Below, one piece after another: positions 1 to 64,000 of a stretch of 64,000 bases of DNA; the first letter of the stretch is position 1, and each line of letters opens with the position of its first letter. Under the pieces are notes generated by a model. The model worked only from the letters and a program-made list of their open reading frames with translations. It had not been told where the DNA came from and did not search any database. The stretch is taken from positions 992,001 to 1,056,000 of the forward strand of contig CP142729.1 in the NCBI GenBank assembly GCA_036630325.1, read 5' to 3'. The DNA is from Vairimorpha necatrix (lineage: Eukaryota). Position numbers and translations under genes: made by a program.

Positions 1-224
1 AAAGGAGAAGCAATCATTAGCACCTAAAATACTTGCATCTTTAGACAGTAGAAATACCAAATAAATATATATTTGTATGCGAAATTTAATTTAAAAAAGT
101 ATATAACCATAAACCTATATAATTCTAAATAACTTAACATATTTTAAATTAAATTTTTTGATTTAACAATCTATATAGTTCTTTGAACATTTATTTAATT
201 TTTCTTATATAAACGTTATTTATA

Positions 225-298
225 TTTTTCATTGTTGGTTTATTGTAAAAAAAGATTTTCTGAAAAAATCTATTTTATAATAAACCAACAATGAAAAA
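225..298. repeat. ~74-bp near-perfect palindrome/hairpin
   Basis: Left arm TTTTTCATTGTTGGTTTATTGTAAAAAAAGATTTTC is the near-exact reverse complement of GAAAAAATCTATTTTATAATAAACCAACAATGAAAAA. Confidence 0.85.
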
Positions 299-792
299 AA
301 TGAAAATATATTGCGGGCAAAAAAGAAACAATACCATAAATGATTATTATTGTTGAAAAGAGTGAATGAGACTGAACGAAATTGCAGATTTATTTAAGAA
401 CCTTTTCTTTTATAATGTGTCTGAAAACAATGGTTTGTGATAACCATGTCGGATTGGACAAACTTGTACTGAAACAGTTTGGTATGTGATGAATAAAAAT
501 GATTGTTAAATAGAGTTACAACAATTATAACTAAATCTGGAATAAACATTTGTATCTATGCATATATATTTGTTGTTTTAAATGTCATAAGTGCTTAGTA
601 ATTTTTGTCCCTTTCTTGCTCCTCTTTTTTTTGCATTTCAATTTTGGGGTTTTAAAAAAATCTAAGCGCTTCAAAAGGATGGAGGTCTAATGTATCCTTC
701 ACCAAAAATCTTCATATCATCTTATTACAAAAATTCCAAAAAAAAAAAACAAATACATTGTTGTTTTACTAAAAAAAATCTTTTTTTATTGC

Positions 793-973
793 TGTGGTAT
801 CCATCACTAAGAAGAGTTTTGATGATGTTTTGTTTTTTTATGTTTTTATTCTTTCTTTCCATTCTTTCCTATTCTTTTCTAGATAAAATATTTAAATAAA
901 TGTTGGAGGGAAACTGGACGAAATTGGAGGAGAAGATTTTAAAAATATAATTTATGATATTTGGTATATCATA
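793..973 (-). mobile_element. Solo LTR related to the gypsy element at 43335-47347
   Basis: TGTGGTATCC...GATAAAATATTTAAATAAATGTTGGAGGGAAA...TTTATGATATTTGGTATATCATA aligns with both LTRs of that element. Flanks are ATTGC / ATTGT. Confidence 0.8.
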
Positions 974-1029
974 ATTGTACAACGAAAATATTAAAACAAT
1001 TACATAATCCTTAAAATCCCTTTTAAAAC

Positions 1030-3480
1030 CAGATGTTTTTTATTTAGATTTTTTAGTAATGTTATATAATAAATATTTCGATTATGATTAATTTATATCA
1101 AAACAAAGTCATGATTTAAATTAACGAAAGATCTCTTACAACTGTATTCGTATTATGTCTTTAGATCATAGTACTTTAATTTATTAGTCCCACATTATTG
1201 AACATTATTATATAGGAATCAATTAAACAATCCATACAATATAAAAAACATATCAATCTTATTAACAAAAACTTTTTAAAACCAATAACTTTTTCGTATC
1301 CGAAACTCATTTAATTCTCACAAACAAACTTTTGTTGGATTCAACTTTTTAATCTTATTTCATTTTTACCTAAAGATTTTTAAAATTTTACCTTATATGT
1401 AAAATAGTAAACGCCCATTTAAGCGTAGACAAAGTCACTGAAAATATCTGTAATTGTATATATTAAGTCTCTGTCGATGGTTCTCAAATTTTTTGTTGTT
1501 GATTTTGACATAACCAGTTGTGCTATATTTAAGCAATTATGATTAAATTAAGTTTAATGCATTTTATTAAGGTTACAGCCACGAGGATATTCTTATGGGA
1601 AGAGTTATTTTAACATGATGATCTTTCTTGGTCTTGAGTTCTAATAAATGGTTGTTAAGTCCTTTATCTCATGATATCGTGGTTGTTATGACCGAAAATA
1701 ACCCGGTCGAATAATCAATTTTTAAAAACAAAAAAAAAACGATAAAATGAAATAAGGAGTTATATTTTAAATTTACAGCTTTCAACATATTTTTTCCTAT
1801 TTCCTAAAAGTTTTTCTTCTTAGGATTGATATAATTAATATATTCTCAATAAGTAGTTTTATGTTCAAGTTTAGATTTTGATACAGAAATTGTCGTTTAC
1901 ACTGCCGACAGTCATTTGACAATCGTTCAACCAAATTTATCTACGGCTTAATTCGATGAAATTATACTTTCTTGTGCATTCTTAGTTGGATAACTCTGAT
2001 CAATTTCCTACTAGAAAGACTCAATTCCTTTAATATAATTCTCTTTGTCTTTAATTAAATGAAGTCAACCATGCCGCTTTAAATATCTATTTGTCACAAA
2101 TATTTTAACTTACCACGCCTTTCGATTGTAAGTCTGCCATGTTTATTACTATTTTTCATGAGCCACTGTGGCGTTTTTAGCCTATACAATTTTTTCGAAA
2201 AAACACCCTTTTTTTGGAAAGTCAAAACGGCAAAAAAGATGAAGAAATAAATTTTATCAATATTGTAGATAAATCAAATTTAAACAATTCTCGCACTATC
2301 ATATTAATATATCAGGAGAGGTCTTGTTCTGGGCTTGCTGAAATCTCTTTTTTTACTTCACTTCAATTTTCTTTAATAGTGTTGATATAAGAGTTTTAAT
2401 ATGTTTACAAACTCTAGTTTATGATTGACAGTTTTGTGCTCGGCTTTATTTTCAATGAATTAAGTACAAGACGTAGTAGTCACTATGTATTATTGATTCA
2501 CAGTAACCGAAATTATTGTTTGATTCTTTTAGCGGGGGGCTTTTTTTGTTATCGACTGAGATCATTATAATTTCTCTATGTGCGATTCTTTAACCACTCC
2601 AAAAATCCAGACACTATCGATACGGTGTCCTCTGTATTATAAACTTTACAAAATCGACTTTCATCTATTTATACTATATTCCTGAACTTTACTTTATAAT
2701 TTAAATTATAAGCTTGTTTCTCACAGAAGAAATTATTTTTTATGATGTGTCTTATACATTTATGATCAATACCAGCAATGAACTTAGGACGACTTGTTTT
2801 ACTTTACAAGACAATAGTTTTATTTCTAAAATAAAAATCTTAAATACGCGATTTTTGTGATAAAATGTGGTTTTTTTGTTATGACACTTTGATTCTATAA
2901 GCTTTCCAAACACCTATAGCTATGAAGCTTATTTTTTGTGGCTTTTTTGCTTCAGCATCGCATATTAGACACTCTAGTGCCTCCATACGATCGTGTTGTT
3001 TCATTTTCTTTTTAGAATCATCTCTCGACGGTTTATTATTGGGGTAAAAAATGACAAATTTGCTTAAATACCCTTTTTGACCACAGTGGCCAAAGCTCCT
3101 AATAATATTTCTGTGTAGCATATATAATAATACAAATAAAAAAATAACGCATCTAAATAAAAAGAAAGAGCTATCAATATAATTTACTAGGCAGTAACAG
3201 AAAATTACTAGAGTTTTGGCGCAAGCGATGAAATGTATCATTAAATAAGCAATATAATGTAATTTTATTTGTTTGTATACTTGCTACACAAACTTATAAC
3301 TTTAAAGACTTTAACACATTTTATAAGAATAGACAATTTAACTTTGAACTGGAACAAAATATCTATGATTTGATTATGAAATATGAAAACTATCGATTGT
3401 GCATAACAAAAAATAAGTATTGATAAAAAAGAGAAGAAATATTACAGAATTAAGTTCTATAAGACACATTTAATATATTT
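1030..3480. repeat. Old inverted segmental duplication, partner at ~32561-36735
   Basis: Colinear reverse-complement blocks, e.g. 2881-2975 vs 33070-33161, 2161-2200 vs 34440-34482, 1030-1075 vs 36685-36733. Confidence 0.75.
2161..3091 (-). mobile_element. Degenerate Merlin/IS1595-like DNA transposon
   Basis: Short TIR (G)GCCACTGTGG...CCACAGTGGCC. Minus-strand remnants IDE, W-IFGVV and HKTVNH. Paralog of 32950-34482. Confidence 0.6.
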
Positions 3481-5767
3481 TAATTCAGAAAATGTATAAA
3501 TAATTATATAATTTAATACAAGAATACTTGTTATATAATTTATATGTAACTTTACTTATCCATTTATGTGAAATTCATCAGTCAACTATTGTACCGACAA
3601 TGAACATCTAACTCCGGGATGAAATACAAATGAAAATTGGATATTTGACTACTAAGAACCTCAAAATAGATATTAAAATTTGCTATAAATTAGTGTATAA
3701 TGTTAAAATAAAAATGTTACAGAGAAGAAATTGTTAATGATACTCCTTTTAATGTATAGAGGGCAAGGTAAGGTCCAGCGAAAATTGGATTAAAAATTAC
3801 CATAATAAAGAAAAGTGGTATGTTGTGTAAAATTTGTGTCTCGAGTATTTTATATATCAACCATTGTAAGAGCATAAAATTTCAGTTAGATTACATTAAA
3901 GAGTTAGACTATAAGCCAGAGAAGGGAAAAAAATATTTTAGTAGCACTCAGGGATACTTCAATCCCCACAATGATAATTATGATTGAGAAGATAATAAGT
4001 CAGACGAAAATTTTGTTATTTCTATTTAGAAGAAATAGTGTATTTAAGATGGCTTTATATAAAAATATTTTATAAGATGTTTTTTAACAAGAGAGTCAAT
4101 TTTGATTGTAATTAAGTAGCAGGGATAGACCTTAAGCAGGTACGATAGAATTTACATTAAACTTATCCAACGATACTTAGGATTCTAGCTCATCAAAGAT
4201 TTTCCATGTTTTTCTGGCGCAACATATAGCTTAATATCCCTAAACTTTGGCTTTGGAGAATATTTTTCACTTTATATCTCGTGCTATTTGTTTGCAGTTA
4301 AAAGTGGATAAACCTACATAAAAACGAAAGGATTAATAAGAATTTCTTATAAAATGGTGTAATAAGATTTATGACTACTAAAACTTCTTCCATGGCAAGT
4401 GTAGTACAGCAAGCTGCGCTGGATCATTTGGACTTTGGCACGAGGAAAAATTATTCAATATAGCTCGGATCGCGGCAAAGTGACTGCATAGATATACTTG
4501 ATTATCATTGTAATAATAATATAAGGAGAGACTCGTCGAATTAGCGCAAAAATTCCCTACAGTTACATGTATTTATCACACGACCCACAAACTCATGTCC
4601 CGCTATTTTCTATTAGTCTACTTTTTTTTCTAGTTGCCTGCCATTTTCTTATACCCTGTTCCCGAACACGTAGGATGAATTCGCTGAGACATTCTATTAT
4701 TATACCTGTCAAGTCTATTATTTAGCCAGGATCTTACTCATGAGTCTTCAATCATGGGTCCAACTAAACTTTGCTTAGCAGATACCTTAACGTCTATAAT
4801 TTATCAAAATTAATAAATTTTAACACTAAATGATAATCTTTGTGTGGCCTTACGCACATAAGTTTCATTTATTCCTATAGATATTTATAATTTGATTTTT
4901 CACATTCTCTATAAGACTAATTGGATTAAGAAAATAGAAACCCTCTGGCGCTCCTGAGACAAACTCCTCCATAGCAAAGGCGAACTCTGCTTTCGATCTC
5001 CGGGCTAAGGAAACCTACTCAATATTGTGTGTCTAATTATTAGGAGTCTTCGCGAATATGCTTAACGGACAAGTTTTTAAATATCGGGAAGATTAGGAGG
5101 ATGGGAATTGCAAGTCCACCTCTTCACGGGGCTTTCACTTTTTTATCCTCAAAAAAAGTGCAAAAAAGAAGGAGAAATTAGGGTACATAAATATTTGACC
5201 ATTATTACAGTATAAAACAAGAAAGAGATCATGTAAACATCTACTATTTAATTTTTGCTACATGCATTTATAGAGTATTGTTAAATAGAATAAGGAGAAT
5301 TTTTTATTTTGTATCTTACTATGTAAATAGATTAAGAGCCAGATTGAAGTTTTATTAAGTCCCATACATACCAAGAACTACTTATCCGTACTGGCCTCTG
5401 TTCCACAAATGAGTTAGTGTAAACTTTAATCATAGAATTATTAAATAATAGAATTGTCAATAGCGAATGTTCATATATCTCAAATTTAAATAAATTTATA
5501 TTGTAGTTCTTAAATGTAACAGGTAATATTTTTAAGAAGTGCTACTCTTTTGTTTCATTAATTGTGAGGCTTGAACTTATTGTTTAATTTTTAAATAAGA
5601 TCAAGGTCTTTCTTCGATCTTTATAACCACGCCAAGCACCCACACTTAATTAACTTTATAACTTTTATTGTACTTTATTTTGCTGTATAAATATTTTCAA
5701 CTTTAAAATTTTAATTTGTACGGCAACCTTTTTATTACAAGTCTGGGTTTAATAAATATTTGATAAT

Positions 5768-6526
5768 GGTGCCCTTATCCAAGTGGTAGAAGGCGATGCT
5801 TCCATTATGCAATGGCTAGGTTCGGTTCCCAAGAGCACAAAAACGGTCCTCTTTTTATGATGCAACGGAAGAACCAAACATTAAAAATGTCAACGATGAA
5901 AATTAAGTTGATTCGATGACTTAGTGTGTCCAGCCACAAAGGGATTAGCATCTAGTGTATAAACTCACCAAGGCCTAAAACCAGGGTCCCACTACATGTG
6001 GTGACTTAATGATGCATAAAAGTATCTAATGAGTACGGCCTAGTTAAAGCCCATGGTTGGTGCACTCTAGAGTGGGATCCTAGAGTTAACTAAGAGACTA
6101 GACGAAGTAGGGCAATAAAAGGTTTATAGTTTTTTTTACTAATATTCTAAAACACGGTGGCCGTATCTAGTGTACGTTTTAGATTACGACAGTACAATCA
6201 AAATGCCGATTTGTTGATGAAGCGGTATAAAGTGAACCGTGTGGGTCCAGATAATTGTAAAGTTCTTTGAGTTAGTACTAAGATGTCTTTCCTCGGATTA
6301 TCTAATTTATGCCGTTAAGTATATCCTCTGTGAAATCGCTCTCGACGAGATTTCATGCATATATTCAAAATGTTCTCTTTGTCTAAAATCCATGTATACA
6401 GCATAACATCCAGCACTGATGCCTTTTATGATAAATTATAGTGAGTAAGAATCTTACTAAATCTGTTTGATAAGGATAACACCCAAATACCTATGATCCC
6501 TACGCCTTACTTGCAAAGAAAAAAAA
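5768..6526 (+). mobile_element. tRNA-headed, A-tailed SINE-like repeat, copy A
   Basis: Head GGTGCCC TTATCCAAGTGG...GGTTCGGTTCC..GAGCAC (A/B-box-like, acceptor-stem-like), ~680-bp body, ends CTTACTTGCAAAG-A8. Homology to other copies starts at the tRNA 5' end. Confidence 0.65.
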
Positions 6527-7233
6527 TTAACAAATATTTATACTAACAAAGATCAAATTTTAAGTCTACTTAAAATTGTTTTGATCTTTTACTTATATTG
6601 ATAAAAATGCTTCGTTTTTGAAGCTTTGGTATAATAAAAAGGAATGCCTATTTGTAATTATATTTTTGATTCTATAAAATTAAGGACAAAGAAAATTAAA
6701 TTTGTTTATACTTCAACATATTGATTATTTACCTTTTCCCCTCAGACATACCCATTGAATAATACCCACTTAATAAAAGGATTTTGTTAAAAATTTGCCA
6801 AAAATTTAAATTACTGAAAATGAGTTTTATTATTTATTTGTTTATATGTTTTAAAGAGTCGCACTCAGACAGGAGAAGTTTAAAATATGAATGTATGATT
6901 TTTACAAAAAGAAAATACCATATGAATAGATGTAAATTTAGGGACGACTTTGTAATAAAATTCATAAAATAAATTTTAAACAAGTTTATTTTTACACACT
7001 TGATTTTTTTATATCAGATTATTGTTCTCAAATTCAATTGTTTTTCTCTTGTATCTTTCAATTAGATAATCTAGCGACTTAAAGAATATATACAAAAAAT
7101 ACGTAGAATCGCGCATTGTTTCTATTTAGATCATTTAATCGACATCTCTAAACGATTTTTTGACTAAAGAGTAATATTATTTATCTGTCAAACACATCAA
7201 TGAACTTTCTAAAAAATAATTTTTTTTTAACCC

Positions 7234-8730
7234 CTGCTTTTCGATTGGAAACGGACAACAGCAAATAATTGCTATAAATTTTACAAACGACGACTATTCA
7301 CCATAGTACTGGTTAATAAATACCAAATGTTCATAAAGACTCCTAGGGGATCGCCTTCTATATGATGGAAGCCAATTACTTACAAATGGGAATGGCATTC
7401 GAAAACCTTGAAAAAAGTTAGAAGGTTCGAAGCCATAGAAACAAGATAAATCTAAACATATGGGAGTCCACTAAATGTTGTAATGAAGCATTATTGGTCA
7501 ATCCCAAGAACATTAATTCTATAAACTTCTTGGGAAATGCTTCTTGCAACGGGACAATTTAGAATTGACAAAAGAGATTGTAGATAAAATTAGAACCGTT
7601 GACCAAATTAAATATGTGCTACTATTTAGAAGGGTATATTTTGTTAGAGAGAGAGGTCGTGACGTAGAAGCCTAAGATGATTTTTTATCGTATTTATATG
7701 CATCGTCGTATTATTTATTCTTCTTGTACAGTCTAGGATAAATTTACGATCTATAGAAAATTTTGAATGGGGCGGGAGTGGTTTACTCAAATCCTATCTG
7801 CCGACTTAGAACTCCCAAAAGTACTCGAAAATATGTACTGAATTGGGATCTATTACAAAAAGGAGAGTAAATTCACAGATGCGCTTGGAGTTTTCAAATT
7901 TTTAGGGCCATTAGTAAAGTTTGATTTTTATAAAAATGATGTCAATCTTCAGATTGAATATCTATGAGATCACAGAGAACACAGAAATGTGTTCAAAGAT
8001 CTCAAATAAATTTATGATTCATAGCAAGCAAAATAATTCTTTCTGTTAGATTAAACAACTAGCTCAATCTTAAAGAAAAAATCTCGAAGCAATATTATTT
8101 ATTTATTAAGATATTAAGGTGGTTTTTTATCTAATTTGCCTCAACTGCCGCGTATTCTATCTGGTTACACCACCTTCTAGCTCCTCTACTATGTTTTTAG
8201 TTCCAGATCCTCCTTCTCGAGTCCTGCCGGTTTCAAAGGAGATGCTCTCTGTTGTGTTGTTATAAATCTCATTTGGATGTAAGCTTCGGTACTAGTTGAT
8301 AGGCTGATAACACTAATATAATTGCTTTGGTATTTTGTCACAATTTCGGCTTATGTTATGACGTATGGTAAATAAACTGACGCAATAAAAAATATTTAAA
8401 ATGTAATAACGACCAGTTCCATCTAACTCTCCTTTAAGATTGTTTTGAAGAATTGGAGTGTTGCAATTGTGATCTTATAACGAAGTTTTTGATCCATATA
8501 TAATTTACATTGTAGTAAGAGTTATTGCTGAAGAAGTTTTGTATGAAGAAGCGCGTAATATTTATTTGCTCTGTTTTGAAACCGAACCCGCCTAGTATAT
8601 ATCTTACAATTTGACAGAGTGTCTGAAGAATTTTGGAATACAAACAACTATGAACAAGCTCAGAAACTGTTTCAACTGGAGCAAATTTAAAAGCTAACTT
8701 TAAAGAGGCTCTTAATAAAAAAAAAAATGT
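7234..8730 (+). pseudogene. SSN6: SSN6/CYC8-like TPR protein pseudogene, copy 1 (LINE-interrupted)
   Basis: Cross-copy consensus CCNEALLVNPKNINSLYVLGKC...FYGLG-IYD...PKVLEIMYRIGICYKK...ALGVF resembles Ssn6 TPRs. Many frameshifts and stops. Confidence 0.65.
8094..8371 (-). mobile_element. 5'-truncated non-LTR (RLE-type LINE) 3' end
   Basis: Minus frame LPYVIT*AEIVTKYQSNY...EAYIQ...TESISFE, (TAAA)n tail and TSD-like GAAGCAATA/GACGCAATA. Absent from cassette copy 3. Confidence 0.7.
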
Positions 8731-8781
8731 AGATTATATAGTGTCAAAATTGATCCGTTTTTTAATGGTAAAAATTCTAAA

Positions 8782-9538
8782 GGTGCGCTTAGGCAGTAGT
8801 ATAATGTAATGCTTGAATTTAGAATTGTCTTGGTTTGAATCCCGGGGCACCAAAATTGTTTCTCTTTTCTATGATGCAGTTGAAACAATTCAGACGCCTT
8901 TAATATTTACGAATATCATTAAGTTGATTCAATGAAACTTTATGTGACCAGCCAAGAGATAATTAACATATAGAGTAGAAACGCATCTCAGGGCCAGAAA
9001 CATTATCACCCTTGTTGACTAAGTATTACATAAAATTGCATGATGAGTACGACCTATTTGGACTTATGGCCAATACACTCTACGGAGAAATCTAGAGCTA
9101 CTAATAGATTAGACGAAATGGGGCAATCGAAGCTCTAATAGTTCCTATTCTAATGTTCAGTAACACGATGGCCGTAAATAGTGTACGTTTTGGATTAAAG
9201 CAGCACAATTAAAATGTCGAGCTAGTGATGTGATGGTGAAAGGAGTCGCAAGTGTGATTCGGATTATTGAAAAGACCTTTGATTTAGTACAATGATGTCT
9301 CTTCTCGGGTTAATAAACTCATGGCCTTAAGAATATCCGCTGTGAAATCACTTTCGACGTTATTTAAGGTATATTTTAAAATTTTCTCTTGTTCCGTAGT
9401 CCATGAATACGGCGTAACATCCTACACTTGTGCCTTTTATGCTATATTATAGTAAGTAAGACTCTAACTGAATCAGTTAGATGTGGACCACGTCCGAATA
9501 CCAATGATCCCTAAGCCTTACTTGCAAAGAAAAAAAAA
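8782..9538 (+). mobile_element. tRNA-headed SINE-like repeat, copy B
   Basis: GGTGCGCTTAGG...GGTTTGAATCCCGGGGCACCA head, with body and A-tail homologous to copy A. Confidence 0.65.
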
Positions 9539-9971
9539 TTAACAAAAATTTATACGAACAAAGATCAAATAACAAGTCTACCATCTAAAACGTTTTAAGT
9601 ATTTACTTATATTTATAAAAATACAACGTGTTTGAAGCATTGGTTCATTAAAAAGGAACATCTGTTCGTAATTATATTTGTGACTCTGGATATTTAATGA
9701 CAAAAAAATTAAATTTGTATAAACTTCAACATATTCATTAGTTTACTATTCTTCTTAAACATCCCCAGTCGATCATTTAACCCTTTGATGATAAAAGACT
9801 TTTATTTTAAATTTGCCAAAATTTTATGTTAGGAAAATGAGATTAAATTTATTTGTTCATATGTTTTAAAAAACTGTACTCTGACAGGAATTGTTTAAAT
9901 ATGAACGTGTGATTTTTACAAAAAGAAAATACCATATAAATAGACGTTTTTTAGGGATGAGTTTTAAATAA

Positions 9972-10995
9972 GGCTAAAGTTCACTTAGACACGCAAAAAT
10001 CGATATAGGCTTTTTTTGTTTTTTTTTGCCCCTTTTTTTCAAAAATGGAGGAGAGAATTCATACAAGAGAAGAAATTGAAATCAAATATAATAATTTAAT
10101 AATCAAATTACAAGATCAATCTTGTGATATATGTTCTAATAGAATGAGGAAAGAAAGAAAAGGCAGTTATAACTCAAAATGTACTTGGAAAGGTTGTAAA
10201 AAATCGATTTCCATCTGGCATGATACGTTCTTCGATAATTGTAAACTCAACCATATATCATGTATGCAGATACTTAATATGTGGGTTCTTAATTATTCTC
10301 GAAAGCATATCTCTCAAATTTTAGGTTGTCCAAAAAAACACACAACATTATTATAAAAAAAATTAAAAGAAATGAATATTTACGACAAGTATTTATCTTC
10401 TCTAAGTATTATGGGCGGAGAAGGTATAATAGTTGAAATTGATGAGACAAAAGTTGGAAAGAATAAAAACCATAGAGGTAAATTAGTGAAGGGCTTCTGG
10501 TGTTTTGGCATGGTCGAACGTACCATCGAACGAAAAATCATAATACTATATATTAAAAAACGAAATAAAGAAACGCTTACTAATCTTTTAGTGAAATATG
10601 TAAGTACTAAAAGTACTATATATAGCGATATGTGGAGTGCTTACCATTCTTTGAATACAATATTCAATGAACACCACATGGTTAATCACTCATTGCATTT
10701 CAGGGACCCAAATACGGGAGTTCATACCAATACTATAGAAGGTAATTGGCGTTCCCTCAAAAATTCCTTACCCAATAGAAATAGGTCTCCAAATAGCGCA
10801 AAAATTTATTTGTTTAGGTATATGCTCCTTAGAAATTCCTCGGGTTCCGTCTTTGATGAATTATTAAAATTTTTATTCTACTTGTTTTTTTTTGTTTCTT
10901 CCTTAACATTTTCTCTCCTCCATTTTTGAAAAAAAGGGGCAAAAAAAACAAAAAAAGCCTATATCGATTTTTGCGTGTCTAAGTGAACTTTAGCC
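9972..10995 (+). mobile_element. Merlin/IS1595-like DNA transposon, near full length (1024 bp)
   Basis: ~86-bp near-perfect TIRs GGCTAAAGTTCACTTAGACACG... and an 8-bp TSD TTAAATAA/TTTAATAA. Inserted in cassette copy 2. Confidence 0.95.
10045..10929 (+). pseudogene. Merlin DDE transposase, one frameshift near 10335
   Basis: N-terminal Cys cluster, then VEIDET, WCFGMVER, IYSDMWSAY, VNHS and HTNTIEGNW motifs. Confidence 0.9.
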
Positions 10996-11282
10996 TTTAA
11001 TAAATTTCAAAAAACATGTGTTAAACAATTTTAAGTTGATCTTAACATACTTGGTTTTTTTATCAGATGAATGTTCCCAAAATCAATTAGTTTTTCTCAC
11101 GCATCTTTCAATTAGATAAATTGTAGTCTAGTTAAATCATAATTAAAATGCGTAGAATCGCGCATTGTTTCTATTTAGATCATTTAATCGACATCTCTAA
11201 ACGATTTTTTGACTAAAGAGTAATATTATTAAGCTGTCAAACACATCAATGAACTTTCTAAAAAATAATTTTTTTTTAACCC

Positions 11283-12780
11283 CTGCTTTTCGATTGGAAA
11301 CGGACAACAGCAAATAATTGCTATAAATTTTACAAACGACGACTATTCACCATAGTACTGGTTAATAAATACCAAATGTTCATAAAGACTCCTAGGGGAT
11401 CGCCTTCTATATGATGGAAGCCAATTACTTACAAATGGGAATGGCATTCGAAAACCTTGAAAAAAGTTAGAAGGTTCGAAGCCATAGAAACAAGATATAT
11501 CTAAACATGTGGAAGTCCACTAAATGTTGTAATGAAGCATTATTGGTCAATCCCAAAAACATTAATTCTCTTTACGTTCTTGGGAAATGCTTCTTGCAAC
11601 AGGGCAATATAGAATTAATTAAAGAGATTGTAGATAAAATTAGAACCGTTGACCAAATTAAATATGTACTACTATTTTAGAAGGGTATATTTTGTTAGAG
11701 ACGGATTAGATCGTAGAAGCCTACGATAATTGTTATCGTATTTGAATACATCGTCATATGATGTATTCAGCTTCTACGGTCTAGAAAAAATTTACGATCT
11801 TTAGAAAAGTTTGATGAGGCGGGAGTGGTTTACTCAAATCCTATCTGCCGACTTAGAACTCCCAAAAGTACTCGAAAATATGTACTGAATTGGGATCTAT
11901 TACAAAAAGGAGAGTAAATTCACAGATGCGCTTGGAGTTTTCAAATTTTTAGGACACTTAGTAAAGTTTGATTTTTATAAAAATGATGTCAACCTTCAGA
12001 TTGCGCATATCTATGAGATCACAGAGAACACAGAAATGTGTTCAAAGATCTCAAATAAATTTAATTTTCATAGCAAGCAAAATAATTCTTTCTGTTAGAT
12101 TAAACAACTAGCTCAATCTTAAAGAAAAAATCTCGAAGCAATATTATTTATTTATTAAGATATTAAGGTGGTTTTTTATCTAATTTGCCTCAACTGCCGC
12201 GTACTCTATCTGGTTACACCACCTTCTAGCTCCTCTACTATGTTTTTAGTTCGAGATCCTCCTTCCCGAGTCCTGCCGGTTTCAAAGGAGATGCTCTCTG
12301 TTGTCTTATTTATAAATCTCATTTGGATGTATGCTTCGGTACTAGTTGATAGGCTGATAACACTAATATAATTGCTTTGGTATTTTGTCACAATTTCGGC
12401 TTATGTTATGACGTATGGTATATAAACTGACGCAATAAAAAATATTTAAAATGTAATAACGACCAGTTGCCATCTAACTCTCCTTTTAGATTATTTTGAT
12501 AAATTGGAACGTTGCAATTGTGATCTTATAAACGAATTTTTGATCCATATATACTTTACATTGTAGTAAGAGTTATTGCTGAAGAAGTTTTGTATGAAGA
12601 AGCGCGTAATATTTATTTGCTCTGTTTTGACCTAGATCCAGCCTTGTATATATCTTACAATTTGACAGAGTGTCTGAAGAATTTTGGAATATACAGCTAT
12701 GAACTAACTCAGAAACTGTTTTAACTGGAGCTTATTAATAAACTAATTGTAAAGAGGCTCTAAATAAAAATCAGTAGATT
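11283..12780 (+). pseudogene. SSN6: SSN6/CYC8-like TPR pseudogene, copy 2
   Basis: Colinear with copy 1. Confidence 0.65.
12144..12420 (-). mobile_element. LINE 3' end fragment (same insertion as 8094-8371)
   Basis: ORF 12206..12391 TKYQSNY...EAYIQMRFINKTTESISFE and (TAAA)n tail. Confidence 0.7.
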
Positions 12781-12826
12781 ATATAATGTCCAAATTGATC
12801 CGTTTTTTAATGGTAAAAATTCTAAA

Positions 12827-13593
12827 GGTGCGCCTAGGCAGTACTATAATGTGATGCTTTATTTAAAATTGTCTTGGTTTGAATCCCGGGGGGGGGGCAC
12901 CGAAATTGTTTCTCTTTTCTTTGATGCAGTTGAAACATTTCAGACGCCTTTAATATTTTCGACAATCATCAAGTTTATTCAATGAAACTTGTATGTGTCC
13001 AGCCAAGAGAGAAGTAACATATAGAGTAGAGACGCACTTCAAGGCCAGAAACATTAGCACCGTTGTTGACTAATTATTACATAAAAGTGCATGATTGATA
13101 TGAGCTATTTGGACTTACGGCCAATACACTCTAGAGTAAAACCTAGAGCTACTAAGGGATTAGATGAAATTGGGCAATATAAGGTCTAGTGAACCTTATA
13201 ATACAAGATTTTGTAACACTTTGGAAGAAACTAGTGGAAGACTTTGGTCAACGCAGTCCAATAAAAAATGCTGAGCCATTGATGCGGCGGTGTATAGAGC
13301 CGTACATGCAAAAAAGATGATTGTAAAGACCTTTGATTTAGTACAATGATGTCTCTTCTCGGGTTAATAAATTCATGGTCGTTAAGTATATCTGCTGTGA
13401 AATCACTTTCGACGCGATTTAAGGTATATTTTAAAAATATTTTCTTGTTCCAAATCCATGAATACGGCGTGGCAACCTACACCGATAACTTTTTTGGTAA
13501 ATTATAGTGAGATAAAATCTTATTGCATCTGTTGGATAAGGATCACGCCCAAATACCTATGATCCCTACGCCTTACTTGCAAGGAAAAAAAAA
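12827..13593 (+). mobile_element. tRNA-headed SINE-like repeat, copy C
   Basis: Homologous head (with G-run expansion), body and A-tail. Confidence 0.65.
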
Positions 13594-13634
13594 CAAATAT
13601 TAATACGAACAAAGATCAAATTTTAAGTCTACAT

Positions 13635-16600
13635 TATTGTCTGTATACATTTATTATAAATTGAGGAAATAAATAATAAGGAATAAATATTACAGAAGAG
13701 TGCATACTTCATTTTTCTTCTTACAAAAAAATCCTAACGATCTTTATTTGAAACAACTACTCCTCCATCATTTAATTTCAGTCTAGCTGTCTCGAACATT
13801 TTCTCCAGAATTTCCCCTTTACGAGTATATTTTGGATCTAATTTATCCCTACTTACTGACTTATCATTAAACATAACAAAATCCCCATCTTAAGTTTAAA
13901 CACCAATCCATAAACCTGCTTTCTTTAGCTAAAATTTTCTTTGCCTTCGATTGCACCAGAAAGTTTTCTTCCTGTTCCATCATGCTTTTTTCTAAAGGTG
14001 TATACTTTATGATCCTATGACTGAACTTAAATATCCTTGTCTTGCTTTTTCTAGCTGATCTCTAATCAAACGAACCAAATCTACACAATTTCGTAACTTC
14101 CTAATAAAATTACCATTAAATGTCTCTACCAAACCTGTAGTTCTCGGAGAATAAGGATGTATAAAACACATTTAAATCCATGCTTATTGGCCAGTTCCTC
14201 CGTCATTCTATTCTTGAACTCCTTATCGTTACTCGACAAAATCTTTTAAGGTATGCCATATTTCTTCTATATCTATCGTTCAATTGATTCAACAATAACT
14301 CCCATATCTTTTGACTTCTCCTTTACATACTCAGCCATATTTGTCCAATGATCTATCATTGTTAAAATAAACTTGTTTCCTTCTGAATTCAATCTTAATT
14401 GACCAACCATATAATCTCCCAGAATTTAAAAGAATAAGATGATAGAATACTATAATTTGACTTTTTAACTTCAGAACGCTTATCTAATGACAAATCTTAT
14501 AATTCTTAAGTATATCTCGAACCTGGGCTTCTGCAACCTCTCTTTGATCACCTTTCAAAACATAACAAGCGTCTTTGCTGAACCATGTGCTAACATCTCA
14601 TGTTTCTTAAGAACCTCTTCCACTGACACTTCCTTATCCTCTAATACTGCATCAACACAAGCAGTTCTACTTTATACATCCGCTGGATTTTCTCCACTAT
14701 AATGTGTTTTATTCCAAAATCATATTCTTGTAATAATAATGACCATCTTGATAATCTTCCCTTCATATTTCGGGACGAAAACAACCGAAACAATCCTTGT
14801 TGATTCGTTCGTAGCTCAAACTTTCCCAAATAAATACAATGTTAAATCTGTTAATGCCTTATTTACAGCCAACAATTCTTTTCTAGAGCAGAATAGTTCC
14901 TTTCCGGGTTTGAATGAACCTTACTAAAAAACCTAATACAATTTTCTCTTCTCCATCCTGTATCTGTGATAAAATCGCCTTTCTCCTTACACCAGAGCGT
15001 CCGTGTCTAAAATGAATTCCCCTCTCCTTCTGGCCAACTCCAACCGTATTGTTTCCCCAACTTCTAAAGCGCATCTATTGATCTCTTGTATTTCTCATCA
15101 TACTCAATCGTCAAAAACTTCCCTTCATTTCCCTTCTTCAGTAAACCATATAAATACTCTGTGCTCAAATACATTTCTCAAAAATTGACGCATTAATTAA
15201 TTAATCCCAAAAACGATTCCAAATTTTTCCTTGACGTGGGCAGAGGCATATCTACAATTTTCTTAATCCTATCATCATTAATTCTAATCCCATTCTTCCC
15301 ACTGTTACTCTTACAATCTTTAGCTCTTATTTTCTGTATTCACATTTTGACGCATTTAAATTCAAATCAGCCTCATCTAATAATGTTAACACTTCCTTTC
15401 AATGCACTAAGTGCGCTTCCTTATTCTGACTGTAAATTAAAATATCATCCATGTACACAATCACACATTTACCAATAAACTCTCTTAATACATTATTCAT
15501 TGCTCGCTGGAATGTTGCCGGCCCAATTTTAATCTAAATGGCATTCTTAAAAACTTCAAAAAACCTTCTCTACATTAATGCCGTATTCTCTACATCTTTC
15601 TCACTCATTTTAATTTGATGATACCCCAATAAAGCATCCAACTTTGCAAAAAACCGAGCTTCGTTTACTGATCTATCAACTCATCGATCCTTGGCATGGG
15701 ATAAGTGTCTGACACTGTAACATCATTAAATCTCCTATAATCTATACACATTCTCCAACCCACTTCTTTCTTCTAAATCATTACCACCGGACTCATCCAT
15801 GAACTCTTGGGGGGTTTAATAATTTCCTGTTTTAAATACTCTATAATTTTCTTCTTTATATAGTCCTCTAATGACATACAATTCCTATATATCGGCGTCA
15901 CAACTGGAGCAGCATTTCATGTGTTAATAATGTTCTCCTAACTTATTTATACACACATCAATACTGAAGACCTCAAATCCCTTCTTCCATGATAATGTCA
16001 GTTTGTTCCTTCTTCAAAACGGTCTTTCCAAAATTATTTCATAACCTATTTTGGTAACAACAATAAATTCTTCTGTAAACTATGTATCATTCCACCAGAA
16101 GGACAACCTAACATTATTTAAAACACCCATTTTATCTTCTCCTGCCGACTTTAAAACCACATCAGTACCCATAAAGTTAATTTTTTCTTGTATTTTTCTC
16201 TACAAATTACATTTACCGCAGAACCCGAATCTAACAATGCTTTATAACTGTTTTCTCCCTTTTATATGAACTATCGGGAACGAGTCTAATGCAAACACAT
16301 CAGCTTTCATAGAAGTAGCATAAACTATATTGCTTTTATTAAAACTATCTTCCGCTTCCTTTTCCTCATTCCTCTCCGTGCCAGATTCCATAATGGATGC
16401 AATTTTCTTCTGCAGATTAAAACATTGTCTCTTGAAATGACCCAACTTACCGTAATAGAAACATCTTACCTTCCCGTCTCTGGCGTCTCTATATATCATA
16501 ATTTAGACGCAAACTTTGCATTCTTAACTGCATCAACTTATAGACATTGGGTGAAATACCCTCAGCTTTTATCTTCTGCCACTGTATCCCACTACAAATA

Positions 16601-17133
16601 TTATATATGTACGACCACGACAACTTTTCGGAAAATTTAACATGATCATATTTCCTATATTCTCTAGTAATCCGTTGATCACAAACGTTCCCAGAACATC
16701 CTCTGGTGTTCCGTCACGTTGCGACAACCCATTCATCTTGTCCAAATAACTCATAATAGACCTCCTTGAAATTTTGTCCAAACAATTTCCTTAATTGATC
16801 TCACGCCGACGTTTCCCCTTAAATCTCACAAAAAATTAACTAAGCAGCTCCTCAAATAAACACTCAAATGAAACTGTCTTAACCCATAGTTCCGCTTCCC
16901 CTCTTAGGGCAGCCCCCAAAACCCAAATAAGAGCTGACTTCTCTACTTATTATACCCCTTCATAACATCTTAAAGTCTTCAAAAAAGTATCAGGATCATC
17001 TTCTGTCCTCTCATAAAACTTTATCCCAAACAAATTTCCATTCGTTGTCGCCAAATTATTGTCTGTAAACATTTATCATAAATTAAGGGGTACAATAATT
17101 AAGAATAAATATTCCAGAAGAGTACATACCACA
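13635..17133 (-). mobile_element. Ty3/gypsy LTR retrotransposon A, degenerate, 77-bp LTRs
   Basis: LTRs 17057-17133 and 13635-13711. TSD TACAT at 13630-34 and 17134-38. PBS TGGCGACAACG, PPT, Zn knuckle, LLDSGS protease, and RT/RNaseH/IN remnants. Confidence 0.9.
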
Positions 17134-17149
17134 TACATAAAAACCGCCC

Positions 17150-17770
17150 TGATCATTTACTTATATTGATAAAAATCCAATGTGCTTGAAGCTTTTGTTC
17201 AATAAAAAGGAATTATTGTTCGTAATTATATTATTGATTCTATAAAATTAAAGTACAAAGAAAAAGCAATTTGTTTAAACTTCAACATATTGATTATTTA
17301 CCTTTTCTCCTTAGACATACCCATTGAATAATACCCTCTTAATAAAAGAATTTTATTTGAAATTTGACAAAAATTAACATTACTAAAAACGAGTTTTATG
17401 TTTATTTGTTCGTATGTTTTAGAGAGTCGCACTCAGACAGGAGAAATTTAAAATATGAATGTATGGTTTTTACAAAAAGAAAATACAATATGAATAGATG
17501 TAAATTTCGGGATGACTTTATAATAAAATTCATAAAATAAATTTTAAACAAGTTTATTTTTGCATAATTGATTTTTTTATATCAGATTTTTGTTCCCAAA
17601 ATCAATTGGTTTTTCTCATGTATCTTTCAATTGGATAGACTAGCGACTTCTTGAATATATACAAAAAATGTGTGGAATCCTACGTTGTTTCTATTTAGAT
17701 AATTTAACCGACATCTTTGAAAGATTTTTTTGACTAAAGAGTAATACTTTTGATCTGTCAAACACATCAA
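17150..17770 (-). pseudogene. Unknown decayed ORF divergent from the SSN6-like gene (present in each cassette copy)
   Basis: Minus frame MCLTDQKYYSLVKK...FLYIFKKSLVYPIERYMRKPIDFG... runs ~200 codons with scattered stops. Homologs at ~6560-7200, 9570-11250, 54860-55510 and 61920-62550. Confidence 0.4.
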
Positions 17771-17803
17771 TGAACTTTCTAAAAAATATCTTTTTTTTAG
17801 CCC

Positions 17804-19010
17804 CTGCTTTTCGATTGGAAAAGGACAAAATACCACAATTGAACTAAAATGCCCAAAAAGAAAATTACCAAATAAAGTACTGGTTAATAAGTACCAAATA
17901 TATATAAAGACGCCTTTAACGCAGGTTTTGTATTACGAAGCAAGCCAATTACTTACAAATGGAAATGGCATTCGAAAACCTTGAAAAAAGTAAGAAGGTT
18001 AGAAGCCATAAAAATAAGATATATCTTAACATACGGGAGTCCACTAAATGTTGTAATGAAGCATTATTGGTCAATCACAAGAACATAAATTCTCTCTACG
18101 TTCTTGGGAAATGCTTCTTGCAACAGGACAATTTAGAATTGACAAAAGAGATAGTAGATAAAATTAGATCCGTGGACCCGAAACAAATATGTGCCACTAT
18201 TTTAGAAGGGCATATTTTGTTTAAGACGGGTCGGGACGTAAAAGCTCACGATAATTTTTTATCATATTATATACATCGTAGTATGATGTATTCCTCTTCT
18301 AGGGTCTAGGATTAATTACGATCTTTTAAAAAAATTTTGTTTTGTCCCGGAGTGGTTTATCCTAATCCCATCTGCCGACGTGGAACTCCCGAAAGTACTC
18401 GAAATTATGTACAGAATAGGGATCTGTTACAAAAAGGAGAGAAAATTTACAGATACGCTCAGAGTTTTCAAATTTTTAGAATCATTCGTAAAGTTTGATT
18501 GATTAAACGACGATGTCAACCTCCAGATGGCGCATATCTAAGAGATCGCCGAGAACACAGAATAGTGTTCAAAGATCACAAATAAATTTATGGTTCCCAG
18601 CAAGCAGAATCTTCTCGCTGCTAGATCTTACAGCTGGCTCAATTTTTTGAAAAAAATAATGACGCAATAAAAAATATTTACAAATGTCATAACGAGACAG
18701 TTGTCATCAAACTCTCTTTAAAGAGCATTTTGAAGGAATTAGAGTATTGTAATTGTTTGTGACCTTTAAAGCGAAGTCTATGATCCATATATACTTTATA
18801 TTGTAGGAAGAGTGATGACTGAGGAAGGGAAGCATGAGTATGCACTTGAATTTTTATTTGAAATGTTATCGCCTAGCCTCTTTTTCTATCTACCTACAGA
18901 TTTGACAGTAGGTGTGAAAAATAATGAAACAACTGCTATTAACCATCTCAGAAACCGGTTCAAGGGGCGTACATTTAGAAGCTAACTGAAAATAGGTTTA
19001 ACAAATTTAA
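17804..19010 (+). pseudogene. SSN6: SSN6/CYC8-like TPR pseudogene, copy 3 (no LINE insertion)
   Basis: ORF 17959..18309 carries a TPR (CCNEALLVNHKNINSLYVLGKCFLQQDNLE). The LINE site near 18655 is empty. Confidence 0.7.
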
Positions 19011-19066
19011 GATCTGTAGATTTTTAAAGTTTAAAGTAACCAGTTCTTTAATGTAATAATTGAAAA

Positions 19067-19857
19067 GGAGCCCTGCTCAGTGTTCAAAGTCGATGCTTTT
19101 ATTAAGCAATGGCGAGTTCGAATTTCAGGAGTTCAAATTTGTTTTAACTTCTATAATGTAGTTGGAACAACTCAGACTATAAAAATGTCACGACAATATA
19201 AAGTTGATTTAATAGAATTTATGTGTGTACAACCACAAAGGGATATACATTTAGCGTAGAAACGCACCTCAAGGCCAAAACAGTATTACCCTCGTGGGAA
19301 CCAAATGATAAAATTAAGATTCTGATGGGTACGAAACAGTTGAAGACTGTGGCGGTAGACGCTATGGGTAGGTCCCAGAGAAAACTAATAAAGTAGAAGA
19401 GGTGGGTACAATAAAAGGTCAGGTGAAATTTTATAATATTCTGTAACAAGATGGCCAAAACTAGTAGGGAACTGATGACCAACGCAGGGCATTGTAAATG
19501 TCGGGCTGAAGATGTGGCAGTGTAAGGATCCTTGTGTGCATACAGATGACCGTAGACCAATGAGCTAAAATAATAACGTTTTTTTTTTTTTTTTTTTTTT
19601 GGGGGGGGGGGGGGGCATTAAAACACGTCGATTATATTAATCGTTATGTTTTCCCTCTAACAAGATATGTGGTATAAATGGAAAGTGTTTCTGGAGCAAA
19701 GTAGAATGAATACGGCGGAGTTTCCAGCCCTGTTGTTGTATGGAATGAATATTTAGTGAGTAAGAATCATACAGTACTAGTTTGATAAGAATCATGACTG
19801 TATTCCTTTGGTCCCCATGTAAGGTTTTCTTGCCTCTACCTTGTAGGATAAAAAAAA
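19067..19857 (+). mobile_element. tRNA-headed SINE-like repeat, copy D (divergent)
   Basis: GGAGCCCTGCTCAGTG...GAGTTCGAATTTC head, divergent body and A-rich end. Downstream sequence is unrelated to the cassette. Confidence 0.55.
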
Positions 19858-20290
19858 TAAACTTAAAATTTTTTTTTGTTGGTTTTGGCATGTCTCGAGG
19901 ATTCTACCTACGAGATAAAAGATTCAATTTAGCCTAATGTATTGAATTTTAGTTATATACACATGCGACATCTTAAAGAATAGCGATTATCCTGGGCTTA
20001 AAGGTCTTCTTAACTAGTCTTCCGAGGGAATTGTTGTTGAATCTCAACTAATGATAACATCAAGGTAAAGATTGAGAATCATTGATAAAAAATAAAGTAA
20101 ATAAAAAGCCTTATGGACAATTTCAAGAAGTGCAATTCGATAAAGAAAAAAAGAAGTGGTATTAATAATACGAAATCTTTAAACACACTATTTATTGTCG
20201 CGCGCGGGGCGCACGTGCGCCCAGCCCGCACACGGCCCAATTCCCGCTTTTTGAGCCATTTTTCATTTTTTTAAGGGTGCTTATGAAAAA

Positions 20291-20371
20291 TGGCTCGCGC
20301 GGGGATCGAACCCTTCCTCTTAAAATTTGACCAGTTCGTTTCAGAATTTCTGACCGCTGAGCTAAACTCAG
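20291..20371 (-). ncRNA. tRNA-like Pol III unit inside the Ginger element
   Basis: Minus strand reads A box TAGCTCAGCGG, B box GGTTCGATCCC, then GAGCCA followed by TTTTT. The acceptor stem pairs poorly, so it is not a canonical tRNA. Confidence 0.55.
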
Positions 20372-20446
20372 TTATAAAAAAACCTTAAAAATATAAATAA
20401 GTTAAAAACAATACCATTTTAAAAAATATTTCATAACATCCCTCAA

Positions 20447-21767
20447 ATGGTCTTACCTGTGAAAAACTCGGAAGAATATAAAAATATTCTAGATATTATT
20501 GTAGAAAACAAAGTCGTAAAAGATATTTCGAGGTTTTCTTTGGCGAGATTAAGGAAAAAGGCTGAACACTTTACAATTGTAGATAATCATCTTTACTTAA
20601 GAGGTATCGACAATCTACATTTAAAGGTTTTTGCACAAACGGATATTTGTGCGATGAAGTTAGAAATGCAAAAACTTCACGTAGATGGGCATTTAGGTCA
20701 GAATGCCCTATACCTAAAAAGTAAATGTTTATATTTTTCAATCCCAAGGGAATTGATTGTGATGTTGTACGTGAATGTAAAATTTGCGCTCAATGTCAGC
20801 CTTTGAAGACAAAGGAAAAAATGAAACATATTACAGCAGAATTTCCATGGGAACGCCTAATGATAGATCTTATTGATATGAGATCATACAAGGAGTTTAA
20901 CGATGGGTATTGCTGGATATTATCTATTTTGGATGTATATTCAAAATTTGCCAGAACATATCTATTAAAAGGTAAGACAGCTAAGTGTGTTATAGAGTGT
21001 TTGGAGGATTTATTTGAACATTATGGTGTACCTGGGATCATTCAAAGTGATAATGGTAAGGAGTTTAGGAACAAATTGATGTATGATCTTGCATCAAAAT
21101 ATAAAATCCTTCTAATAAACGGGAGACCTAGACATCCACAGACACAGGGTCAGGTGGAACGGTTTAACCAAACAATCACAAGGTTATTATCAAAAAAATT
21201 AATGGACGAAGAAACATCAGAACGAAGTGAAAGGTGGATTGATTGTCTAAAAAAGGTTACTTGTTTTATAATCAAGCAGTTCATTCTGCGACTTCTTTTA
21301 CTCCATTTGAGAAAATGTTTAACAGAGCTGGTTACAACACAGTAGTTCGTAAAAATTTAGAACCTGAGAATAAAGTGTCTTTAGAGTTAGATAGATAAAT
21401 ATGTCCTGTGTCTGTTGATAATGAAATCGATTGTGTTAAAAAGGAAGAAAAATCTAAAGAAGACTGTGTATTTTCGAGTTACCAAAAAAAATACTTTGCA
21501 CGAATGGATAGACGCGCGGTACACAATTCTATTTATGATTTTGAAGTAGGTGATACTGTTTTATTGAAAAAAGATTTTGATAATAATAAAAAAACTAAGA
21601 AAAAAAAACTTGAATCTTTCTATCATAAAGAGTCTATAGTAATAGAAATTTTATCTAACAATCGAGTAAAGTTAAATTTAGAAGGAAATGAAGTTATAGT
21701 AGATTTAAATTTGATTAAAAAAATAAAAAAATTAGTTTATATATTTTTTCAGTACTTTTACTTATAA
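20447..21767 (+). pseudogene. Ginger integrase/transposase (frameshifted)
   Basis: HVDGHLG...CKIC zinc motif, MIDLID, ILDVYSKF, IQSDNGKEF, RPRHPQTQGQVER and a C-terminal FEVGDTVL. Confidence 0.85.
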
Positions 21768-23948
21768 GGATTCCCGAACCCAACATATTATCTTGAGTTT
21801 AAAAAGATTCCAATATCAAAAATATTCCCATGCAAAAAAAAACTTCTGTAAATCTAAACAATTTAATTATCTTTTTAAAGTAAAACAAATCTATTATTTT
21901 TTATTCCTTAATTTTCCTTCGGAAAAAAAAAATTGTTCTCACTGCGCTCGAACCCGGCAAAAACTTCGTTTTTGTGCGGGCTGGACGCACGTGCGCCCTG
22001 GGCGCTTGACATTTATTGTTTAGCTTGCGGCTATTTCTGATTTACTGTTGTTGTAATATAACCTAAAACTTAAAAATTTGTTTAATGATCAAAATTAAAT
22101 TTGAATCCCAACTGTCGGGTTACACTCTCTGTAGATATTTGATAGTATTTCAGCCAGCTTACATATTGCACAAATATTTGTAAAATTTACTATACTTGTA
22201 CCTTCTTCGCTGCACAACTCTTACTGTTTTCGATTGACTTATGATCAATTGCCTTAAGTCAACCCTCTTTGGCTTTGGATAAATTAAGTCAATCACTTTT
22301 TTTTTTGCTGATCCTATTCTACGCATAAAAAAAATTCGTCACGCGTCTTTCGATTGTATTTCTGGCGCATCTAAAATTTTTAATTCATTTTCGAATTGAT
22401 GTATCTTGCCTTTCTCCTGTTATAATCTGTTGATCAGTAATAAATGTTGCTTTATCACCATAGCTTCAAGTTTCATGTCATTATAAAGTTTTTTTGAATC
22501 GTTTTTCTTCAATTGACATGATGCTTTAAATCACAGTATCAAATGTCATAAATCTGATCTATCTATTTTTTACATTTTAAATAACTAAACTATTCTATCT
22601 GATTCTACGTTTATCAATAAATTTTTTTTTTCATTTTGGTGTGTAAAACTATAAAATAAGCACCCTTTCGATCTGTATATCCTTATAGGGAGTAATAAAT
22701 CTTATTTGATCTTCTTGTATATAGTATTTACAAAATATATCTACCACGGTTGTCTATTCTCATTTACTGTATTTAACATCGAAAGAAACTTTTTTTCATC
22801 TAACAATAAAAAAGAAGATGACAATGTTGTACTTATCAAGATAAAACTATTCTCTCAGAGAACAGTTAAGATGCATATAATGATCAGAAAAAAAAGTCAG
22901 TCAAAATATGGCTACTTGTTATGATAGAACTCTCCAAACGACTATTGCGAGGTGGCGATGAAAATTGTTTTTCACACATCTACAACTGTTGTTTAATTAA
23001 GGAATGATAACATGTGGAAAATATAGAATCGCTCTGCGTAGGAGGTGATTGAGTACTTGGATGTAAAAATAAGAGTAGATGAAATAATTATGCCGTATTA
23101 AACGATTTAGTACATTAAGCCTAATTTTTTATCATAGACAAATTAAGGGGAGAAATCACAAGTGTGGTATAGTAATTGTATTTATTTTCCGTAATTTGGG
23201 TTCGGAATATAAGAATATATAACATCCTCTCTTCAAGATGGTTAGTCTCCTACGTCATCATCAACTCTAAGCAGATATTTTAGGTCATAATGCCTTCTCT
23301 TTACTAATCGTCCATTCATCAATCATCATCATCATATATATAAAAGAATTTTATTTAATTTTTTACCCCTAAAACTCAAAAAAAGAGAAAATTTAAAATG
23401 GTAAAATTTTTGTTTTAAAACAAAATTAAATGCTTTCACTGTATTTTATAGACAATTTTAGACCAGATACATTATTTATATTTTGTATATAAATCATTTT
23501 TGAAATTATTAGAAATATGATTTTCTCCTTTATAATTTCTTCCTTTTAGAAAAAGAAAACAAAAACAATATGAAACAAAATGTAGAAAAAATTTGTTACT
23601 AATGTGTGAAATTAACTCAATTGGATTAAAATTTGTTACTGAATTAACTTTACCACTGCTATGTTGATTCAATAATAATACTTAACTTCTAAAAATCACA
23701 TTTGCTCCTTTTTAATTCTTCCTACCAGAAATGGAAATTCAAAAATCAAAACAAGAAACAAACATAATAAAGTTGATTTACAAACATTAGAAATTTATCA
23801 ACTGAATAACAAACTCAATTAATTAATATTTAGACTAATATCAAAGCTATTTATAAAAAATCATTTTCTCATTTTTGTTTTCTTCTTTCCCAAAATGGAA
23901 TTTTAATTTTAAAAACTATAAATACTTTTTTTTTTCTTTACCCCCATT

Positions 23949-26900
23949 ATGTTTACGAAAAATCAAACAAATTGCGATTTTAGTGAACAACCAAAAGCAA
24001 CTATCACTATCTCTCAGGAGATATGTAGTAATACTGAAAATGACAATGTTATTTTCTATGGGGCCAATGCCTCTGTACATAACACAAAAAATAAAAAAAC
24101 AAATGTCAGAGAAACAAAAAAAAGGAATTTCATATTCAGTTTCTCTGGCGAAAACAAAACAATTCTTAATCCAACAAACAGCACAGAAAAAACAGCTAGA
24201 TTAACAGATAACACAACAATGCAAACTTTGACAGAAAAACTAGATCTAGCTTGCAGAATTACTAGCAGAAACCACGCCGAACATTATTGTGGAGATCTGA
24301 AAGAAGAATGTGCCTTTTGTGGTGCATTACATTTTGCTGGAGAAGCAAGCAGTAATGGATTATACAAAAGCTGCTGTCATTTTGGGAAAGTCAAATTACA
24401 AAGAACTAGAAACTTCCCAAATGAGATTAAGAATTTATTCATTGGAAAAGATAAAGATGGAAAGAACTTCAAAGAAAATATTAGATCTTACAATGCTGCT
24501 CTTTCTTTTGCTTCTCTTGGTGCTCAAATAGAAACTGTGTCTAATGGTCCATATGTATTCAAAATACATGGACAAGTGTATCATAACACTTATAATGTAA
24601 ATAATATGGAATCTAATACACCAAAGAAATATGCCCAATTATATGTAGTGGATAGTGATATGGCAAACTCACAAAGAATGACGAATCCATCTAATAGAAA
24701 TTGTGATATATATATCATGAGCAAATTAGATGGATTTATAAGATCAGCCAATCCATATTCCAATGCGTATAAAAATATGTCTGAAATAATAAAGGAGCAA
24801 AAGGAAGTGGGGAAAGAAGTTAAAGACATTTCTATGGTCTTTAATAAGAATTTAGATAGAGATCAGAGAAGATATAATGCTCCCTCTACAAGTGAAATCG
24901 CAATGATTTTCACTGATCCAAATGGAGAACCCCCATTTGAGAGGGACATTAAAGTATATAGCAAGGGTTTTAATTCTGATAATTTACACTTGGATATTTT
25001 AAGTCCACATTTAGATCCAATGACATATACTTTGTTCTATCCACATGGCGAAGCTGGATGGAATGCAAATTTGAGGCTGGAGTCTTATCTAGGAGAGGCA
25101 CAGAAGATATCTTTGTTACAATACAAAGTAGCACAGATATCCATAAGAAAAGATAGATTCAACCCTTTGCTTTATGGAGGAAAGTTGTTTCAACAATGGA
25201 TTGTAGATTCATATCTACAAGTAGAAGCAAATAATTTAAACTTCATAAAATTAAATCAAAAGAAGTTGAGGGTAGATCTTTACAAAGGTTTGGTAGATTA
25301 TGTAAATAATGGGTCAGAAAGTTCTGCCAAGCCCGTGATCTTACCATCAAGTTTTCAAGGATCTCCAAGAAATATGAGAGAGAGATACCATGATGCAATG
25401 TCAATTGTAAGAAATTTCGGCAAGCCCGATCTTTTTATAACTATGACTTGCAATCCCAAATGGAAGGAGATTAATGAGAATCTATTTGAGGGACAGACAG
25501 CAGTTGATAGACCAGATTTGGTAGCAAAGGTCTTTAACTTAAAGTTGAAAAGTATGATGGAAGAGATTTTGGCAGGAAGAGTGTTTGGGGAAGTCGTGGC
25601 TCATGTCTATTCTATTGAGTTTCAAAAACGTGGACTTCCTCATGCACATATATTGATAATGTTAAAGGACAAGATTCGGGATGAAAATATGATAGATAAG
25701 TTTGTAAGTGCAGAAATACCATCGCCCATGGAAAATGAAGTGTTACACACCTGTGTAACAAAACATATGATTCATGGACCATGTGGACTAAGTAACTTGA
25801 CAAGTCCATGTATGGAAAATGGTCTCTGCACTAAGGAATATCCTAAGGAACATAATACTGAAACAAGGATCGATAAAGACGGATATCCTGAGTACAGACG
25901 ATCTAGAGGGGCCGAGTACAATGTAAGGGGCAACATTGTTACTAATGCTAACGTGGTCCCTTATAATGCTTATCTACTTGAAAAATACAATTGTCATATC
26001 AATGTAGAAGTTTGTACTTCTATCAAGTCAGTAAAGTATATTTTTAAGTATATTTACAAGGGATTTGATTGTGCTGAAATGAGAATAACTGACAACAATG
26101 AAATTGATCATTTTGTGAATTCCAGATATGTCTCAGCACCAGAGGCTACCTGGAGATTAATGGAATACAAGATGCATGGAAGATCTCATAAGATCCATAG
26201 ACTTCCTGTGCATCTTCCACAAGAACAATTGATCACTTTCGAAGAAGGCAGAGAAGAGGAAGCCGTTAGATTGTCCGATCTTAGACAGACTCCTCTTTTA
26301 GCCTACTTCAAATTGAATGAAGTTGATGAAGGAGCACATCGATTTTCGTATAGTGAGATACCCTATCACTATACATATAAAAGGGGAGAATGGATTAGGA
26401 GAAAGAATAAGTATAGTAAGATAATTACTAGACTTTATTCTGTATCTCCAATAGAGAAGGAAAGATTTAGCCTCAGAGTTCTATTGATCAATGTAAAGGG
26501 GGTTAAGTCATATGAGGATTTGAGAACTGTAAATGGTGTAGTTTACAGTTCTTTCGCAGAGGCGGTGGAAGAAAGAGGACTTCTTCAAGATGATAAAGAA
26601 TGGGAAAGGGCTTTGGATGAGGCTGTATCAACCGAGTCCCCATCAATAATAAGAGCATTGTTTGGATATATTTGTGCTTTCAATAAGCCTAAAAATACCA
26701 AAGAACTCTTTGAGAAGTATCTTGGAGATATGTCTGAAGATCTAGATCAGAATAGTAGAGACGAAATATTAAGTAGATTAAAAGATATAGTTAATGCTCA
26801 TGGATGGAGCTTAAATGCTCTGGGTTTAGATGAGCCGATTAACTATATCAAGAATGAAAGAGCCGTCTTTGATAATGAACAAGATCTAGATCAGATGATA

Positions 26901-28253
26901 TCCTCTTTGAATGAAAACCAGAGAAATGCCTTTGATATAATTACAGATAATATAGATAAAAGAGGCAATTTATTCTTTTTAGATGGACCAGCTGGATCAG
27001 GAAAGACATATTTATATAATGTCCTGATCGAGTATCTAAGTAAGAGTAAAAAATCTTCAATACAGATGGCAACCACAGGTATTGCTGCAGATTTATTAAA
27101 GGATGGAAGAACAATGCATAGTTGTATGAAACTTCCTGTTCCTTTGACAGAGACCAGCGTATCTAGACTAAAGCAAAATACTCCAGAAGCAGAGAGAATA
27201 ATAAAGGCCTCATTATTGCTGATAGATGAAGTTTCGATGATGTCAAAACATGCATTGGACGCAATAGATGAGGTGCTTAAAAGACTCTGTAATAATAATG
27301 ATATCTTTGGAGGGAAGACCTTATTGTTGGGTGGTGACTTTAGACAGACATCAACCATTGTAATGAAGGGTACTCCAAATGATATCATCGAGAACTCATT
27401 AATTAGTTCAAGACTTTGGGTACATGTCTGTGTACTAAAGCTTGAAACGAACATGAGATCTTATAATCAATTGGAGTTTAATAAGTGGTTGTTAGATATA
27501 GGTGAGGGGCGTACTAGAGATAGTAAAGGATGTGTGGAGATACCCAAAGAATATCTTGAAGAAGGGGACATAGTCGATAGCATTTTTGGAACAATCAAAA
27601 TTGAAGCAGGTGATGATTCTTTGTTTGATAAGATTATCTTAACGAGCAAAAATGAACATGCAAATGAATTGAATGCCAAAGTGTTAAACCTTCTCAAAGG
27701 ACCTTCGAGGGTATATGTGAGTTCTGATGCTATAGAATCAGAGGATATCGAAGAACAACTGAGATTTCCTCTTGAGTTCTTGAACATGCAACAGCCATCA
27801 GGACTTCCTCCACATAAGTTAGTATTGAAGATAGGGGCAATAGTGATGTTGTTACGCAATATTGATCCTAAGAATGGATTATTAAATGGGACCAGATTGA
27901 AGATAAAAGGTCTTAAAGATAATTACATCTTAGGTGAAATAATAACAGGAAGGGGAAGGGGCACCCTTGCTGTTATACCAAAGATAGACATGATGCCAAG
28001 TGACACTCTTCTTCCGTTTGTACTTAAAAGAAGACAGTTTCCTGTGGTATTGTCATATGCGATGACAATACATAAAGCACAGGGACAGTCTTTTGACAAA
28101 GTGGGAGTGTATTTGCCTGAGGATGTATTTTCTCATGGTCAATTATACGTAGCTTTGTCAAGAGTGAAGAAGAGTGAAAACTTGAGAGTCAAGTTGGGGG
28201 GAAACAGGGGCAATGTCAAAAATGTAGTTCTACGTGAACTAATTGGCCCATAA
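23949..28253 (+). CDS. Helitron Rep/helicase (HUH Y2 endonuclease + PIF1-family helicase), 1434 aa, uninterrupted
   Basis: CAFCGALHF..CC, PDLFITMTCNP, EFQKRGLPHAH, KYIFKYIYKG, GPAGSGKT, IDEVSM, TIHKAQGQS and HGQLYVALSRV. Confidence 0.97.
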   Translation: MFTKNQTNCDFSEQPKATITISQEICSNTENDNVIFYGANASVHNTKNKKTNVRETKKRNFIFSFSGENKTILNPTNSTEKTARLTDNTTMQTLTEKLDLACRITSRNHAEHYCGDLKEECAFCGALHFAGEASSNGLYKSCCHFGKVKLQRTRNFPNEIKNLFIGKDKDGKNFKENIRSYNAALSFASLGAQIETVSNGPYVFKIHGQVYHNTYNVNNMESNTPKKYAQLYVVDSDMANSQRMTNPSNRNCDIYIMSKLDGFIRSANPYSNAYKNMSEIIKEQKEVGKEVKDISMVFNKNLDRDQRRYNAPSTSEIAMIFTDPNGEPPFERDIKVYSKGFNSDNLHLDILSPHLDPMTYTLFYPHGEAGWNANLRLESYLGEAQKISLLQYKVAQISIRKDRFNPLLYGGKLFQQWIVDSYLQVEANNLNFIKLNQKKLRVDLYKGLVDYVNNGSESSAKPVILPSSFQGSPRNMRERYHDAMSIVRNFGKPDLFITMTCNPKWKEINENLFEGQTAVDRPDLVAKVFNLKLKSMMEEILAGRVFGEVVAHVYSIEFQKRGLPHAHILIMLKDKIRDENMIDKFVSAEIPSPMENEVLHTCVTKHMIHGPCGLSNLTSPCMENGLCTKEYPKEHNTETRIDKDGYPEYRRSRGAEYNVRGNIVTNANVVPYNAYLLEKYNCHINVEVCTSIKSVKYIFKYIYKGFDCAEMRITDNNEIDHFVNSRYVSAPEATWRLMEYKMHGRSHKIHRLPVHLPQEQLITFEEGREEEAVRLSDLRQTPLLAYFKLNEVDEGAHRFSYSEIPYHYTYKRGEWIRRKNKYSKIITRLYSVSPIEKERFSLRVLLINVKGVKSYEDLRTVNGVVYSSFAEAVEERGLLQDDKEWERALDEAVSTESPSIIRALFGYICAFNKPKNTKELFEKYLGDMSEDLDQNSRDEILSRLKDIVNAHGWSLNALGLDEPINYIKNERAVFDNEQDLDQMISSLNENQRNAFDIITDNIDKRGNLFFLDGPAGSGKTYLYNVLIEYLSKSKKSSIQMATTGIAADLLKDGRTMHSCMKLPVPLTETSVSRLKQNTPEAERIIKASLLLIDEVSMMSKHALDAIDEVLKRLCNNNDIFGGKTLLLGGDFRQTSTIVMKGTPNDIIENSLISSRLWVHVCVLKLETNMRSYNQLEFNKWLLDIGEGRTRDSKGCVEIPKEYLEEGDIVDSIFGTIKIEAGDDSLFDKIILTSKNEHANELNAKVLNLLKGPSRVYVSSDAIESEDIEEQLRFPLEFLNMQQPSGLPPHKLVLKIGAIVMLLRNIDPKNGLLNGTRLKIKGLKDNYILGEIITGRGRGTLAVIPKIDMMPSDTLLPFVLKRRQFPVVLSYAMTIHKAQGQSFDKVGVYLPEDVFSHGQLYVALSRVKKSENLRVKLGGNRGNVKNVVLRELIGP

Positions 28254-28261
28254 GAGCCAAG

Positions 28262-28374
28262 AGATGAAGAAATGCGCCGTGAGCGTACAAGCACTATGCC
28301 ATTTTTCTTCCAATAAGGATGAGATAAAAGATGATAAAATGCGCCGTGAGCGTACAAAAACTATGCCATTTTTT
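28262..28374 (+). repeat. Two-copy subterminal direct repeat in the Helitron 3' end (67-bp period)
   Basis: AATGCGCCGTGAGCGTACAA..ACTATGCCATTTTT at 28271 and 28338. Confidence 0.85.
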
Positions 28375-28430
28375 TAAAGAATAAATATAATGTGATAAAA
28401 TTAAAACATGTACCCATGCAAACACAAACA

Positions 28431-28462
28431 ACCCGTTCTCAGAACGGGTGTGCATACGCTAG
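28431..28462 (+). other. Helitron 3' terminal hairpin + CTAG
   Basis: 9-bp palindrome at 28431-28449 and CTAG at 28459-28462. Confidence 0.9.
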
Positions 28463-29754
28463 TTTCACTATATAAGAATCCCAAGGACACACAATCTTGA
28501 TAATCCTGATATCCAAAAATCTACCCTTTTTATACTTATTGCACCCTTTTAAATTTTCACTCTTTGTAACTTGCACTCTCCGTCCTTCGACGAACTTTTC
28601 TCTACATATTTTTTAAATCGCTTGCTATAATCATTTTCTGGTCATTTCTCGATATTACATTGCCCGTATTATCTTTAACTGCCATAAATAGTGTGCATCT
28701 TAGACCTTCATGGTAACTATTATTATATATCTTATGTGCCTTCATAACTCTTATTTCATAGCTATTTTTGGGATTCATTTTCAAAACAGATTTTCTTAAC
28801 GTACCTATGACGCTTCCAACTCTTACATTTCTTCTATGTGATTCAATACTGATCTTCTTGTAGGTCATATCCAACTTTCTACATAACTCTCTAAATTCCT
28901 CATTTGCAAATTCTCTTCCCTTGTCAGATATGATTTCTTCTGGTCTTTTAACATTTCTACACAAATATTCTATAAATCCAGTTATCGAGCTAGCACGCTT
29001 ATCTTCCAACACTCAACCCCATGCGACTCTCGTATAGTAATCAATAACACTAAAACGAATTTCCTCAAATCTCTATAATCGTTTAAATCCATTTCCACCT
29101 TTTCTAGGTTCGTACTTGTTGCAATAAAATCTCATCCCCCTGATTTTTTCGATTGTATTTTTGGCACTCATCACATTTTTTTATCATAATCTTTATATCT
29201 TCTTTTTTAACCGTTCAATAATAGTTAAATTTTATAGCATAATAAACACTTCCTAGTTTTCTGTAGGTCTGTTCTTCGTGGGACCTCTTCATGAACTCTA
29301 ACCTATCACCTAATGCGGGCATTCCGCCCTACGACCAGAATCAAAATTCCAGTACTCTTTGTCCTCGACCTTCTCAACGTGCTTTAACCATTTCCCCGCT
29401 ATCTGTTTCTCTGCTCTTCGTCTTATCATTTCTCTCTTCGGTTCATTTTCCTCATGGATTCTGCTCAATGCATCGCAACAACCATCTGGTCGGGTTGCCT
29501 ATATTCAATCTCAAAATCGAACACTTGAATCATCTCTTATTACTGTTATTTCCATTATTATTAAAACATGGCTTTCTCCTTATTTCTGCGAAAGCCTTAT
29601 GATCAGTTTTAACTTTAAACCTTCTTCCTCTTAGTTCATACTCAAATTTCATTTTGCCCCAAAATACAGCATATATCTCTTTCTCGCTAATTTCGTATCT
29701 AGATATAGTCGGAGTAAATTTTCTTGATGCCCATTGTACAGGCACTCATTTTTC

Positions 29755-30845
29755 GGTGCTTCTTTATTATGCGATCAGATTTTTTTTAAAAAAAATTCTG
29801 ACCCCCTAAAAATGGAAAATAGTGACTTTAAAATTTCTGATCGCATATCAAAGAAAAGCACGAAAATCAAAATAAAGGCAATACAAAGGCTTTCTATGGT
29901 TGTGACGACTGTTTAAACATATTACTTGAGTTAGAAGTCTCGAAAGAGCAAAAGACGTGCTTTAAATGCAATGAGATTTTAAATGTTGTATTATATAAGG
30001 AGAGAGAGGTTAAAAGAGTGGTTACAGGTGTTCTAATAATAATTGCAGTGCTAAAATATCAGTTAACAAAGGAAGCAAGTTACCTTTATATAATTTTTGT
30101 GAATTAATATTTTTAATTTTGTGTAAGAGTAGTTATTTTACTTTAGAGGCAAAACTAGGAGTTTCTTCATCAACAGTTTCCGATGCAAAAAAAAAAGAAT
30201 TAGAGAAATTTTAAAAACAAAATTTCTAAGAGGCTTATTATTGGTGGATCAGGAAAAATTGTCCAAGTTGATGAGTCTGTAATTTGTAGAAGAGGTAAAA
30301 TAAGAAATCCAACAAGTTGTGATGATATAATCCCTGATACTGTTTGAATACTAGGTATAGTAGAAGCATCTAATCCTACGAAGTTTTACATTACAGTGGT
30401 GGATAATAGGAAAGTCGAGTGTTTAACAGCTGCTCTAGAAGGTAAAATAGGCGTTGGTTCGATTTTTACATAGTGATGGTCATCCGAGTTATCCAAGTGT
30501 AGCACGAAATCTTTGTCTTGAACATAAGGTAGTAAACCACTCTATCGGGTTTAAATCTACAGATGGTACTCATACCAATAACATTAAGAATGTATGGTCG
30601 CAGCTAAAATCTGAAATGACCAAAGAACATGGAGTTAAGAGTAATGAAATTGATTCATGGCTCAATGAATTTATATTTAGGAAAAGTTTTGTAGAGGGGA
30701 CAATTTAGAAGAGTTTTACGACTGTTATGTTGATTTATTATATAATTTACATAATTAAATCAAATTTATAGTATTTTTTAACGTTTTTTCATATTTTCCT
30801 TTACAAGGGGGGTCTTGGTGTCCGATCGCATACCAAAGAAGCACC
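29755..30845 (+). mobile_element. Merlin-like transposon nested in gypsy B
   Basis: TIR GGTGCTTCTTT..TATGCGATC.GA, perfect 8-bp TSD CATTTTTC, and motifs VQVDES, HSDGHPSY, VVNHS, HTNNI. Confidence 0.92.
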
Positions 30846-32949
30846 CATTTTTCTTTTTAATTTTTCTGCATTTATACAGCTCCCATACCAATATTACTCG
30901 CATTCGTTCTTAATAAAATTCTTTCTCGTAATTAACAATCCTCAATTTTCCTTTTTCTCGAGCACTTTTTTTATATTCTCAAATTCAATATCCAACTCCT
31001 CAGTCCAATGTTAACTTTTGTTTTTCCCTCTTCGGCAATCTGTCATGTGAATCGTTTCTTCTATAAATCCTGTGAATTAACACTTAATCCTAAAAAATCT
31101 TCTTACGTCTATTACATTTTACGGCTTCGAGAACTCTAATGCCTCATTCTTTTTCATCTCAAATGGCATCATATCCTTTCCATTCAATGTTAATCCAATA
31201 ATTTAACTTCTGATTGACAATGCTATATCTTCTTCGAGTTTAATCTCATGTTATTCTCTTCTAACAGCGTCATTGTCTCTAAGAACAATCTGTCGTGTTC
31301 TTCTCTAGTCTTGGCGTGTATCACAATATCATCCATATAAACTTCTATACCTCTTCCCAAATATTTTTCAAAAATCTTATTTTTAATCTTTTGCATGATC
31401 TGTGGCTAATTTTCAAACCCCATGATCATGCTGTTCCACTCGTATACTTTCTTATTAACTCAAACGCGGTCTTGTGCTTATAAGCTTCTTCTATCTCAAC
31501 ACCCATAAAGGCTTCTTTAAGGTCAATAACGCTCATAATCTTATGACTTGCGTAAACCTAATAATATCCCTGATGTTGCATAGCTCATATGATCCTTTTC
31601 TACTAAATCGTCTAGTGCAATAAGATTACTGACTAAACGTATGCTACCATTCGGCTTAATTATAGCCTTTATCGGATTCCTCCATTCAGAAGTTGATCTT
31701 TTAATCACATTTCTTTCTTCTAAATCCTCTATGTGTTAAAATAGATCATTTTATGCGCTTGAGGAATCATCTGTCCCTTCTGCACGACTTTTTTATGCTT
31801 CGGTCTTTATTTAATATTTCTCTATTCTACGATATTTAATTCTTTCCTTATTTTTCATCAATAACGGTTTTAAATTTCTTATTAACATCTTCTAAAGTTG
31901 ACCCTTTAAATGCTGTCGTCTCGTAATTTCTCTTCTTGATCTCTTCTACTTTTCTAGTTTGTTCCCATAGTGATCCAACCTATCCTCTATCTGTTTCTTT
32001 CGTTTTTTACGGCCCAAGTATTCCTAATATCTTTCATCGCTGCTGCTACTGTCCTCTTGATATATCTTCTCACATTCTTGTTTATTCCTCTCCTCTCTGT
32101 ATCTATTATAACATCTATTACTTTATTGTACTACACTTTCACAATAAAAACATCTCATAGACCTCACATGCCGTCTCCTACGCACTATCTACTCTGTATA
32201 TATACCTTTTGTCAAATTCTTTGTGACCTCTTCAATCATTCTAAATCTCCCTTCTCCATCTTCATAATCTTTTACAATCTCTTTTAGTCGTATTCATATC
32301 ATGTCATGATGATCCTCTAAACTTATATTCATAACCATAAAAATTTTCAGCTCTAAACTTCCCTTTTCAAAAATAATTTTCTTCAAATCTTCATCGCTTT
32401 TACACTCAATAACTCAGATTTCTTTAACATGTTCTCATAATCCTGCAGAATTTTTATGGCCTCTTGGCCACAGCCAACACTTGTTAACTCACGATTTAGT
32501 ATCGAACCCATGTATTTATTTTCCATAATTGGGGGTTCGGAAATGTTAGAATATATAACATTATATTCATTAGATCTCATGGAGGTCAATTCTGCGAAAT
32601 TTCACCTCTAATTTTTCATACTTATTTGTTGTGATGTGCAATATTTAGATTATGTTTTCCAATAGCTGTTTAAGTATTTTTGTGTCGTTCAAAATTTAAT
32701 TGTCTATACACATAAAATGTATTTAGTTCTTTATAGTTTAATGTTTTCGTAGCATACAAACAAAATTTATTTGTTATTATATTGCTAATTTAATTATACT
32801 TTAACATCGCTTGCGAATAAACTTCACGTAATATTCTATAACTAATTAGGAAGTTAGATTAGCCTCTAGACCTTTTCTTGTTATCGCGCGATATATTTAT
32901 TTCGTTATTATATAAATATATATGTTACAATAAAGGTTATTATGTTTTT

Positions 32950-34482
32950 GGACCTTCGTGGTCAAAAAGGGCATTAAAGCAAATTTGTCATTTTTTCCCC
33001 AAAGATGAAATGTCGAGAGATAAAGCTCATGAACAATTAAATAATGTCAAATGTAAAGAAGACTGTGAAGTGTCCAAAATGCGATGCTGAAACAAAAAAA
33101 ACTACAAAAAATAATTTTGTAGCTATAGTTGTTTGAAAAGCATGGAGAATCAAAGTGTCATTATCAAAAGACACCCATTAAATTACAATACGAAGTATTT
33201 TAGACATTTTGTTAGAAAATAAAGTATGGTCTTGGAAAGTTAAACATGCCGCTGAATCAGAATTACTCAATATTGATCATAAATGTATAAGACCAATAAT
33301 TAAAAAATAATTTTTTAATGAGGAAAATCAGTTTATAATTATCTTGTAAAATAGCATTTCGGGGATAATTTATAAATAGATGAAAGACAATTTCTTCAAG
33401 TTTATACCACAGATGACGCCGTGTCTAGATGCCTAAATTTTTTGAGTGGTTAAAGAATTGCACATAGAAGATCAAAAACGATTTCAGTGAAAATAGAAAA
33501 TCTATTCTTAAAGGATTGAACAAAAATAGTACTTACTGTGAATCAATAATACACAATGACTCTTTCCATCTCAAACTATATTCAAAGAAAATTCGGCCGA
33601 GCATAAAACTGTTAATCATAAACTATAGTTTGTAAATATCTTAATAGCTCCCATATTCACACTATTAAAGAAAATTATATTGAAGTAAAAACGAGACTTC
33701 AGCAAGGTCCATAACAAGACTGTTTCCTAATATATTAATAAGATTATATGAATTTTTGGTAGATGGCCGTTTGTAACCCGCTTTGAAATTTTAAAGGACC
33801 CTCTTTTAAAAAATGGCAAAATTGTCAAAAACAATGTTTGTTGAGGCAGATGAGTCTTTTAAAAATGAAATGTATTTATACATGGAAAACAAAAAAAAAT
33901 TATTTTGAAAACATCTGATTCAGAATCGGCGTGCGCTTTGCTCGTTTCTGTAACTAGTAGAAATACTGCTATTTCCTTAAGGCAATACAATATAATGTAT
34001 AACCTGTTTCTATTATGATCTCTAACCAATGGGTAGCATACGAGGCCACATTAAACAAGCAAAGGGATGGACACAGTATTATGAATCACCTCATCAATGG
34101 TGTAACCCCTAGCGATTCTGAGTCATAATACCAAATAATTTAGTTGGTTTTAGCTCATTTCTATAAGAGATATTCTATCCATACATTGAATAAACCAAGA
34201 CGAACACTATGAGTATTTTTACAGTTCATCTGGGCCTTCCAAATTTTCTTTAATCAACGGATAAATTTTCTTCTTTTATTATTTTAAATAAATCGTTAAG
34301 TCTCTTTTTTATTAATTTTTTTTATTTTGCCCTTTTTTTGAATTTTTCAAAGAGGGTTCCAAACGGTCATGTACCAATTTTTTTAAAAGTGATTTATTTT
34401 TTAATCATTTATGCCGCCTTGACTTTTCAAAAATGGGATTTTTTTGAAAAAATATTTATAGACATAAAACGCCACAGTGGCT
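32950..34482 (+). mobile_element. Degenerate Merlin host element
   Basis: IDE and HKTVNHKL remnants, right end CCACAGTGGC. Confidence 0.55.
33758..34375 (+). mobile_element. Internally deleted Merlin (618 bp)
   Basis: TIR GGTA.ATG.CCGTTTG.AACCC.CTTTGAAA, flanked by AATTTTT on both sides. Remnants EADES, SNQWVAY and MNH. Confidence 0.8.
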
Positions 34483-34616
34483 CTTGAATTAAAAAGTGTT
34501 TAAAATGGCAGACTTACATTTTAATTTTTGTGTAATGGGTCGATTTTTGCGACAAATAGATCTTGGAAGAGGCATGGTTATCTTAATGAATCCGAGAAAA
34601 ATTGGTTAAATTAAGG

Positions 34617-35806
34617 GGCGCAACGGTCCGAGGCCGGACTTTTTTTCTCTCAACGGGGGAACTTTAGAGAGAAACGAAATAACAATAATAATAAAAGCAT
34701 TTTATTCTGAGGAAACTTTGATAATTTCAATGAAATTCTCTCCCCAACTATTCATATTTTTATTTATTGCGCACCTTCTTCTTTATTTAAATCCTCCAAT
34801 AAATCTGAGTTCGTTTTTCTTTATTCTATTTTCTAGCTATTATATTAGATTTAAGTCGTGACCAGACTCCCTCTATTAAATTTGTGGTCTCTCCTGCTTC
34901 GTTTTTAAAGTCGCAATCGTATACTACAATGCGATGATAATAAATGATTCTACTGCTGCGGGATAAGTTTTACGATGTCAATTATGCAAGTCGTTTCGTT
35001 TTTTATGTATTTTTTGAAAAACTGAATCATCGCATGGATAGTCCGGTTAGGTACTATCTCGATTCTCAATTCTTGCGTTTGCTCGTTTAGTGTACCTACC
35101 AACCATGTACAGTTTCGGGCTGTGTCATATCTTTTTTATGTGATTTGCAAATTTCCCCTTTACAATAACCGTTTCATCGGCTTTAGTCACTTTTTCAACA
35201 CCCTATTTTTTTGGTGTTTGATACTTCCTTTTTGCAGTGCTTCATATAATTTTTTTAACCCTAAGGACACTGGAAGCTTAAACACGTGAATTTTTGTTGA
35301 GGTTTAGTTTAGACTGTTTTTCAGTAGATGGATCCGGAATATACAAATAAATATGTATAGGTATTCGGGAATAGAAAATGAAGTTTTATGAAAAACTCCC
35401 ATTAATGTTTCACATCCCTCCTTTCCCCTACACTTAAACTGGTGGCGGCTTTGTACATAAATCCCGAAATTAATACCATTATAAAAGATCCATTTGTACA
35501 TTATATGGCTGTTTTTAGTAGATTTTCATCCATTAGCCAATATATTGCCTCATGTGAATCTTGGAAGATTTTTGACCTACTGTCAAGTGGTCCAGACATG
35601 CCATAAGGGTAGAATATTTTTGAAAAAATCATCTAAAAAATAAAAAAGTTTAGTGTAAGAAATGCGAATCTAAATGAAATATAAAAAATCCGTGAAATTT
35701 TGACTCTTGGGATATTCTTCGTATAAACATTTCTCCACTTTATGGTCTGTGCCCGGATTTAGTACGTAATAAAAATAAGGAAAGTCCGGGCTCAGACCGT
35801 TGAGCC
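34617..35806 (-). mobile_element. Degenerate Merlin (1190 bp)
   Basis: TIR GGC.CAACGGTC.GAG.CCGGACTTT, 9-bp TSD AAATTAAGG/AATTTAAGG, and minus-strand VTKADET. Confidence 0.8.
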
Positions 35807-37142
35807 AATTTAAGGAACTGAGTCTTTTTATAGTCAGAAAAAGTGTAGAGCTTTCCAGATAAGAGCGCACAAGAAAGTATAATATAGAAGTATTCGTGTT
35901 GTAGATAAATTGATTAAACCATTATCAAATGATTTCGAAAGTGAACGCCTGATAAATGCGGTATCAAGTTTAGACTTTAATAAAACTACTTATAATATAT
36001 ATTATTTTTGTATCAACTTTAAAATAGAAAAAACTATAAAAAAAATATGTTAAAATCTTCGCTAAGGAAATGTAACTGTTTTTTTATTTTTTTGAAAATA
36101 CATTATTCGACCGAGCCAATCTTCGTCATGACATCACGACATCATGAGACAAAGTATTAATCAACGATTCTTTCAAACTCGAGAATAAAAAATATTCAAT
36201 ATTCAGAAAACCTCTCTAATAGGAATATCTAATGCGACGCAAACAAAAAATAATTAAATTAAATTTTATTTGTTCAAATATGGCACAGCTGGTTAGGTCA
36301 AAAGCTATTTTAATAATTTTGAGAAACTTCGACGAAACCTTACCTTAAAAATAATAACAGATACCATCGGTGACTCGTGAGTACGCTATGGTGGTGCGAT
36401 TATTATTTTAACAGTATTTCAAATCATAAAATTGAGATCGTCAAATGTTTGTTGGCATCAAATATTTATAAGCAGCAAAACAAAGAGTTTGTTTTGAAAA
36501 ATACATGTAATAAGATTGATATGCTTGCAATATTATTGTATGATTTTGATGCATCCTAATTAATAGAATTCAATAATGTGTGACTAATAAATGAAGCACT
36601 ATGATCTAAGGGCATAATACAAATACAGTCGCATAATATCTATCGCTTAGTTTATAGAATTGATATAAATTCCTTATAAAAAACATTTTACATAATATAA
36701 CATTACTAAAAAAATTAAAATAAAAAACATCTAGCTAAATTGGCTGTCAAGTGACAGATCTCCATAGGTCCTAAGATTGACCTAAAGCTCAGAGAATACG
36801 ATTCTATAAGTATTCTTTTCCTTCTCCCACTATGTTTATGGAGGGAAAATGTATAATATTTTCCCGCCTATAAATATAAAAGAAAATCATACCCAGAAGG
36901 GTATGAAGAATAATAAAAACATTAGTTTAAAACATTCTTCTTGGACTAATGGAAAATCTTCAGTCCCCATTGGCTTTTATAAATTATTTACATTTTTTTT
37001 TATTTTTGTGTTATGCAATATAAAGGATGCTTTAAAGTAAACACAAACAAAGGATTTATTTTTTTATGAAAGGTGCAAAAAGATTATATGAAGATTTCAG
37101 ATCGGAAAAAAAGTTTATGTATACTAACAAAATTCTTACGTT

Positions 37143-37490
37143 CTATTGCAAATAAATATACAATGCATCATTGTATATTTGAAGTAGTTTCCTGGGCGTA
37201 ACTACTGCATATAATTTATTCGTTGTAGATGGTCGTAAACATAATTTTCGCTCATTTACAAACCAGTCATCAATCGAACAAGTGCTTAAATTTAGTATCG
37301 ATGCGATGTCATTTTTTAAATCCTTAGAAGGATAAACCGTCAACCTAAAAATTTTTTTCAAAACAAAAAGTTGGATTCGTGTAAAATTCAGTTTTTTAGG
37401 ATAAACTTTTTTATCCTTACGCATCCTCAACAGACCAAACAAAGCTTCTACATATTTTTCATCTTCGTTTTTTGAATATTTTATATCCAT
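37143..37490 (-). CDS. Small homeodomain transcription factor
   Basis: FTRIQLFVLKKIFRLTVYPSKDLKNDIASILNLSTCSIDDWFVNER fits a homeodomain (WF-N-R). The N-terminal EALFGLL motif recalls microsporidian HD proteins. Confidence 0.85.
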   Translation of the reverse strand: MDIKYSKNEDEKYVEALFGLLRMRKDKKVYPKKLNFTRIQLFVLKKIFRLTVYPSKDLKNDIASILNLSTCSIDDWFVNERKLCLRPSTTNKLYAVVTPRKLLQIYNDALYIYLQ

Positions 37491-38302
37491 AAATAAAAAT
37501 GAATTTAAATACTAAATTATCATTAAAAAAAATCAGATTAAACAAAATTGTTAATTAAATAATTACTCTATATGTTAAAATAACAAATTTTTTGAATTTA
37601 ATTAATTTATATTTAAATTTTTAAATTGTTTATATTAACAATATGTTTGTTTTTCTGATCGTTGTTTAATGATTTATCATATAAATATATTAATTTTGTT
37701 TGTTTGTAAAAAAAAATTAACAATCCAAACTTCGTAGCAATTCTTCAAATTATGATAGTACTTTTAAAAAAAAAGCATTACATTATTTAACTTCCGAGGT
37801 AATATGTATAGCTCGAGAAATTTAACTATATAATCGTAACTAATATATAGAAACATATTTTTAACGACAAAATACATACAAAAACAAACTATATGTTTCG
37901 TACTTTTTATATTGTTTTTAAAAAGCTTTAACATGTCAAATGTTATAAAAAAGGTGCAAGCCAGTAAACAATAAATTCATCATAATTTTATTGGGATTTC
38001 TCTAAACTCCAAGACTTAAATATTATCACCTTGTTTAATATGATGTTTTAACGAATTTATAAACTTGAATAAGGTTTTTTGTATCAAAGTCATCGGTTTT
38101 ATGTTATTTTTTATCAGGTTCAAATAACAACAATGACAAGTATAACTGTTCAATTTAATGAAAAAATACACAGCAACGCATTAACAGACAACAAAAATTA
38201 CAATATCAATATGAAAAGTCCAATATATGTAGCAAATTAAAAAACATTATACATTATTTAAATATGTAATAATTCTTTGATTTAATATTCATGCATTTAT
38301 AT

Positions 38303-41300
38303 TGTCGTAGCCGATCAAATACTGACCAATCATATTTTACAAATAAACAGATTTGATTGGTTACAAAAAGTATTTAAAAACATTTATGAAAGGGGGGATG
38401 GAAAATTCTAATAAAACGTTTGACATGGCGACAACGACAAACAATGTCGAATGCTTCACAGGAGAAGCAGGTGAGGATGTAAATGTCTGGCCGAGAGACA
38501 TAATGTTGGTAAGGGAAGTTTCTAAATGGACCATTGATCAATTCAAAGCGGCATTGGTGAGCAAGCTCGGATAAAGCATTATCTTGGGCTTCCCAGACAT
38601 TAGGCGGAAAAATGGAGACAGTCAGCTTAGAGGAGATACTTCACTTAATGAAGAAAAGATTTGGAATATATAAAAACAACGATATAACACTAAGCAGGTT
38701 CCTCTCAATAACGGTCCCAGAGACGAGAGAAGATTACTCGCAGATGCTACAGTAAGTTACTGTAATATATGAGAGATCTCTTATAAATTTTGACGCTTGG
38801 TGCCAAATGGTCATAATAAATCACCAATGGAGATAAAAGCGCTGCTATACCAGACAGCAACTACAGTCCAGACGTGGCAAGGATTCATACAAAAGGCCGA
38901 GGAGATGTCGTGGATTCCATATCCCGATAAGATGTTAGCTAGGACTAAACTACACGACAACGCGGGCAGAGGGCCCCACACTAATTTTTACAAAGAAAAA
39001 GGATTTAAAAGAAGCACAATCCACGAAAAACCACTGCGACATAATAATAAACGGTGCACACTCCACGGGGAATGTAATCATTCCACAAGAGACTACAAGA
39101 CGTTAACCATAATACTCAATAGAGAAAGAAACAACTTGAAGAGAAAAAATATAAATGCTGTGTAACAATACGAAAGTGACGAGAAAGACCATGATTATAA
39201 AGAAATTGAATTTTTTTTACATCATGTACAAAATAGTTTTAACCCGTTTTTTTGTGGAAAGCCGTCTCTACAATAAAAATACGAAAGTACTACTAGACAC
39301 TGGGGCCGATGTTTCAAAAATTACAATGATATTCCACAGGAAGAACGTAATAAAATTATTAGATATAATGGTGTAGTAAAGATATGGGAAAAGAAATATT
39401 AAAAATAGAAGGCTAACTAAAAGACTCTATAATCGAAATAATGGAAAAGGCGCGATCTTCTCCCCCTTAATAATCAAAGACAAAAAATGCTATAATAGGA
39501 GCAAATGTGATATGCGACAATAAAAATTTGATCTTAGATATTCTAAATGCACCAAAATATAGAATCAACCAAATGTCGAACTTCGCATGTGATTTAGAAG
39601 AGAATTAAATTTTGAAAGAGTATGAAGACGTCATTAAAACAGAAATTAGCGACTTTAACCTCTGCACTGCAGGTAGTCCTCGTATACAGACGAACAGTAC
39701 AAAGATAATTTGCCAAAGGAACGGAAGAATACCAGTATCACAAGAAGAGGCCGTAAATGAAGAAATCAACAAACTCCTAGAACTTGGAATTTTAAGGGAA
39801 AGCAGAAGTCCCTGGTGTAGCAGAATACTGATGGTACCGAAGTCTGACAAAACATGGAGAATGTGCGTAGACTATAGAGGTCTTAATAGCATAACAGTAA
39901 AGGACGCATACATGACACCTAGAATCGATGAGATTTTTGACAGTCTATCAACTGCAACTATTTTTACAATACTGTACGCGTCTAGTGGATTCATCAAATT
40001 CCTTTACAAGAAGAAGACAAGGGAAAGACAGCATTTTCTTATAGGGAAAAGTATACGAATTTAATCGTATGCCATTCGGACTATGTAACGCCCCAGCAAC
40101 ATTTAAAAGGGCAATGGACAATATATTCAGGAAAGAAAACCAAAATTTTGTGATGCCATACTTAGACGATATTAATATATATTAAAAAAACAAGGAAGAA
40201 TATAAGAAACATGTGATTATATTATTGGGGAAAATAAGAGCGAGAAATCTATCGCTTAATAAGAAAAAGTGTAAATTTTTAAGATTGGAAACAAAGATTT
40301 TGGAGAACGTCATTGGTAACGGCAAAATACAGGTAGACGAATTGCGCATAAAGAATATACAAGCGTACCCAATTCCTGCCACCATAAAGGAATTAAGGAG
40401 TTTTCTAGGAATGGCCAACTATTGACAGGGATTTTGTGAGAAAGAAGGCAGAAATTACGGGACCCTTGTATGATGTACTTAAGTGCGAAAACAGACATTT
40501 AGTAAAAAAATTAAACTTACTGACAAGCAACTGGATACGTTTAAACCCGTATAAAAAAGTACTAAGCCAAAATACAATACGTAACAGCCAAATTTTAAAG
40601 CTCCATTCATTCTGGTTACTGACGCATCTGAAACGGGAATAAGAGCAGTGCTGCTGCAAAAGAACAAAGGTGGAGCTGAAAAAATGATAGCCGCCTTTAG
40701 CAAAAGACTGGATAATTGTCAGAAGAATTATTCAGTTACCGACAAAGAACTTCTTGGCTTAGCTAAAGGAATAGAACATTTAGACATTACCTTTTAAGAA
40801 GCAAATTTACGCTAAGAACAGACCACAAAGCTTTAATCTATCCATGGACAGTGAAGGATTCAACTAGTAGGATTCTCAGATGGGCTCTCAAATTGGAATA
40901 CGACTTCGAATTGGAGTATATAGAAGGAGAGCATAAGATTGCTGATGGTTTTAGTAGAATTCACCAAGAATGTGAAACATGTAACATTGATTTACATCAG
41001 TTATAAAATAATAACAAACTACATACTAGAGGAGTATCATAAAATATCAGGGCATGGGACATCAAATACCATGAAATTTATGATTTCACAGGCACATAAA
41101 AGGAAAAGAATGCACCATGACATATCGAAATTCGTAAGCAATTGCAAAACACGTCTACGCCCGGGATATCAACGCGTGAAGACAAAGAACAAAGTAATAC
41201 TTTCAGAGAGACCCAATCAGCTGTGGGGATTTGAACTGCTTGGGAAACTTTCGGACAACAGTGTAAGCGGATACATATTTGTAGCGATCGATCACTACTC

Positions 41301-42135
41301 TAAATGAATAGAAACCAAGATCATACGAAGCAAAAACAGCTGTGAAATATATAAGGCGACCAAAGAATTAATCATTAGTAAGCATGAAATACCCGAAAGA
41401 ATCTTGACAGACAACGGCTTAAAGTTTAACAACAGCGTAGTACAAGCATTAGGTTCGAAGTATAATATAGTATGGGGATTTTGTTCGCCATACCATCACC
41501 AGACTACAGATTGGTAGAGGGGGTCATACAAACATTGACGAACAAAATTAGAAAATTAGCAAACTATGACGAAATTGGCTGGGGAAAAGTTGTCAAAGAA
41601 GCTACATTGGCAGTGCATTTATCGTTTAACCGATCAATAGGAACATTGCCGTACATTCTAAAAATGGTCAGCAAATAACAACAGCGATAGATGAGAGAAT
41701 AAATGTTACCCCTAAGACCTATACGAAGCAAGAACTTATACGGAAGAGGGACTTAAACTTTAAAAAATACAGCAAATAATCGTTAAAGGAAAAAAAGATA
41801 TAAAGCAAAAGTTTAAAATAGGAGAAGATATTTTAGTTTACAGAGATTACCCAGGAAGTGGAAAATTAGAAGCTAAATGGAAACCTGGTTATATTATTGT
41901 CAAAATTTTAAGTGAAGACGCATTTCTTGTCAAAAGGAAAAATTCAGCAGGCGAATTGAGAGTTAACATAAGTCATATTAAGAAGGACACGTCGAAGACT
42001 GATTGAGGGGGTGTCATAGCCGATCAAAAACTGACCAATTATATTCTTACAAATGGACGGATTTGATTGGCTACAAAAAGTATTTAAAAACATTTCCGAA
42101 AGAGGGTATGGAAAATTCTAATAAAACGTTTGACA
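38303..42135 (+). mobile_element. Ty3/gypsy element C, degenerate, ~123-bp LTRs
   Basis: LTRs 38303-38425 and 42012-42135 (TG..CA), PBS TGGCGACAACG, PPT GAGGGGG, and motifs LLDTGA, RMCVDYR, YLDD, TDAS, AIDHYSK. No matching TSD. Confidence 0.92.
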
Positions 42136-43321
42136 GTCTCTACAGACAAAATAACAAAAGTTCAATTAAAGATGAAAATATAGTTAGAAATTTGACAGCT
42201 CACTACAAGAAAAGAAGAAATCTAGGAAAAGTTCTTTAAAAGAGAATGAAAACAAGAGTCTAATAAAAGAGACTAAGCGCCCTAAGAAAGTGTCTACTCT
42301 GTCTTCTGAGTAAAATGTAGAGAAGAAGTCTAAGAATGATTCTAATAATTCCTTACATGATAAAGTTTTGTCTCTAAGTTCCAGTATAAATGATTTCTAT
42401 AAATTAGATCTGAAGTCGAATATTCTTAAAGTCTTGGATATTAAGCAGGAAAATGATTCTATAAAAATGCCTTCATTCAGTACACAGATAGAAGTGTCAA
42501 GGATTTATCATATGAGATCATCAAGAGAAAGGTGCCTTATAAATTATTTGAGTATTATGAGAATTTATACGATCCTATGCGAAGACCAATATCATATAAA
42601 TATCCTTATAGTGCAACCACTATACAGTTAGCTAAAGTGAGAGATTTCTGCCGAGAACGCTTATTTAATCCTGATAAGGTTGGATGTAAATTTACAAAAT
42701 TTCGAAGAATTGAAGCGGTTAGTAAGAAAGGATATTGGGCCAGGTTAAAGGGGAATAAACGTTGGAGCCACATTAAAAATCTAAAGTTCTAGGAGAGACA
42801 GACTGTGGCATTATGCACATGTTAAGAAAATCATTTTTTCTGATAAAAACTTTTAGTAGAAAAAATGAATTTTCTAGAATTTTATTTTTTCTAAATGTTT
42901 TTTTTAAAAAAGCAAGAGCTACAAGAAGAAAAGTCATCAGCAAAGCAATGACAGGTCACAAACAAACAAAAACCAATACAGGCCAAAAGAGCCTTTTGTC
43001 GAAACCCAGAGGAGCTACCTCTGAGCAAATACAATTCTATGATATTAATAATTTTATTATTGTTGTGGCTCGTTGGGCCATGAGTACGGGGCATTAAGTC
43101 TTCCCTAGCTTGGTTGCTCTTCCTTGACATTGGGTTACAAGGGTAATGGTAATTAGGATGGTTGTTGTTAAAGTGTGTTGTCATCCTTCGAAAAGTGGGG
43201 GTGAGAAATAAATTTAAATAAATATTCGATTTTTGGAATAGACCGGTCGAATGGTCTATTTTCCAAAAAGGGAAAATTGATAAAATAAAAATAAATAATT
43301 TGTGGTATTTATAATACCACA
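42136..43321 (+). mobile_element. 3' remnant of another gypsy element (integrase tail, PPT, putative ~518-bp LTR)
   Basis: SKKGYWARLKGNKRWSHIKNLKF* parallels the integrase end at 43533. AGGAGAGA PPT, then TGTGGCATT (42804)...AATACCACA (43321). Confidence 0.55.
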
Positions 43322-43532
43322 CCTTTAATAAACTTGTGGTATCCACCACTGAGGAAAGTATTTAGAAGATTTTTATTATTGATTTCATTCTTTCTTTCCA
43401 TCATTTCGTACCCCTCTCCGGATAAAATATTTAAATAAGTGTTGGAGGGAAAACTGAACGAATTTGGAGGGAAAGATTTTAAAAATATATTTTATGATAT
43501 TTGGTATATCATAATCTACCTCTCCTTAGATT

Positions 43533-44654
43533 TCAAAGTTTAGTATCACCTAGGTGAATCCACTCGTAGACTCCCTTAACTTTGACCCATCGGTTATTCC
43601 TGCTGACAAATTCTACTAGGTGTGGACCCGTAAATGCCTTCTCCCATTTTTTCCCATTAAAGTTCTTTACATACACCAGATCACCTATTTTAACTGCATT
43701 AATCTTTTTCTTAGACAAACTCTTTTTCTTTCTCCTATGTATCTTCTTAAAATGAGATCTGCCTTCAGGATCAAATTGATTAGTCCCTGCAACTAATTCT
43801 TCTGGTGCGCAACCTATTGATCTTCGATAGTTTTGGTTTAATCGGATTTCTATATTTTCCATTATATTTTCTAGGGGTTCCCTTTTATATAGCCTGATTA
43901 TTTCCGAAATAGTACTGTTTGTCCTCTCACAGATACCATTGCTCTGGGGATGATACTTCGGTACATGTACTAATTTTATGTTGTGTCTATAAGAGAAGTC
44001 TTTCACTAAGTTACTAGTGTACTGTGTTCCATTATCTGTAATTATTGTTTTGGGGTATGGGAATTCATTGATCCATTGTTCGAAACACTCTACCACCTTT
44101 TTATCTGTAATTTCTTTTAGTTTATACACCTTTGTATATCTAGTGTGGACATCAATAATCGTCATAATATACCATTTTTTATTCTTTATTTTTGTAGGAC
44201 CGTATATATCCGAACAAATTTTTTCAAAGGCTGTACTTGCGGTAATTTCCATTTTATTTTCAAATCTATGGTAGCTAAATTTTTTATTAAATTTACAATC
44301 CTGACAACTGTTTACTACGCTTCTGATAGTTTCCTTCATCTTATGGATGTAGTAGTAATTTTTTAAATTATTGTATAATACGAACATCCCCGCATGCTTA
44401 CTTTTTAAATGCATATTTTTAATGAACAATTCACTTTCACATGGCTTTATGTAAAGTTTACCGTTCTTCTTGGTTTCTGTAACATGAGGTATCTCTTTTA
44501 TTACTTTCTTTGCTTGATTTTCTGTATTCACTGCCACTTGTAATACTTCGTCTGGTGGTATTCGTGATAAATGGTCAGCAATTACATTTTTCTTTCCTTC
44601 GATGCCTTTTAATGTAAAGTTATATTCGTTAAGCATTAATTTCCATCTTATCAT
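43533..44654 (-). CDS. pol: Gypsy integrase (pol 3' part, separated by a 1-nt frameshift)
   Basis: HLKSKHAG..CQDC, SDIYGP, TDNGTQY and YHPQSNGICER. Confidence 0.9.
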   Translation of the reverse strand: MIRWKLMLNEYNFTLKGIEGKKNVIADHLSRIPPDEVLQVAVNTENQAKKVIKEIPHVTETKKNGKLYIKPCESELFIKNMHLKSKHAGMFVLYNNLKNYYYIHKMKETIRSVVNSCQDCKFNKKFSYHRFENKMEITASTAFEKICSDIYGPTKIKNKKWYIMTIIDVHTRYTKVYKLKEITDKKVVECFEQWINEFPYPKTIITDNGTQYTSNLVKDFSYRHNIKLVHVPKYHPQSNGICERTNSTISEIIRLYKREPLENIMENIEIRLNQNYRRSIGCAPEELVAGTNQFDPEGRSHFKKIHRRKKKSLSKKKINAVKIGDLVYVKNFNGKKWEKAFTGPHLVEFVSRNNRWVKVKGVYEWIHLGDTKL

Positions 44655-46354
44655 TCTGCTGTTATCATTTTAGTGTCGAACAAGCAATTTCTATTATCAC
44701 ACATTACTTTAACTTGGTATCCCATGATAATTCCTTTAAAAAATCTTAAGCTTTGTAAGATTGCGAACATTTCCTTTTCGACAATCGTATAGTTTACTTC
44801 AGTATTAGTAAATTTCTTGCTATAATGTCCTATGCATCCATGCTTTTGAAATAACACTGCACCCATGGCTTTGTCAGATGCGTCGGTCTGTAAACAGAAC
44901 TCTTCGTCATATTTCGGAGACACTAATTTTCCGTTTTCTTTAATTTCATTAATTAACTCCTTTATCTTTTGCTTTTCTTGCTCGTTTAATTCAATCTTTT
45001 GTTCAACTCCTTTTAATTTATCTGTTAACGTCATAACTTTAATACTGAAATTTGGCACAAATTCTCGATACCAATTTAATACTCCTAAAATTTTTTGCAA
45101 TTCACGACGTTTTGATATATTTAGTTTTGCTAATAATTTGTCAATACTTCTTAGATTTGGTCTAATTTCCTTTTCATTTATAATCAGTCCTAACATCTCC
45201 ACTTCTTTAACTGCAAATATGCTTTTTTCAAAGTTGATTTTTATTTCATAACTAGACAATCTATCTAGTACTTGGTTTAAAATCTCATTGTGTTCTTCTT
45301 TGGTTAGAGTGTATATTAGAATGTCGTCGATATATACTACTACGTTATGTATTTCGGCTAGAATTTTGTTTATGGTCCTTTGAAATAATTTGGGACCGGA
45401 TTTAATGCCAAATGGGATTCTTGTATACTTGTATACATTTCCTAAAATTTTAAAACTTGTAAGATTCATATTATTTTCTTCTATGGGTACTTGATTGAAT
45501 CCGTTTTTAAGATCAATTTTTGTAAAATACTTTGCTCCTTTGACCTCATTAATCATATCTTTAATTTTTGGTAATAAATCTATCTCGTCAACTATATTTT
45601 TATTCAATTCTCTATAATCTACCACTAACCGGATTTCGTGATTTTTCTTAGCAATTACAAAGGCCGGACTGCTGTACTTACTATCACTGTATTTAATGAT
45701 TTTTTCTCTCAAAAGTCTTTGTATCTCTCGTTTAGTTGCATCTAGGTATTTATGTGGAATCGTGTATTTCTTATTTGTTAGCCTTAAATCCTCTTTTGTT
45801 GTAGTTTCAAAACCAACTCTCTTAACTTTCATCTCTTTATATAACTCGTTGTTTTTTATGTATTGAAGTATTTTTTCTCTATTTTGAATGCTGACATTTT
45901 CCTCACTTATGGAAAAGCATTTCTGCAGTAACAAATCTTTATTTTCCTCATATGGTTGAGGTGATCCATCAATCATATTAATAATCTTTTGATTATGATT
46001 AATTGTTAGGGTTGCAAAGTTTAGAATTATTTGATTCTCACATAAAAATTCTACCCCTAAAATTATATCTGCTGATAATTCTTTTATAACGTGTAATCTT
46101 GTAAACTGTTTAATACTAAGGCTATTTATCGAAATATATTTTTCTATAATATCTTCTGACCTTTCCTGATAGCCGTTTCCGAAAACAAAACTCACTGTTC
46201 TATTCTTTTTGGCTATAAGTCCTAACTTTTCTACCTTCTCTGCACTTATCAAATTTTTAGTGCATCCTGTATCTAAAATGGCGATTACAGTGTGACCATT
46301 AATTGAAACTGGAAGTTTTACTGTTAAATATTCAGACTTTTCTTTTAAAACCAC
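44651..46354 (-). CDS. pol: Gypsy protease-RT-RNase H
   Basis: ILDTG, RLVVDYR, VYIDDIL and QTDASD. Confidence 0.92.
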   Translation of the reverse strand: MVLKEKSEYLTVKLPVSINGHTVIAILDTGCTKNLISAEKVEKLGLIAKKNRTVSFVFGNGYQERSEDIIEKYISINSLSIKQFTRLHVIKELSADIILGVEFLCENQIILNFATLTINHNQKIINMIDGSPQPYEENKDLLLQKCFSISEENVSIQNREKILQYIKNNELYKEMKVKRVGFETTTKEDLRLTNKKYTIPHKYLDATKREIQRLLREKIIKYSDSKYSSPAFVIAKKNHEIRLVVDYRELNKNIVDEIDLLPKIKDMINEVKGAKYFTKIDLKNGFNQVPIEENNMNLTSFKILGNVYKYTRIPFGIKSGPKLFQRTINKILAEIHNVVVYIDDILIYTLTKEEHNEILNQVLDRLSSYEIKINFEKSIFAVKEVEMLGLIINEKEIRPNLRSIDKLLAKLNISKRRELQKILGVLNWYREFVPNFSIKVMTLTDKLKGVEQKIELNEQEKQKIKELINEIKENGKLVSPKYDEEFCLQTDASDKAMGAVLFQKHGCIGHYSKKFTNTEVNYTIVEKEMFAILQSLRFFKGIIMGYQVKVMCDNRNCLFDTKMITAE

Positions 46355-46369
46355 CTTACAGTGAGAAAA

Positions 46370-47238
46370 CTAAAGATCTTTATTAGTTTTTAATTCATCC
46401 GTTTTGATCTTACTATTTTTATTCTCAATTCTTTTATTTTTACTGTAACACTCACTGGTGTTATGAGTTCTTGATTTGTGTAAGCTACACCATCGATTCA
46501 TCTCATTTCTCAGTCTTGGTTCATTGACCTCGGCTTGAGAATTCTTAGTTAGCTCTAAGTCATTCCGAATTCTGACTACTAATCTTTCTCCAGGTTTATC
46601 AATAAGTATATAATGTCTTTAACACTCTTGGTATTAGATTTCATGACATAATCTTTGGTAGCGTCAGATAAAGCGTTCAAACAAATTTCATTAAACCTAC
46701 GCTCATACTCACTCTTGGTATATTTTTCTAAAAAGGATGCCACTTCAAGTTTGGCATCGATATCGGCAAACATATCCTCTATTAAATCATAATTTTCTTG
46801 TTTAATATCTAGCAATCTAACTCCTAAATTTGAGAATAAGTGATGCGGATATGAAATATTTAGTATTTCCTCCTTAAATTTTAAATAATTTTTAGAATTA
46901 TCTTTTCCTTTCCATTCTTCACTTTCGATCAAACTTTGTAAAACTAGAAGAGTCTCTTCCTCGTCCCATTCCAATTTATTTTTTAGTTCTTCGAATTTTC
47001 GAAACCATGCTAACATATTGGTTTTCTCGATATTAGTTATAATCTCTAATTGCTTAATTATAGGCTGCTTTAGGCCTTTGACATTGATCTCAAAGCTGAT
47101 CATGTTCCCTTGGTTTTTAATTTCTATCCTTTTATTAAGTTTAGGATACATCTCTGTTAAATTTAACTTGTGGTATCCACCACTGAGGAAAGTATTTAGA
47201 AGATTTTTATTATTGATTTCATTCTTTCTTTCCATCAT
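46370..47238 (-). CDS. gag: Gag (one frameshift near 46585; CSLHKSRTHNTSEC knuckle; ends at a TAG in frame with pol)
   Basis: ORF 46579..47238 plus a shifted continuation to the TAG at 46372-46370. Confidence 0.75.
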
Positions 47239-47878
47239 TTCGTATCCCTCTCCGGATAAAATATTTAAATAAATGTTGGAGGGAAAACTGAACGAATTTA
47301 AAGGGAAAGATTTTAAAAATATATTTTATGATATTTGGTATATCACAAAACAATTATTTAGAAATGTATTTTAAACTGGGTAAAGTCTTCAGTAATAACG
47401 TCAGCTATTACGAAAAAAAAATACTTTTGATATTAATGAGTCATAAACAATTTTATATGTTCAATAATTTCGTGTAATTTTTTTTCTAAAACTATTACTA
47501 AATGAGCACATTATGCGATAATAAAAATCTAAACGATCTTAAGAATTTATGGGGTTTCATGGACTAAAAAAAGACTATTTAAAAAATATATTCGTTTTGA
47601 ATGAAGAATTAAAAAATCGTAGTAAAAAACCAAAGAAAAAAAAATCAGAAACGTATAAAGAGATTGTGATTTAAAGCATTGCCAATTGCTAATGTGTGAA
47701 ATAATTGTCCCTATTAAAAAATTCGTCTCATCCCTTTAAAAAAGTTATTAAATAGACATTTAAGTCTAATATCAGCATTAGTGTAAAAAAAAGGGGTCAA
47801 AATTTTAAATAAATTGTCCCTTTTCTAAAAAAAAGAAAGAATGAGAAAACTTCAAAAAAAAAACTAACTTGTATTAAA

Positions 47879-50800
47879 AGTTATATTCTATAATATGATT
47901 GACCCCAATTTATGATAAATAAAGACATGGCGAATACAAGAAACAAAAAGTCGGCGCGTGAGGACTGTGGTCAGGTGATCAGAACGATACGGAATGAGTT
48001 TAGTATTATTATGTATGGATTGAGATTGAGAGAACAGTAAGGGATTGAATTGAAAGATATTTATAGTTTGGGTTCAGAGGATTTGAGAAATTTTATGGTA
48101 GAATATGTGAGGAAGGAGGACGGAATTGAGAAAATGGAGAAAATTTTAGAAGAGATGTATAGAGTAGAGGAAGAGCAGAGAGGAGAGAAAGAGATGTTAT
48201 AGGAGATGACGGAGAGAATCGTCAGAGAGGTAAGAGGAGAGATTGAACAGCAGAGGCGTTAGGCTGTGAGAAGAAGAGTTATAAGATTTTATGAGTGTCA
48301 GAGAATGGGACATAAGAGTGATAGATGTTATTACAAATATAAAGGAAAATAAAATAAAAAGGAGTGCAATGCAGTCTACGAAGATGATAGTAGTGTTAGT
48401 GAGCGGAGTGGATATAGGACGACAGCAGCCGCGGAGAGGCAAAAGAAGCCTACAAGTAGAGAACTTCCAAAAAGAAAAAATGAAGTTGAGGCAGCTGGAA
48501 GCGTTTTAGTACTTGAAGAACTGAAGTAAAAATATAGGAAAATGTTTAGTTCGGGAGACGAGGTTATAGAATATTGTACGATTGAAAATGTAAGATAAAA
48601 ACACAAGAGGGCGCTAAAGTAGTGAAGAAAGGACAGTGCATACCTCAAGCATTAATGGAGGATACTGAAAATTTTATTAAAGGACTGGAAATGAGGAAGG
48701 TAATAAGAAGATCGAATTCGGAATGGAGAAATCCAATAAGAGCGTTACAGAAAGCCAGATGGCGGAATAAGGCTAGTGAGTAATCTGATGGCCTTGAATG
48801 ATTTGGTTGAAAAGGATCCTTATTAGTTAATTAATATAAGAAACATAATTAGGAATACACAGGGTTCAAAATATTTTACGATAATTGACTTTGAGGAAGG
48901 ATTTTATAATATTGAGATCGACGAGGCAGATAAACATAAAACTGCATTTGAATTTAACAGAAGGGTTTTTGAATGGAATAGTATGGTTATGGGATACAAG
49001 AACTCCCCGCAGATTTTACAAAGAATAATGTATAAATTGTTTGAGAGACACTTGGGGAAAGGAATAGAAGTGTATATGGATGATATTGTTATACATGCAG
49101 CGACGAGAGAGGAGCACGATATATTGTTAGGAGAAGCACTTAGGAAGTTGGAAGATAATAAGATGATGATTAATATTAATAAGGTACAGTTATGCTTGAA
49201 GAAGGTAAAGCTATTGGGGGTTACACTGAATGGTTTAGAAATAACACCGTCTGAAAATAAACAAAACGAAACGTTAGAATTCCCAAAGCATAAAACGTGT
49301 CAGAAGTAAGGAGATTCTTAGGATTAACAGGATGGTTTAGAAGCTTTATAAAAAATTATGCGGATTTAACGGTACATTTGACCGACAGTTTGAAGGGTAA
49401 AAACGAATGGAATGAACACAAAATATGAAAGATGAATTTGTTAAGTTGAAAAGAAAGGTTAAGACTTTGGGAAAGTTGAAGATAATAAATTATGAAAAGG
49501 AGTTTTTATTTAGAACAGATGCGTCAAACATAGGAATCGGCGCGATAGTAATGCAAAAGAATGCCGAAGAGGAGTGGGTCCGGTACAGTGGGCTTCGAAA
49601 AAGTTTACTCCCACGGAATCAAGATACGGAATAAGCGAGAAAAAGATGTATGCGGTCTACTGGGGAATCAAAAAGTTCGAATATGAAATAAGAGGTCACA
49701 AATAAAAAGTTGAAACAGACCATAAAGATTTGATAGAAAACAGGAGAAAGCCACAATTCGAAAATAATAGGATTATAGGCGGATAGAGAAAGATTCAAGA
49801 GTTCGATGTTACAATTGAGTACATGAAGCCAGATATAATGGTAGTGGCCGATGCGTTAAGTAGAGCGCCTGTTGAAGAGACTGAGAAAGAGGAAATGATC
49901 AAGAAAGGAACAGTGAAATAAATCGAAGGAAAAGAGAAGAAACATACAGTATATGAAGATGGAAAGGAATACTGGGTCTTTGATAGTGGTATAAGAGCAA
50001 AGATACCAAAGGAGGAAAATAGGGCAAAGTTAATAATGAAATATCACGAAAATGGAGGTCATCGTAGTGTTGAAAGTGTTTATTATGCGATGAAGAAGCT
50101 TTACTATTGGTTAGAGATTAAGTCAGAGATTTATAATGAGTTATTGAAGTGTGAAAGATATCAAATTTATAATAGGAAGATGTCGGGCGGATGTGATTTT
50201 ATTAGTACCAGTAGATATTTAGAGAAAGTAGATTTGATTTGATTGAATTTCGCGACGAATGTAGGTACGTTTTGATTGGTGTTGATTACCATACTAGACT
50301 AATTTTGGGAATGAGCATGAAGGAAAAAAAGGCTCAGAATGTTGCTTGGTTTATAGAAAGTTTATGTAGGAACGGAAACCGACCAGAGGAAATAATAACC
50401 GATAATTTCAAGGAATTTGTTAACGAGGATCTTAGGATATTATGTAGAAGATTAGATAATGCATGCAGACAGATAAGCATAGAAAGCCACCATAGTAATG
50501 GACGTGTAGAGAGAGTAAAGGAACATTGAGAGAAGCTATTTTGAAAATGAAAGGCGATGATTTTGACGATAAATTTATGAGAGCGATTGATATGTACAAT
50601 AATAGTTACCACAGTGGGATAGATTGTACACCGAAAGAGGCGGTTTTGGATATTAGTGGAAAAGATATGATAGAAAATGGTCCTGAAGGAAGATACAGTA
50701 AGAAGTTTGTTAAAAAGAAGAGAGAAAAGTTTTACAGGAATCAGCAAGTACGAGTAGCGAAAAAAGAAAATTTGAAGGGATGTACTGAATATGAAAAAGG

Positions 50801-50996
50801 ACGATTTCTGGAGAGGGAAAAATTTACGCGATTTGTGGAGGAGATTCTTATATTGTACGATTGGAAACAGGACGGCTGGTGAAGAAAAGACATTATGATT
50901 TAAAAGGGGGTTTAAGTAAGTATGAGACTAACCGTCTTGGAGGGGGATGTTATATTCTGTAATATGATTGACCCCAATTTATGATAAATAAAGACA
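47879..50996 (+). mobile_element. Gypsy-type element D, 3118 bp, 49-bp LTRs
   Basis: LTRs 47879-47927 and 50948-50996, perfect TSD TTAAA, PPT GGAGGGGGA, and motifs VYMDD, TDASNIG, HENGGHR, TDNFKEF, SNGRVER. Confidence 0.93.
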
Positions 50997-51804
50997 TTAA
51001 ATAAAAAATGTAATTAATAAAATTTAAATATATATAAATTAAAAATATAATATTAATAATACTTTAAAAGTTTCCTGGCTCTCATTTTTTTAATCATATA
51101 TAGAGTTAATAAATTTCGGCAAGTTCGTATGTCTACACACATTGGATAGAGAGGCCTCAAGGGGTCTTAATATTTTTTGATGATGTTTATATGAACATCT
51201 GTAACTCTGTTTATATGTTCGACTATGATTTACAGTTATAAGGTCCGCATAATAATGTCTTAAAGTATATATGCCTTCCATATAACCGAATGGATGACAT
51301 ATAGAGATTTACCCATTTAAGCACGATGGAAAATAATGTATCTTTGTTTCTTTTATTATTTATTACGAGGACTATCTCCTTTGCCTTGGTTTTTTTACAA
51401 TTCCGAAACACCAAACCCCCTTAACAAGCCTCACCCTACGATATTTAATTTTGACGATTTTACTCTCATCTTTCTCTACTATAAAAAATTTCTCTTTTAT
51501 CCGTTTTATTATATATATACGCTTCTCATGAATTTTTAATTTATATAACTTCTATGGAAAACTTAAGTTTTGTATGTTACTTTCCGATAATCTTAAATAT
51601 TAATTATTTTTATTTCTAAAATCCAGAAATTTACTATTTATAACAAAAGTAAATATTCTGCTTAATTGTATGCAAATACAGTATGATTCCAAATTGAAAA
51701 TCTATGTTTTACATTTTGCAGCCTTACACCTCGAGGGCGGTTTCATTTGATACTCTTCTTTACCAACCTCATTTTATACTTTTCTGGTAGTATTTTTTGT
51801 TTGC

Positions 51805-51830
51805 TATATATATATATATATATATATATA
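51805..51830. repeat. (TA)13 microsatellite
   Basis: Direct reading. Confidence 0.9.
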
Positions 51831-52029
51831 AAAGTTTTGATTTCCTCATTGCTTAACTTCCCTTGCTTTTTTTAAAAAAGGGCAATTTTTTAAAAATCTT
51901 GACTCCCTATTTTTTTACACTAATTCTGATATTGGACATAATTAATTACTGAACACTTTTGTAAAAATAAAGAAGTGGCACGAGGAATACAAAATTTTTT
52001 TTCTATATTGACAACGTCTGTTGCGCCAA

Positions 52030-54000
52030 AAAATCTACTAAAAATTTATTGATACGATCATGATTTGATCCAAGGCCTTTTCTATAATCGTATCTTAAGT
52101 ATAAACTATAATTTTCAATCTTATTTGTATCTCCACCTTCGTTGTTTTCAATATTTCCTATGATTTACTATTTTATGCTTTAATCCAAAATTATCCACGG
52201 CTTTAGTGTATGATGTATTTCCATAGTAACAACAATAGTTCACATAAGTATGCGTTTTTAAACTCTACTTTCAAAGTTTCGTGTTTTCCGTTATGAATTA
52301 ATGTAACATAAATTTCGTTCAATCACCTCTTCGACTCCTCCAAGTATCAATTGTATTTTAGTAGTATCGTCTTCTATGAAGACAGATTGACAATTACCAA
52401 GCCATTTAATATGATAGTTTCAGCGACTTTAACCCGTATATTTTCTTCCTATATTTTTTATTTTCAAGAAGTCTTGCTTAGAATATCCAAAAATTATTTT
52501 TTTTTAAATATATGTTGACTCGGCTATTTTGAAGATATAAACTAGCTTTATAGTTTAAGTAAGAAAATACCCGCAGATAAACCTTTCAGAATCTTCTAAA
52601 ATTCGATGGTTAATCTATAATCAAGTGTTTTTCTTAATTATTATTTTTTTTGAATTTTTCAATACATATGTTCTTTTTCTCATAAATTGAGAAAATAATG
52701 GCGCTACTTCATTTTCTTGCCCCCCCTAAAAAAAACATACATAAAAAAATACAAAATCGTGTTATTTTTCAAATCTAAACATTTTTTTTTTGAGGGGGGC
52801 AAGAAAATGAAGTTAAGGTATTTTTTTTGTCGATTTGAGAATTTTTAAATGCCTCCTTCAGATTCCTCATTAAGGGGTTAAAAAATTTTAATTTTTTAAT
52901 CCTTAATAAGAAATTTAAAGGAAGCTATTCGGGAGCTAAATATCTGCGAAGATGCGTGCTTTAGGCACAATGAAGCAGTAATTGATTTTTTTTAGATAAT
53001 AGTCTTCTAAAAAGATCGATTGCTTGCAGACATTGTTCGACATCAGAACGAACTGTTCTTATGAACATTAATGGATGTTCCGGCTAAATTGACGGCAAAG
53101 CTTATCGTTGTGTTAATAAAAAGTGTAGTTCGAAGAGCTCACTTAAAAATGGTACGATTTTAAAGGGATAAGCGTTCAATTTCACAGAATTCTTAGAGCA
53201 TTCTATGTCTGGGTATTAAATTATACTACTTACCAAGCAATATATCTTTGCAAAATATGTGAAAATTCATATATTAAAATCAAGAATACAGTGATGGAAG
53301 TCATTGCTTCTAAAAGCGATGATAGCTACCAAATATGAGGAACTTCTGTTTGTGTACAATTTGATGAAACCGCCATATGCAACGGGGAAATTGTATCCAA
53401 TCCTCCTTCAACTTTGGATTCCATGTCTGGAATTCAATGGATTATAGGCGGCATAGTAGAAGGTAACTGTAGAGAATTTGTTCTTGAATTGCTACCGAAT
53501 CGACAATCTGGTACTATTGAAGAGTTTTTTAGACACAGAGTAAAACGTGGCTCTATTATAATTTCTGATGGATACCCTTTATGCCCCCAGCCTCTAAAAA
53601 ATTTTGGGAGTGAACATTACAAAGTAAATCAATCGCTTGGGTTTATAAATGCGGAAGGAGACCACACAAATAATATAGAAAATTTGTGGTCCCATTTGAA
53701 GAATGAATATAGATCGAGAATGGGGCTTAAAAGGCATAGGATAAATTTATTTCTAAAAGAATTCGCTTGGAAAAAAAAAATATCAATTATTTTAATAATG
53801 ATGATCATAGGTGTGCTTATATAAAAATTTTAAAACTTTGTAGGTTGGAATAAATAAAATTTCTTCTAAATAATTTTTTTTCTAGGGGGGGGGGCAAGAA
53901 AATGAAGTAGCGCCAAAATAATTATAGCACGGACATGTTACCTAAACATGATTTTAAATACATAAGCTGTTGGGCATTATTTCATCTAAATTTATTCGAA
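52030..54000 (-). mobile_element. Highly degenerate Merlin interrupted by another Merlin (ends uncertain)
   Basis: Minus-strand VKVAET, SYTKAVDNFGLKHKIVNH and DTNKIEN at 52110-52440. Confidence 0.5.
52700..53914 (+). mobile_element. Merlin transposon (1215 bp)
   Basis: TIR GGCGCTACTTCATTTTCTTGCCCCCCC, perfect 8-bp TSD AAAATAAT, and motifs QFDET, WIIGGIVE, ISDGYP, HTNNIENLW. Confidence 0.93.
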
Positions 54001-54076
54001 AGTCTATTGCAAAATCATTATCTTGAAATATAGGATTCTGTTGAGCCCAGTTTCCTTCCTTTCTGAAATTCTTGCG

Positions 54077-54839
54077 GGCAACCTTAGCCCAGTGGTCGAT
54101 GGCGATGCTTGAATTTAGCAATGGCTTGATTTGATACTTAGGGGCACCAAAACGATTCTCTTTCTATGATGCAATGGAAAAACTCAGACGATGAAAATGC
54201 CAACGATGATCATAAAGTTGATTCATGTGACTTAGTGTGTCCAGCCACAAAGGGATTAGCATCTAGTGTATAAACGCACCTGAAGACCTAAAACAGAAAC
54301 CCACCACATGTGTTGACTTAATGATACATAAAAGTATCTAATGGGTACGGCATAGTTAAGGGCTATGGTTTGTGCACTCTAGAGTGGGATCCTAGAGCTA
54401 ACTAAGAGACTAGACGAAGTAAGGCATAGAAGGTCTAGTAGTTTCCTATACTAATATTCTGAAGCACGGTGGCCGTAACTAGTGTACGTTTCGAATCAAA
54501 GCAGTCCAATAAAAATGCAGAATTAATGATGTTGCGGTGTAAGGAGTCGTATATGCGATATAGATTATGTAGAGATCATTGAGATAATACAATGATGTCT
54601 CTTCTGAAGCTATTACACTCATGGCCGTTCAGTATATCTGCTGCGAAATCGTCCTTGACGAGATTTGATGCATATATTTAAAATGTTCTCTTTGTCTAAA
54701 ATCCATGTATACGGCTTAACAATTTGCACTGATGCCTTTTATGACAAATTATAGTGAGTAAGAATCTTACTAAATCTGTTGAATAAGGACCACACCCAAA
54801 TACTTAAACCCCTATCCTTACTTGCAAAGTCAAAAAAAA
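54077..54839 (+). mobile_element. tRNA-headed SINE-like repeat, copy E
   Basis: TAGCCCAGTGG A box...GGGGCACCA, with a unique upstream flank, body and A-tail. Confidence 0.65.
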
Positions 54840-55545
54840 TTAACAAATATTAATACGAACAAAGATTAAATTTTAAGTCTACATAAAAACTGAATTGATC
54901 TATACTTATATTAATAAAAATGTAACGTGCTTGAAACATTGGTCCAAGATATAAAAAAAACGCCTATTCGTAACTATACTCGTAACTCTGGATATTTGAG
55001 GTCAAAAAAAAAGAATTAGTTTAAATTTCAACAGATTAATTAGTTTAATTTTTTAATCTTAAAAATACCCAATCGACTTTTTAAACCCTCATAATAAAAG
55101 GATTTTATTAAAAATTTACATTACTGAAAATGAGTTTTATGTTTATTTGTTTATATGTTTTAAAGAGTTGTACTTTGACGGGAAAAGTTTAAAATATGAA
55201 TGTTTGATTTTTACAAAAAGAAATACAATATGAATAGATGTAAATTGAGGGATGAATTTTTGATAAAATTCAAAAAATATGTGTTAAACAATTTCAAATC
55301 GATTTTAAAATACTTGATTTTTTTATATCGATAAATGTTCCCAAAATCAATAGGGTTTTCTCATGTATCTTTCAATTGGATAGACTAGCGTCTTGTTGAA
55401 TATATACAAAAAATGCGTAGAATTCTACTTTGTCTCTATTATATGATTTAATCGACATCTTTAAGTGATTTTTGAACTAAAGAGTTATATTATTTATCTG
55501 TCAAACACATTCATGGATTTTTTAAAAAACATTTTATTTTAACCC

Positions 55546-57030
55546 CCGCTTTTCGATTGGAAAAGGACAAAATAAAATTATTGCTATAAATTTAAAACAT
55601 AGACTATCAACCATAGTATTGGTTAATAAGTACCAAATATTCATAAAGACTCCTTTAGGACCGGCCTTCTATTTTGAAGGAAGTCAATTACTCACAAATG
55701 GAAGTGGCACTCTAAAAAAAGTAAGAAGGTTCGAAGCCATAAAAATAAGATATATCTTAACATACGGGAGTCCACTAAATGTTGTAATGAAGCATTATTG
55801 GTCAATCCCAAGAACATAAATCCTCTCTACGTTCTTGGGAAATGCTTCTTGCAACAGGACAATTTAGAATTAACAAAAGAGATAGTAGATAAAATTAGAT
55901 CCGTGGACCCGAAACAAATATGTGCCACTATTTTAGAAGGGCATATTTTGTAAAAGACGGGTCAGGACGTAGAAGCCTACGATAATTTTTTATCATATTT
56001 GAATACATCGTCGTGTGATGTATTCCTCTTCTACGGTCTAGATTAATTTACGATCTTTTAAAAAACTTTTTTTTGTCCTGGAGTGGTTTACCCTGGTCCT
56101 ATCTGCTGACGTGAAACTTCCGAAAGTACTCGAAATTATGTACAGAATAGGGATCTGTTACAAAAGAGGGGAAATTCACAGATGCGCTTTGAGTTTTCAA
56201 ATTTATAGAATCGTTCGTAAAGTTTGATTTATTTAACGACGATGTCAACCTTCAGATTGCGCATATTATGAGATCGCCGAGAACACAGAAATGTGTTCCA
56301 AGATCTCGTAAAAAATAAATGTTACCAGCAATCAGAATATTCTTGCTACTAGATCGCACAAGTGGCACAATATTAAAGAAAAAATCCCGAAGCAATATAA
56401 TTTATTTTTGAGCTATTATTGTTATTTTTCTCTAATTTGCTTCAACATCCGCGCACTCTATCTGGCCACACCACCCTCTAGCTTATCTACTATGTTTTTA
56501 GTTCGAGATCCTCCTTCGCCGAGTCCCTGCCGGTGCTTAAAGCAGATGCTCTTTAGTGTCTTATTTATAAATCTCATTTGGATGCAAGCTTCGGTACTAT
56601 TTGATAGGCCGATGACATGTATATAATTGCTATGGTATTTTGTCATAATTGCGGCCCATGTTGTGACGTATGGTAAAAAACTGACGCAATAAAAAATATT
56701 TACAAATGTAATAACGAGCCAGTTTCCATCTAACTCTCCTTTAAGATTGTTTTGAAGAATTTAAGTATTGCAATTGTGATCTCTAAAACGAAGTTTTTGA
56801 TCCACATATACTTTACATTGTAGTAAGAGTTATGGCTGAAGAAGTTTAGTATGAAGAAGCGCGTAATATTTATTTGCTCTGTTTTGACCTAGATCCCGCT
56901 TTGTATTTATCTTACAATTTGACAGATGGTCTGAAGAATTTTGAAATAAACAGCTATGAACTAGCTCAAAAACTGTTTTAACTGGACCTTATTAAAAAGA
57001 TAACTGTAAAGAGACTCTTAATAAAAAAAT
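55546..57030 (+). pseudogene. SSN6: SSN6/CYC8-like TPR pseudogene, copy 4
   Basis: Colinear with copies 1-3. Confidence 0.65.
56398..56675 (-). mobile_element. LINE 3' end fragment
   Basis: LPYVTTWAAIMTKYHSNY...EACIQ...KTLKSICF. Confidence 0.7.
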
Positions 57031-57084
57031 GTAGATTATATAATTTCAAAAAAAAAATCGTTTTTTAATGGTAATACTTCTAAA

Positions 57085-57846
57085 GGTGCGCTTAGGCCAG
57101 AGGTATAATGTGATGCTTCAATTGAGCAATAGCTGCTCGAATGAAAGAAGCACCAAAATTGTTTCGATTTTCTATGATGCAGTTGAAACAACTCAGACAA
57201 TGAAAATGTTTACGATAATCATTAAGTTGATTCAATGAAAATCATGTGTGTCTAACCACAAAGGGAATTAGCATATAGAGTAGAACCGCAGTTCAAGGCC
57301 AGAAACATATCACTTTCGTGGCGACCAAATGATACATAAAAATATCTGTTGGGTACGGCCTACTTGGAGCCTATGGCTGGTACACTCTAGGGTGCAATTC
57401 AAGAGCTAACTAAGATGTTGGTCGACGAGGAAATAAAGGGTCTCGTGGATCATATTCCGCAAGATTTTGTAACACCTTGGCTGAAACTAGTGGAAGCCGG
57501 TGGTCGATGTAGCACAATAAAAAATGTTGGGCTTTTGATGTGGCGAATCAAGGAGCCGTGTGTGCATATAGATAAAGTAGACCTTTAGGCTAATATGATG
57601 ATGTCTTTTTTCGGGGAATGGTATTAAAACAATGTCGATTAAGTATATCTGTTATGAGTTCACTGTTGACGCGATTTAGGGCATAGATGGTGTAATATTT
57701 TTTGAGATAAAGTTTACTGTACATGCCGGACCTTGCCTCTTGGCAAGTAATATGGTGTAAGTTTTTGTGAAAAAGACTTCAAAGTATCAGTTGGTCCAAT
57801 ATAAGATAACAAAATAGCTTGGCCTGGTCCTTAAGTTAGTTATCCT
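57085..57846 (+). mobile_element. tRNA-headed SINE-like repeat, copy F (divergent 3' half, cut by a Merlin end)
   Basis: Head like copies B and C. The body diverges after ~57680. Confidence 0.55.
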
Positions 57847-58143
57847 GGCGCTACATAAAAATTCGTACCCCCCCCTAAAAAAATTACATTGACCAATTAA
57901 ATTTATATAAAAAAAATATTTTTAACCCTTAAAATTATATTTAAAACAATATTTTTAAAATAGTAATTTACAAAAGTTAAAATATTTAAAAAAACAGTTT
58001 AAACATATTATTAAGTTCAAAAATTTAATTACTTTAACATAGAAAAAATATCAATTATTTTTACGCAGGCCAATTTGACTGTAAATGGTTTGAATATTCT
58101 ATATTTTCTTTTTTCCATTTAAACTCATCTAACCAACATTTAA
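57847..58143 (-). mobile_element. 3' terminal fragment of a Merlin
   Basis: GGCGCTAC...CCCCCCCCTAAAA resembles the 52700 TIR. Minus-strand WLDEFKWK is a transposase tail. Confidence 0.6.
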
Positions 58144-59654
58144 GGTACCCGGGGGTTCGTCCCGGTTTTAGGGGTTAAAAAAATATAAAAAACGAACTTT
58201 TATATTTTTTTAATTTTTACCCCTATGACCGGAACAAAAAGGATAATCAAAAGCAACAGAAATATGGATCAAATTATAGATGAAAATCAATATATTTACG
58301 AGAAAAAAAGAATCAAAAACACTACTATAAAGTGGCGATGCATTGTACGAAGCTGTAATGCCAAAGCCACTAGTGGTATTGTTTACTTCAATAATCTCGA
58401 ATCCTTTACTATTTCTTCGGCTCATAATCATGAACCAAATCCTGAACTGGTCTGTAAGAAGAATAAAATAGATAAAATGAAACGGGAAATTATCTCTGGC
58501 AAATATTCTCCTAGAAACATTTTTTTTTTCTGACTTAAGAGGAGCTGGGGAAGAAACAATCGCCGCAATGGGCCCTATTGAGCCTATTACAAGGATATTA
58601 AGTAATGCTCGGATAAATCCCTTTAATCCAAAACAATACGCCAACCAAAAATTGGGTTTATGTGCTGATTTATTAATCAGTCATACAGGCGAACAATGGT
58701 ATCGATATGTGCCTGAAAAGTACGGGAGTGACGAACCCAATGACAGTATAATTATTTTTTATACAGATTCGGCCATGAAAAAATTGGCTCTATATGACAT
58801 GTGGGCGATGGATAAGACCTTTACGGTGGTTCCAATTCCCTATTACCAACTTTACACAATTAGTTTTATCCGTGATGCTCATGTATTCCCGATAATATTT
58901 GCAATTTTGAAAGATAAAAGTTTTGAAACCTATTGTTTTTTGTTTCAAATGTTAAAGAAAAGGTTTCCAGAGCTCAACACAGGGTTGATAAAAACTGATT
59001 GAAGAAGGCTGCGCTAAGAGCATATTCTAGAGTTTTCCCGGATTGTCAAATTTCAGGTTGTCATTTTCACTTAGCTCAGGCTATTGATAGGCGTGTTAAA
59101 AGTTCAGGACTTTCTTCTGTTTACACATGTTCACCTATGGTGAAAAGGTTTGTTTTGTCTCTTACGGCACTTGCATATGTTGAATATGACGAAATATTGT
59201 CTACTTTTTTGGAACTAAAACAAGACAGAAATTTTCTGGAATGCTTGATTGAGTGATATTTTCATTTCTTTACAAATTATATTGATTTAAAATGCCGATT
59301 TCGGCCAAATTAGTAACACGCGCGAATAAAATGGAAAAATATTTTTCATGAAGGAATAATGCAATTGAAGGTTGGTATAATACCTTTAAAACCACATTTG
59401 GTACTAGTCGCTACAGTTTTTATCAATTAGTGAGCAAGTTAAAGGATGAAGAAGATATAGTTAGAATGAAGATTTTCCAACAAACAGTTTTAAATCATGT
59501 TTTTGAACGTAAACAAGAATACATTGATAAAAAGATTTAAATAGCTAATTTTTTGAATAAAACTGTGGATGAAGGGGTTGGTGCATATTTTGTCTTTGAA
59601 ATTATTAAAGTATTAAAGTTTTATTTTTTTTTCTGAAAGTTCGTCCCGGTCACC
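58144..59654 (+). mobile_element. MULE/Mutator transposon with FLYWCH-like domain, degenerate
   Basis: KWRC..C..HNH, WAMDKTF.VVP.PYYQLYTI, FPIIFAIL and GCHFHLAQA. Termini GGTACCCGGG / CCCGGTCACC. Confidence 0.85.
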
Positions 59655-61134
59655 TTATTTACAGTTAAAAGTGGTAAACCTACATAAAAACGAAAGGATT
59701 AATAAGAATTTCTTATAAAATGGTGTAATAGGATTTATGACTACTAAAACTCCTTCCATGGCAAGTGTAGTACAGCAAGCTGCGCTGGATCATTTGAACT
59801 TTGGCACGAGGAAATATTATTCAATATAGCTCGGATCGCGGCAAAGTGACTGCATAGATATACTTGATTGTCATTGTAATAATAATATAAGGAGAGACTC
59901 GACGGATTAGCGCAAAAGTTCCCTACAGTTATATGTATTTATCACACGACCCCCAAACTCATGTCCCCAGCTATTTTAAATTGGCTACTTTTTTTTTCTA
60001 GTTTCTGCTATTTTTTTATACCCTGTTTTTGAACACGTAGGATGAATTCATCGAGACATTCTATTATTATACCTGTCAATGCTATGATTTAGCCAGGATC
60101 TTAGCATGAGTCTTCGTCATGGGTCCAACTAAACTTTAATTAGCAGATACCTTAACGTCCGTAATTTATCAAAATTAATAAATTTTCACACTAAATGATA
60201 ATCTATGTGTGGCCTTGCGCACATAAGTTTCATTTATTCCTATAGATATTTATAATTTGATTTTTCACATTCTCTATAAGACTAAATGGATTAAAGAAAA
60301 TAGAAACCCTCTGGCGCTCCTGAGACAAACTCCTCCATAGCAAATGCGAACTCTGCTTTCGATCTCCGGGCTAAGGAAACCTACTCAATATTGTGTGTCT
60401 AGTTATAAGGAGTCTTCGCGAATATGCTTAACGGACAAGTTTTTAAATATCGGGAAGATTAGGAGGATGGGAATTGCAAGTCCACCTCTTCACGGGGCTT
60501 TCACTTTTTTATCCTCAAAAAAAGTGCAAAAAAGAAGGAGAAATTAGGGTACATAAATATTTGACCATTATTACAGTATAAAACAAGAAAGAGATCATGT
60601 AAACATCTACTATTTAATTTTTGCTACATGCATTTATAGAGTATTGTTAAATAGAATAAGGAGAATTTTTTATTTTGTATCTTACTATGTAAATAGATTA
60701 AGAGCCAGATTGAAGTCTTATTAAGTCCCATGCATACCAAGAACTACTTATCTGTACTGGCCTCTGTTCCACAAATGAGTTAGTGTAAACTTTAATCATA
60801 GAATTATTAAATAATAGAATTGTCAATAGCGAATGTTCATATATCTCAAATTTAAATAAATTTATATTGTAGTTCTTGAAATGTAACAGGTAATATTTTT
60901 AAGAAGTGCTACTCTTTTGTTTCATTAATTGTGAGGCTTGAACTTATTGTTTAAACGTTAAATAAGATCAAGGTCTTTCTTCGATCTTTATAACCACGCC
61001 AAGCACCCATACTTAATTAACTTTATAACCTTTATTGTACTTTATTTTGCTGTATAAATATTTTCTACTTTAAAATAATAATTCGTACGGCAACCTTTTT
61101 ATTACAAGTCTGGGTTTAATAAATATTTGATAAT

Positions 61135-61892
61135 GGTGCCCTTATCCAAGTGGTAGAAGGCGATGCTTCCATTATGCAATGGCTAGGTTCGGTTCTCAAG
61201 AGCACAAAAACGGTCCTCTTTTTATGATGCAACGGAAGAACCAAACATTAAAAATGTCAACGATGATAATTAAGTTGATTCATGTGACTTAGTGTGTTCA
61301 GCCACAAAGGGACTAGCATCTAGTGTATAAACGCACCAAGGCCTAAAATCAGGATCCCACTGCATGTGGTGACTTAACGATACATAGAAGTATGTGTTAT
61401 GTACAGCCTAGCTGAACCCATAGCTATTTCACTCTAAAGTGGGATCCTAGAGTTAACTAAAAAGACTAGACGAAGTAGGGCAATAAAAGGTTTATTAGTT
61501 CTTATCCTAATATTCTAAAGCACAGTGGCCGCAACTAGTGTACGTTTCGAATAAAAGCAGCCCAATAAAAATGCTAAGATATTGCTGTGGGCTAAGGAGC
61601 CGTATATGCGATTTTGATAATTAAAAAGACCTTTGATTTAATACATTATTGTCTCTCCTCGGACTATCTAATTTATGCCGTTAAGTATATCCTCTGTGAA
61701 ATTGCTCTCGACGAGATTTGATGCATATATTTAAAATGTTCTCTTTGTCTAAAATCCATGTATACGGCGTAACATCCTGCACTGATGCCTTTTATGATAA
61801 ATTATAGTGAGTAAGAATCTAACTAAATCTGTTTGATAAGGATAACACCCAAATACCTATGATCCCTACGCCTTACTTGCAAAGAAAAAAAA
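61135..61892 (+). mobile_element. tRNA-headed SINE-like repeat, copy G
   Basis: Duplicate of copy A. Confidence 0.65.
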
Positions 61893-62586
61893 TTAACAAA
61901 TATTTATACTAACAAAGATCAAATTTTAAGTCTACTTAAAATTGTTTTGATCTTTTACTTATATTGATAAAAATGCAACGTTTTTGAAGCTTTGGTATAA
62001 TTAAAAGGAATGCCTATTTGTAATTATATTTTTGATTCTATAAAATTAAGGACAAAGAAAATTAAATTTGTTTAAACTTCAACATATTGATTATTTACTT
62101 TTTCCCCTTAGACATACCCATTGAATAATACCCACTTAATAAAAGGATTTTGTTAAAAATTTGCCAAAAATTTAAATTACTGAAAATGAGTTTTATTATT
62201 TATTTGTTTATATGTTTTAAAGAGTCGCACTCAGACAGGAGAAGTTTAAAATATGAATGTATGATTTTTACAAAAAGAAAATACCATATGAATAGATGTA
62301 AATTTAGGGACGACTTTGTAATAAAATTCATAAAATAAATTTTAAACAAGTTTATTTTTACACACTTGATTTTTTTATATCAGATTATTGTTCTCAAATT
62401 CAATTGTTTTTCTCTTGTATCTTTCAATTAGATAATCTAGCGACTTAAAGAATATATACAAAAAATACGTAGAATCCTACGTTGTTTCTATTTAGATATA
62501 TTATCCGACATCTTTGACTAAAGAGTAATATTATTTATTTGTCAAACACATCAATGAACTTTCTAAAAAATAATTTTTTTTAGCCC

Positions 62587-64000
62587 CTGCTTTTCGATTG
62601 GAAAAGGACAAAATAAAATAATTGCTATAAAAATTACAAACGACGACTATTAACCATAGTACTGGTTAATAAATACCAAATGTTCATAAAGACACCTAAT
62701 TGACCGCTCTTTATTATGAAGGAAGCCAATTACTTACAAATGGAAATGGCATTCGAAAAAAGTAAGAAGGTTTGAAGCCATAGAAACAAGATAAATCTAA
62801 ACATGTGGGAGTCCACTAAATGTTGTAATGAAGCATTATTGGTCAACCCCAAGAACATTATTTCTCTAACGTTCTTGGGAAATGCTTCTTGCAACAGGAC
62901 AATTTAGAATTGACAAAAGAGATAGTAGATAAAATTAGATCCATGGACCCGAAACAAAGATGTGCCACTATTTTAGAAAGGCATATTTTTTTAGAGAGAG
63001 GTCGTAACGTAGAAGCCTACGATGATTTTTTATCGTATTTATATGCATCATCGTATTATTTATTCTTCTTGTACAGTCTAGGATAAATTTACGATCTATA
63101 AAAATTTTGAATGGGGCGGGAGTGGTTTACCCCAATCCTATCTGCCGACTTGGAACTCCCAAAAGTACTCGAAATTATGTACTGAATTTGGATCTGTTAC
63201 AAAAAGGAGAGTAAATTTACAGATGCGCTTGGAGTTTTCAAATTTTTAGGACCATTAGTAAAGTTTGATTTTTATAAAGATGATGTTAACCTTCAGATTG
63301 CGCATATCTATGAGATCACAGAGAACACAGAAATGTGTTCAAAGATCTCAAATAAATTTATGATTCATAGCAAGCAAAATAATTCTTTATTCTAGATTAT
63401 ACAACTAGCTCAATCTTAAAGAAAAAATCCCGAAGCAATATAATTTATTTATTAAGCTATTAAGGTGGTTTTTTATCTAATTTGCCTCAACTGCCGCGTA
63501 CTCTATCTGGTCGCACCACCTTCTAGCTCCTCTACTATGTACTTATTCCAGATCCTCCTTCCCGAGTCCTGCCGGTTTCAAAGGAGATGCTCTCTGTTGC
63601 CTTCTTTATAAATCTCATTTGGATGTAAGCTTCTGTACTATTTGATGGGCTGATAACGCTAATATAATTGCTATGGTATTTTGTCACAATTTCGGCTTAT
63701 GTTATGACGTATGGTAAATAAACTGACGCAATAAAAAATATTTAAAATGTAATAACGACCAGTTGCCATCTAACTCTCCTTTAAGATTGTTTTGAAGAAT
63801 TGGAGTGTTGCAATTGTGATCTTATAACGAAGTTTTTGATCCATATATAATTTACATTGTAGTAAGAGTTATGGCTAAAGAAGTTTTGTATGAAGAAGCG
63901 CGTAATATTTATTTGCTCTGTTTTGACACCGATCCCGCCTTGTATATATCTTACAATTTGACAGAGTGTCTGAAGAATTTTGGAATACAAACAACTATGA
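62587..64000 (+). pseudogene. SSN6: SSN6/CYC8-like TPR pseudogene, copy 5 (truncated by the window)
   Basis: Colinear with copy 1. Confidence 0.65.
63441..63716 (-). mobile_element. LINE 3' end fragment
   Basis: Same insertion and junctions as 8094-8371. Confidence 0.7.

Follow-up and report, generated by a model that had tools for sequence, protein, structure and literature searches.

The recurrence of a tRNA-headed sequence at seven places of a Vairimorpha necatrix contig raises the question of what kind of element it is, how it was moved and how its copies came to lie together. The window, i.e. the whole stretch of 64,000 nucleotides that was analysed (G000:C4:992001-1056000, contig CP142729.1), belongs to a genome of 15.0 Mb in 12 contigs. 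The repeat is a SINE, as a preliminary description of the window had partly proposed: its copy number, its dispersal, the target duplications, the A-tails, the 5′-truncated copies and a LINE-derived tail sustain this reading, and a non-autonomous tRNA-headed SINE is the best explanation for the repeat as a whole (probability of about 0.9). The element type itself is ordinary: the SINE has a tRNA head and a tail traced to a LINE, and it was active recently.

Table 1. Positions of the SINE copies, their parts and the resident LINEs (window positions unless a genome coordinate is given; young nt, nucleotides of the young copy)
Feature	Position	Strand	Remark
Older SINE fragment, young nt 280-690	4377..4766	-	66%; absent from the preliminary description
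Copy A	5768..6526	+	parts listed below; GC 38% vs 31.7% in the whole window
Copy A, tRNA-derived head	5768..5840	+	decayed Pol III promoter (A and B boxes); nearest native tRNA Ala(UGC)
Copy A, non-coding body, young nt 74-612	5841..6367	+	no excess folding and no match in Rfam, Pfam or LINEs
Copy A, LINE-derived segment, young nt 613-712	6368..6464	+	LINE ORF end and 3′ UTR start
Copy A, last 15-16 LINE ORF codons	6373-6418	+	within the LINE-derived segment
Copy A, T-loop-like hairpin	6436-6456	+	decayed in copy A
Copy A, distal tail	6465..6518	+	not significantly similar to the LINE distal 3′ UTR
Copy A, poly(A) remnant (A8)	6519..6526	+
Spacer and broken copy of 412-aa TPR gene (~7382-8738)	6527..8781	+	inter-SINE block of the arrays
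Copy B	8782..9538	+	recombinant: 5′ part F-like, 3′ part A/E/G-like
Copy C	12827..13592	+	recombinant, B-like
Copy D	19067..19857	+	closes first array; 3′ end undeleted, 3′ flank its own
Copy E	54077..54839	+	opens second array; 5′ flank its own
Copy F	57085..57794	+	3′-cut at ~young nt 717
SINE fragment, young nt 478-690	59743..59948	-	70%; within the 4288-8653 / 59655-64000 duplication; absent from the preliminary description
Copy G	61135..61892	+	segmental duplicate of A; both flanks same as those of A
LINE-B open copy, 5′-truncated	G000:C6:721036-724438 (L144:1237-4639)		endonuclease/reverse-transcriptase LINE
LINE-A arrays (L061-L069, L072)	C1:487-497k, C3:840-861k, C4:798-835k, C6:557-574k, C6:702-724k
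LINE-A arrays, continued (L061-L069, L072)	C7:333-336k, C11:616-625k, C11:671-675k, C11:717-722k, C12:499-510k

All seven plus-strand copies previously claimed (A to G) were found in the window, presenting 71–77% identity to the young copy L011, and the two minus-strand fragments come on top of them (Table 1). The A-tail (A8 in copy A) and the GC-richness relative to the window were likewise confirmed, as was the beginning of copies A and E in unrelated 5′ flanks, which gave a local score of 23 against a background of 19–30. The GC content of the window copies was 38%, compared with 48% in L011, and the commonest changes relative to that copy were G>A (300) and C>T (245); these substitutions, together with the drop in GC, indicate neutral decay. 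Moreover, T runs of at least five nucleotides were acquired by five of the seven copies, and a 17-nt deletion in the distal tail is common to copies A, B, C, E and G. The window copies are dead.

The family is much better preserved elsewhere. A DNA search of the genome returned 244 candidates, of which 40 were scored, and an 18-nt tail motif, with one mismatch at most, gave 127 matches, as opposed to none for a reversed-pattern control; the places listed for this motif cover all 12 contigs. The 23 best loci not of the window type measured 779–784 nt (typically ~781), were 94–100% alike and carried A-tails of 9–26, with exact 11–17-bp target duplications in 19 of them. At a further 40 places with the tail motif, out of 41 exact matches listed beyond the loci above, 29 copies began at the head, identities ranged from 73 to 96%, and 5′-truncated copies were present. 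For example, the truncated copies L139 (84 nt) and L104 (364 nt) were flanked by target duplications of 16 and 8 bp, respectively, and such truncated copies with duplications are a criterion of target-primed reverse transcription. When 92 long copies were gathered and eight were dropped for a truncated or nested 5′ end, 70 presented distinct, readable flanks, in which target duplications were found in 33 of 41 copies with at least 94% identity, in 8 of 20 with 85–94% and in 1 of 9 below 85%, while a control with mismatched flanks gave 3 in 1640. The mode of these duplications was 14 bp (13 of the 33 young ones), and 24 of these 33 had one or two additional bases, mostly A or G, between the duplication and the head. 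The genome-wide copy number and target duplications, pointed out beforehand as the means of checking the SINE, thereby spoke for it.

The copies differ in age, their identities grading from 99% to ~70%. Two young subfamilies, of 16 and 27 sequences, presented 99.4% and 97.7% identity to their respective consensus, and of the 23 differences between them, 13 fell in the 73-nt head and only 5 in the 539-nt body. The youngest subfamily (L017:1501-1573 and 15 alike) gained a Leu/Ser-type A box, by a promoter swap or by selection on the promoter. At another locus (L030:1430-3036), a young SINE flanked by a 12-bp duplication interrupts the T-loop in the head of another SINE. The SINE is non-coding and shorter than 1 kb, the longest plus-strand stop-free frame being of 68 aa (4 young copies). 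As for empty sites, no joint skipping the whole element was observed in the contigs of runs X1, X2 and X3, all of which covered the SINE, and those of run X4 did not cover it; the loose ends in the X2 and X3 contigs, as judged by eye, were flanks of the loci L121 and L123, i.e. of the same genome's own loci, and therefore do not indicate a second host species. Pattern scans gave no match in metagenome contigs and none in viral contigs.

The head had been correctly drawn as tRNA-derived. ARAGORN called a tRNA at base 1 in 22 of 23 young loci, under the label tRNA-Met(CAU), and Rfam recognised a tRNA in the young copy with 29.5 bits (cut-off of 29). In the window, the head was missed by ARAGORN and by Rfam at the gathering threshold because it is decayed there; ARAGORN also called no SINE-head tRNA in seven of seven old-type loci. 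The acceptor stem and the T arm of the head fold well (z of –2.5 and –3.2). In a comparison with 42 native tRNAs (32 loci picked from 63 Rfam matches), four of five heads matched Ala(UGC) best, and the head of the youngest subfamily, with its Leu/Ser-like A box, was closest to Leu(UAA). An Ala tRNA is the probable parent, by a modest margin (scores of 64.5–69 versus 56–60.5 for the next best), and a tRNA-Gly parent was set aside on this same modest margin. A tRNA-Met parent was rejected, no native Met tRNA being among the top six for any of the five heads. A functional tRNA-Met(CAU) was also rejected, given that no T run longer than three occurs within 610 nt 3′ of the head and that the anticodon stem is broken in the youngest subfamily. 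The SINE presents a T4 run at nt 684, and T4 is also the first T run 3′ of 13 of the 42 native tRNAs (loci L233–L263), so that read-through of this run has to be assumed. These T4 runs after native tRNAs bear on the length of the Pol III terminator in the parasite. Among the native loci, L241 (G000:C1:1431973-1432076) is a tRNA of ~104 nt, labelled Leu by ARAGORN and probably intron-bearing.

The opposite end of the element was compared with the tails of the resident LINEs. The non-LTR reverse transcriptases of this genome comprise LINE-A (1242 aa, many open frames), a type that is Dong/R4-like by its motifs, Pfam giving RVT_1 only, and the rare LINE-B, which was the only LINE tested that matched. 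SINE nt 619–712 presented 78% identity with LINE-B over 96 nt (E of 4e-16), spanning the LINE-B stop codon, and the score of this match was reached by none of 2000 shuffles. For the distal 65–70 nt of the SINE, 1411 of 2000 shuffles equalled or beat the score; LINE-B itself ends in A17, ~110 nt past its stop codon. In frame, SINE nt 618–665 agree with the C-terminus of LINE-B at 12 of 15 residues and with that of P0124, a full-length LINE-B relative of 1465 aa clustered with V. ceranae proteins, at 13 of 16. This is the only protein-coding match of the SINE, and the idea that its body might be a decayed protein-coding gene did not survive it, since only these nucleotides align, and to the C-terminus of a LINE. 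It is very likely, judging from these alignments, that the tail was taken from the LINE-B lineage. Two other loci, L126 and L141, which matched only the last 27–32 nt, were no LINE ends on inspection.

LINE-B is scarce in the assembly, where, besides short 3′ fragments, it is represented by a broken copy and by the open copy, which is 5′-truncated and starts at residue 380 of the 1465-aa relative; none of the 32 candidates scored, out of 108 in one haploid set, was a full-length LINE-B. V. necatrix is reported to be tetraploid in the available text of PMC10759460, and 12 contigs with 15 Mb amount to about one chromosome set, so that an intact LINE-B may lie elsewhere. Named LINE-B relatives occur in Vairimorpha, Nematocida, Amphiamblys and Smittium.

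Other observations concerned the setting of these LINEs. The open LINE-B copy sits inside a LINE-A array, with no visible target duplication. LINE-A forms clustered head-to-tail arrays of full and 5′-truncated copies (Table 1), with a repeated non-coding tail unit of ~0.4 kb that ends in a T-rich run and has no Rfam match; these arrays are perhaps self-targeting or centromere-linked. An open reverse-transcriptase frame of 1199 aa (L143:1420-5019) is Dong/R4-like and has several broken relatives elsewhere. Two LINE-B relatives are linked to rRNA genes, L279 lying between large-subunit rRNA matches (1-119, 5950-6293) and L274 after one (1-2096), and two weak HDV-ribozyme-like matches, below cut-off, were seen at such relatives; some members of the LINE-B clade may target rDNA.

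The tail segment shared by SINE and LINE-B contains a T-run followed by a hairpin with a 5-bp stem and a 7-nt loop, U-N-N-R-A-N-Y, which in LINE-B has the canonical form of a tRNA T-loop. A metagenome scan supplied 19 loci of LINE-B relatives, of which 11 were readable and 9 were counted, one being left out as stopless and one as a duplicate. The strict hairpin was present within 150 nt past the stop codon in four of these nine distant relatives, as against a background of 0.006 per 150 nt, and two more presented it by eye with an enlarged loop; five lacked the strict form. In an alignment of 11 hairpin sequences, 91% of the cells pair and three of the five pairs change on both sides, slid controls being lower; as these sequences are few, related, hand-cut and chosen for the motif, the alignment gives support and not proof. 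An outer helix near the stop codon presents one double change between SINE and LINE and a tRNA-like spacing, and single-sequence folding of LINE-B does not favour it (z of +0.9); together with the T-loop hairpin it suggests a tRNA-shaped module. The balance tips slightly towards the hairpin being a handle by which the LINE-B protein would seize the RNA.

The arrangement of the window copies was explained by their flanks. The 5′ flanks of A and G are the same, those of B, C, D and F are homologous and that of E is unique; at the 3′ side, the flanks of A, B, E, G and H (a SINE just beyond the window) are homologous, that of C partly so, and those of D and F are unique. Since the copies have flanks in common, the seven copies do not stand for seven insertions. 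The block separating the SINEs is a broken duplicate of a 412-aa TPR gene, the intact parent of which, on contig 7, bears the name general transcriptional corepressor. Of 20 matches to the gene fragment, 19 fell on contig 4, at 883–1055 kb, and the downstream SINE begins within ~20–60 nt of the stop of the TPR match, before the end of the gene. Derived states in nt 1–200 were shared by B, C and H with F (11, 10 and 11, respectively) and never with A/E/G, and in nt 401–782 the same copies shared 9, 11 and 11 with F versus 44, 39 and 44 with A/E/G. Being F-like in the first 200 nt and A/E/G-like in the last 380, these three copies bear the mark of unequal crossover between SINEs, and it is likely on this evidence that the arrays were built by SINE-SINE recombination.

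The window is, besides, rich in remains of Merlin, Helitron and LTR elements. A Merlin/IS1595-type transposon with terminal inverted repeats (9970-10997) lies in the block between B and C, the block after C is interrupted by 3.4 kb of inserted sequence (13633-17129) that has a ~75-nt direct repeat at each end, and an open frame of 1443 aa (23922-28253, plus strand) codes for a Helitron Rep/PIF1 helicase. A repeat at 37-703 (minus strand) recurs beside the TPR gene of contig 7 (L273:2703-3201) with 83–86% identity.

The location of all seven window copies in cassette arrays with common flanks gave some ground to the idea that the repeat is a mere part of a duplicated TPR (SSN6-like) cassette. 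This holds for the window and is false genome-wide, where dispersed tail-motif matches and dozens of copies with unique flanks and target duplications refute it; moreover, no SINE was found in the 3.2 kb fetched around the intact parent gene, and the probability left to such a cassette is negligible. A second reading, according to which the repeat would be a tRNA-led, large structured non-coding RNA of the ribozyme, RNase P or telomerase kind, with a body fold under selection, is improbable. It draws on the folding of the whole young copy (z of –1.8, one in 20 shuffles being equally good), on the preservation of body length through a long series of masters and on the slower decay of paired than unpaired body sites in old copies (0.195 vs 0.222 for G/C, 0.092 vs 0.117 for A/T), a weak difference that alignment effects would also produce. 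Against it, Rfam found only the tRNA head in the young copy and nothing in the body with E values up to 10, Pfam gave nothing below an E of 0.3 in the six body frames, and the body matched none of 26 LINE loci (DNA) or 120 LINE proteins. Windows of 120 nt in the body folded with z from –1.6 to +1.5, and only the last window reached –2.4, its antisense reaching –2.9. Conservation was flat across 25 old copies after base correction, and among 14 predicted body pairs hit by differences between old and young copies, eight were kept by a one-sided change, six were broken and none changed on both sides. Consensus folding, applied to 32 decayed copies, returned zero energy throughout, also for the tRNA head that served as positive control, and so had no power. 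The structured body of the preliminary description is unsupported, and its two hairpins do not sustain it: CTCTAG/CTAGAG is what the master itself carries, being perfect in 54 of the 84 aligned copies and free of double changes among the 12 commonest variants shown, and the pair considered compensatory between copies E (54409-54439) and B (9108-9139) has its stem mismatched in the master and in 53 of 84 copies, hence absent from the active master. This double change consists of the two commonest decay substitutions (C>T, G>A) and is not upheld as compensatory. A candidate origin of the body is the missing LINE-B 5′ UTR; for other SINEs, such a derivation is described in the available part of PMC5786205.

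With the repeat read as a SINE, its present mover is a further matter. The LINE-B protein is the rather probable one, and the fact that the youngest SINEs are 99.4% consensus-like, yet no full-length LINE-B was found, counts against it. It is doubtful that the SINE is now moved by another LINE (LINE-A, of the same clade, or the Dong/R4-like type) through its poly(A) only, the LINE-B segment being a relic: at least ten open 1242-aa frames of LINE-A and a distal tail drifted from LINE-B favour this, but the SINE has no match above noise to LINE-A, to four tails of older LINE-A relatives or to the Dong/R4-like type, the LINE-A tails seen are T-rich rather than A-rich and lie in clustered arrays, 49 of 84 SINE copies retain an intact hairpin, and a dispersed LINE-B fragment (L185) carries an A-tail and an apparent duplication of ~13 bp, as judged by eye. 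Acquisition of the SINE from the lepidopteran host is very improbable. Microsporidia and insects do exchange transposons (PMC4202319, in the part available), but the tail matches a LINE lineage nearest to Vairimorpha, Nematocida and Smittium, the head is nearest to a native tRNA, and lepidopteran SINEs are ~250–330 bp long with microsatellite tails, according to the available part of PMC8010984.

In the mechanism proposed for the tRNA-headed SINE, Pol III would transcribe the element from its A and B boxes and read through the T4 run; the tail hairpin would then be bound by the LINE-B endonuclease/reverse transcriptase, or by that of a related LINE of the clade, and the SINE RNA copied by target-primed reverse transcription into a staggered nick. 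Two ancient insertions would have come to flank a duplicate of the TPR corepressor gene, and unequal crossover between them would have generated the SINE-[TPR]-SINE arrays of contig 4, a step that explains the common flanks and the hybrid internal copies.

Such an organization has parallels among known elements, as they are described in the available parts of the publications cited. Similarly to the tRNA-derived SINE2 with a LINE tail (PMC5786205), the element combines a tRNA head, a body of unknown origin, a LINE 3′ part, an A-tail and target duplications; the differences are that here the LINE part includes the last ORF codons and stops ~70 nt before the A-tail, and that the body matches no LINE 5′ region among those testable. 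The eel UnaL2 and its partner SINE likewise have in common a 3′ tail with a conserved hairpin, which in UnaL2 is required for retrotransposition; the LINE clade and the hairpin are others, the present one having a 5-bp stem, a U-N-N-R-A-N-Y loop and a putative function (PMC1636434). Fungi provide the nearest well-studied relatives, with long SINEs such as MgSINE (472 bp), mgsr1 (800 bp), Egr1 (700 bp), EGH24 (900 bp) and also Foxy, which are similar in length and in copy number (tens to ~160), although they belong to another host lineage and the likeness is one of description (PMC5063351). The length of ~760 bp, regarded at the outset as unusual, lies within the 700–900 bp reported for fungal SINEs in that source. 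In Plutella, the tail of PxSE5 is 84% like the 3′ end of PxLINE1.1, a LINE with 13-bp target duplications, but PxSE5 differs in its 5S-derived head, its 43-bp common part and its microsatellite tail (PMC8010984).

Among microsporidia, the available part of PMC3614468 gives an unclassified ‘SINE’ fraction of 28,669 bp (0.18%) for Nosema bombycis, i.e. SINE-class repeats in a related species, with no family, structure or partner given there. The literature searched yielded no description of a microsporidian SINE family or of the present tail motif. The word ‘SINE’ is absent from the available main texts of PMC10759460, PMC7313128 and PMC4202319, the supplements of which may list the repeat as unclassified; SINEs are absent in the species of PMC11585130 and appear as a category only in PMC13702014, likewise as far as the available parts go.

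Dispersed SINEs are known as crossover points in Alu-Alu unequal recombination, which leaves hybrid copies at duplication junctions. The present arrays differ in that a broken TPR gene is repeated, in a parasite genome of 15 Mb. A wider proposal is tentative and, taken whole, unlikely: that this is the first microsporidian SINE-LINE pair, that, throughout a wide clade of LINEs with a single ORF (27–34% protein identity), a tRNA-shaped tail would serve as a reverse-transcriptase handle, that tRNA-like folds would occupy both ends of the SINE, that the SINE would outlive its partner in some haplotypes and that recombination would reshape gene content.

The recent activity of this family implies that retroposition driven by Pol III has persisted in a reduced parasite, and the arrays show SINEs driving the local duplication of a gene. 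As a putative RNA handle, the tail hairpin is small and amenable to testing in a hitherto unstudied clade of LINEs, and the SINE insertions are possible markers for haplotypes and strains. In the annotation of the V. necatrix genome, tRNA scanners would report dozens of false tRNA-Met genes on account of this element.

Follow-up and report, generated by a model that had tools for sequence, protein, structure and literature searches.

A dead Ty3/gypsy-type insertion in Vairimorpha necatrix, probably from a microsporidian lineage that lost its aspartic protease and continued to transpose

The element at positions 47879-50996 of the window (the whole stretch of 64,000 nucleotides that was analysed, to which all positions refer) raises the question of whether a lineage of LTR retrotransposons can transpose without a protease of its own. 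To our knowledge, every textbook scheme of an LTR retrotransposon or retrovirus includes an aspartic protease that cuts Gag-Pol, and in yeast and retroviral models protease mutants fail to replicate. The element, here called D, is probably a dead full-length insertion of a microsporidian Ty3/gypsy-type lineage in which the protease was lost once, early, while transposition continued. The lineage combines a protease-less architecture, in which no retropepsin is detectable, with conserved catalytic residues in reverse transcriptase (RT), RNase H and integrase (IN), and the loss occupies a single position in the tree.

Structure and integration of element D

Element D is a Ty3/gypsy-type LTR retrotransposon of 3118 bp, full-length yet dead. 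Its single decayed ORF is laid out as mini-Gag with a CCHC knuckle, a 58-codon linker, RT, RNase H and integrase, the protease being absent. The features are as follows.

47874..47878, + strand: 5' target-site duplication (TSD) TTAAA, identical to 50997-51001
47879..47927, + strand: 5' LTR, 49 nt, AG...CA, a direct repeat with a TATAAT-like stretch, CCCCAATT and AATAAA inside
47927..50962, + strand: single polyprotein ORF, now decayed, for mini-Gag, linker, RT, RNase H and IN; it aligns colinearly with the intact relative P0001 over residues 1-1005
47927..48286, + strand: all-helical part of mini-Gag, from models of the homologous region in intact relatives
47928..47940, + strand: PBS-like TGGCGAATACAAG, immediately 3' of the 5' LTR and within the coding sequence, recognised by its position and TGG start
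48287..48328, + strand: CCHC zinc-knuckle remnant FYECQRMGHKSDRC, first Cys changed to Phe; none of the CCHC residues varies among 19 relatives
48329..48502, + strand: linker of 58 codons at the protease's usual place, acidic/Ser-rich and then basic, with no D[TS]G motif
48503..49228, + strand: pre-RT segment and reverse transcriptase with two frame changes within (Pfam RVT_1, frame path)
49416..49798, + strand: RNase H domain (Pfam RT_RNaseH_2 and RT_RNaseH, frames 3 and 2)
50012..50454, + strand: integrase, H2C2 zinc domain and DDE core (Pfam Integrase_H2C2 3.9e-08, rve 8.5e-06)
50939..50947, + strand: polypurine tract GGAGGGGGA, a purine run within the coding sequence, adjoining the 3' LTR
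50948..50996, + strand: 3' LTR, 49 nt, TG...CA, a direct repeat
50997..51001, + strand: 3' target-site duplication TTAAA, matching the 5' copy

The two LTRs are identical at 47/49 positions in the TG..CA register and at 48/49 in a register shifted by one base, the 5' copy beginning with AG where TG is expected. The A of the start ATG is the final nucleotide of the 5' LTR, and the natural stop, TAA, falls within the 3' LTR. The original prediction had placed the knuckle at 48287-48328, as is found here, and had allowed about 70 codons between it and the pre-RT segment; this segment starts at 48503 (VLVLEELK...), which leaves a gap of 58 codons, and a count of about 70 reaches approximately to IEYCTIE. 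The RVT_1 match (5.7e-29) covers frame-2 residues 274-433, that is, 48749-49228.

Along the frame path defined against the relative, the ORF of D is interrupted by 10 premature stops in frame and changes frame 8 times; the raw stop count is 20, of which 8 fall in an out-of-frame stretch and 2 at a frame change. Hypermutation was rejected as the origin of these stops, since the P0001 residues opposite the 10 stops are E (four times), V (twice), K, N, F and Q, with no W. At three of the stops of D (48350, 48824 and 49291), sense codons are found in contigs from two runs that are 90-99% alike.

D inserted as one unit of 3118 bp and duplicated 5 bp of its target, as had been proposed from its perfect TSD. 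TTAAA is present on both sides. In run X2, another sample, one contig passes from 47878 to 51022 across 20 letters and has a single TTAAA; its shorter side is 32 letters long, it was placed at 90% likeness, and one of the flanks that it reaches is present in many copies in that run. Since 3143-20 = 3123 = 3118+5, this contig lacks exactly D and one TSD copy; the empty site may be paralogous rather than allelic. Furthermore, contigs of run X1 diverge at 50997/50998 into unrelated DNA and thus exit the end of D at other insertion sites. The target duplication, the empty site and the near-identical copies in other samples are signs of recent activity in the clade.

A second member of the family, element B, lies in the same window:

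about 28460..32560, - strand: element B, dead and truncated at its 3' end, a diverged member of the protease-less family (tblastn with D and P0001, sequence read)
32560-32511, - strand: 5' LTR of B, its sole LTR
32152-32111, - strand: decayed knuckle remnant of B (sequence read)
~29790-30850, + strand: foreign insert in B of ~1 kb, an ISXO2/IS1595-type transposase remnant (DDE_Tnp_IS1595 7.9e-07)

The layout of B is that of D and the two linkers are homologous, in agreement with the original prediction, and no protease was found in B by Pfam. A net length of about 3.1 kb had been assigned to both elements; this holds for D, whereas B is incomplete, having only the 5' LTR, being cut off near 28460 and containing the ~1-kb insert. 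The 5' LTRs of D and B are identical at 36/50 positions, and TGG follows directly 3' of the 5' LTR in both; no tRNA gene was found within the 64-kb window. The neighbouring elements A and C contain DSG/DTG motifs, as described earlier, and so does E, whose open 572-aa PR-RT ORF matches Pfam Asp_protease_2 (5.5e-10).

Relatives of D and the position of the loss

Of 318 candidates in a search with the RT region of D, 38 proteins reached E<=1e-10. Of these, 34 are 54-76% identical to the RT of D, many being 985-1043 aa long and located on contigs of 3.0-3.8 kb, and a protease Pfam domain is precomputed for none of the 34. As had been predicted, intact copies with a single ORF of about 1000 aa are indeed present among these database relatives: protease-less ORFs of this size come from the named sources Nosema granulosis, Vairimorpha necatrix and Enteropsectra breve and, more distantly, Nematocida, and all share the layout of D. 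The closest named relatives of D are those of N. granulosis and V. necatrix. From the sizes of their contigs and from the dead copies B and D, we infer that the intact elements have LTRs and TSDs and lack a second ORF. Because intact relatives of ~1000 aa have the same layout, the absence of the protease from D is not a private deletion. A metagenome scan yielded three loci (L001-L003), all lacking an LTR pair and with ORFs that are broken or rearranged; they were left out of the analysis.

In 19 intact or near-intact relatives, Pfam detects RVT_1, RT_RNaseH, Integrase_H2C2 and rve without exception, and zf-CCHC in 13. Their alignment shows invariant CCHC residues, RT D329 and YxDD, RNase H D541/E583/D608, and IN HHCC with D797/D836/E872. 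The region that follows the knuckle behaves differently: between the knuckle and the pre-RT segment no column is invariant in the 19 relatives up to K229/C230. Both motifs, knuckle and pre-RT, are found in 28 of 38 relatives, 55-134 aa apart, and the spacer itself measures 27-106 aa, the shortest (27 aa) occurring in an otherwise intact member. It is variable, rich in K, R, E and S, and often includes an NLS-like basic motif; K[KR]x[KR], the only enriched motif, occurs in 20/28 linkers against 10.2 expected. Judged from sequence, this patch fits a nuclear-import signal at least as well as a cleavage site.

The mini-Gag region of intact relatives is modelled as helices at 18-39, 48-54, 57-66 and 73-121, with a mean pLDDT of 83.6. 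Foldseek gave best E values of 1.1 (PDB) and 0.33 (BFVD), VIA-align wide returned generic helical matches up to Z 6.5 with the Arc C-lobe at rank 27 (Z 5.4), and scores in the Atlas feature search were 0.81 or less; these matches are no more than leads, and no capsid fold was recognised by these searches.

In the unrooted RT-RNase H tree, one branch unites the 28 protease-less rows (UFBoot 90, SH-aLRT 67), a support that is moderate once P0047 is included and rises to 99/95 for the clade without it. One change is enough in 90% of 200 bootstrap trees. The sister group consists of the protease-bearing P0097, P0053 and P0059, with a joint support of 99/99. The RT of D is sister to that of P0001 (99/92; 76% identity over 177 columns) within a 27-row clade supported at 100/97. 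This arrangement, with all protease-less rows on one side of a branch beside protease-bearing relatives, fits one ancient loss.

Protease search and processing of the polyprotein

Pfam at E<=1 finds RVT_1, RT_RNaseH, RT_RNaseH_2, Integrase_H2C2 and rve in the three forward frames of D and no peptidase family; the three reverse frames give 0 families. The 19 relatives match 38 Pfam families. Among the matches listed there are no retropepsin families and the sole peptidase is Peptidase_A17 (2/19, E 0.047); 13 of the 38 families, each in at most one member, fall outside the matches listed. In P0047, which is not one of the 19, the Peptidase_A17 match covers residues 506-615, in the RT-RNase H region. 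A D[TS]G motif occurs within the linker of only 2/28 relatives. At E<=0.01, Pfam misses the proteases of P0131 and P0153, in both of which a DTG is visible, so a negative HMM result alone says little about such proteases. Profiles of the linker, of the N-terminal part and of the full-length protein, compared by hhalign with a retropepsin profile built from 14 sequences, reached probabilities of 0.0-0.2%; the positive control P0059, a weak true protease, reached 97.6%. In the AlphaFold2 model of P0001, residues 143-200, equivalent to the linker, have pLDDT <50 and no beta-barrel precedes the RT; the linker is thus modelled as disordered.

As originally predicted, the linker of D has no D[TS]G motif, and no retropepsin was detected by Pfam in D, by hhalign with the family profiles or in the P0001 model. 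The wider proposal of that prediction, a lineage transposing without its own protease, is supported as well, as no protease at the linker position appears in the 19 aligned relatives (Pfam, among the matches listed) and neither hhalign nor the P0001 model reveals a protease fold in the linker.

Two readings would make the missing protease only apparent. B and D could be independent deletion derivatives or non-autonomous copies of a protease-bearing family: both are dead, and the LTRs of D are near-identical despite its decayed ORF, which could mean copying in trans. This reading is refuted by the intact relatives of ~1000 aa that share the layout, by the 19-relative alignment, by the colinearity of D with P0001 over residues 1-1005 and by the tree, where the protease-less state occupies one branch, and its probability is practically negligible. 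It is only marginally easier to believe in a hidden protease, either diverged beyond recognition or belonging to another catalytic class, within the mini-Gag or the linker. Pfam does overlook some true retropepsins of related elements, and the mini-Gag has no clear fold match; nevertheless, an otherwise intact member has a free linker of no more than 27 aa, nothing is conserved in the linker, the N-terminal part is all-helical with high model confidence, and hhalign separates these regions sharply from even a weak true protease.

Given a protease-less architecture, the polyprotein may remain uncleaved as Gag-RT-RH-IN, with no element-encoded cleavage, a mechanism which we advance tentatively, at slightly below an even chance. 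Whatever the mechanism, an element of this lineage measures ~3.1 kb, with two LTRs of ~49 nt and one ORF of ~1000 codons filling the internal region; the start codon spans the junction of LTR and PBS-like site, this site and the polypurine tract are both coding, and the stop codon, in D, is provided by the 3' LTR. The protein consists of a helical Gag of ~125 aa with a terminal CCHC knuckle, a disordered spacer, RT, RNase H and a DDE integrase; when uncleaved, it could bind its own RNA via the knuckle, with the spacer serving as a flexible tether. Alternatively, a host protease could cut the exposed spacer, and possibly the RT-IN junction too, in place of the lost retropepsin. A disordered, variable, K/R-rich spacer is an easy target for cellular proteases, but no candidate enzyme or conserved site was found and the sole enriched motif suits nuclear import at least equally, which leaves this option rather unlikely. 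Cleavage in the spacer by the retropepsin of co-resident gypsy families such as E, the family thereby parasitising protease-bearing elements, is likewise unlikely, and perhaps slightly more so. Protease-bearing gypsy elements are indeed present in the window (A, C and E), and the spacer is exposed and disordered in the model. However, the clade is old, extending from Nematocida to Nosema/Vairimorpha, so borrowing would require a compatible helper in every host throughout; moreover, retropepsins usually differ between families in the sites that they prefer, and the spacer contains no conserved cleavage-like motif save the basic NLS-like patch.

The uncleaved polyprotein can be extended to a broader picture, held with less confidence than the mechanism itself: the elements could form a phylum-wide, ancient, recently active autonomous clade that replicates with an uncleaved Gag-RT-RNase H-integrase, without protease or capsid maturation. 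If the uncleaved reading is true, LTR retroelements would be able to do without the retropepsin, commonly regarded as essential to them, and an element of 3.1 kb whose LTRs measure 49 nt would be near the minimal LTR retrotransposon. A clade that kept RT, RNase H and integrase intact for long without a protease offers a natural system for asking what proteolytic maturation is for, and bears on the smallest possible autonomous LTR element. Annotation pipelines that demand a protease domain for a "complete" LTR element would score the family as defective. No paper stating the loss of the protease in a microsporidian or other LTR retrotransposon lineage was found in a literature search outside which lay Xu et al. 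2006, said to be the original description of the Nosema bombycis elements and possibly already showing protease-less members.

Comparison with known systems

With Ty3 of Saccharomyces cerevisiae and the Metaviridae, D shares LTRs, a 5-bp TSD, a PBS-like TGG and a polypurine tract; likewise, its Gag has a CCHC knuckle and is followed by RT, RNase H and a DDE integrase in that order. In the fold search the model matched Ty3 reverse transcriptase best (4ol8_B, E 1.9e-35, 28% identity). Unlike Ty3, the family has no retropepsin, one ORF spanning the whole internal region where Ty3 has gag plus pol, 49-nt LTRs, and a Gag of ~125 helical residues with one knuckle. Of the Ty3/gypsy hallmarks, the LTRs, TSD, domain order, Ty3-type RT and CCHC knuckle are therefore present in D, and the retropepsin between Gag and RT is missing. 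A retropepsin at this place belongs to the canonical Ty3/gypsy architecture and is not a classification criterion; as it is missing, D is placed in the superfamily, on its RT phylogeny and the order of its domains, as a variant rather than a canonical member.

The microsporidian Ty3/gypsy elements on record (Nbr elements of Nosema bombycis; three microsporidia-specific groups, PMC4202319) come from the same host phylum and are described there with a single polyprotein ORF. "Nearly all" N. bombycis elements are stated to encode Gag, protease, RT, RNase H and integrase (PMC2474625). The word protease is absent from the main text of Parisot et al. 2014 (PMC4202319), and its supplement file 2 gives consensus DNA without domain annotation. 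The sister elements P0053, P0059 and P0097 are compact and single-ORF like the family, on contigs of 3.5-3.7 kb (P0053, P0097), but have retained the retropepsin that lies between Gag and RT (Pfam gag-asp_proteas: P0053 2e-4, P0097 1.4e-08).

Assignment to the non-autonomous LTR derivatives (LARD, TRIM, TR-GAG) was rejected, since family members code for RT, RNase H and IN, all three with an invariant set of catalytic residues; so was membership in DIRS/Ngaro, given the rve DDE core, the H2C2 domain and the plain LTR pair. Tf1 of Schizosaccharomyces pombe and Ty5 are single-ORF elements that, like the family described here, make Gag and Pol as one polyprotein at 1:1; unlike it, they encode and need their own protease. 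Naturally protease-less systems are DIRS/Ngaro and the hepadnaviral P protein (TP-spacer-RT-RNase H), whose replication polyprotein is uncleaved and has a disordered spacer before the RT. These serve as a working analogy only, as they have a tyrosine recombinase or no integrase and other termini, whereas the present family has a DDE integrase (rve in 19/19) and true LTRs.

Structure, neighbourhood and mobility of element D

The D region contains a direct repeat of 49 nt with copies spaced 3069 bases apart, which delimits the Ty3/gypsy-type element as follows:

47874-47878 and 50997-51001: target-site duplication TTAAA, flanking both LTRs
47879-47927, + strand: 5′ LTR in TG...CA register, 47/49 identical to the 3′ LTR
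50948-50996, + strand: 3′ LTR in TG...CA register, 47/49 identical to the 5′ LTR
47927-50962, + strand: decayed single reading frame, occupying the entire inter-LTR region
about 48329-48502, + strand: linker of 58 codons, from the knuckle remnant to the conserved pre-RT segment

The start ATG takes its A from the last base of the 5′ LTR (47927), a placement shared by the diverged relative B, and the natural TAA (50960-50962) coincides with bases 13-15 of the 3′ LTR. The PBS-like TGG... and the polypurine tract GGAGGGGGA of D both lie within coding sequence; this layout of D and B, with the ORF spanning the whole internal region, is an extreme compaction for an LTR element. The three forward frames match the Pfam families RVT_1 (5.7e-29), RT_RNaseH, RT_RNaseH_2, Integrase_H2C2 and rve, with no peptidase family at E ≤ 1, and the reverse frames give no Pfam match. 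The knuckle remnant lies at 48287-48328, exactly where the original prediction placed it, with its first Cys changed to Phe. The protease-less gap described after it is likewise present; it measures 58 codons up to the conserved pre-RT segment, the ~70 of the original count reaching further downstream.

Because the frame path matched to intact relatives crosses 10 premature stops and 8 frame changes, D is a dead copy. The LTRs, too short for dating the insertion, differ at 2 of 49 positions, as against those lesions in the ORF. D may have been copied while already defective.

With the frames of D as queries, tblastn reveals one more member of the family in the window, the minus-strand element B:

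32560-32511, − strand: B 5′ LTR, 50 nt, 36/50 identical to the D LTR
32152-32111, − strand: B knuckle remnant
29790-30850, strand opposite to B: insert of ~1 kb, an ISXO2/IS1595-type transposase remnant

The B linker is homologous to that of D. B is not the complete unit originally supposed, as it stops near 28460 and its 3′ LTR is absent. The blocks TGTTATAT, CCCCAATT, AAATAAA and ACA are kept between the B and D LTRs. The D and B LTRs are only 49-50 nt long, and a promoter, R region and poly(A) signal would have to fit into 49 nt.

The window holds further elements:

43300-47400, − strand: E, a protease-bearing gypsy element, nearly intact, with repeated ends and three open frames (248, 572 and 378 aa), directly adjoining D
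23922-28250, + strand: Helitron protein, 1443 aa uninterrupted (Helitron_like_N 4.4e-62, PIF1 1.4e-55), which looks intact
10357-10926 and 53339-53821: ISXO2/IS1595-type (Merlin-like) DDE transposase remnants, as in the B insert
6000-13700, 17400-18900 and 54400-64000: large dispersed repeats, spaced ~3, 4 and 7 kb, 60-100% identical
58189-58530: FLYWCH zinc-finger ORF

Contigs 90-99% like D are present in two public sequencing runs, X1 and X2. One X2 contig bridges 47878 to 51022, and the 20 letters between match the bases after the 3′ target-site duplication; the difference (3143-20 = 3123) equals the 3118-bp element plus one TTAAA, and the contig looks like an empty site. Its shorter side is only 32 letters, matched at 90% likeness, and it may represent a paralogous site, since the left flank of D (47674-47947) is high-copy in X2, with a summed word depth of 35,000-40,000, far exceeding the rest. 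D lies within or adjoins a very high-copy repeat. At 50997/50998 the X1 contigs run out of the 3′ LTR into unrelated sequence, marking other insertion sites. The earlier claim that D moved in this form is supported by the TTAAA duplication and by the X2 bridge, short by 3118 + 5 bases.

Among the 40 of 207 differences listed, contigs carry sense codons at at least three of the ten stops (48350, 48824, 49291) and one additional base at or near at least two frame changes. Consequently, the defects are private to D, and its close relatives have probably been active recently.

Intact relatives and tests for a hidden protease

Querying a 5.8-billion-protein collection with the RT region of D returned 318 candidates, 38 of them within the cut-off of E ≤ 1e-10. 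Of these, 34 share 54-76% identity with D, and none of the 34 carries a precomputed protease domain; RVP_2 is present in a 1492-aa protein from the same search, 39% identical to D. Many of them have lengths of 985-1043 aa and come from contigs of 3.0-3.8 kb. Intact copies of ~1000 aa, proposed earlier as worth seeking, do exist; Nosema granulosis, Vairimorpha necatrix and Enteropsectra breve are the organisms named by the sources. Since D is colinear with its closest relative, P0001 (1017 aa), over residues 1-1005, its layout is, judged by this comparison, that of a functional family and not a deletion. The 911-aa member P0019 bears the source label 'MAG: Clostridium sp.', and its 3024-nt contig is probably a mis-binned microsporidian one.

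Across 19 aligned members, intact or nearly so, neither the CCHC residues nor the catalytic residues of the RT, RNase H and integrase domains vary; beyond the knuckle, the first column without variation is K229/C230 of the pre-RT segment. Both motifs can be located in 28 of the 38 proteins, where 55-134 aa separate the knuckle from the pre-RT motif, with D[TS]G in only two of these 28 stretches. Subtraction of the conserved pre-RT part leaves a free linker of 27-106 aa, abundant in K, E, R, N and S. The Pfam matches listed for the 19 members at E ≤ 1 (a further 13 families, none in more than one member, lie outside these) include no aspartic-protease family other than Peptidase_A17, in 2/19 at E 0.047; in P0047, a relative not among the 19, the Peptidase_A17 match falls in the RT-RNase H region.

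Pfam is weak on the proteases of D's relatives, having overlooked those of P0131 and P0153 despite a visible DTG. For this reason, a profile-profile test was built with a retropepsin profile of 14 sequences from related elements. The family linker, N-terminal and full-length profiles gave retropepsin probabilities of 0.0-0.2%, and the weak protease of P0059, used as a control, gave 97.6%. The AlphaFold2 model from the family alignment (mean pLDDT 73; residues 143-200 below 50) has no beta-barrel ahead of the RT and only helices before the knuckle, and its best fold match is the Ty3 RT. No protease was thus detected in family members by the alignment, the Pfam matches listed, the profile-profile test or the model, which confirms the original observation and supports its interpretation as a protease-less lineage.

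Origin of the layout and fate of the polyprotein

Wider relatives were gathered by an exhaustive HMMER search. Seven with full N-termini, at 35-46% identity, are protease-less too (P0040, P0043, P0047, P0054, P0055 from Nematocida sp., P0100 and P0105); others, at 32-37%, retain the protease. In an unrooted IQ-TREE analysis of 55 rows and 456 RT-RNase H columns, with four N-terminally cut rows unlabelled, all 28 protease-less rows share one side of one branch (90/67; 99/95 without P0047), and a single change suffices in 90% of 200 bootstrap trees. Their sister group is the protease-bearing P0097, P0053 and P0059 (joint support 99/99). D adjoins P0001 (99/92), and a quick tree agrees. Because the protease is, to our knowledge, universally present in the superfamily, the change is read as a loss, and the tree fits one that occurred once and is old and widespread.

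The favoured reading is that the polyprotein would stay uncleaved and bind its own RNA in cis. The model of the mini-Gag (pLDDT 83.6) contains one helix of 49 residues alongside three short ones, plus the knuckle, and has no clear match in fold searches. K[KR]x[KR] occurs in 20/28 linkers, versus 10.2 expected from shuffles, and would fit nuclear import; this NLS-like motif usually stands immediately ahead of the pre-RT segment. Cleavage by a host protease is possible, as is cleavage by the protease of co-resident elements: A, C and E, the neighbouring gypsy-type elements, carry DSG/DTG motifs, as first noticed, and E, with Asp_protease_2 at 5.5e-10 and an open PR-RT frame of 572 aa, is a possible donor.

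Comparison with described microsporidian elements

No mention of a protease-less lineage turned up in the literature searched, its scope excluding the 2006 N. bombycis paper. Parisot et al. 2014 (PMC4202319) describe gypsy groups that are specific to microsporidia and have a single polyprotein; the word protease is absent from their main text. Gill et al. 2008 (PMC2474625) attribute five domains, protease among them, to 'nearly all' N. bombycis elements, a wording which hints that exceptions had already been observed in 2006.

Follow-up and report, generated by a model that had tools for sequence, protein, structure and literature searches.

The window (the whole stretch of DNA analysed, 64,000 nt of Vairimorpha necatrix contig CP142729.1) contains five elements with long terminal repeats (LTRs), here called A to E. 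Two of these, D and B, carry LTRs of only 48 to 50 nt. Element D is organized as follows:

47879-50996, plus strand: element D, a dead Ty3/gypsy-type retrotransposon
47874-47878, plus strand: left copy of the TTAAA target-site duplication, the same 5-mer being found at 50997-51001
47879-47927, plus strand: 5' LTR, 49 nt, 47/49 identical to 50948-50996
47912-50962, plus strand: degenerate polyprotein frame (gag, RT, RNase H, integrase)
47928-47945, plus strand: putative primer-binding site TGGCGAATACAAGAAACA, adjoining the 5' LTR
50926-50947, plus strand: 3' block GACTAACCGTCTT and polypurine tract GGAGGGGGA
50948-50996, plus strand: 3' LTR, 49 nt, TG...CA, a direct repeat of the 5' copy
50997-51001, plus strand: right copy of the TTAAA target-site duplication

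Within the window the 49-mer of D occurs in exactly two copies (allowing up to three mismatches), against 0.00 expected from 100 shuffles. Its 5' copy has CCCC at positions 25-28, a first ATG at positions 34-36 (47912), AATAAA at positions 40-45 and a terminal CA, and is directly followed by TGGCGAATACAAG from 47928; at the other end the polypurine tract finishes at 50947 and abuts the 3' LTR. The 49-bp LTRs, TTAAA duplication, polypurine tract and TGG that a first-pass annotation had described for D are all found at these positions. The order it gave for both B and D (TG, TATA-like run, CCCC, AATAAA-like, CA) is found as well, in the form TG, A/T-rich run, CCCC, AAATAAA, CA, except that the 5' LTR of D begins with AG rather than TG, its first base being one of the two mismatches between the copies. 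The insertion ends of D are fixed exactly by an empty site: a contig of an independent public run (X1) joins 47878 to 51022 with 20 letters in between that resemble 51002-51021, so that it lacks exactly element D and one TTAAA.

The Pfam matches in D follow the order RVT_1 (2.1e-28), RT_RNaseH_2 (1.2e-09), Integrase_H2C2 (1.7e-09) and rve (1.7e-07), and the CCHC knuckle of its gag is decayed. Residues 1-1005 of a related protein (P0001, see below) map to 47912-50908 in seven pieces (tblastn), and the frame shows at least six frame changes and several stops. The last frame crosses the purine tract and ends at a TAA that forms positions 13-15 of the 3' LTR, while the putative primer-binding site sits within the coding frame (codons MANTRNK). 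A DIRS/Ngaro-type identity was considered and rejected given the DDE integrase and the 5-bp duplication; a TRIM/SMART identity was rejected because those miniature elements lack coding capacity and stay below ~1.5 kb, against a length of ~3.1 kb and a complete gag-RT-RH-IN frame here.

Element B has the same kind of ends on the opposite strand:

32560-23177, minus strand: element B, a relative of the D family with homologous short LTRs
32511-32560, minus strand: 5' LTR, 50 nt, homologous to the D LTR and followed by TGGGTTCGATAC, with the first ATG at LTR position 35
23225-32510, minus strand: internal region with remnants of the D-family polyprotein
23177-23224, minus strand: 3' LTR, 48 nt, with GACTAACCATCTTGAAGAGAGGA directly before it

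The two LTRs of B (50 and 48 bp, as annotated earlier) are 88% identical (50 alignment columns, two gaps of 1 nt), both run from TG to CA, and they align with the D LTRs along their whole length. The G-rich purine tract GAAGAGAGGA abuts the 3' copy. At the LTR boundaries a target duplication is absent (TATAA against ATTAC). B is split by two insertions, a Helitron at ~23350-28460 (with Pfam matches in the Helitron ORF) and a second insert at ~29770-30840; residues 1-990 of P0001 map to 32526-28460 (tblastn), and the RT pieces of D and B share 40-60% amino-acid identity. The 3' LTR was located by searching with the 5' LTR, since the Helitron displaces it by ~5 kb and a comparison of flank against flank had therefore missed it. 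Solo LTRs of the D or B type were not found within the window.

The remaining three elements have longer repeats:

17057-17133, minus strand: 5' LTR of element A, 77 nt, with ATGTA upstream at 17138-17134; TGGCGACAACGA starts 3 nt downstream
13635-13711, minus strand: 3' LTR of element A, 77 nt, 63/77 identical to the 5' copy, then ATGTA at 13634-13630
38303-42135, plus strand: element E, with LTRs of 123/124 nt
38303-38425, plus strand: 5' LTR of element E, 123 nt, with GGGGGG followed by ATG at LTR position 96, and a CA|TGGCGACAACGA junction
42012-42135, plus strand: 3' LTR of element E, 124 nt, with GATTGAGGGGG directly before it
47345-43331, minus strand: element C, intact, with LTRs of ~181 nt and ORFs with PR-RT-RH and IN
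47165-47345, minus strand: 5' LTR of element C, ~181 nt, with the gag ATG at 47238 (LTR position 108)
43331-43511, minus strand: 3' LTR of element C, ~181 nt, 98% identical to the 5' copy

Element A is flanked on both sides by ATGTA, which on the plus strand corresponds to the TACAT duplication reported for its 77-bp LTRs in the first-pass annotation; its LTR ends in ATA, not CA. A matching target duplication was not found for E (TATAT against GTCTC). Elements E and C, with their longer LTRs, went unmentioned in that annotation, as did the overlap of the coding frame with both LTRs and the missing protease of the D family.

Outside the window, 48 proteins are related to the D family (E<=1e-10). 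The named homologues belong to Nosema granulosis, Vairimorpha necatrix, V. apis and Enteropsectra breve, which supports the microsporidian setting that had been proposed from the letters alone. Six relatives (P0001, P0003, P0004, P0007, P0013 and P0015) are single polyprotein ORFs of 1014-1024 aa, and the relatives share the RT - RNase H - integrase order of D. For four of the six (P0001, P0004, P0007 and P0015; 1014-1019 aa) the longest contigs measure 3141-3159 nt, which leaves just 87-99 nt in total beyond the ORF and its stop codon; the cluster of P0004 counts 31 member sequences. Zinc knuckle, RT, RH and IN are detected by Pfam in P0001, P0007 and P0015. In P0004, RT, RH and IN are matched without a zf-CCHC match at E<=1, yet a Cys-Cys-His-Cys pattern is visible. 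The MANT[RK] N-terminus is conserved in P0001, P0012, P0019 and P0028.

Nucleotide loci of relatives extend the observations on the ends. The D-type 3' block with a G-rich tract before TGTT also occurs in B and in loci L002 and L003, and is encoded at the C-termini of P0011 and P0020; polypurine-like tracts similar to those of D and B are present in L002, L003, L009 and L010. Three loci (L006, L009 and L010) stem from one metagenome bin in which the family profile has 49 matches. Of these, L006 is intact with a 1095-aa ORF and perfect 58-nt LTRs, L010 is intact with a 1154-aa ORF and perfect 75-nt LTRs, and L009 has LTRs of 176/172 nt. All three have the ATG at the CA|TGG junction (3/3); their flanking duplications do not match, from which we conclude nothing, as a metagenome contig may join sequences of different copies. 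The other loci are less complete: L001 is a chimeric frame with no visible LTR, L002 is degenerate with no recognisable 5' LTR, and L003 and L004 are without a 5' end. A pattern search with the 3' LTR of L003 in its bin returned only L003 itself, and a scan of viral contigs gave no relative.

The short LTRs of D and B overlap the coding frame. In both elements the frame opens at an ATG within the LTR, 5-6 nt after CCCC, and is in frame with a second ATG that is formed where the terminal CA of the LTR meets TGG (CA|TGG). The proteins bear the imprint of this arrangement: Met-Ala or Met-Gly, as predicted by CA|TGG, either opens the protein or follows an earlier Met by 5-7 residues in 10 of the 11 relatives with a complete N-terminus, P0013 being the sole exception. 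The start of P0001, MINKDMANTRNK, matches the LTR-encoded MINKD plus MANTRNK of D, and that of P0003 (MENKYMG) matches MENKY plus MG of B. In the relatives, the N-terminal codons just ahead of the junction ATG correspond to the last 15-18 nt of the short LTR.

In four of the five window elements (D, B, E and C) the in-LTR ATG is preceded, at a distance of 0-8 nt, by a CCC or GGG motif, and the same layout recurs in L010. In Encephalitozoon cuniculi, where 5' UTRs are shorter than 7 nt, the start codon is immediately preceded by a CCC-like or, rarely, a GGG-like motif, with an A/T-rich signal further upstream; promoter signals of this type occur in N. ceranae too (PMC2803860). The layout of CCCC and A/T-rich stretch in the D and B LTRs resembles this microsporidian core promoter. 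In D and B only 4 nt separate the hexamer AATAAA from the end of the LTR. Given that the usual spacing between poly(A) signal and cleavage is ~20 nt (PMC2803860), cleavage inside the LTR is doubtful. Relatives that start with MNINVH, MEINVH or MIQVNH would not encode AATAAA at that position. From these motifs we infer the promoter, the transcription start, the use of the poly(A) signal and the U3/R/U5 partition of the D and B LTRs.

Directly after the 5' LTR, TGG is found in D, B, E, L006, L009 and L010 (in B the sequence begins with TGGG), and the putative TGG primer sites differ in sequence between sublineages. The window contains no tRNA genes. An aspartic-protease match (Pfam, E<=1) was obtained for none of the four intact relatives scanned, and comparison of the relatives with the protease of element C by hhalign yielded a probability of 0.04%. 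The gap between the zinc knuckle (125-139) and the N-terminal region of RT spans only ~85 residues. The D family would accordingly be an atypical, protease-less relative of Ty3/gypsy elements, which without a protease may be non-autonomous; this raises the question how, or whether, the polyprotein is processed.

Taken together, D and B are in our opinion quite likely decayed copies of a compact (~3.1 kb) Ty3/gypsy-type family of Nosema/Vairimorpha-like microsporidia, with complete LTRs of 48-50 bp in which several functions would overlap. Positions 1 to ~28 of the LTR would serve as U3 and would hold the last codons and the stop (in some copies), the A/T-rich stretch and CCCC. Transcription would start within the 5-6 nt that separate CCCC from the first ATG (position 34-36), leaving an R of only ~20 nt that reaches the last base of the LTR, with U5 absent or a few bases long. 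This R would carry the first five codons, two of which (Asn-Lys) spell AATAAA. The 3' LTR copy of this hexamer would direct cleavage at or just past the LTR end; the 5' LTR copy would be too near the start site to function. The TGG site, itself codons 6-10, would bind a tRNA primer, after which a strong-stop DNA of ~20 nt could transfer to the 3' R, and plus-strand synthesis would begin at the purine tract. It is the near-complete overlap of coding and cis-acting functions that would allow an LTR of ~49 bp.

Three other explanations can be set against this. The 49-bp repeats might be true insertion ends that lack a promoter, the element being transcribed by read-through from adjacent genes or elements, a frequent event in microsporidia, and the LTR providing no more than ends for the integrase and a short R for strand transfer. 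For E. cuniculi, both overrunning transcription and transcripts that cover several genes have been documented (PMC2803860), and the proposed start site has only ~28 nt before it. Nonetheless, for reverse transcription to regenerate both LTRs the RNA has to begin within the 5' LTR, and a read-through RNA that starts upstream would have no defined R at its 5' end; moreover, CCC or GGG before the ATG recurs in L010 and in four of five window elements, which suggests that a start site at this place is under selection. We therefore regard a promoter-less LTR as unlikely.

It is considerably less probable still that D and B are deletion derivatives of a family with ordinary LTRs of more than 100 bp, even though both window copies are dead. 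Such an origin would require the same loss in both LTRs of two elements that diverged independently (as judged from the 40-60% identity in RT), and the empty site identifies the 49-bp ends as those of the insertion. The relatives argue in the same direction, as their N-termini encode the final 15-18 nt of the short LTR, the four intact ORFs lie on contigs just 87-99 nt longer than ORF plus stop, and intact related elements have perfect LTRs of 58 and 75 nt. A chance repeat or an assembly artefact, rather than the terminus of a mobile element, might be suspected from the small size of the repeat alone. Since none of the 100 shuffles gave two matches, the repeat brackets the gag-RT-RH-IN array precisely and the empty site comes from an independent run, we consider the likelihood of this negligible. 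The first-pass reading of ultra-short LTRs is upheld by the empty site, by B, by the relatives and by the 58- and 75-bp LTRs, the repeats being complete and not truncations; its further proposal of a promoter and poly(A) signal packed into the same ~50 bp is suggested by motif.

LTRs usually measure hundreds of base pairs. A range of 85-5000 bp is given as usual (10.1101/137141), the sizes named in the papers on unusually short LTRs that we consulted are 194 bp and <100 bp, and the smallest examples that we found are 76-90 bp (PMC3281118) and <100 bp for non-coding TRIMs (PMC10741241). In this literature on short LTRs we found no description of LTRs as short as 48-50 bp, and nothing on microsporidia. 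The grass elements FRetro129/SMART (LTRs of 85 bp) and its putative partner FRetro64 (76 and 90 bp) resemble D in their very short LTRs, TG..CA ends and 5-bp duplication (PMC3281118). However, FRetro129 is a non-coding element of 292 bp and FRetro64 a Ty1/copia element of 5.2 kb, against ~3.1 kb and Ty3/gypsy type for the D family, which also differs from both in its LTRs of 48-50 bp and its overlapping coding frame (PMC3281118). Similarly, TRIMs are like the D family in having LTRs below 100 bp but are small and non-autonomous, whereas the D family encodes gag, RT, RNase H and integrase (PMC10741241).

A short R has precedents in Sire (10 bp), MMTV (11 bp) and RSV (21 bp), and the ~20 nt proposed for the D family fall within this quoted range of 10-21 bp (PMC3601003). 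Unlike such U3-R-U5 systems with a short R, the D family would combine a U3 of ~28-33 nt with a U5 of ~0 and both ORF ends inside the LTR. In yeast Ty1 the start of gag also lies inside the 5' LTR, and Ty1 LTRs are several hundred bp long. By comparison, the LTR-encoded leader of the D family amounts to five codons within an LTR of 49 bp.

Microsporidia-specific Ty3/gypsy groups have been described by Parisot et al. (2014; PMC4202319), which are like the D family in their RT-RH-IN order and single gag-pol polyprotein ORF, and in their occurrence in Nosema-type genomes, alongside Merlin and Helitron elements. The main text of that study contains no mention of LTR lengths, a missing protease or an overlap between coding sequence and LTR (the word 'protease' does not appear in it), although such elements may already be present among the consensus sequences of its supplement. 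We suggest tentatively, and with some doubt, that the D family is the coding LTR retrotransposon with the shortest LTRs (48-50 bp) and the smallest size (~3.1 kb) described: U3 of ~30 nt, R of ~20 nt and U5 of ~0, a frame that starts in the 5' LTR and stops in the 3' LTR (in some copies), a primer site and poly(A) hexamer that double as codons, and no protease, with active copies perhaps persisting in Nosema/Vairimorpha-type genomes. If true, this would mark a new lower limit for the needs of a working LTR. A coding element with LTRs of 48-50 bp would bring down the smallest known length that accommodates a promoter, the homology for strand transfer and the integrase ends together. The family would also illustrate microsporidian compaction, its cis signals being nested within codons.

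The short LTRs have a practical consequence as well. LTR_FINDER uses a default minimum LTR of 100 bp (PMC10741241) and a setting of -minlenltr 100 is reported elsewhere (10.1101/137141), in agreement with the earlier remark that finders with a minimum of ~100 bp miss such elements. D and B would be overlooked at this threshold, and so would the elements with LTRs of 58-77 bp; consequently, the LTR-retrotransposon content of microsporidian genomes and the dating of insertions in them may both be underestimated.

Element D, a dead Ty3/gypsy-type retrotransposon on the plus strand (47879-50996), ends in two terminal repeats of 49 bp (47879-47927 and 50948-50996) that are identical at 47 of 49 bases. 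When up to three mismatches are allowed, the 64-kb window contains exactly two copies of this repeat, the expectation from 100 shuffles being 0.00. The left LTR is directly followed by TGGCGAATACAAG, and directly 5' of the right LTR lie GACTAACCGTCTT and GGAGGGGGA. The sequence thus confirms the first-pass annotation, which had placed 49-bp LTRs here with TTAAA on both sides, a TGG site and a purine tract; for D it needs a single correction, the left LTR starting with AG rather than TG. The coding remnants of the internal region (3020 nt) run from a CCHC knuckle, now decayed, through RVT_1 (E 2.1e-28) and RNase H to the zinc domain and then the core of the integrase; at least six frame changes and several stops interrupt the frame. 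The window holds five LTR pairs, all of them short, and those of D and B are the shortest:

47874-47878 and 50997-51001: TTAAA, outer flanks of both D LTRs
32560-32511, minus strand: 5' LTR of element B, a diverged relative of D (50 nt)
23224-23177, minus strand: 3' LTR of element B (48 nt; 88% identity with the B 5' LTR)
17133-17057 and 13711-13635, minus strand: LTRs of element A (77 nt each, 63/77 identical)
38303-42135, plus strand: element E, LTRs of 123/124 nt
47345-43331, minus strand: element C, apparently intact, LTRs of about 181 nt (98% identical)

Four lines of evidence (an empty site, element B, protein relatives and elements from a metagenome bin) show that the 49-bp ends are the true ends of the element, and the earlier interpretation of complete ultra-short LTRs is well supported. 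In X1, a public sequencing run with contigs matched to the window, one contig extends to 47878 and picks up at 51022, and the 20 letters between resemble 51002-51021; precisely element D and one TTAAA are therefore absent, as in an empty site. This site can be either orthologous or paralogous, and its flank (51022-51450) holds 25 other letters and 4 gaps. The B LTRs, for which the annotated lengths of 50 and 48 nt hold, can be aligned with those of D from TGTTATAT through the terminal ACA; the motif order is identical, as had been claimed. Reverse transcriptase pieces of B share 40-60% amino-acid identity with D, and a matching target duplication, sought at the B LTR boundaries, was not found there.

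A protein search with the reverse transcriptase fragment of D yielded 48 longer relatives (E<=1e-10), some of them named as proteins of Nosema granulosis, Vairimorpha necatrix, V. apis and Enteropsectra breve. Of the 48, six are polyproteins without interruption (1014-1024 aa); for four of these the longest contigs measure 3141-3159 nt, with only 87-99 nt in total beyond the ORF and stop codon. This small remainder fits short LTRs, contig ends in themselves being no proof. Intact elements in a bin labelled Clostridium sp. carry perfect LTRs of 58 nt (L006, 1095-aa frame) and 75 nt (L010, 1154-aa frame), so shortness belongs to the element group and is not damage specific to the window. LTRs of 176/172 nt occur in the same bin (L009). 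The family profile has 49 matches in bin G001 (Clostridium sp. MAG title), home of locus L003, with open frames of 1095-1309 aa on several contigs (C261, C373, C375, C351, C348 and others) and one of 1946 aa on C260; these look like mis-binned eukaryotic repeat contigs.

The junction ...CA/TGGCGAC is common to E, L009 and L010, and in A the TGGCGAC is placed 3 nt past the LTR. A was also annotated correctly, with 77-nt LTRs and a TACAT duplication (ATGTA on the element strand). Given that LTR lengths in this group of four are 75, 77, 123 and about 176 nt, and that three of the four start with TGTCGTA, LTR length varies more than two-fold inside one lineage whose LTR ends are conserved. Element C encodes gag (248 aa), PR-RT-RH (572 aa) and IN (378 aa), the gag ATG (47238) lying inside the 5' LTR. 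The LTR of C is not followed by TGG and carries a near-palindrome, TGGTGGATACCACA, at its end; priming may therefore be unusual.

Coding frames overlap the LTRs. The D frame starts at ATG 47912 (LTR positions 34-36) and reads MINKD and then MANTRNK, its second Met being formed by the last LTR A and the TG of the TGG site; B likewise reads MENKY and then MG. The protein-only relatives conform to this: P0001 begins with MINKDMANTRNK and P0003 with MENKYMG. Met-Ala or Met-Gly stands at residue 1, or 5-7 residues past an earlier Met, in 10 of the 11 relatives whose N-terminus is complete (P0013 is the exception). MANT[RK] is conserved in D, P0001, P0012, P0019 and P0028, as expected if these codons also serve as a putative primer-binding site. 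At the other end, the final frame of D crosses the purine tract and is closed by a TAA (3' LTR positions 13-15). Frames that likewise continue past the tract, into the TGTT with which the 3' LTR begins, are seen in L003/P0025, L006, P0011 and P0020; in other intact relatives the stop comes a few codons sooner. Frames that open within the LTR are the rule in the window, at LTR position 96/123 in E and 108/about 181 in C. CCC or GGG lies 0-8 nt upstream of the in-LTR ATG in four of five window elements, and in L010 ACCC is immediately 5' of it.

RACE in E. cuniculi has reported 5' UTRs shorter than 7 nt, the start codon being directly preceded by a CCC-like motif, rarely a GGG-like one, with an A/T-rich signal upstream of it; such signals are also described in N. 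ceranae and other species, and AAUAAA recognition is described as stochastic (PMC2803860). The D LTR has the same layout (TG, A/T-rich run, GACCCC, AATTT, ATG), and from this we infer that promoter and poly(A) signal may both be packed into it. U3 would cover LTR positions 1 to about 28-33, with transcription starting between CCCC and the first in-LTR ATG; R would be the remaining about 17-21 nt, U5 being absent or nearly so. R regions of 10-21 bp are recorded in other elements (PMC3601003). The AATAAA at positions 40-45 (Asn-Lys codons) would act in the 3' LTR, with cleavage either at the terminal CA or within a few bases beyond it; any flanking bases included would be left uncopied once the first strand transfer had taken place. 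Minus-strand synthesis would be primed at the TGG site and plus-strand synthesis at the G-rich tract.

The D/B family appears, on its domain content, to be without a protease. An aspartic-protease Pfam hit (E<=1) was found in none of four intact relatives (P0001, P0004, P0007, P0015); such hits are present in C (6.7e-11) and L010 (3.5e-08). A profile comparison (hhalign) of the family alignment with the C protease gave a probability of 0.04%, and the stretch from the zinc knuckle to the conserved N-terminal part of the reverse transcriptase is only about 85 residues long and poorly conserved. With this apparent lack, the family may not be autonomous.

Microsporidia-specific single-polyprotein Ty3/gypsy groups, with which the family agrees, were described by Parisot et al. 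2014, together with Merlin and Helitron in Nosema genomes; the paper's main text is silent on LTR lengths and on any protease, and its supplements may bear on novelty (PMC4202319). We file the family as an atypical, apparently protease-less, ultra-compact relative of these elements. LTR size is quoted as 'usually 85-5000 bp' (10.1101/137141), and 194 bp has been termed 'very short' (PMC3701649). Against the 48-50 bp of D and B, FRetro129 (non-coding) has an 85-bp LTR and FRetro64 LTRs of 76 and 90 bp (PMC3281118); TRIMs are credited with 'tiny LTRs (<100 bp)' (PMC10741241). The D/B LTRs are the shortest we found in print; a search of the literature alone, on short LTRs and microsporidia, returned no description.

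Several further features were observed. Just left of D, summed X1 contig depth over the A-rich 47723-47863 peaks at 67,219, the rest of the compared stretch ranging from tens to about 6,000; this may be very high-copy or low-complexity sequence. A Helitron (about 23350-28460) is nested in the 3' end of B, so that the 3' LTR and the final codons of B are cut off from the rest of that element; the Helitron's open 1443-aa Rep/helicase frame (23922-28250, plus strand) matches Helitron_like_N (4.4e-62) and PIF1 (1.4e-55). A second insert of about 1.07 kb (about 29770-30840) splits the RNase H region of B, with similar short 'gcgatc'-containing sequences at both edges and an open frame on the opposite strand, and possibly represents a small DNA transposon. 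Copies of a large, diverged repeat family lie in 5978-18800 and 54181-64000 (spacing about 3010, 4050 and 7050 nt), and the family includes:

10357-10926: Merlin/IS1595-type transposase frame
53339-53821: Merlin/IS1595-type transposase frame
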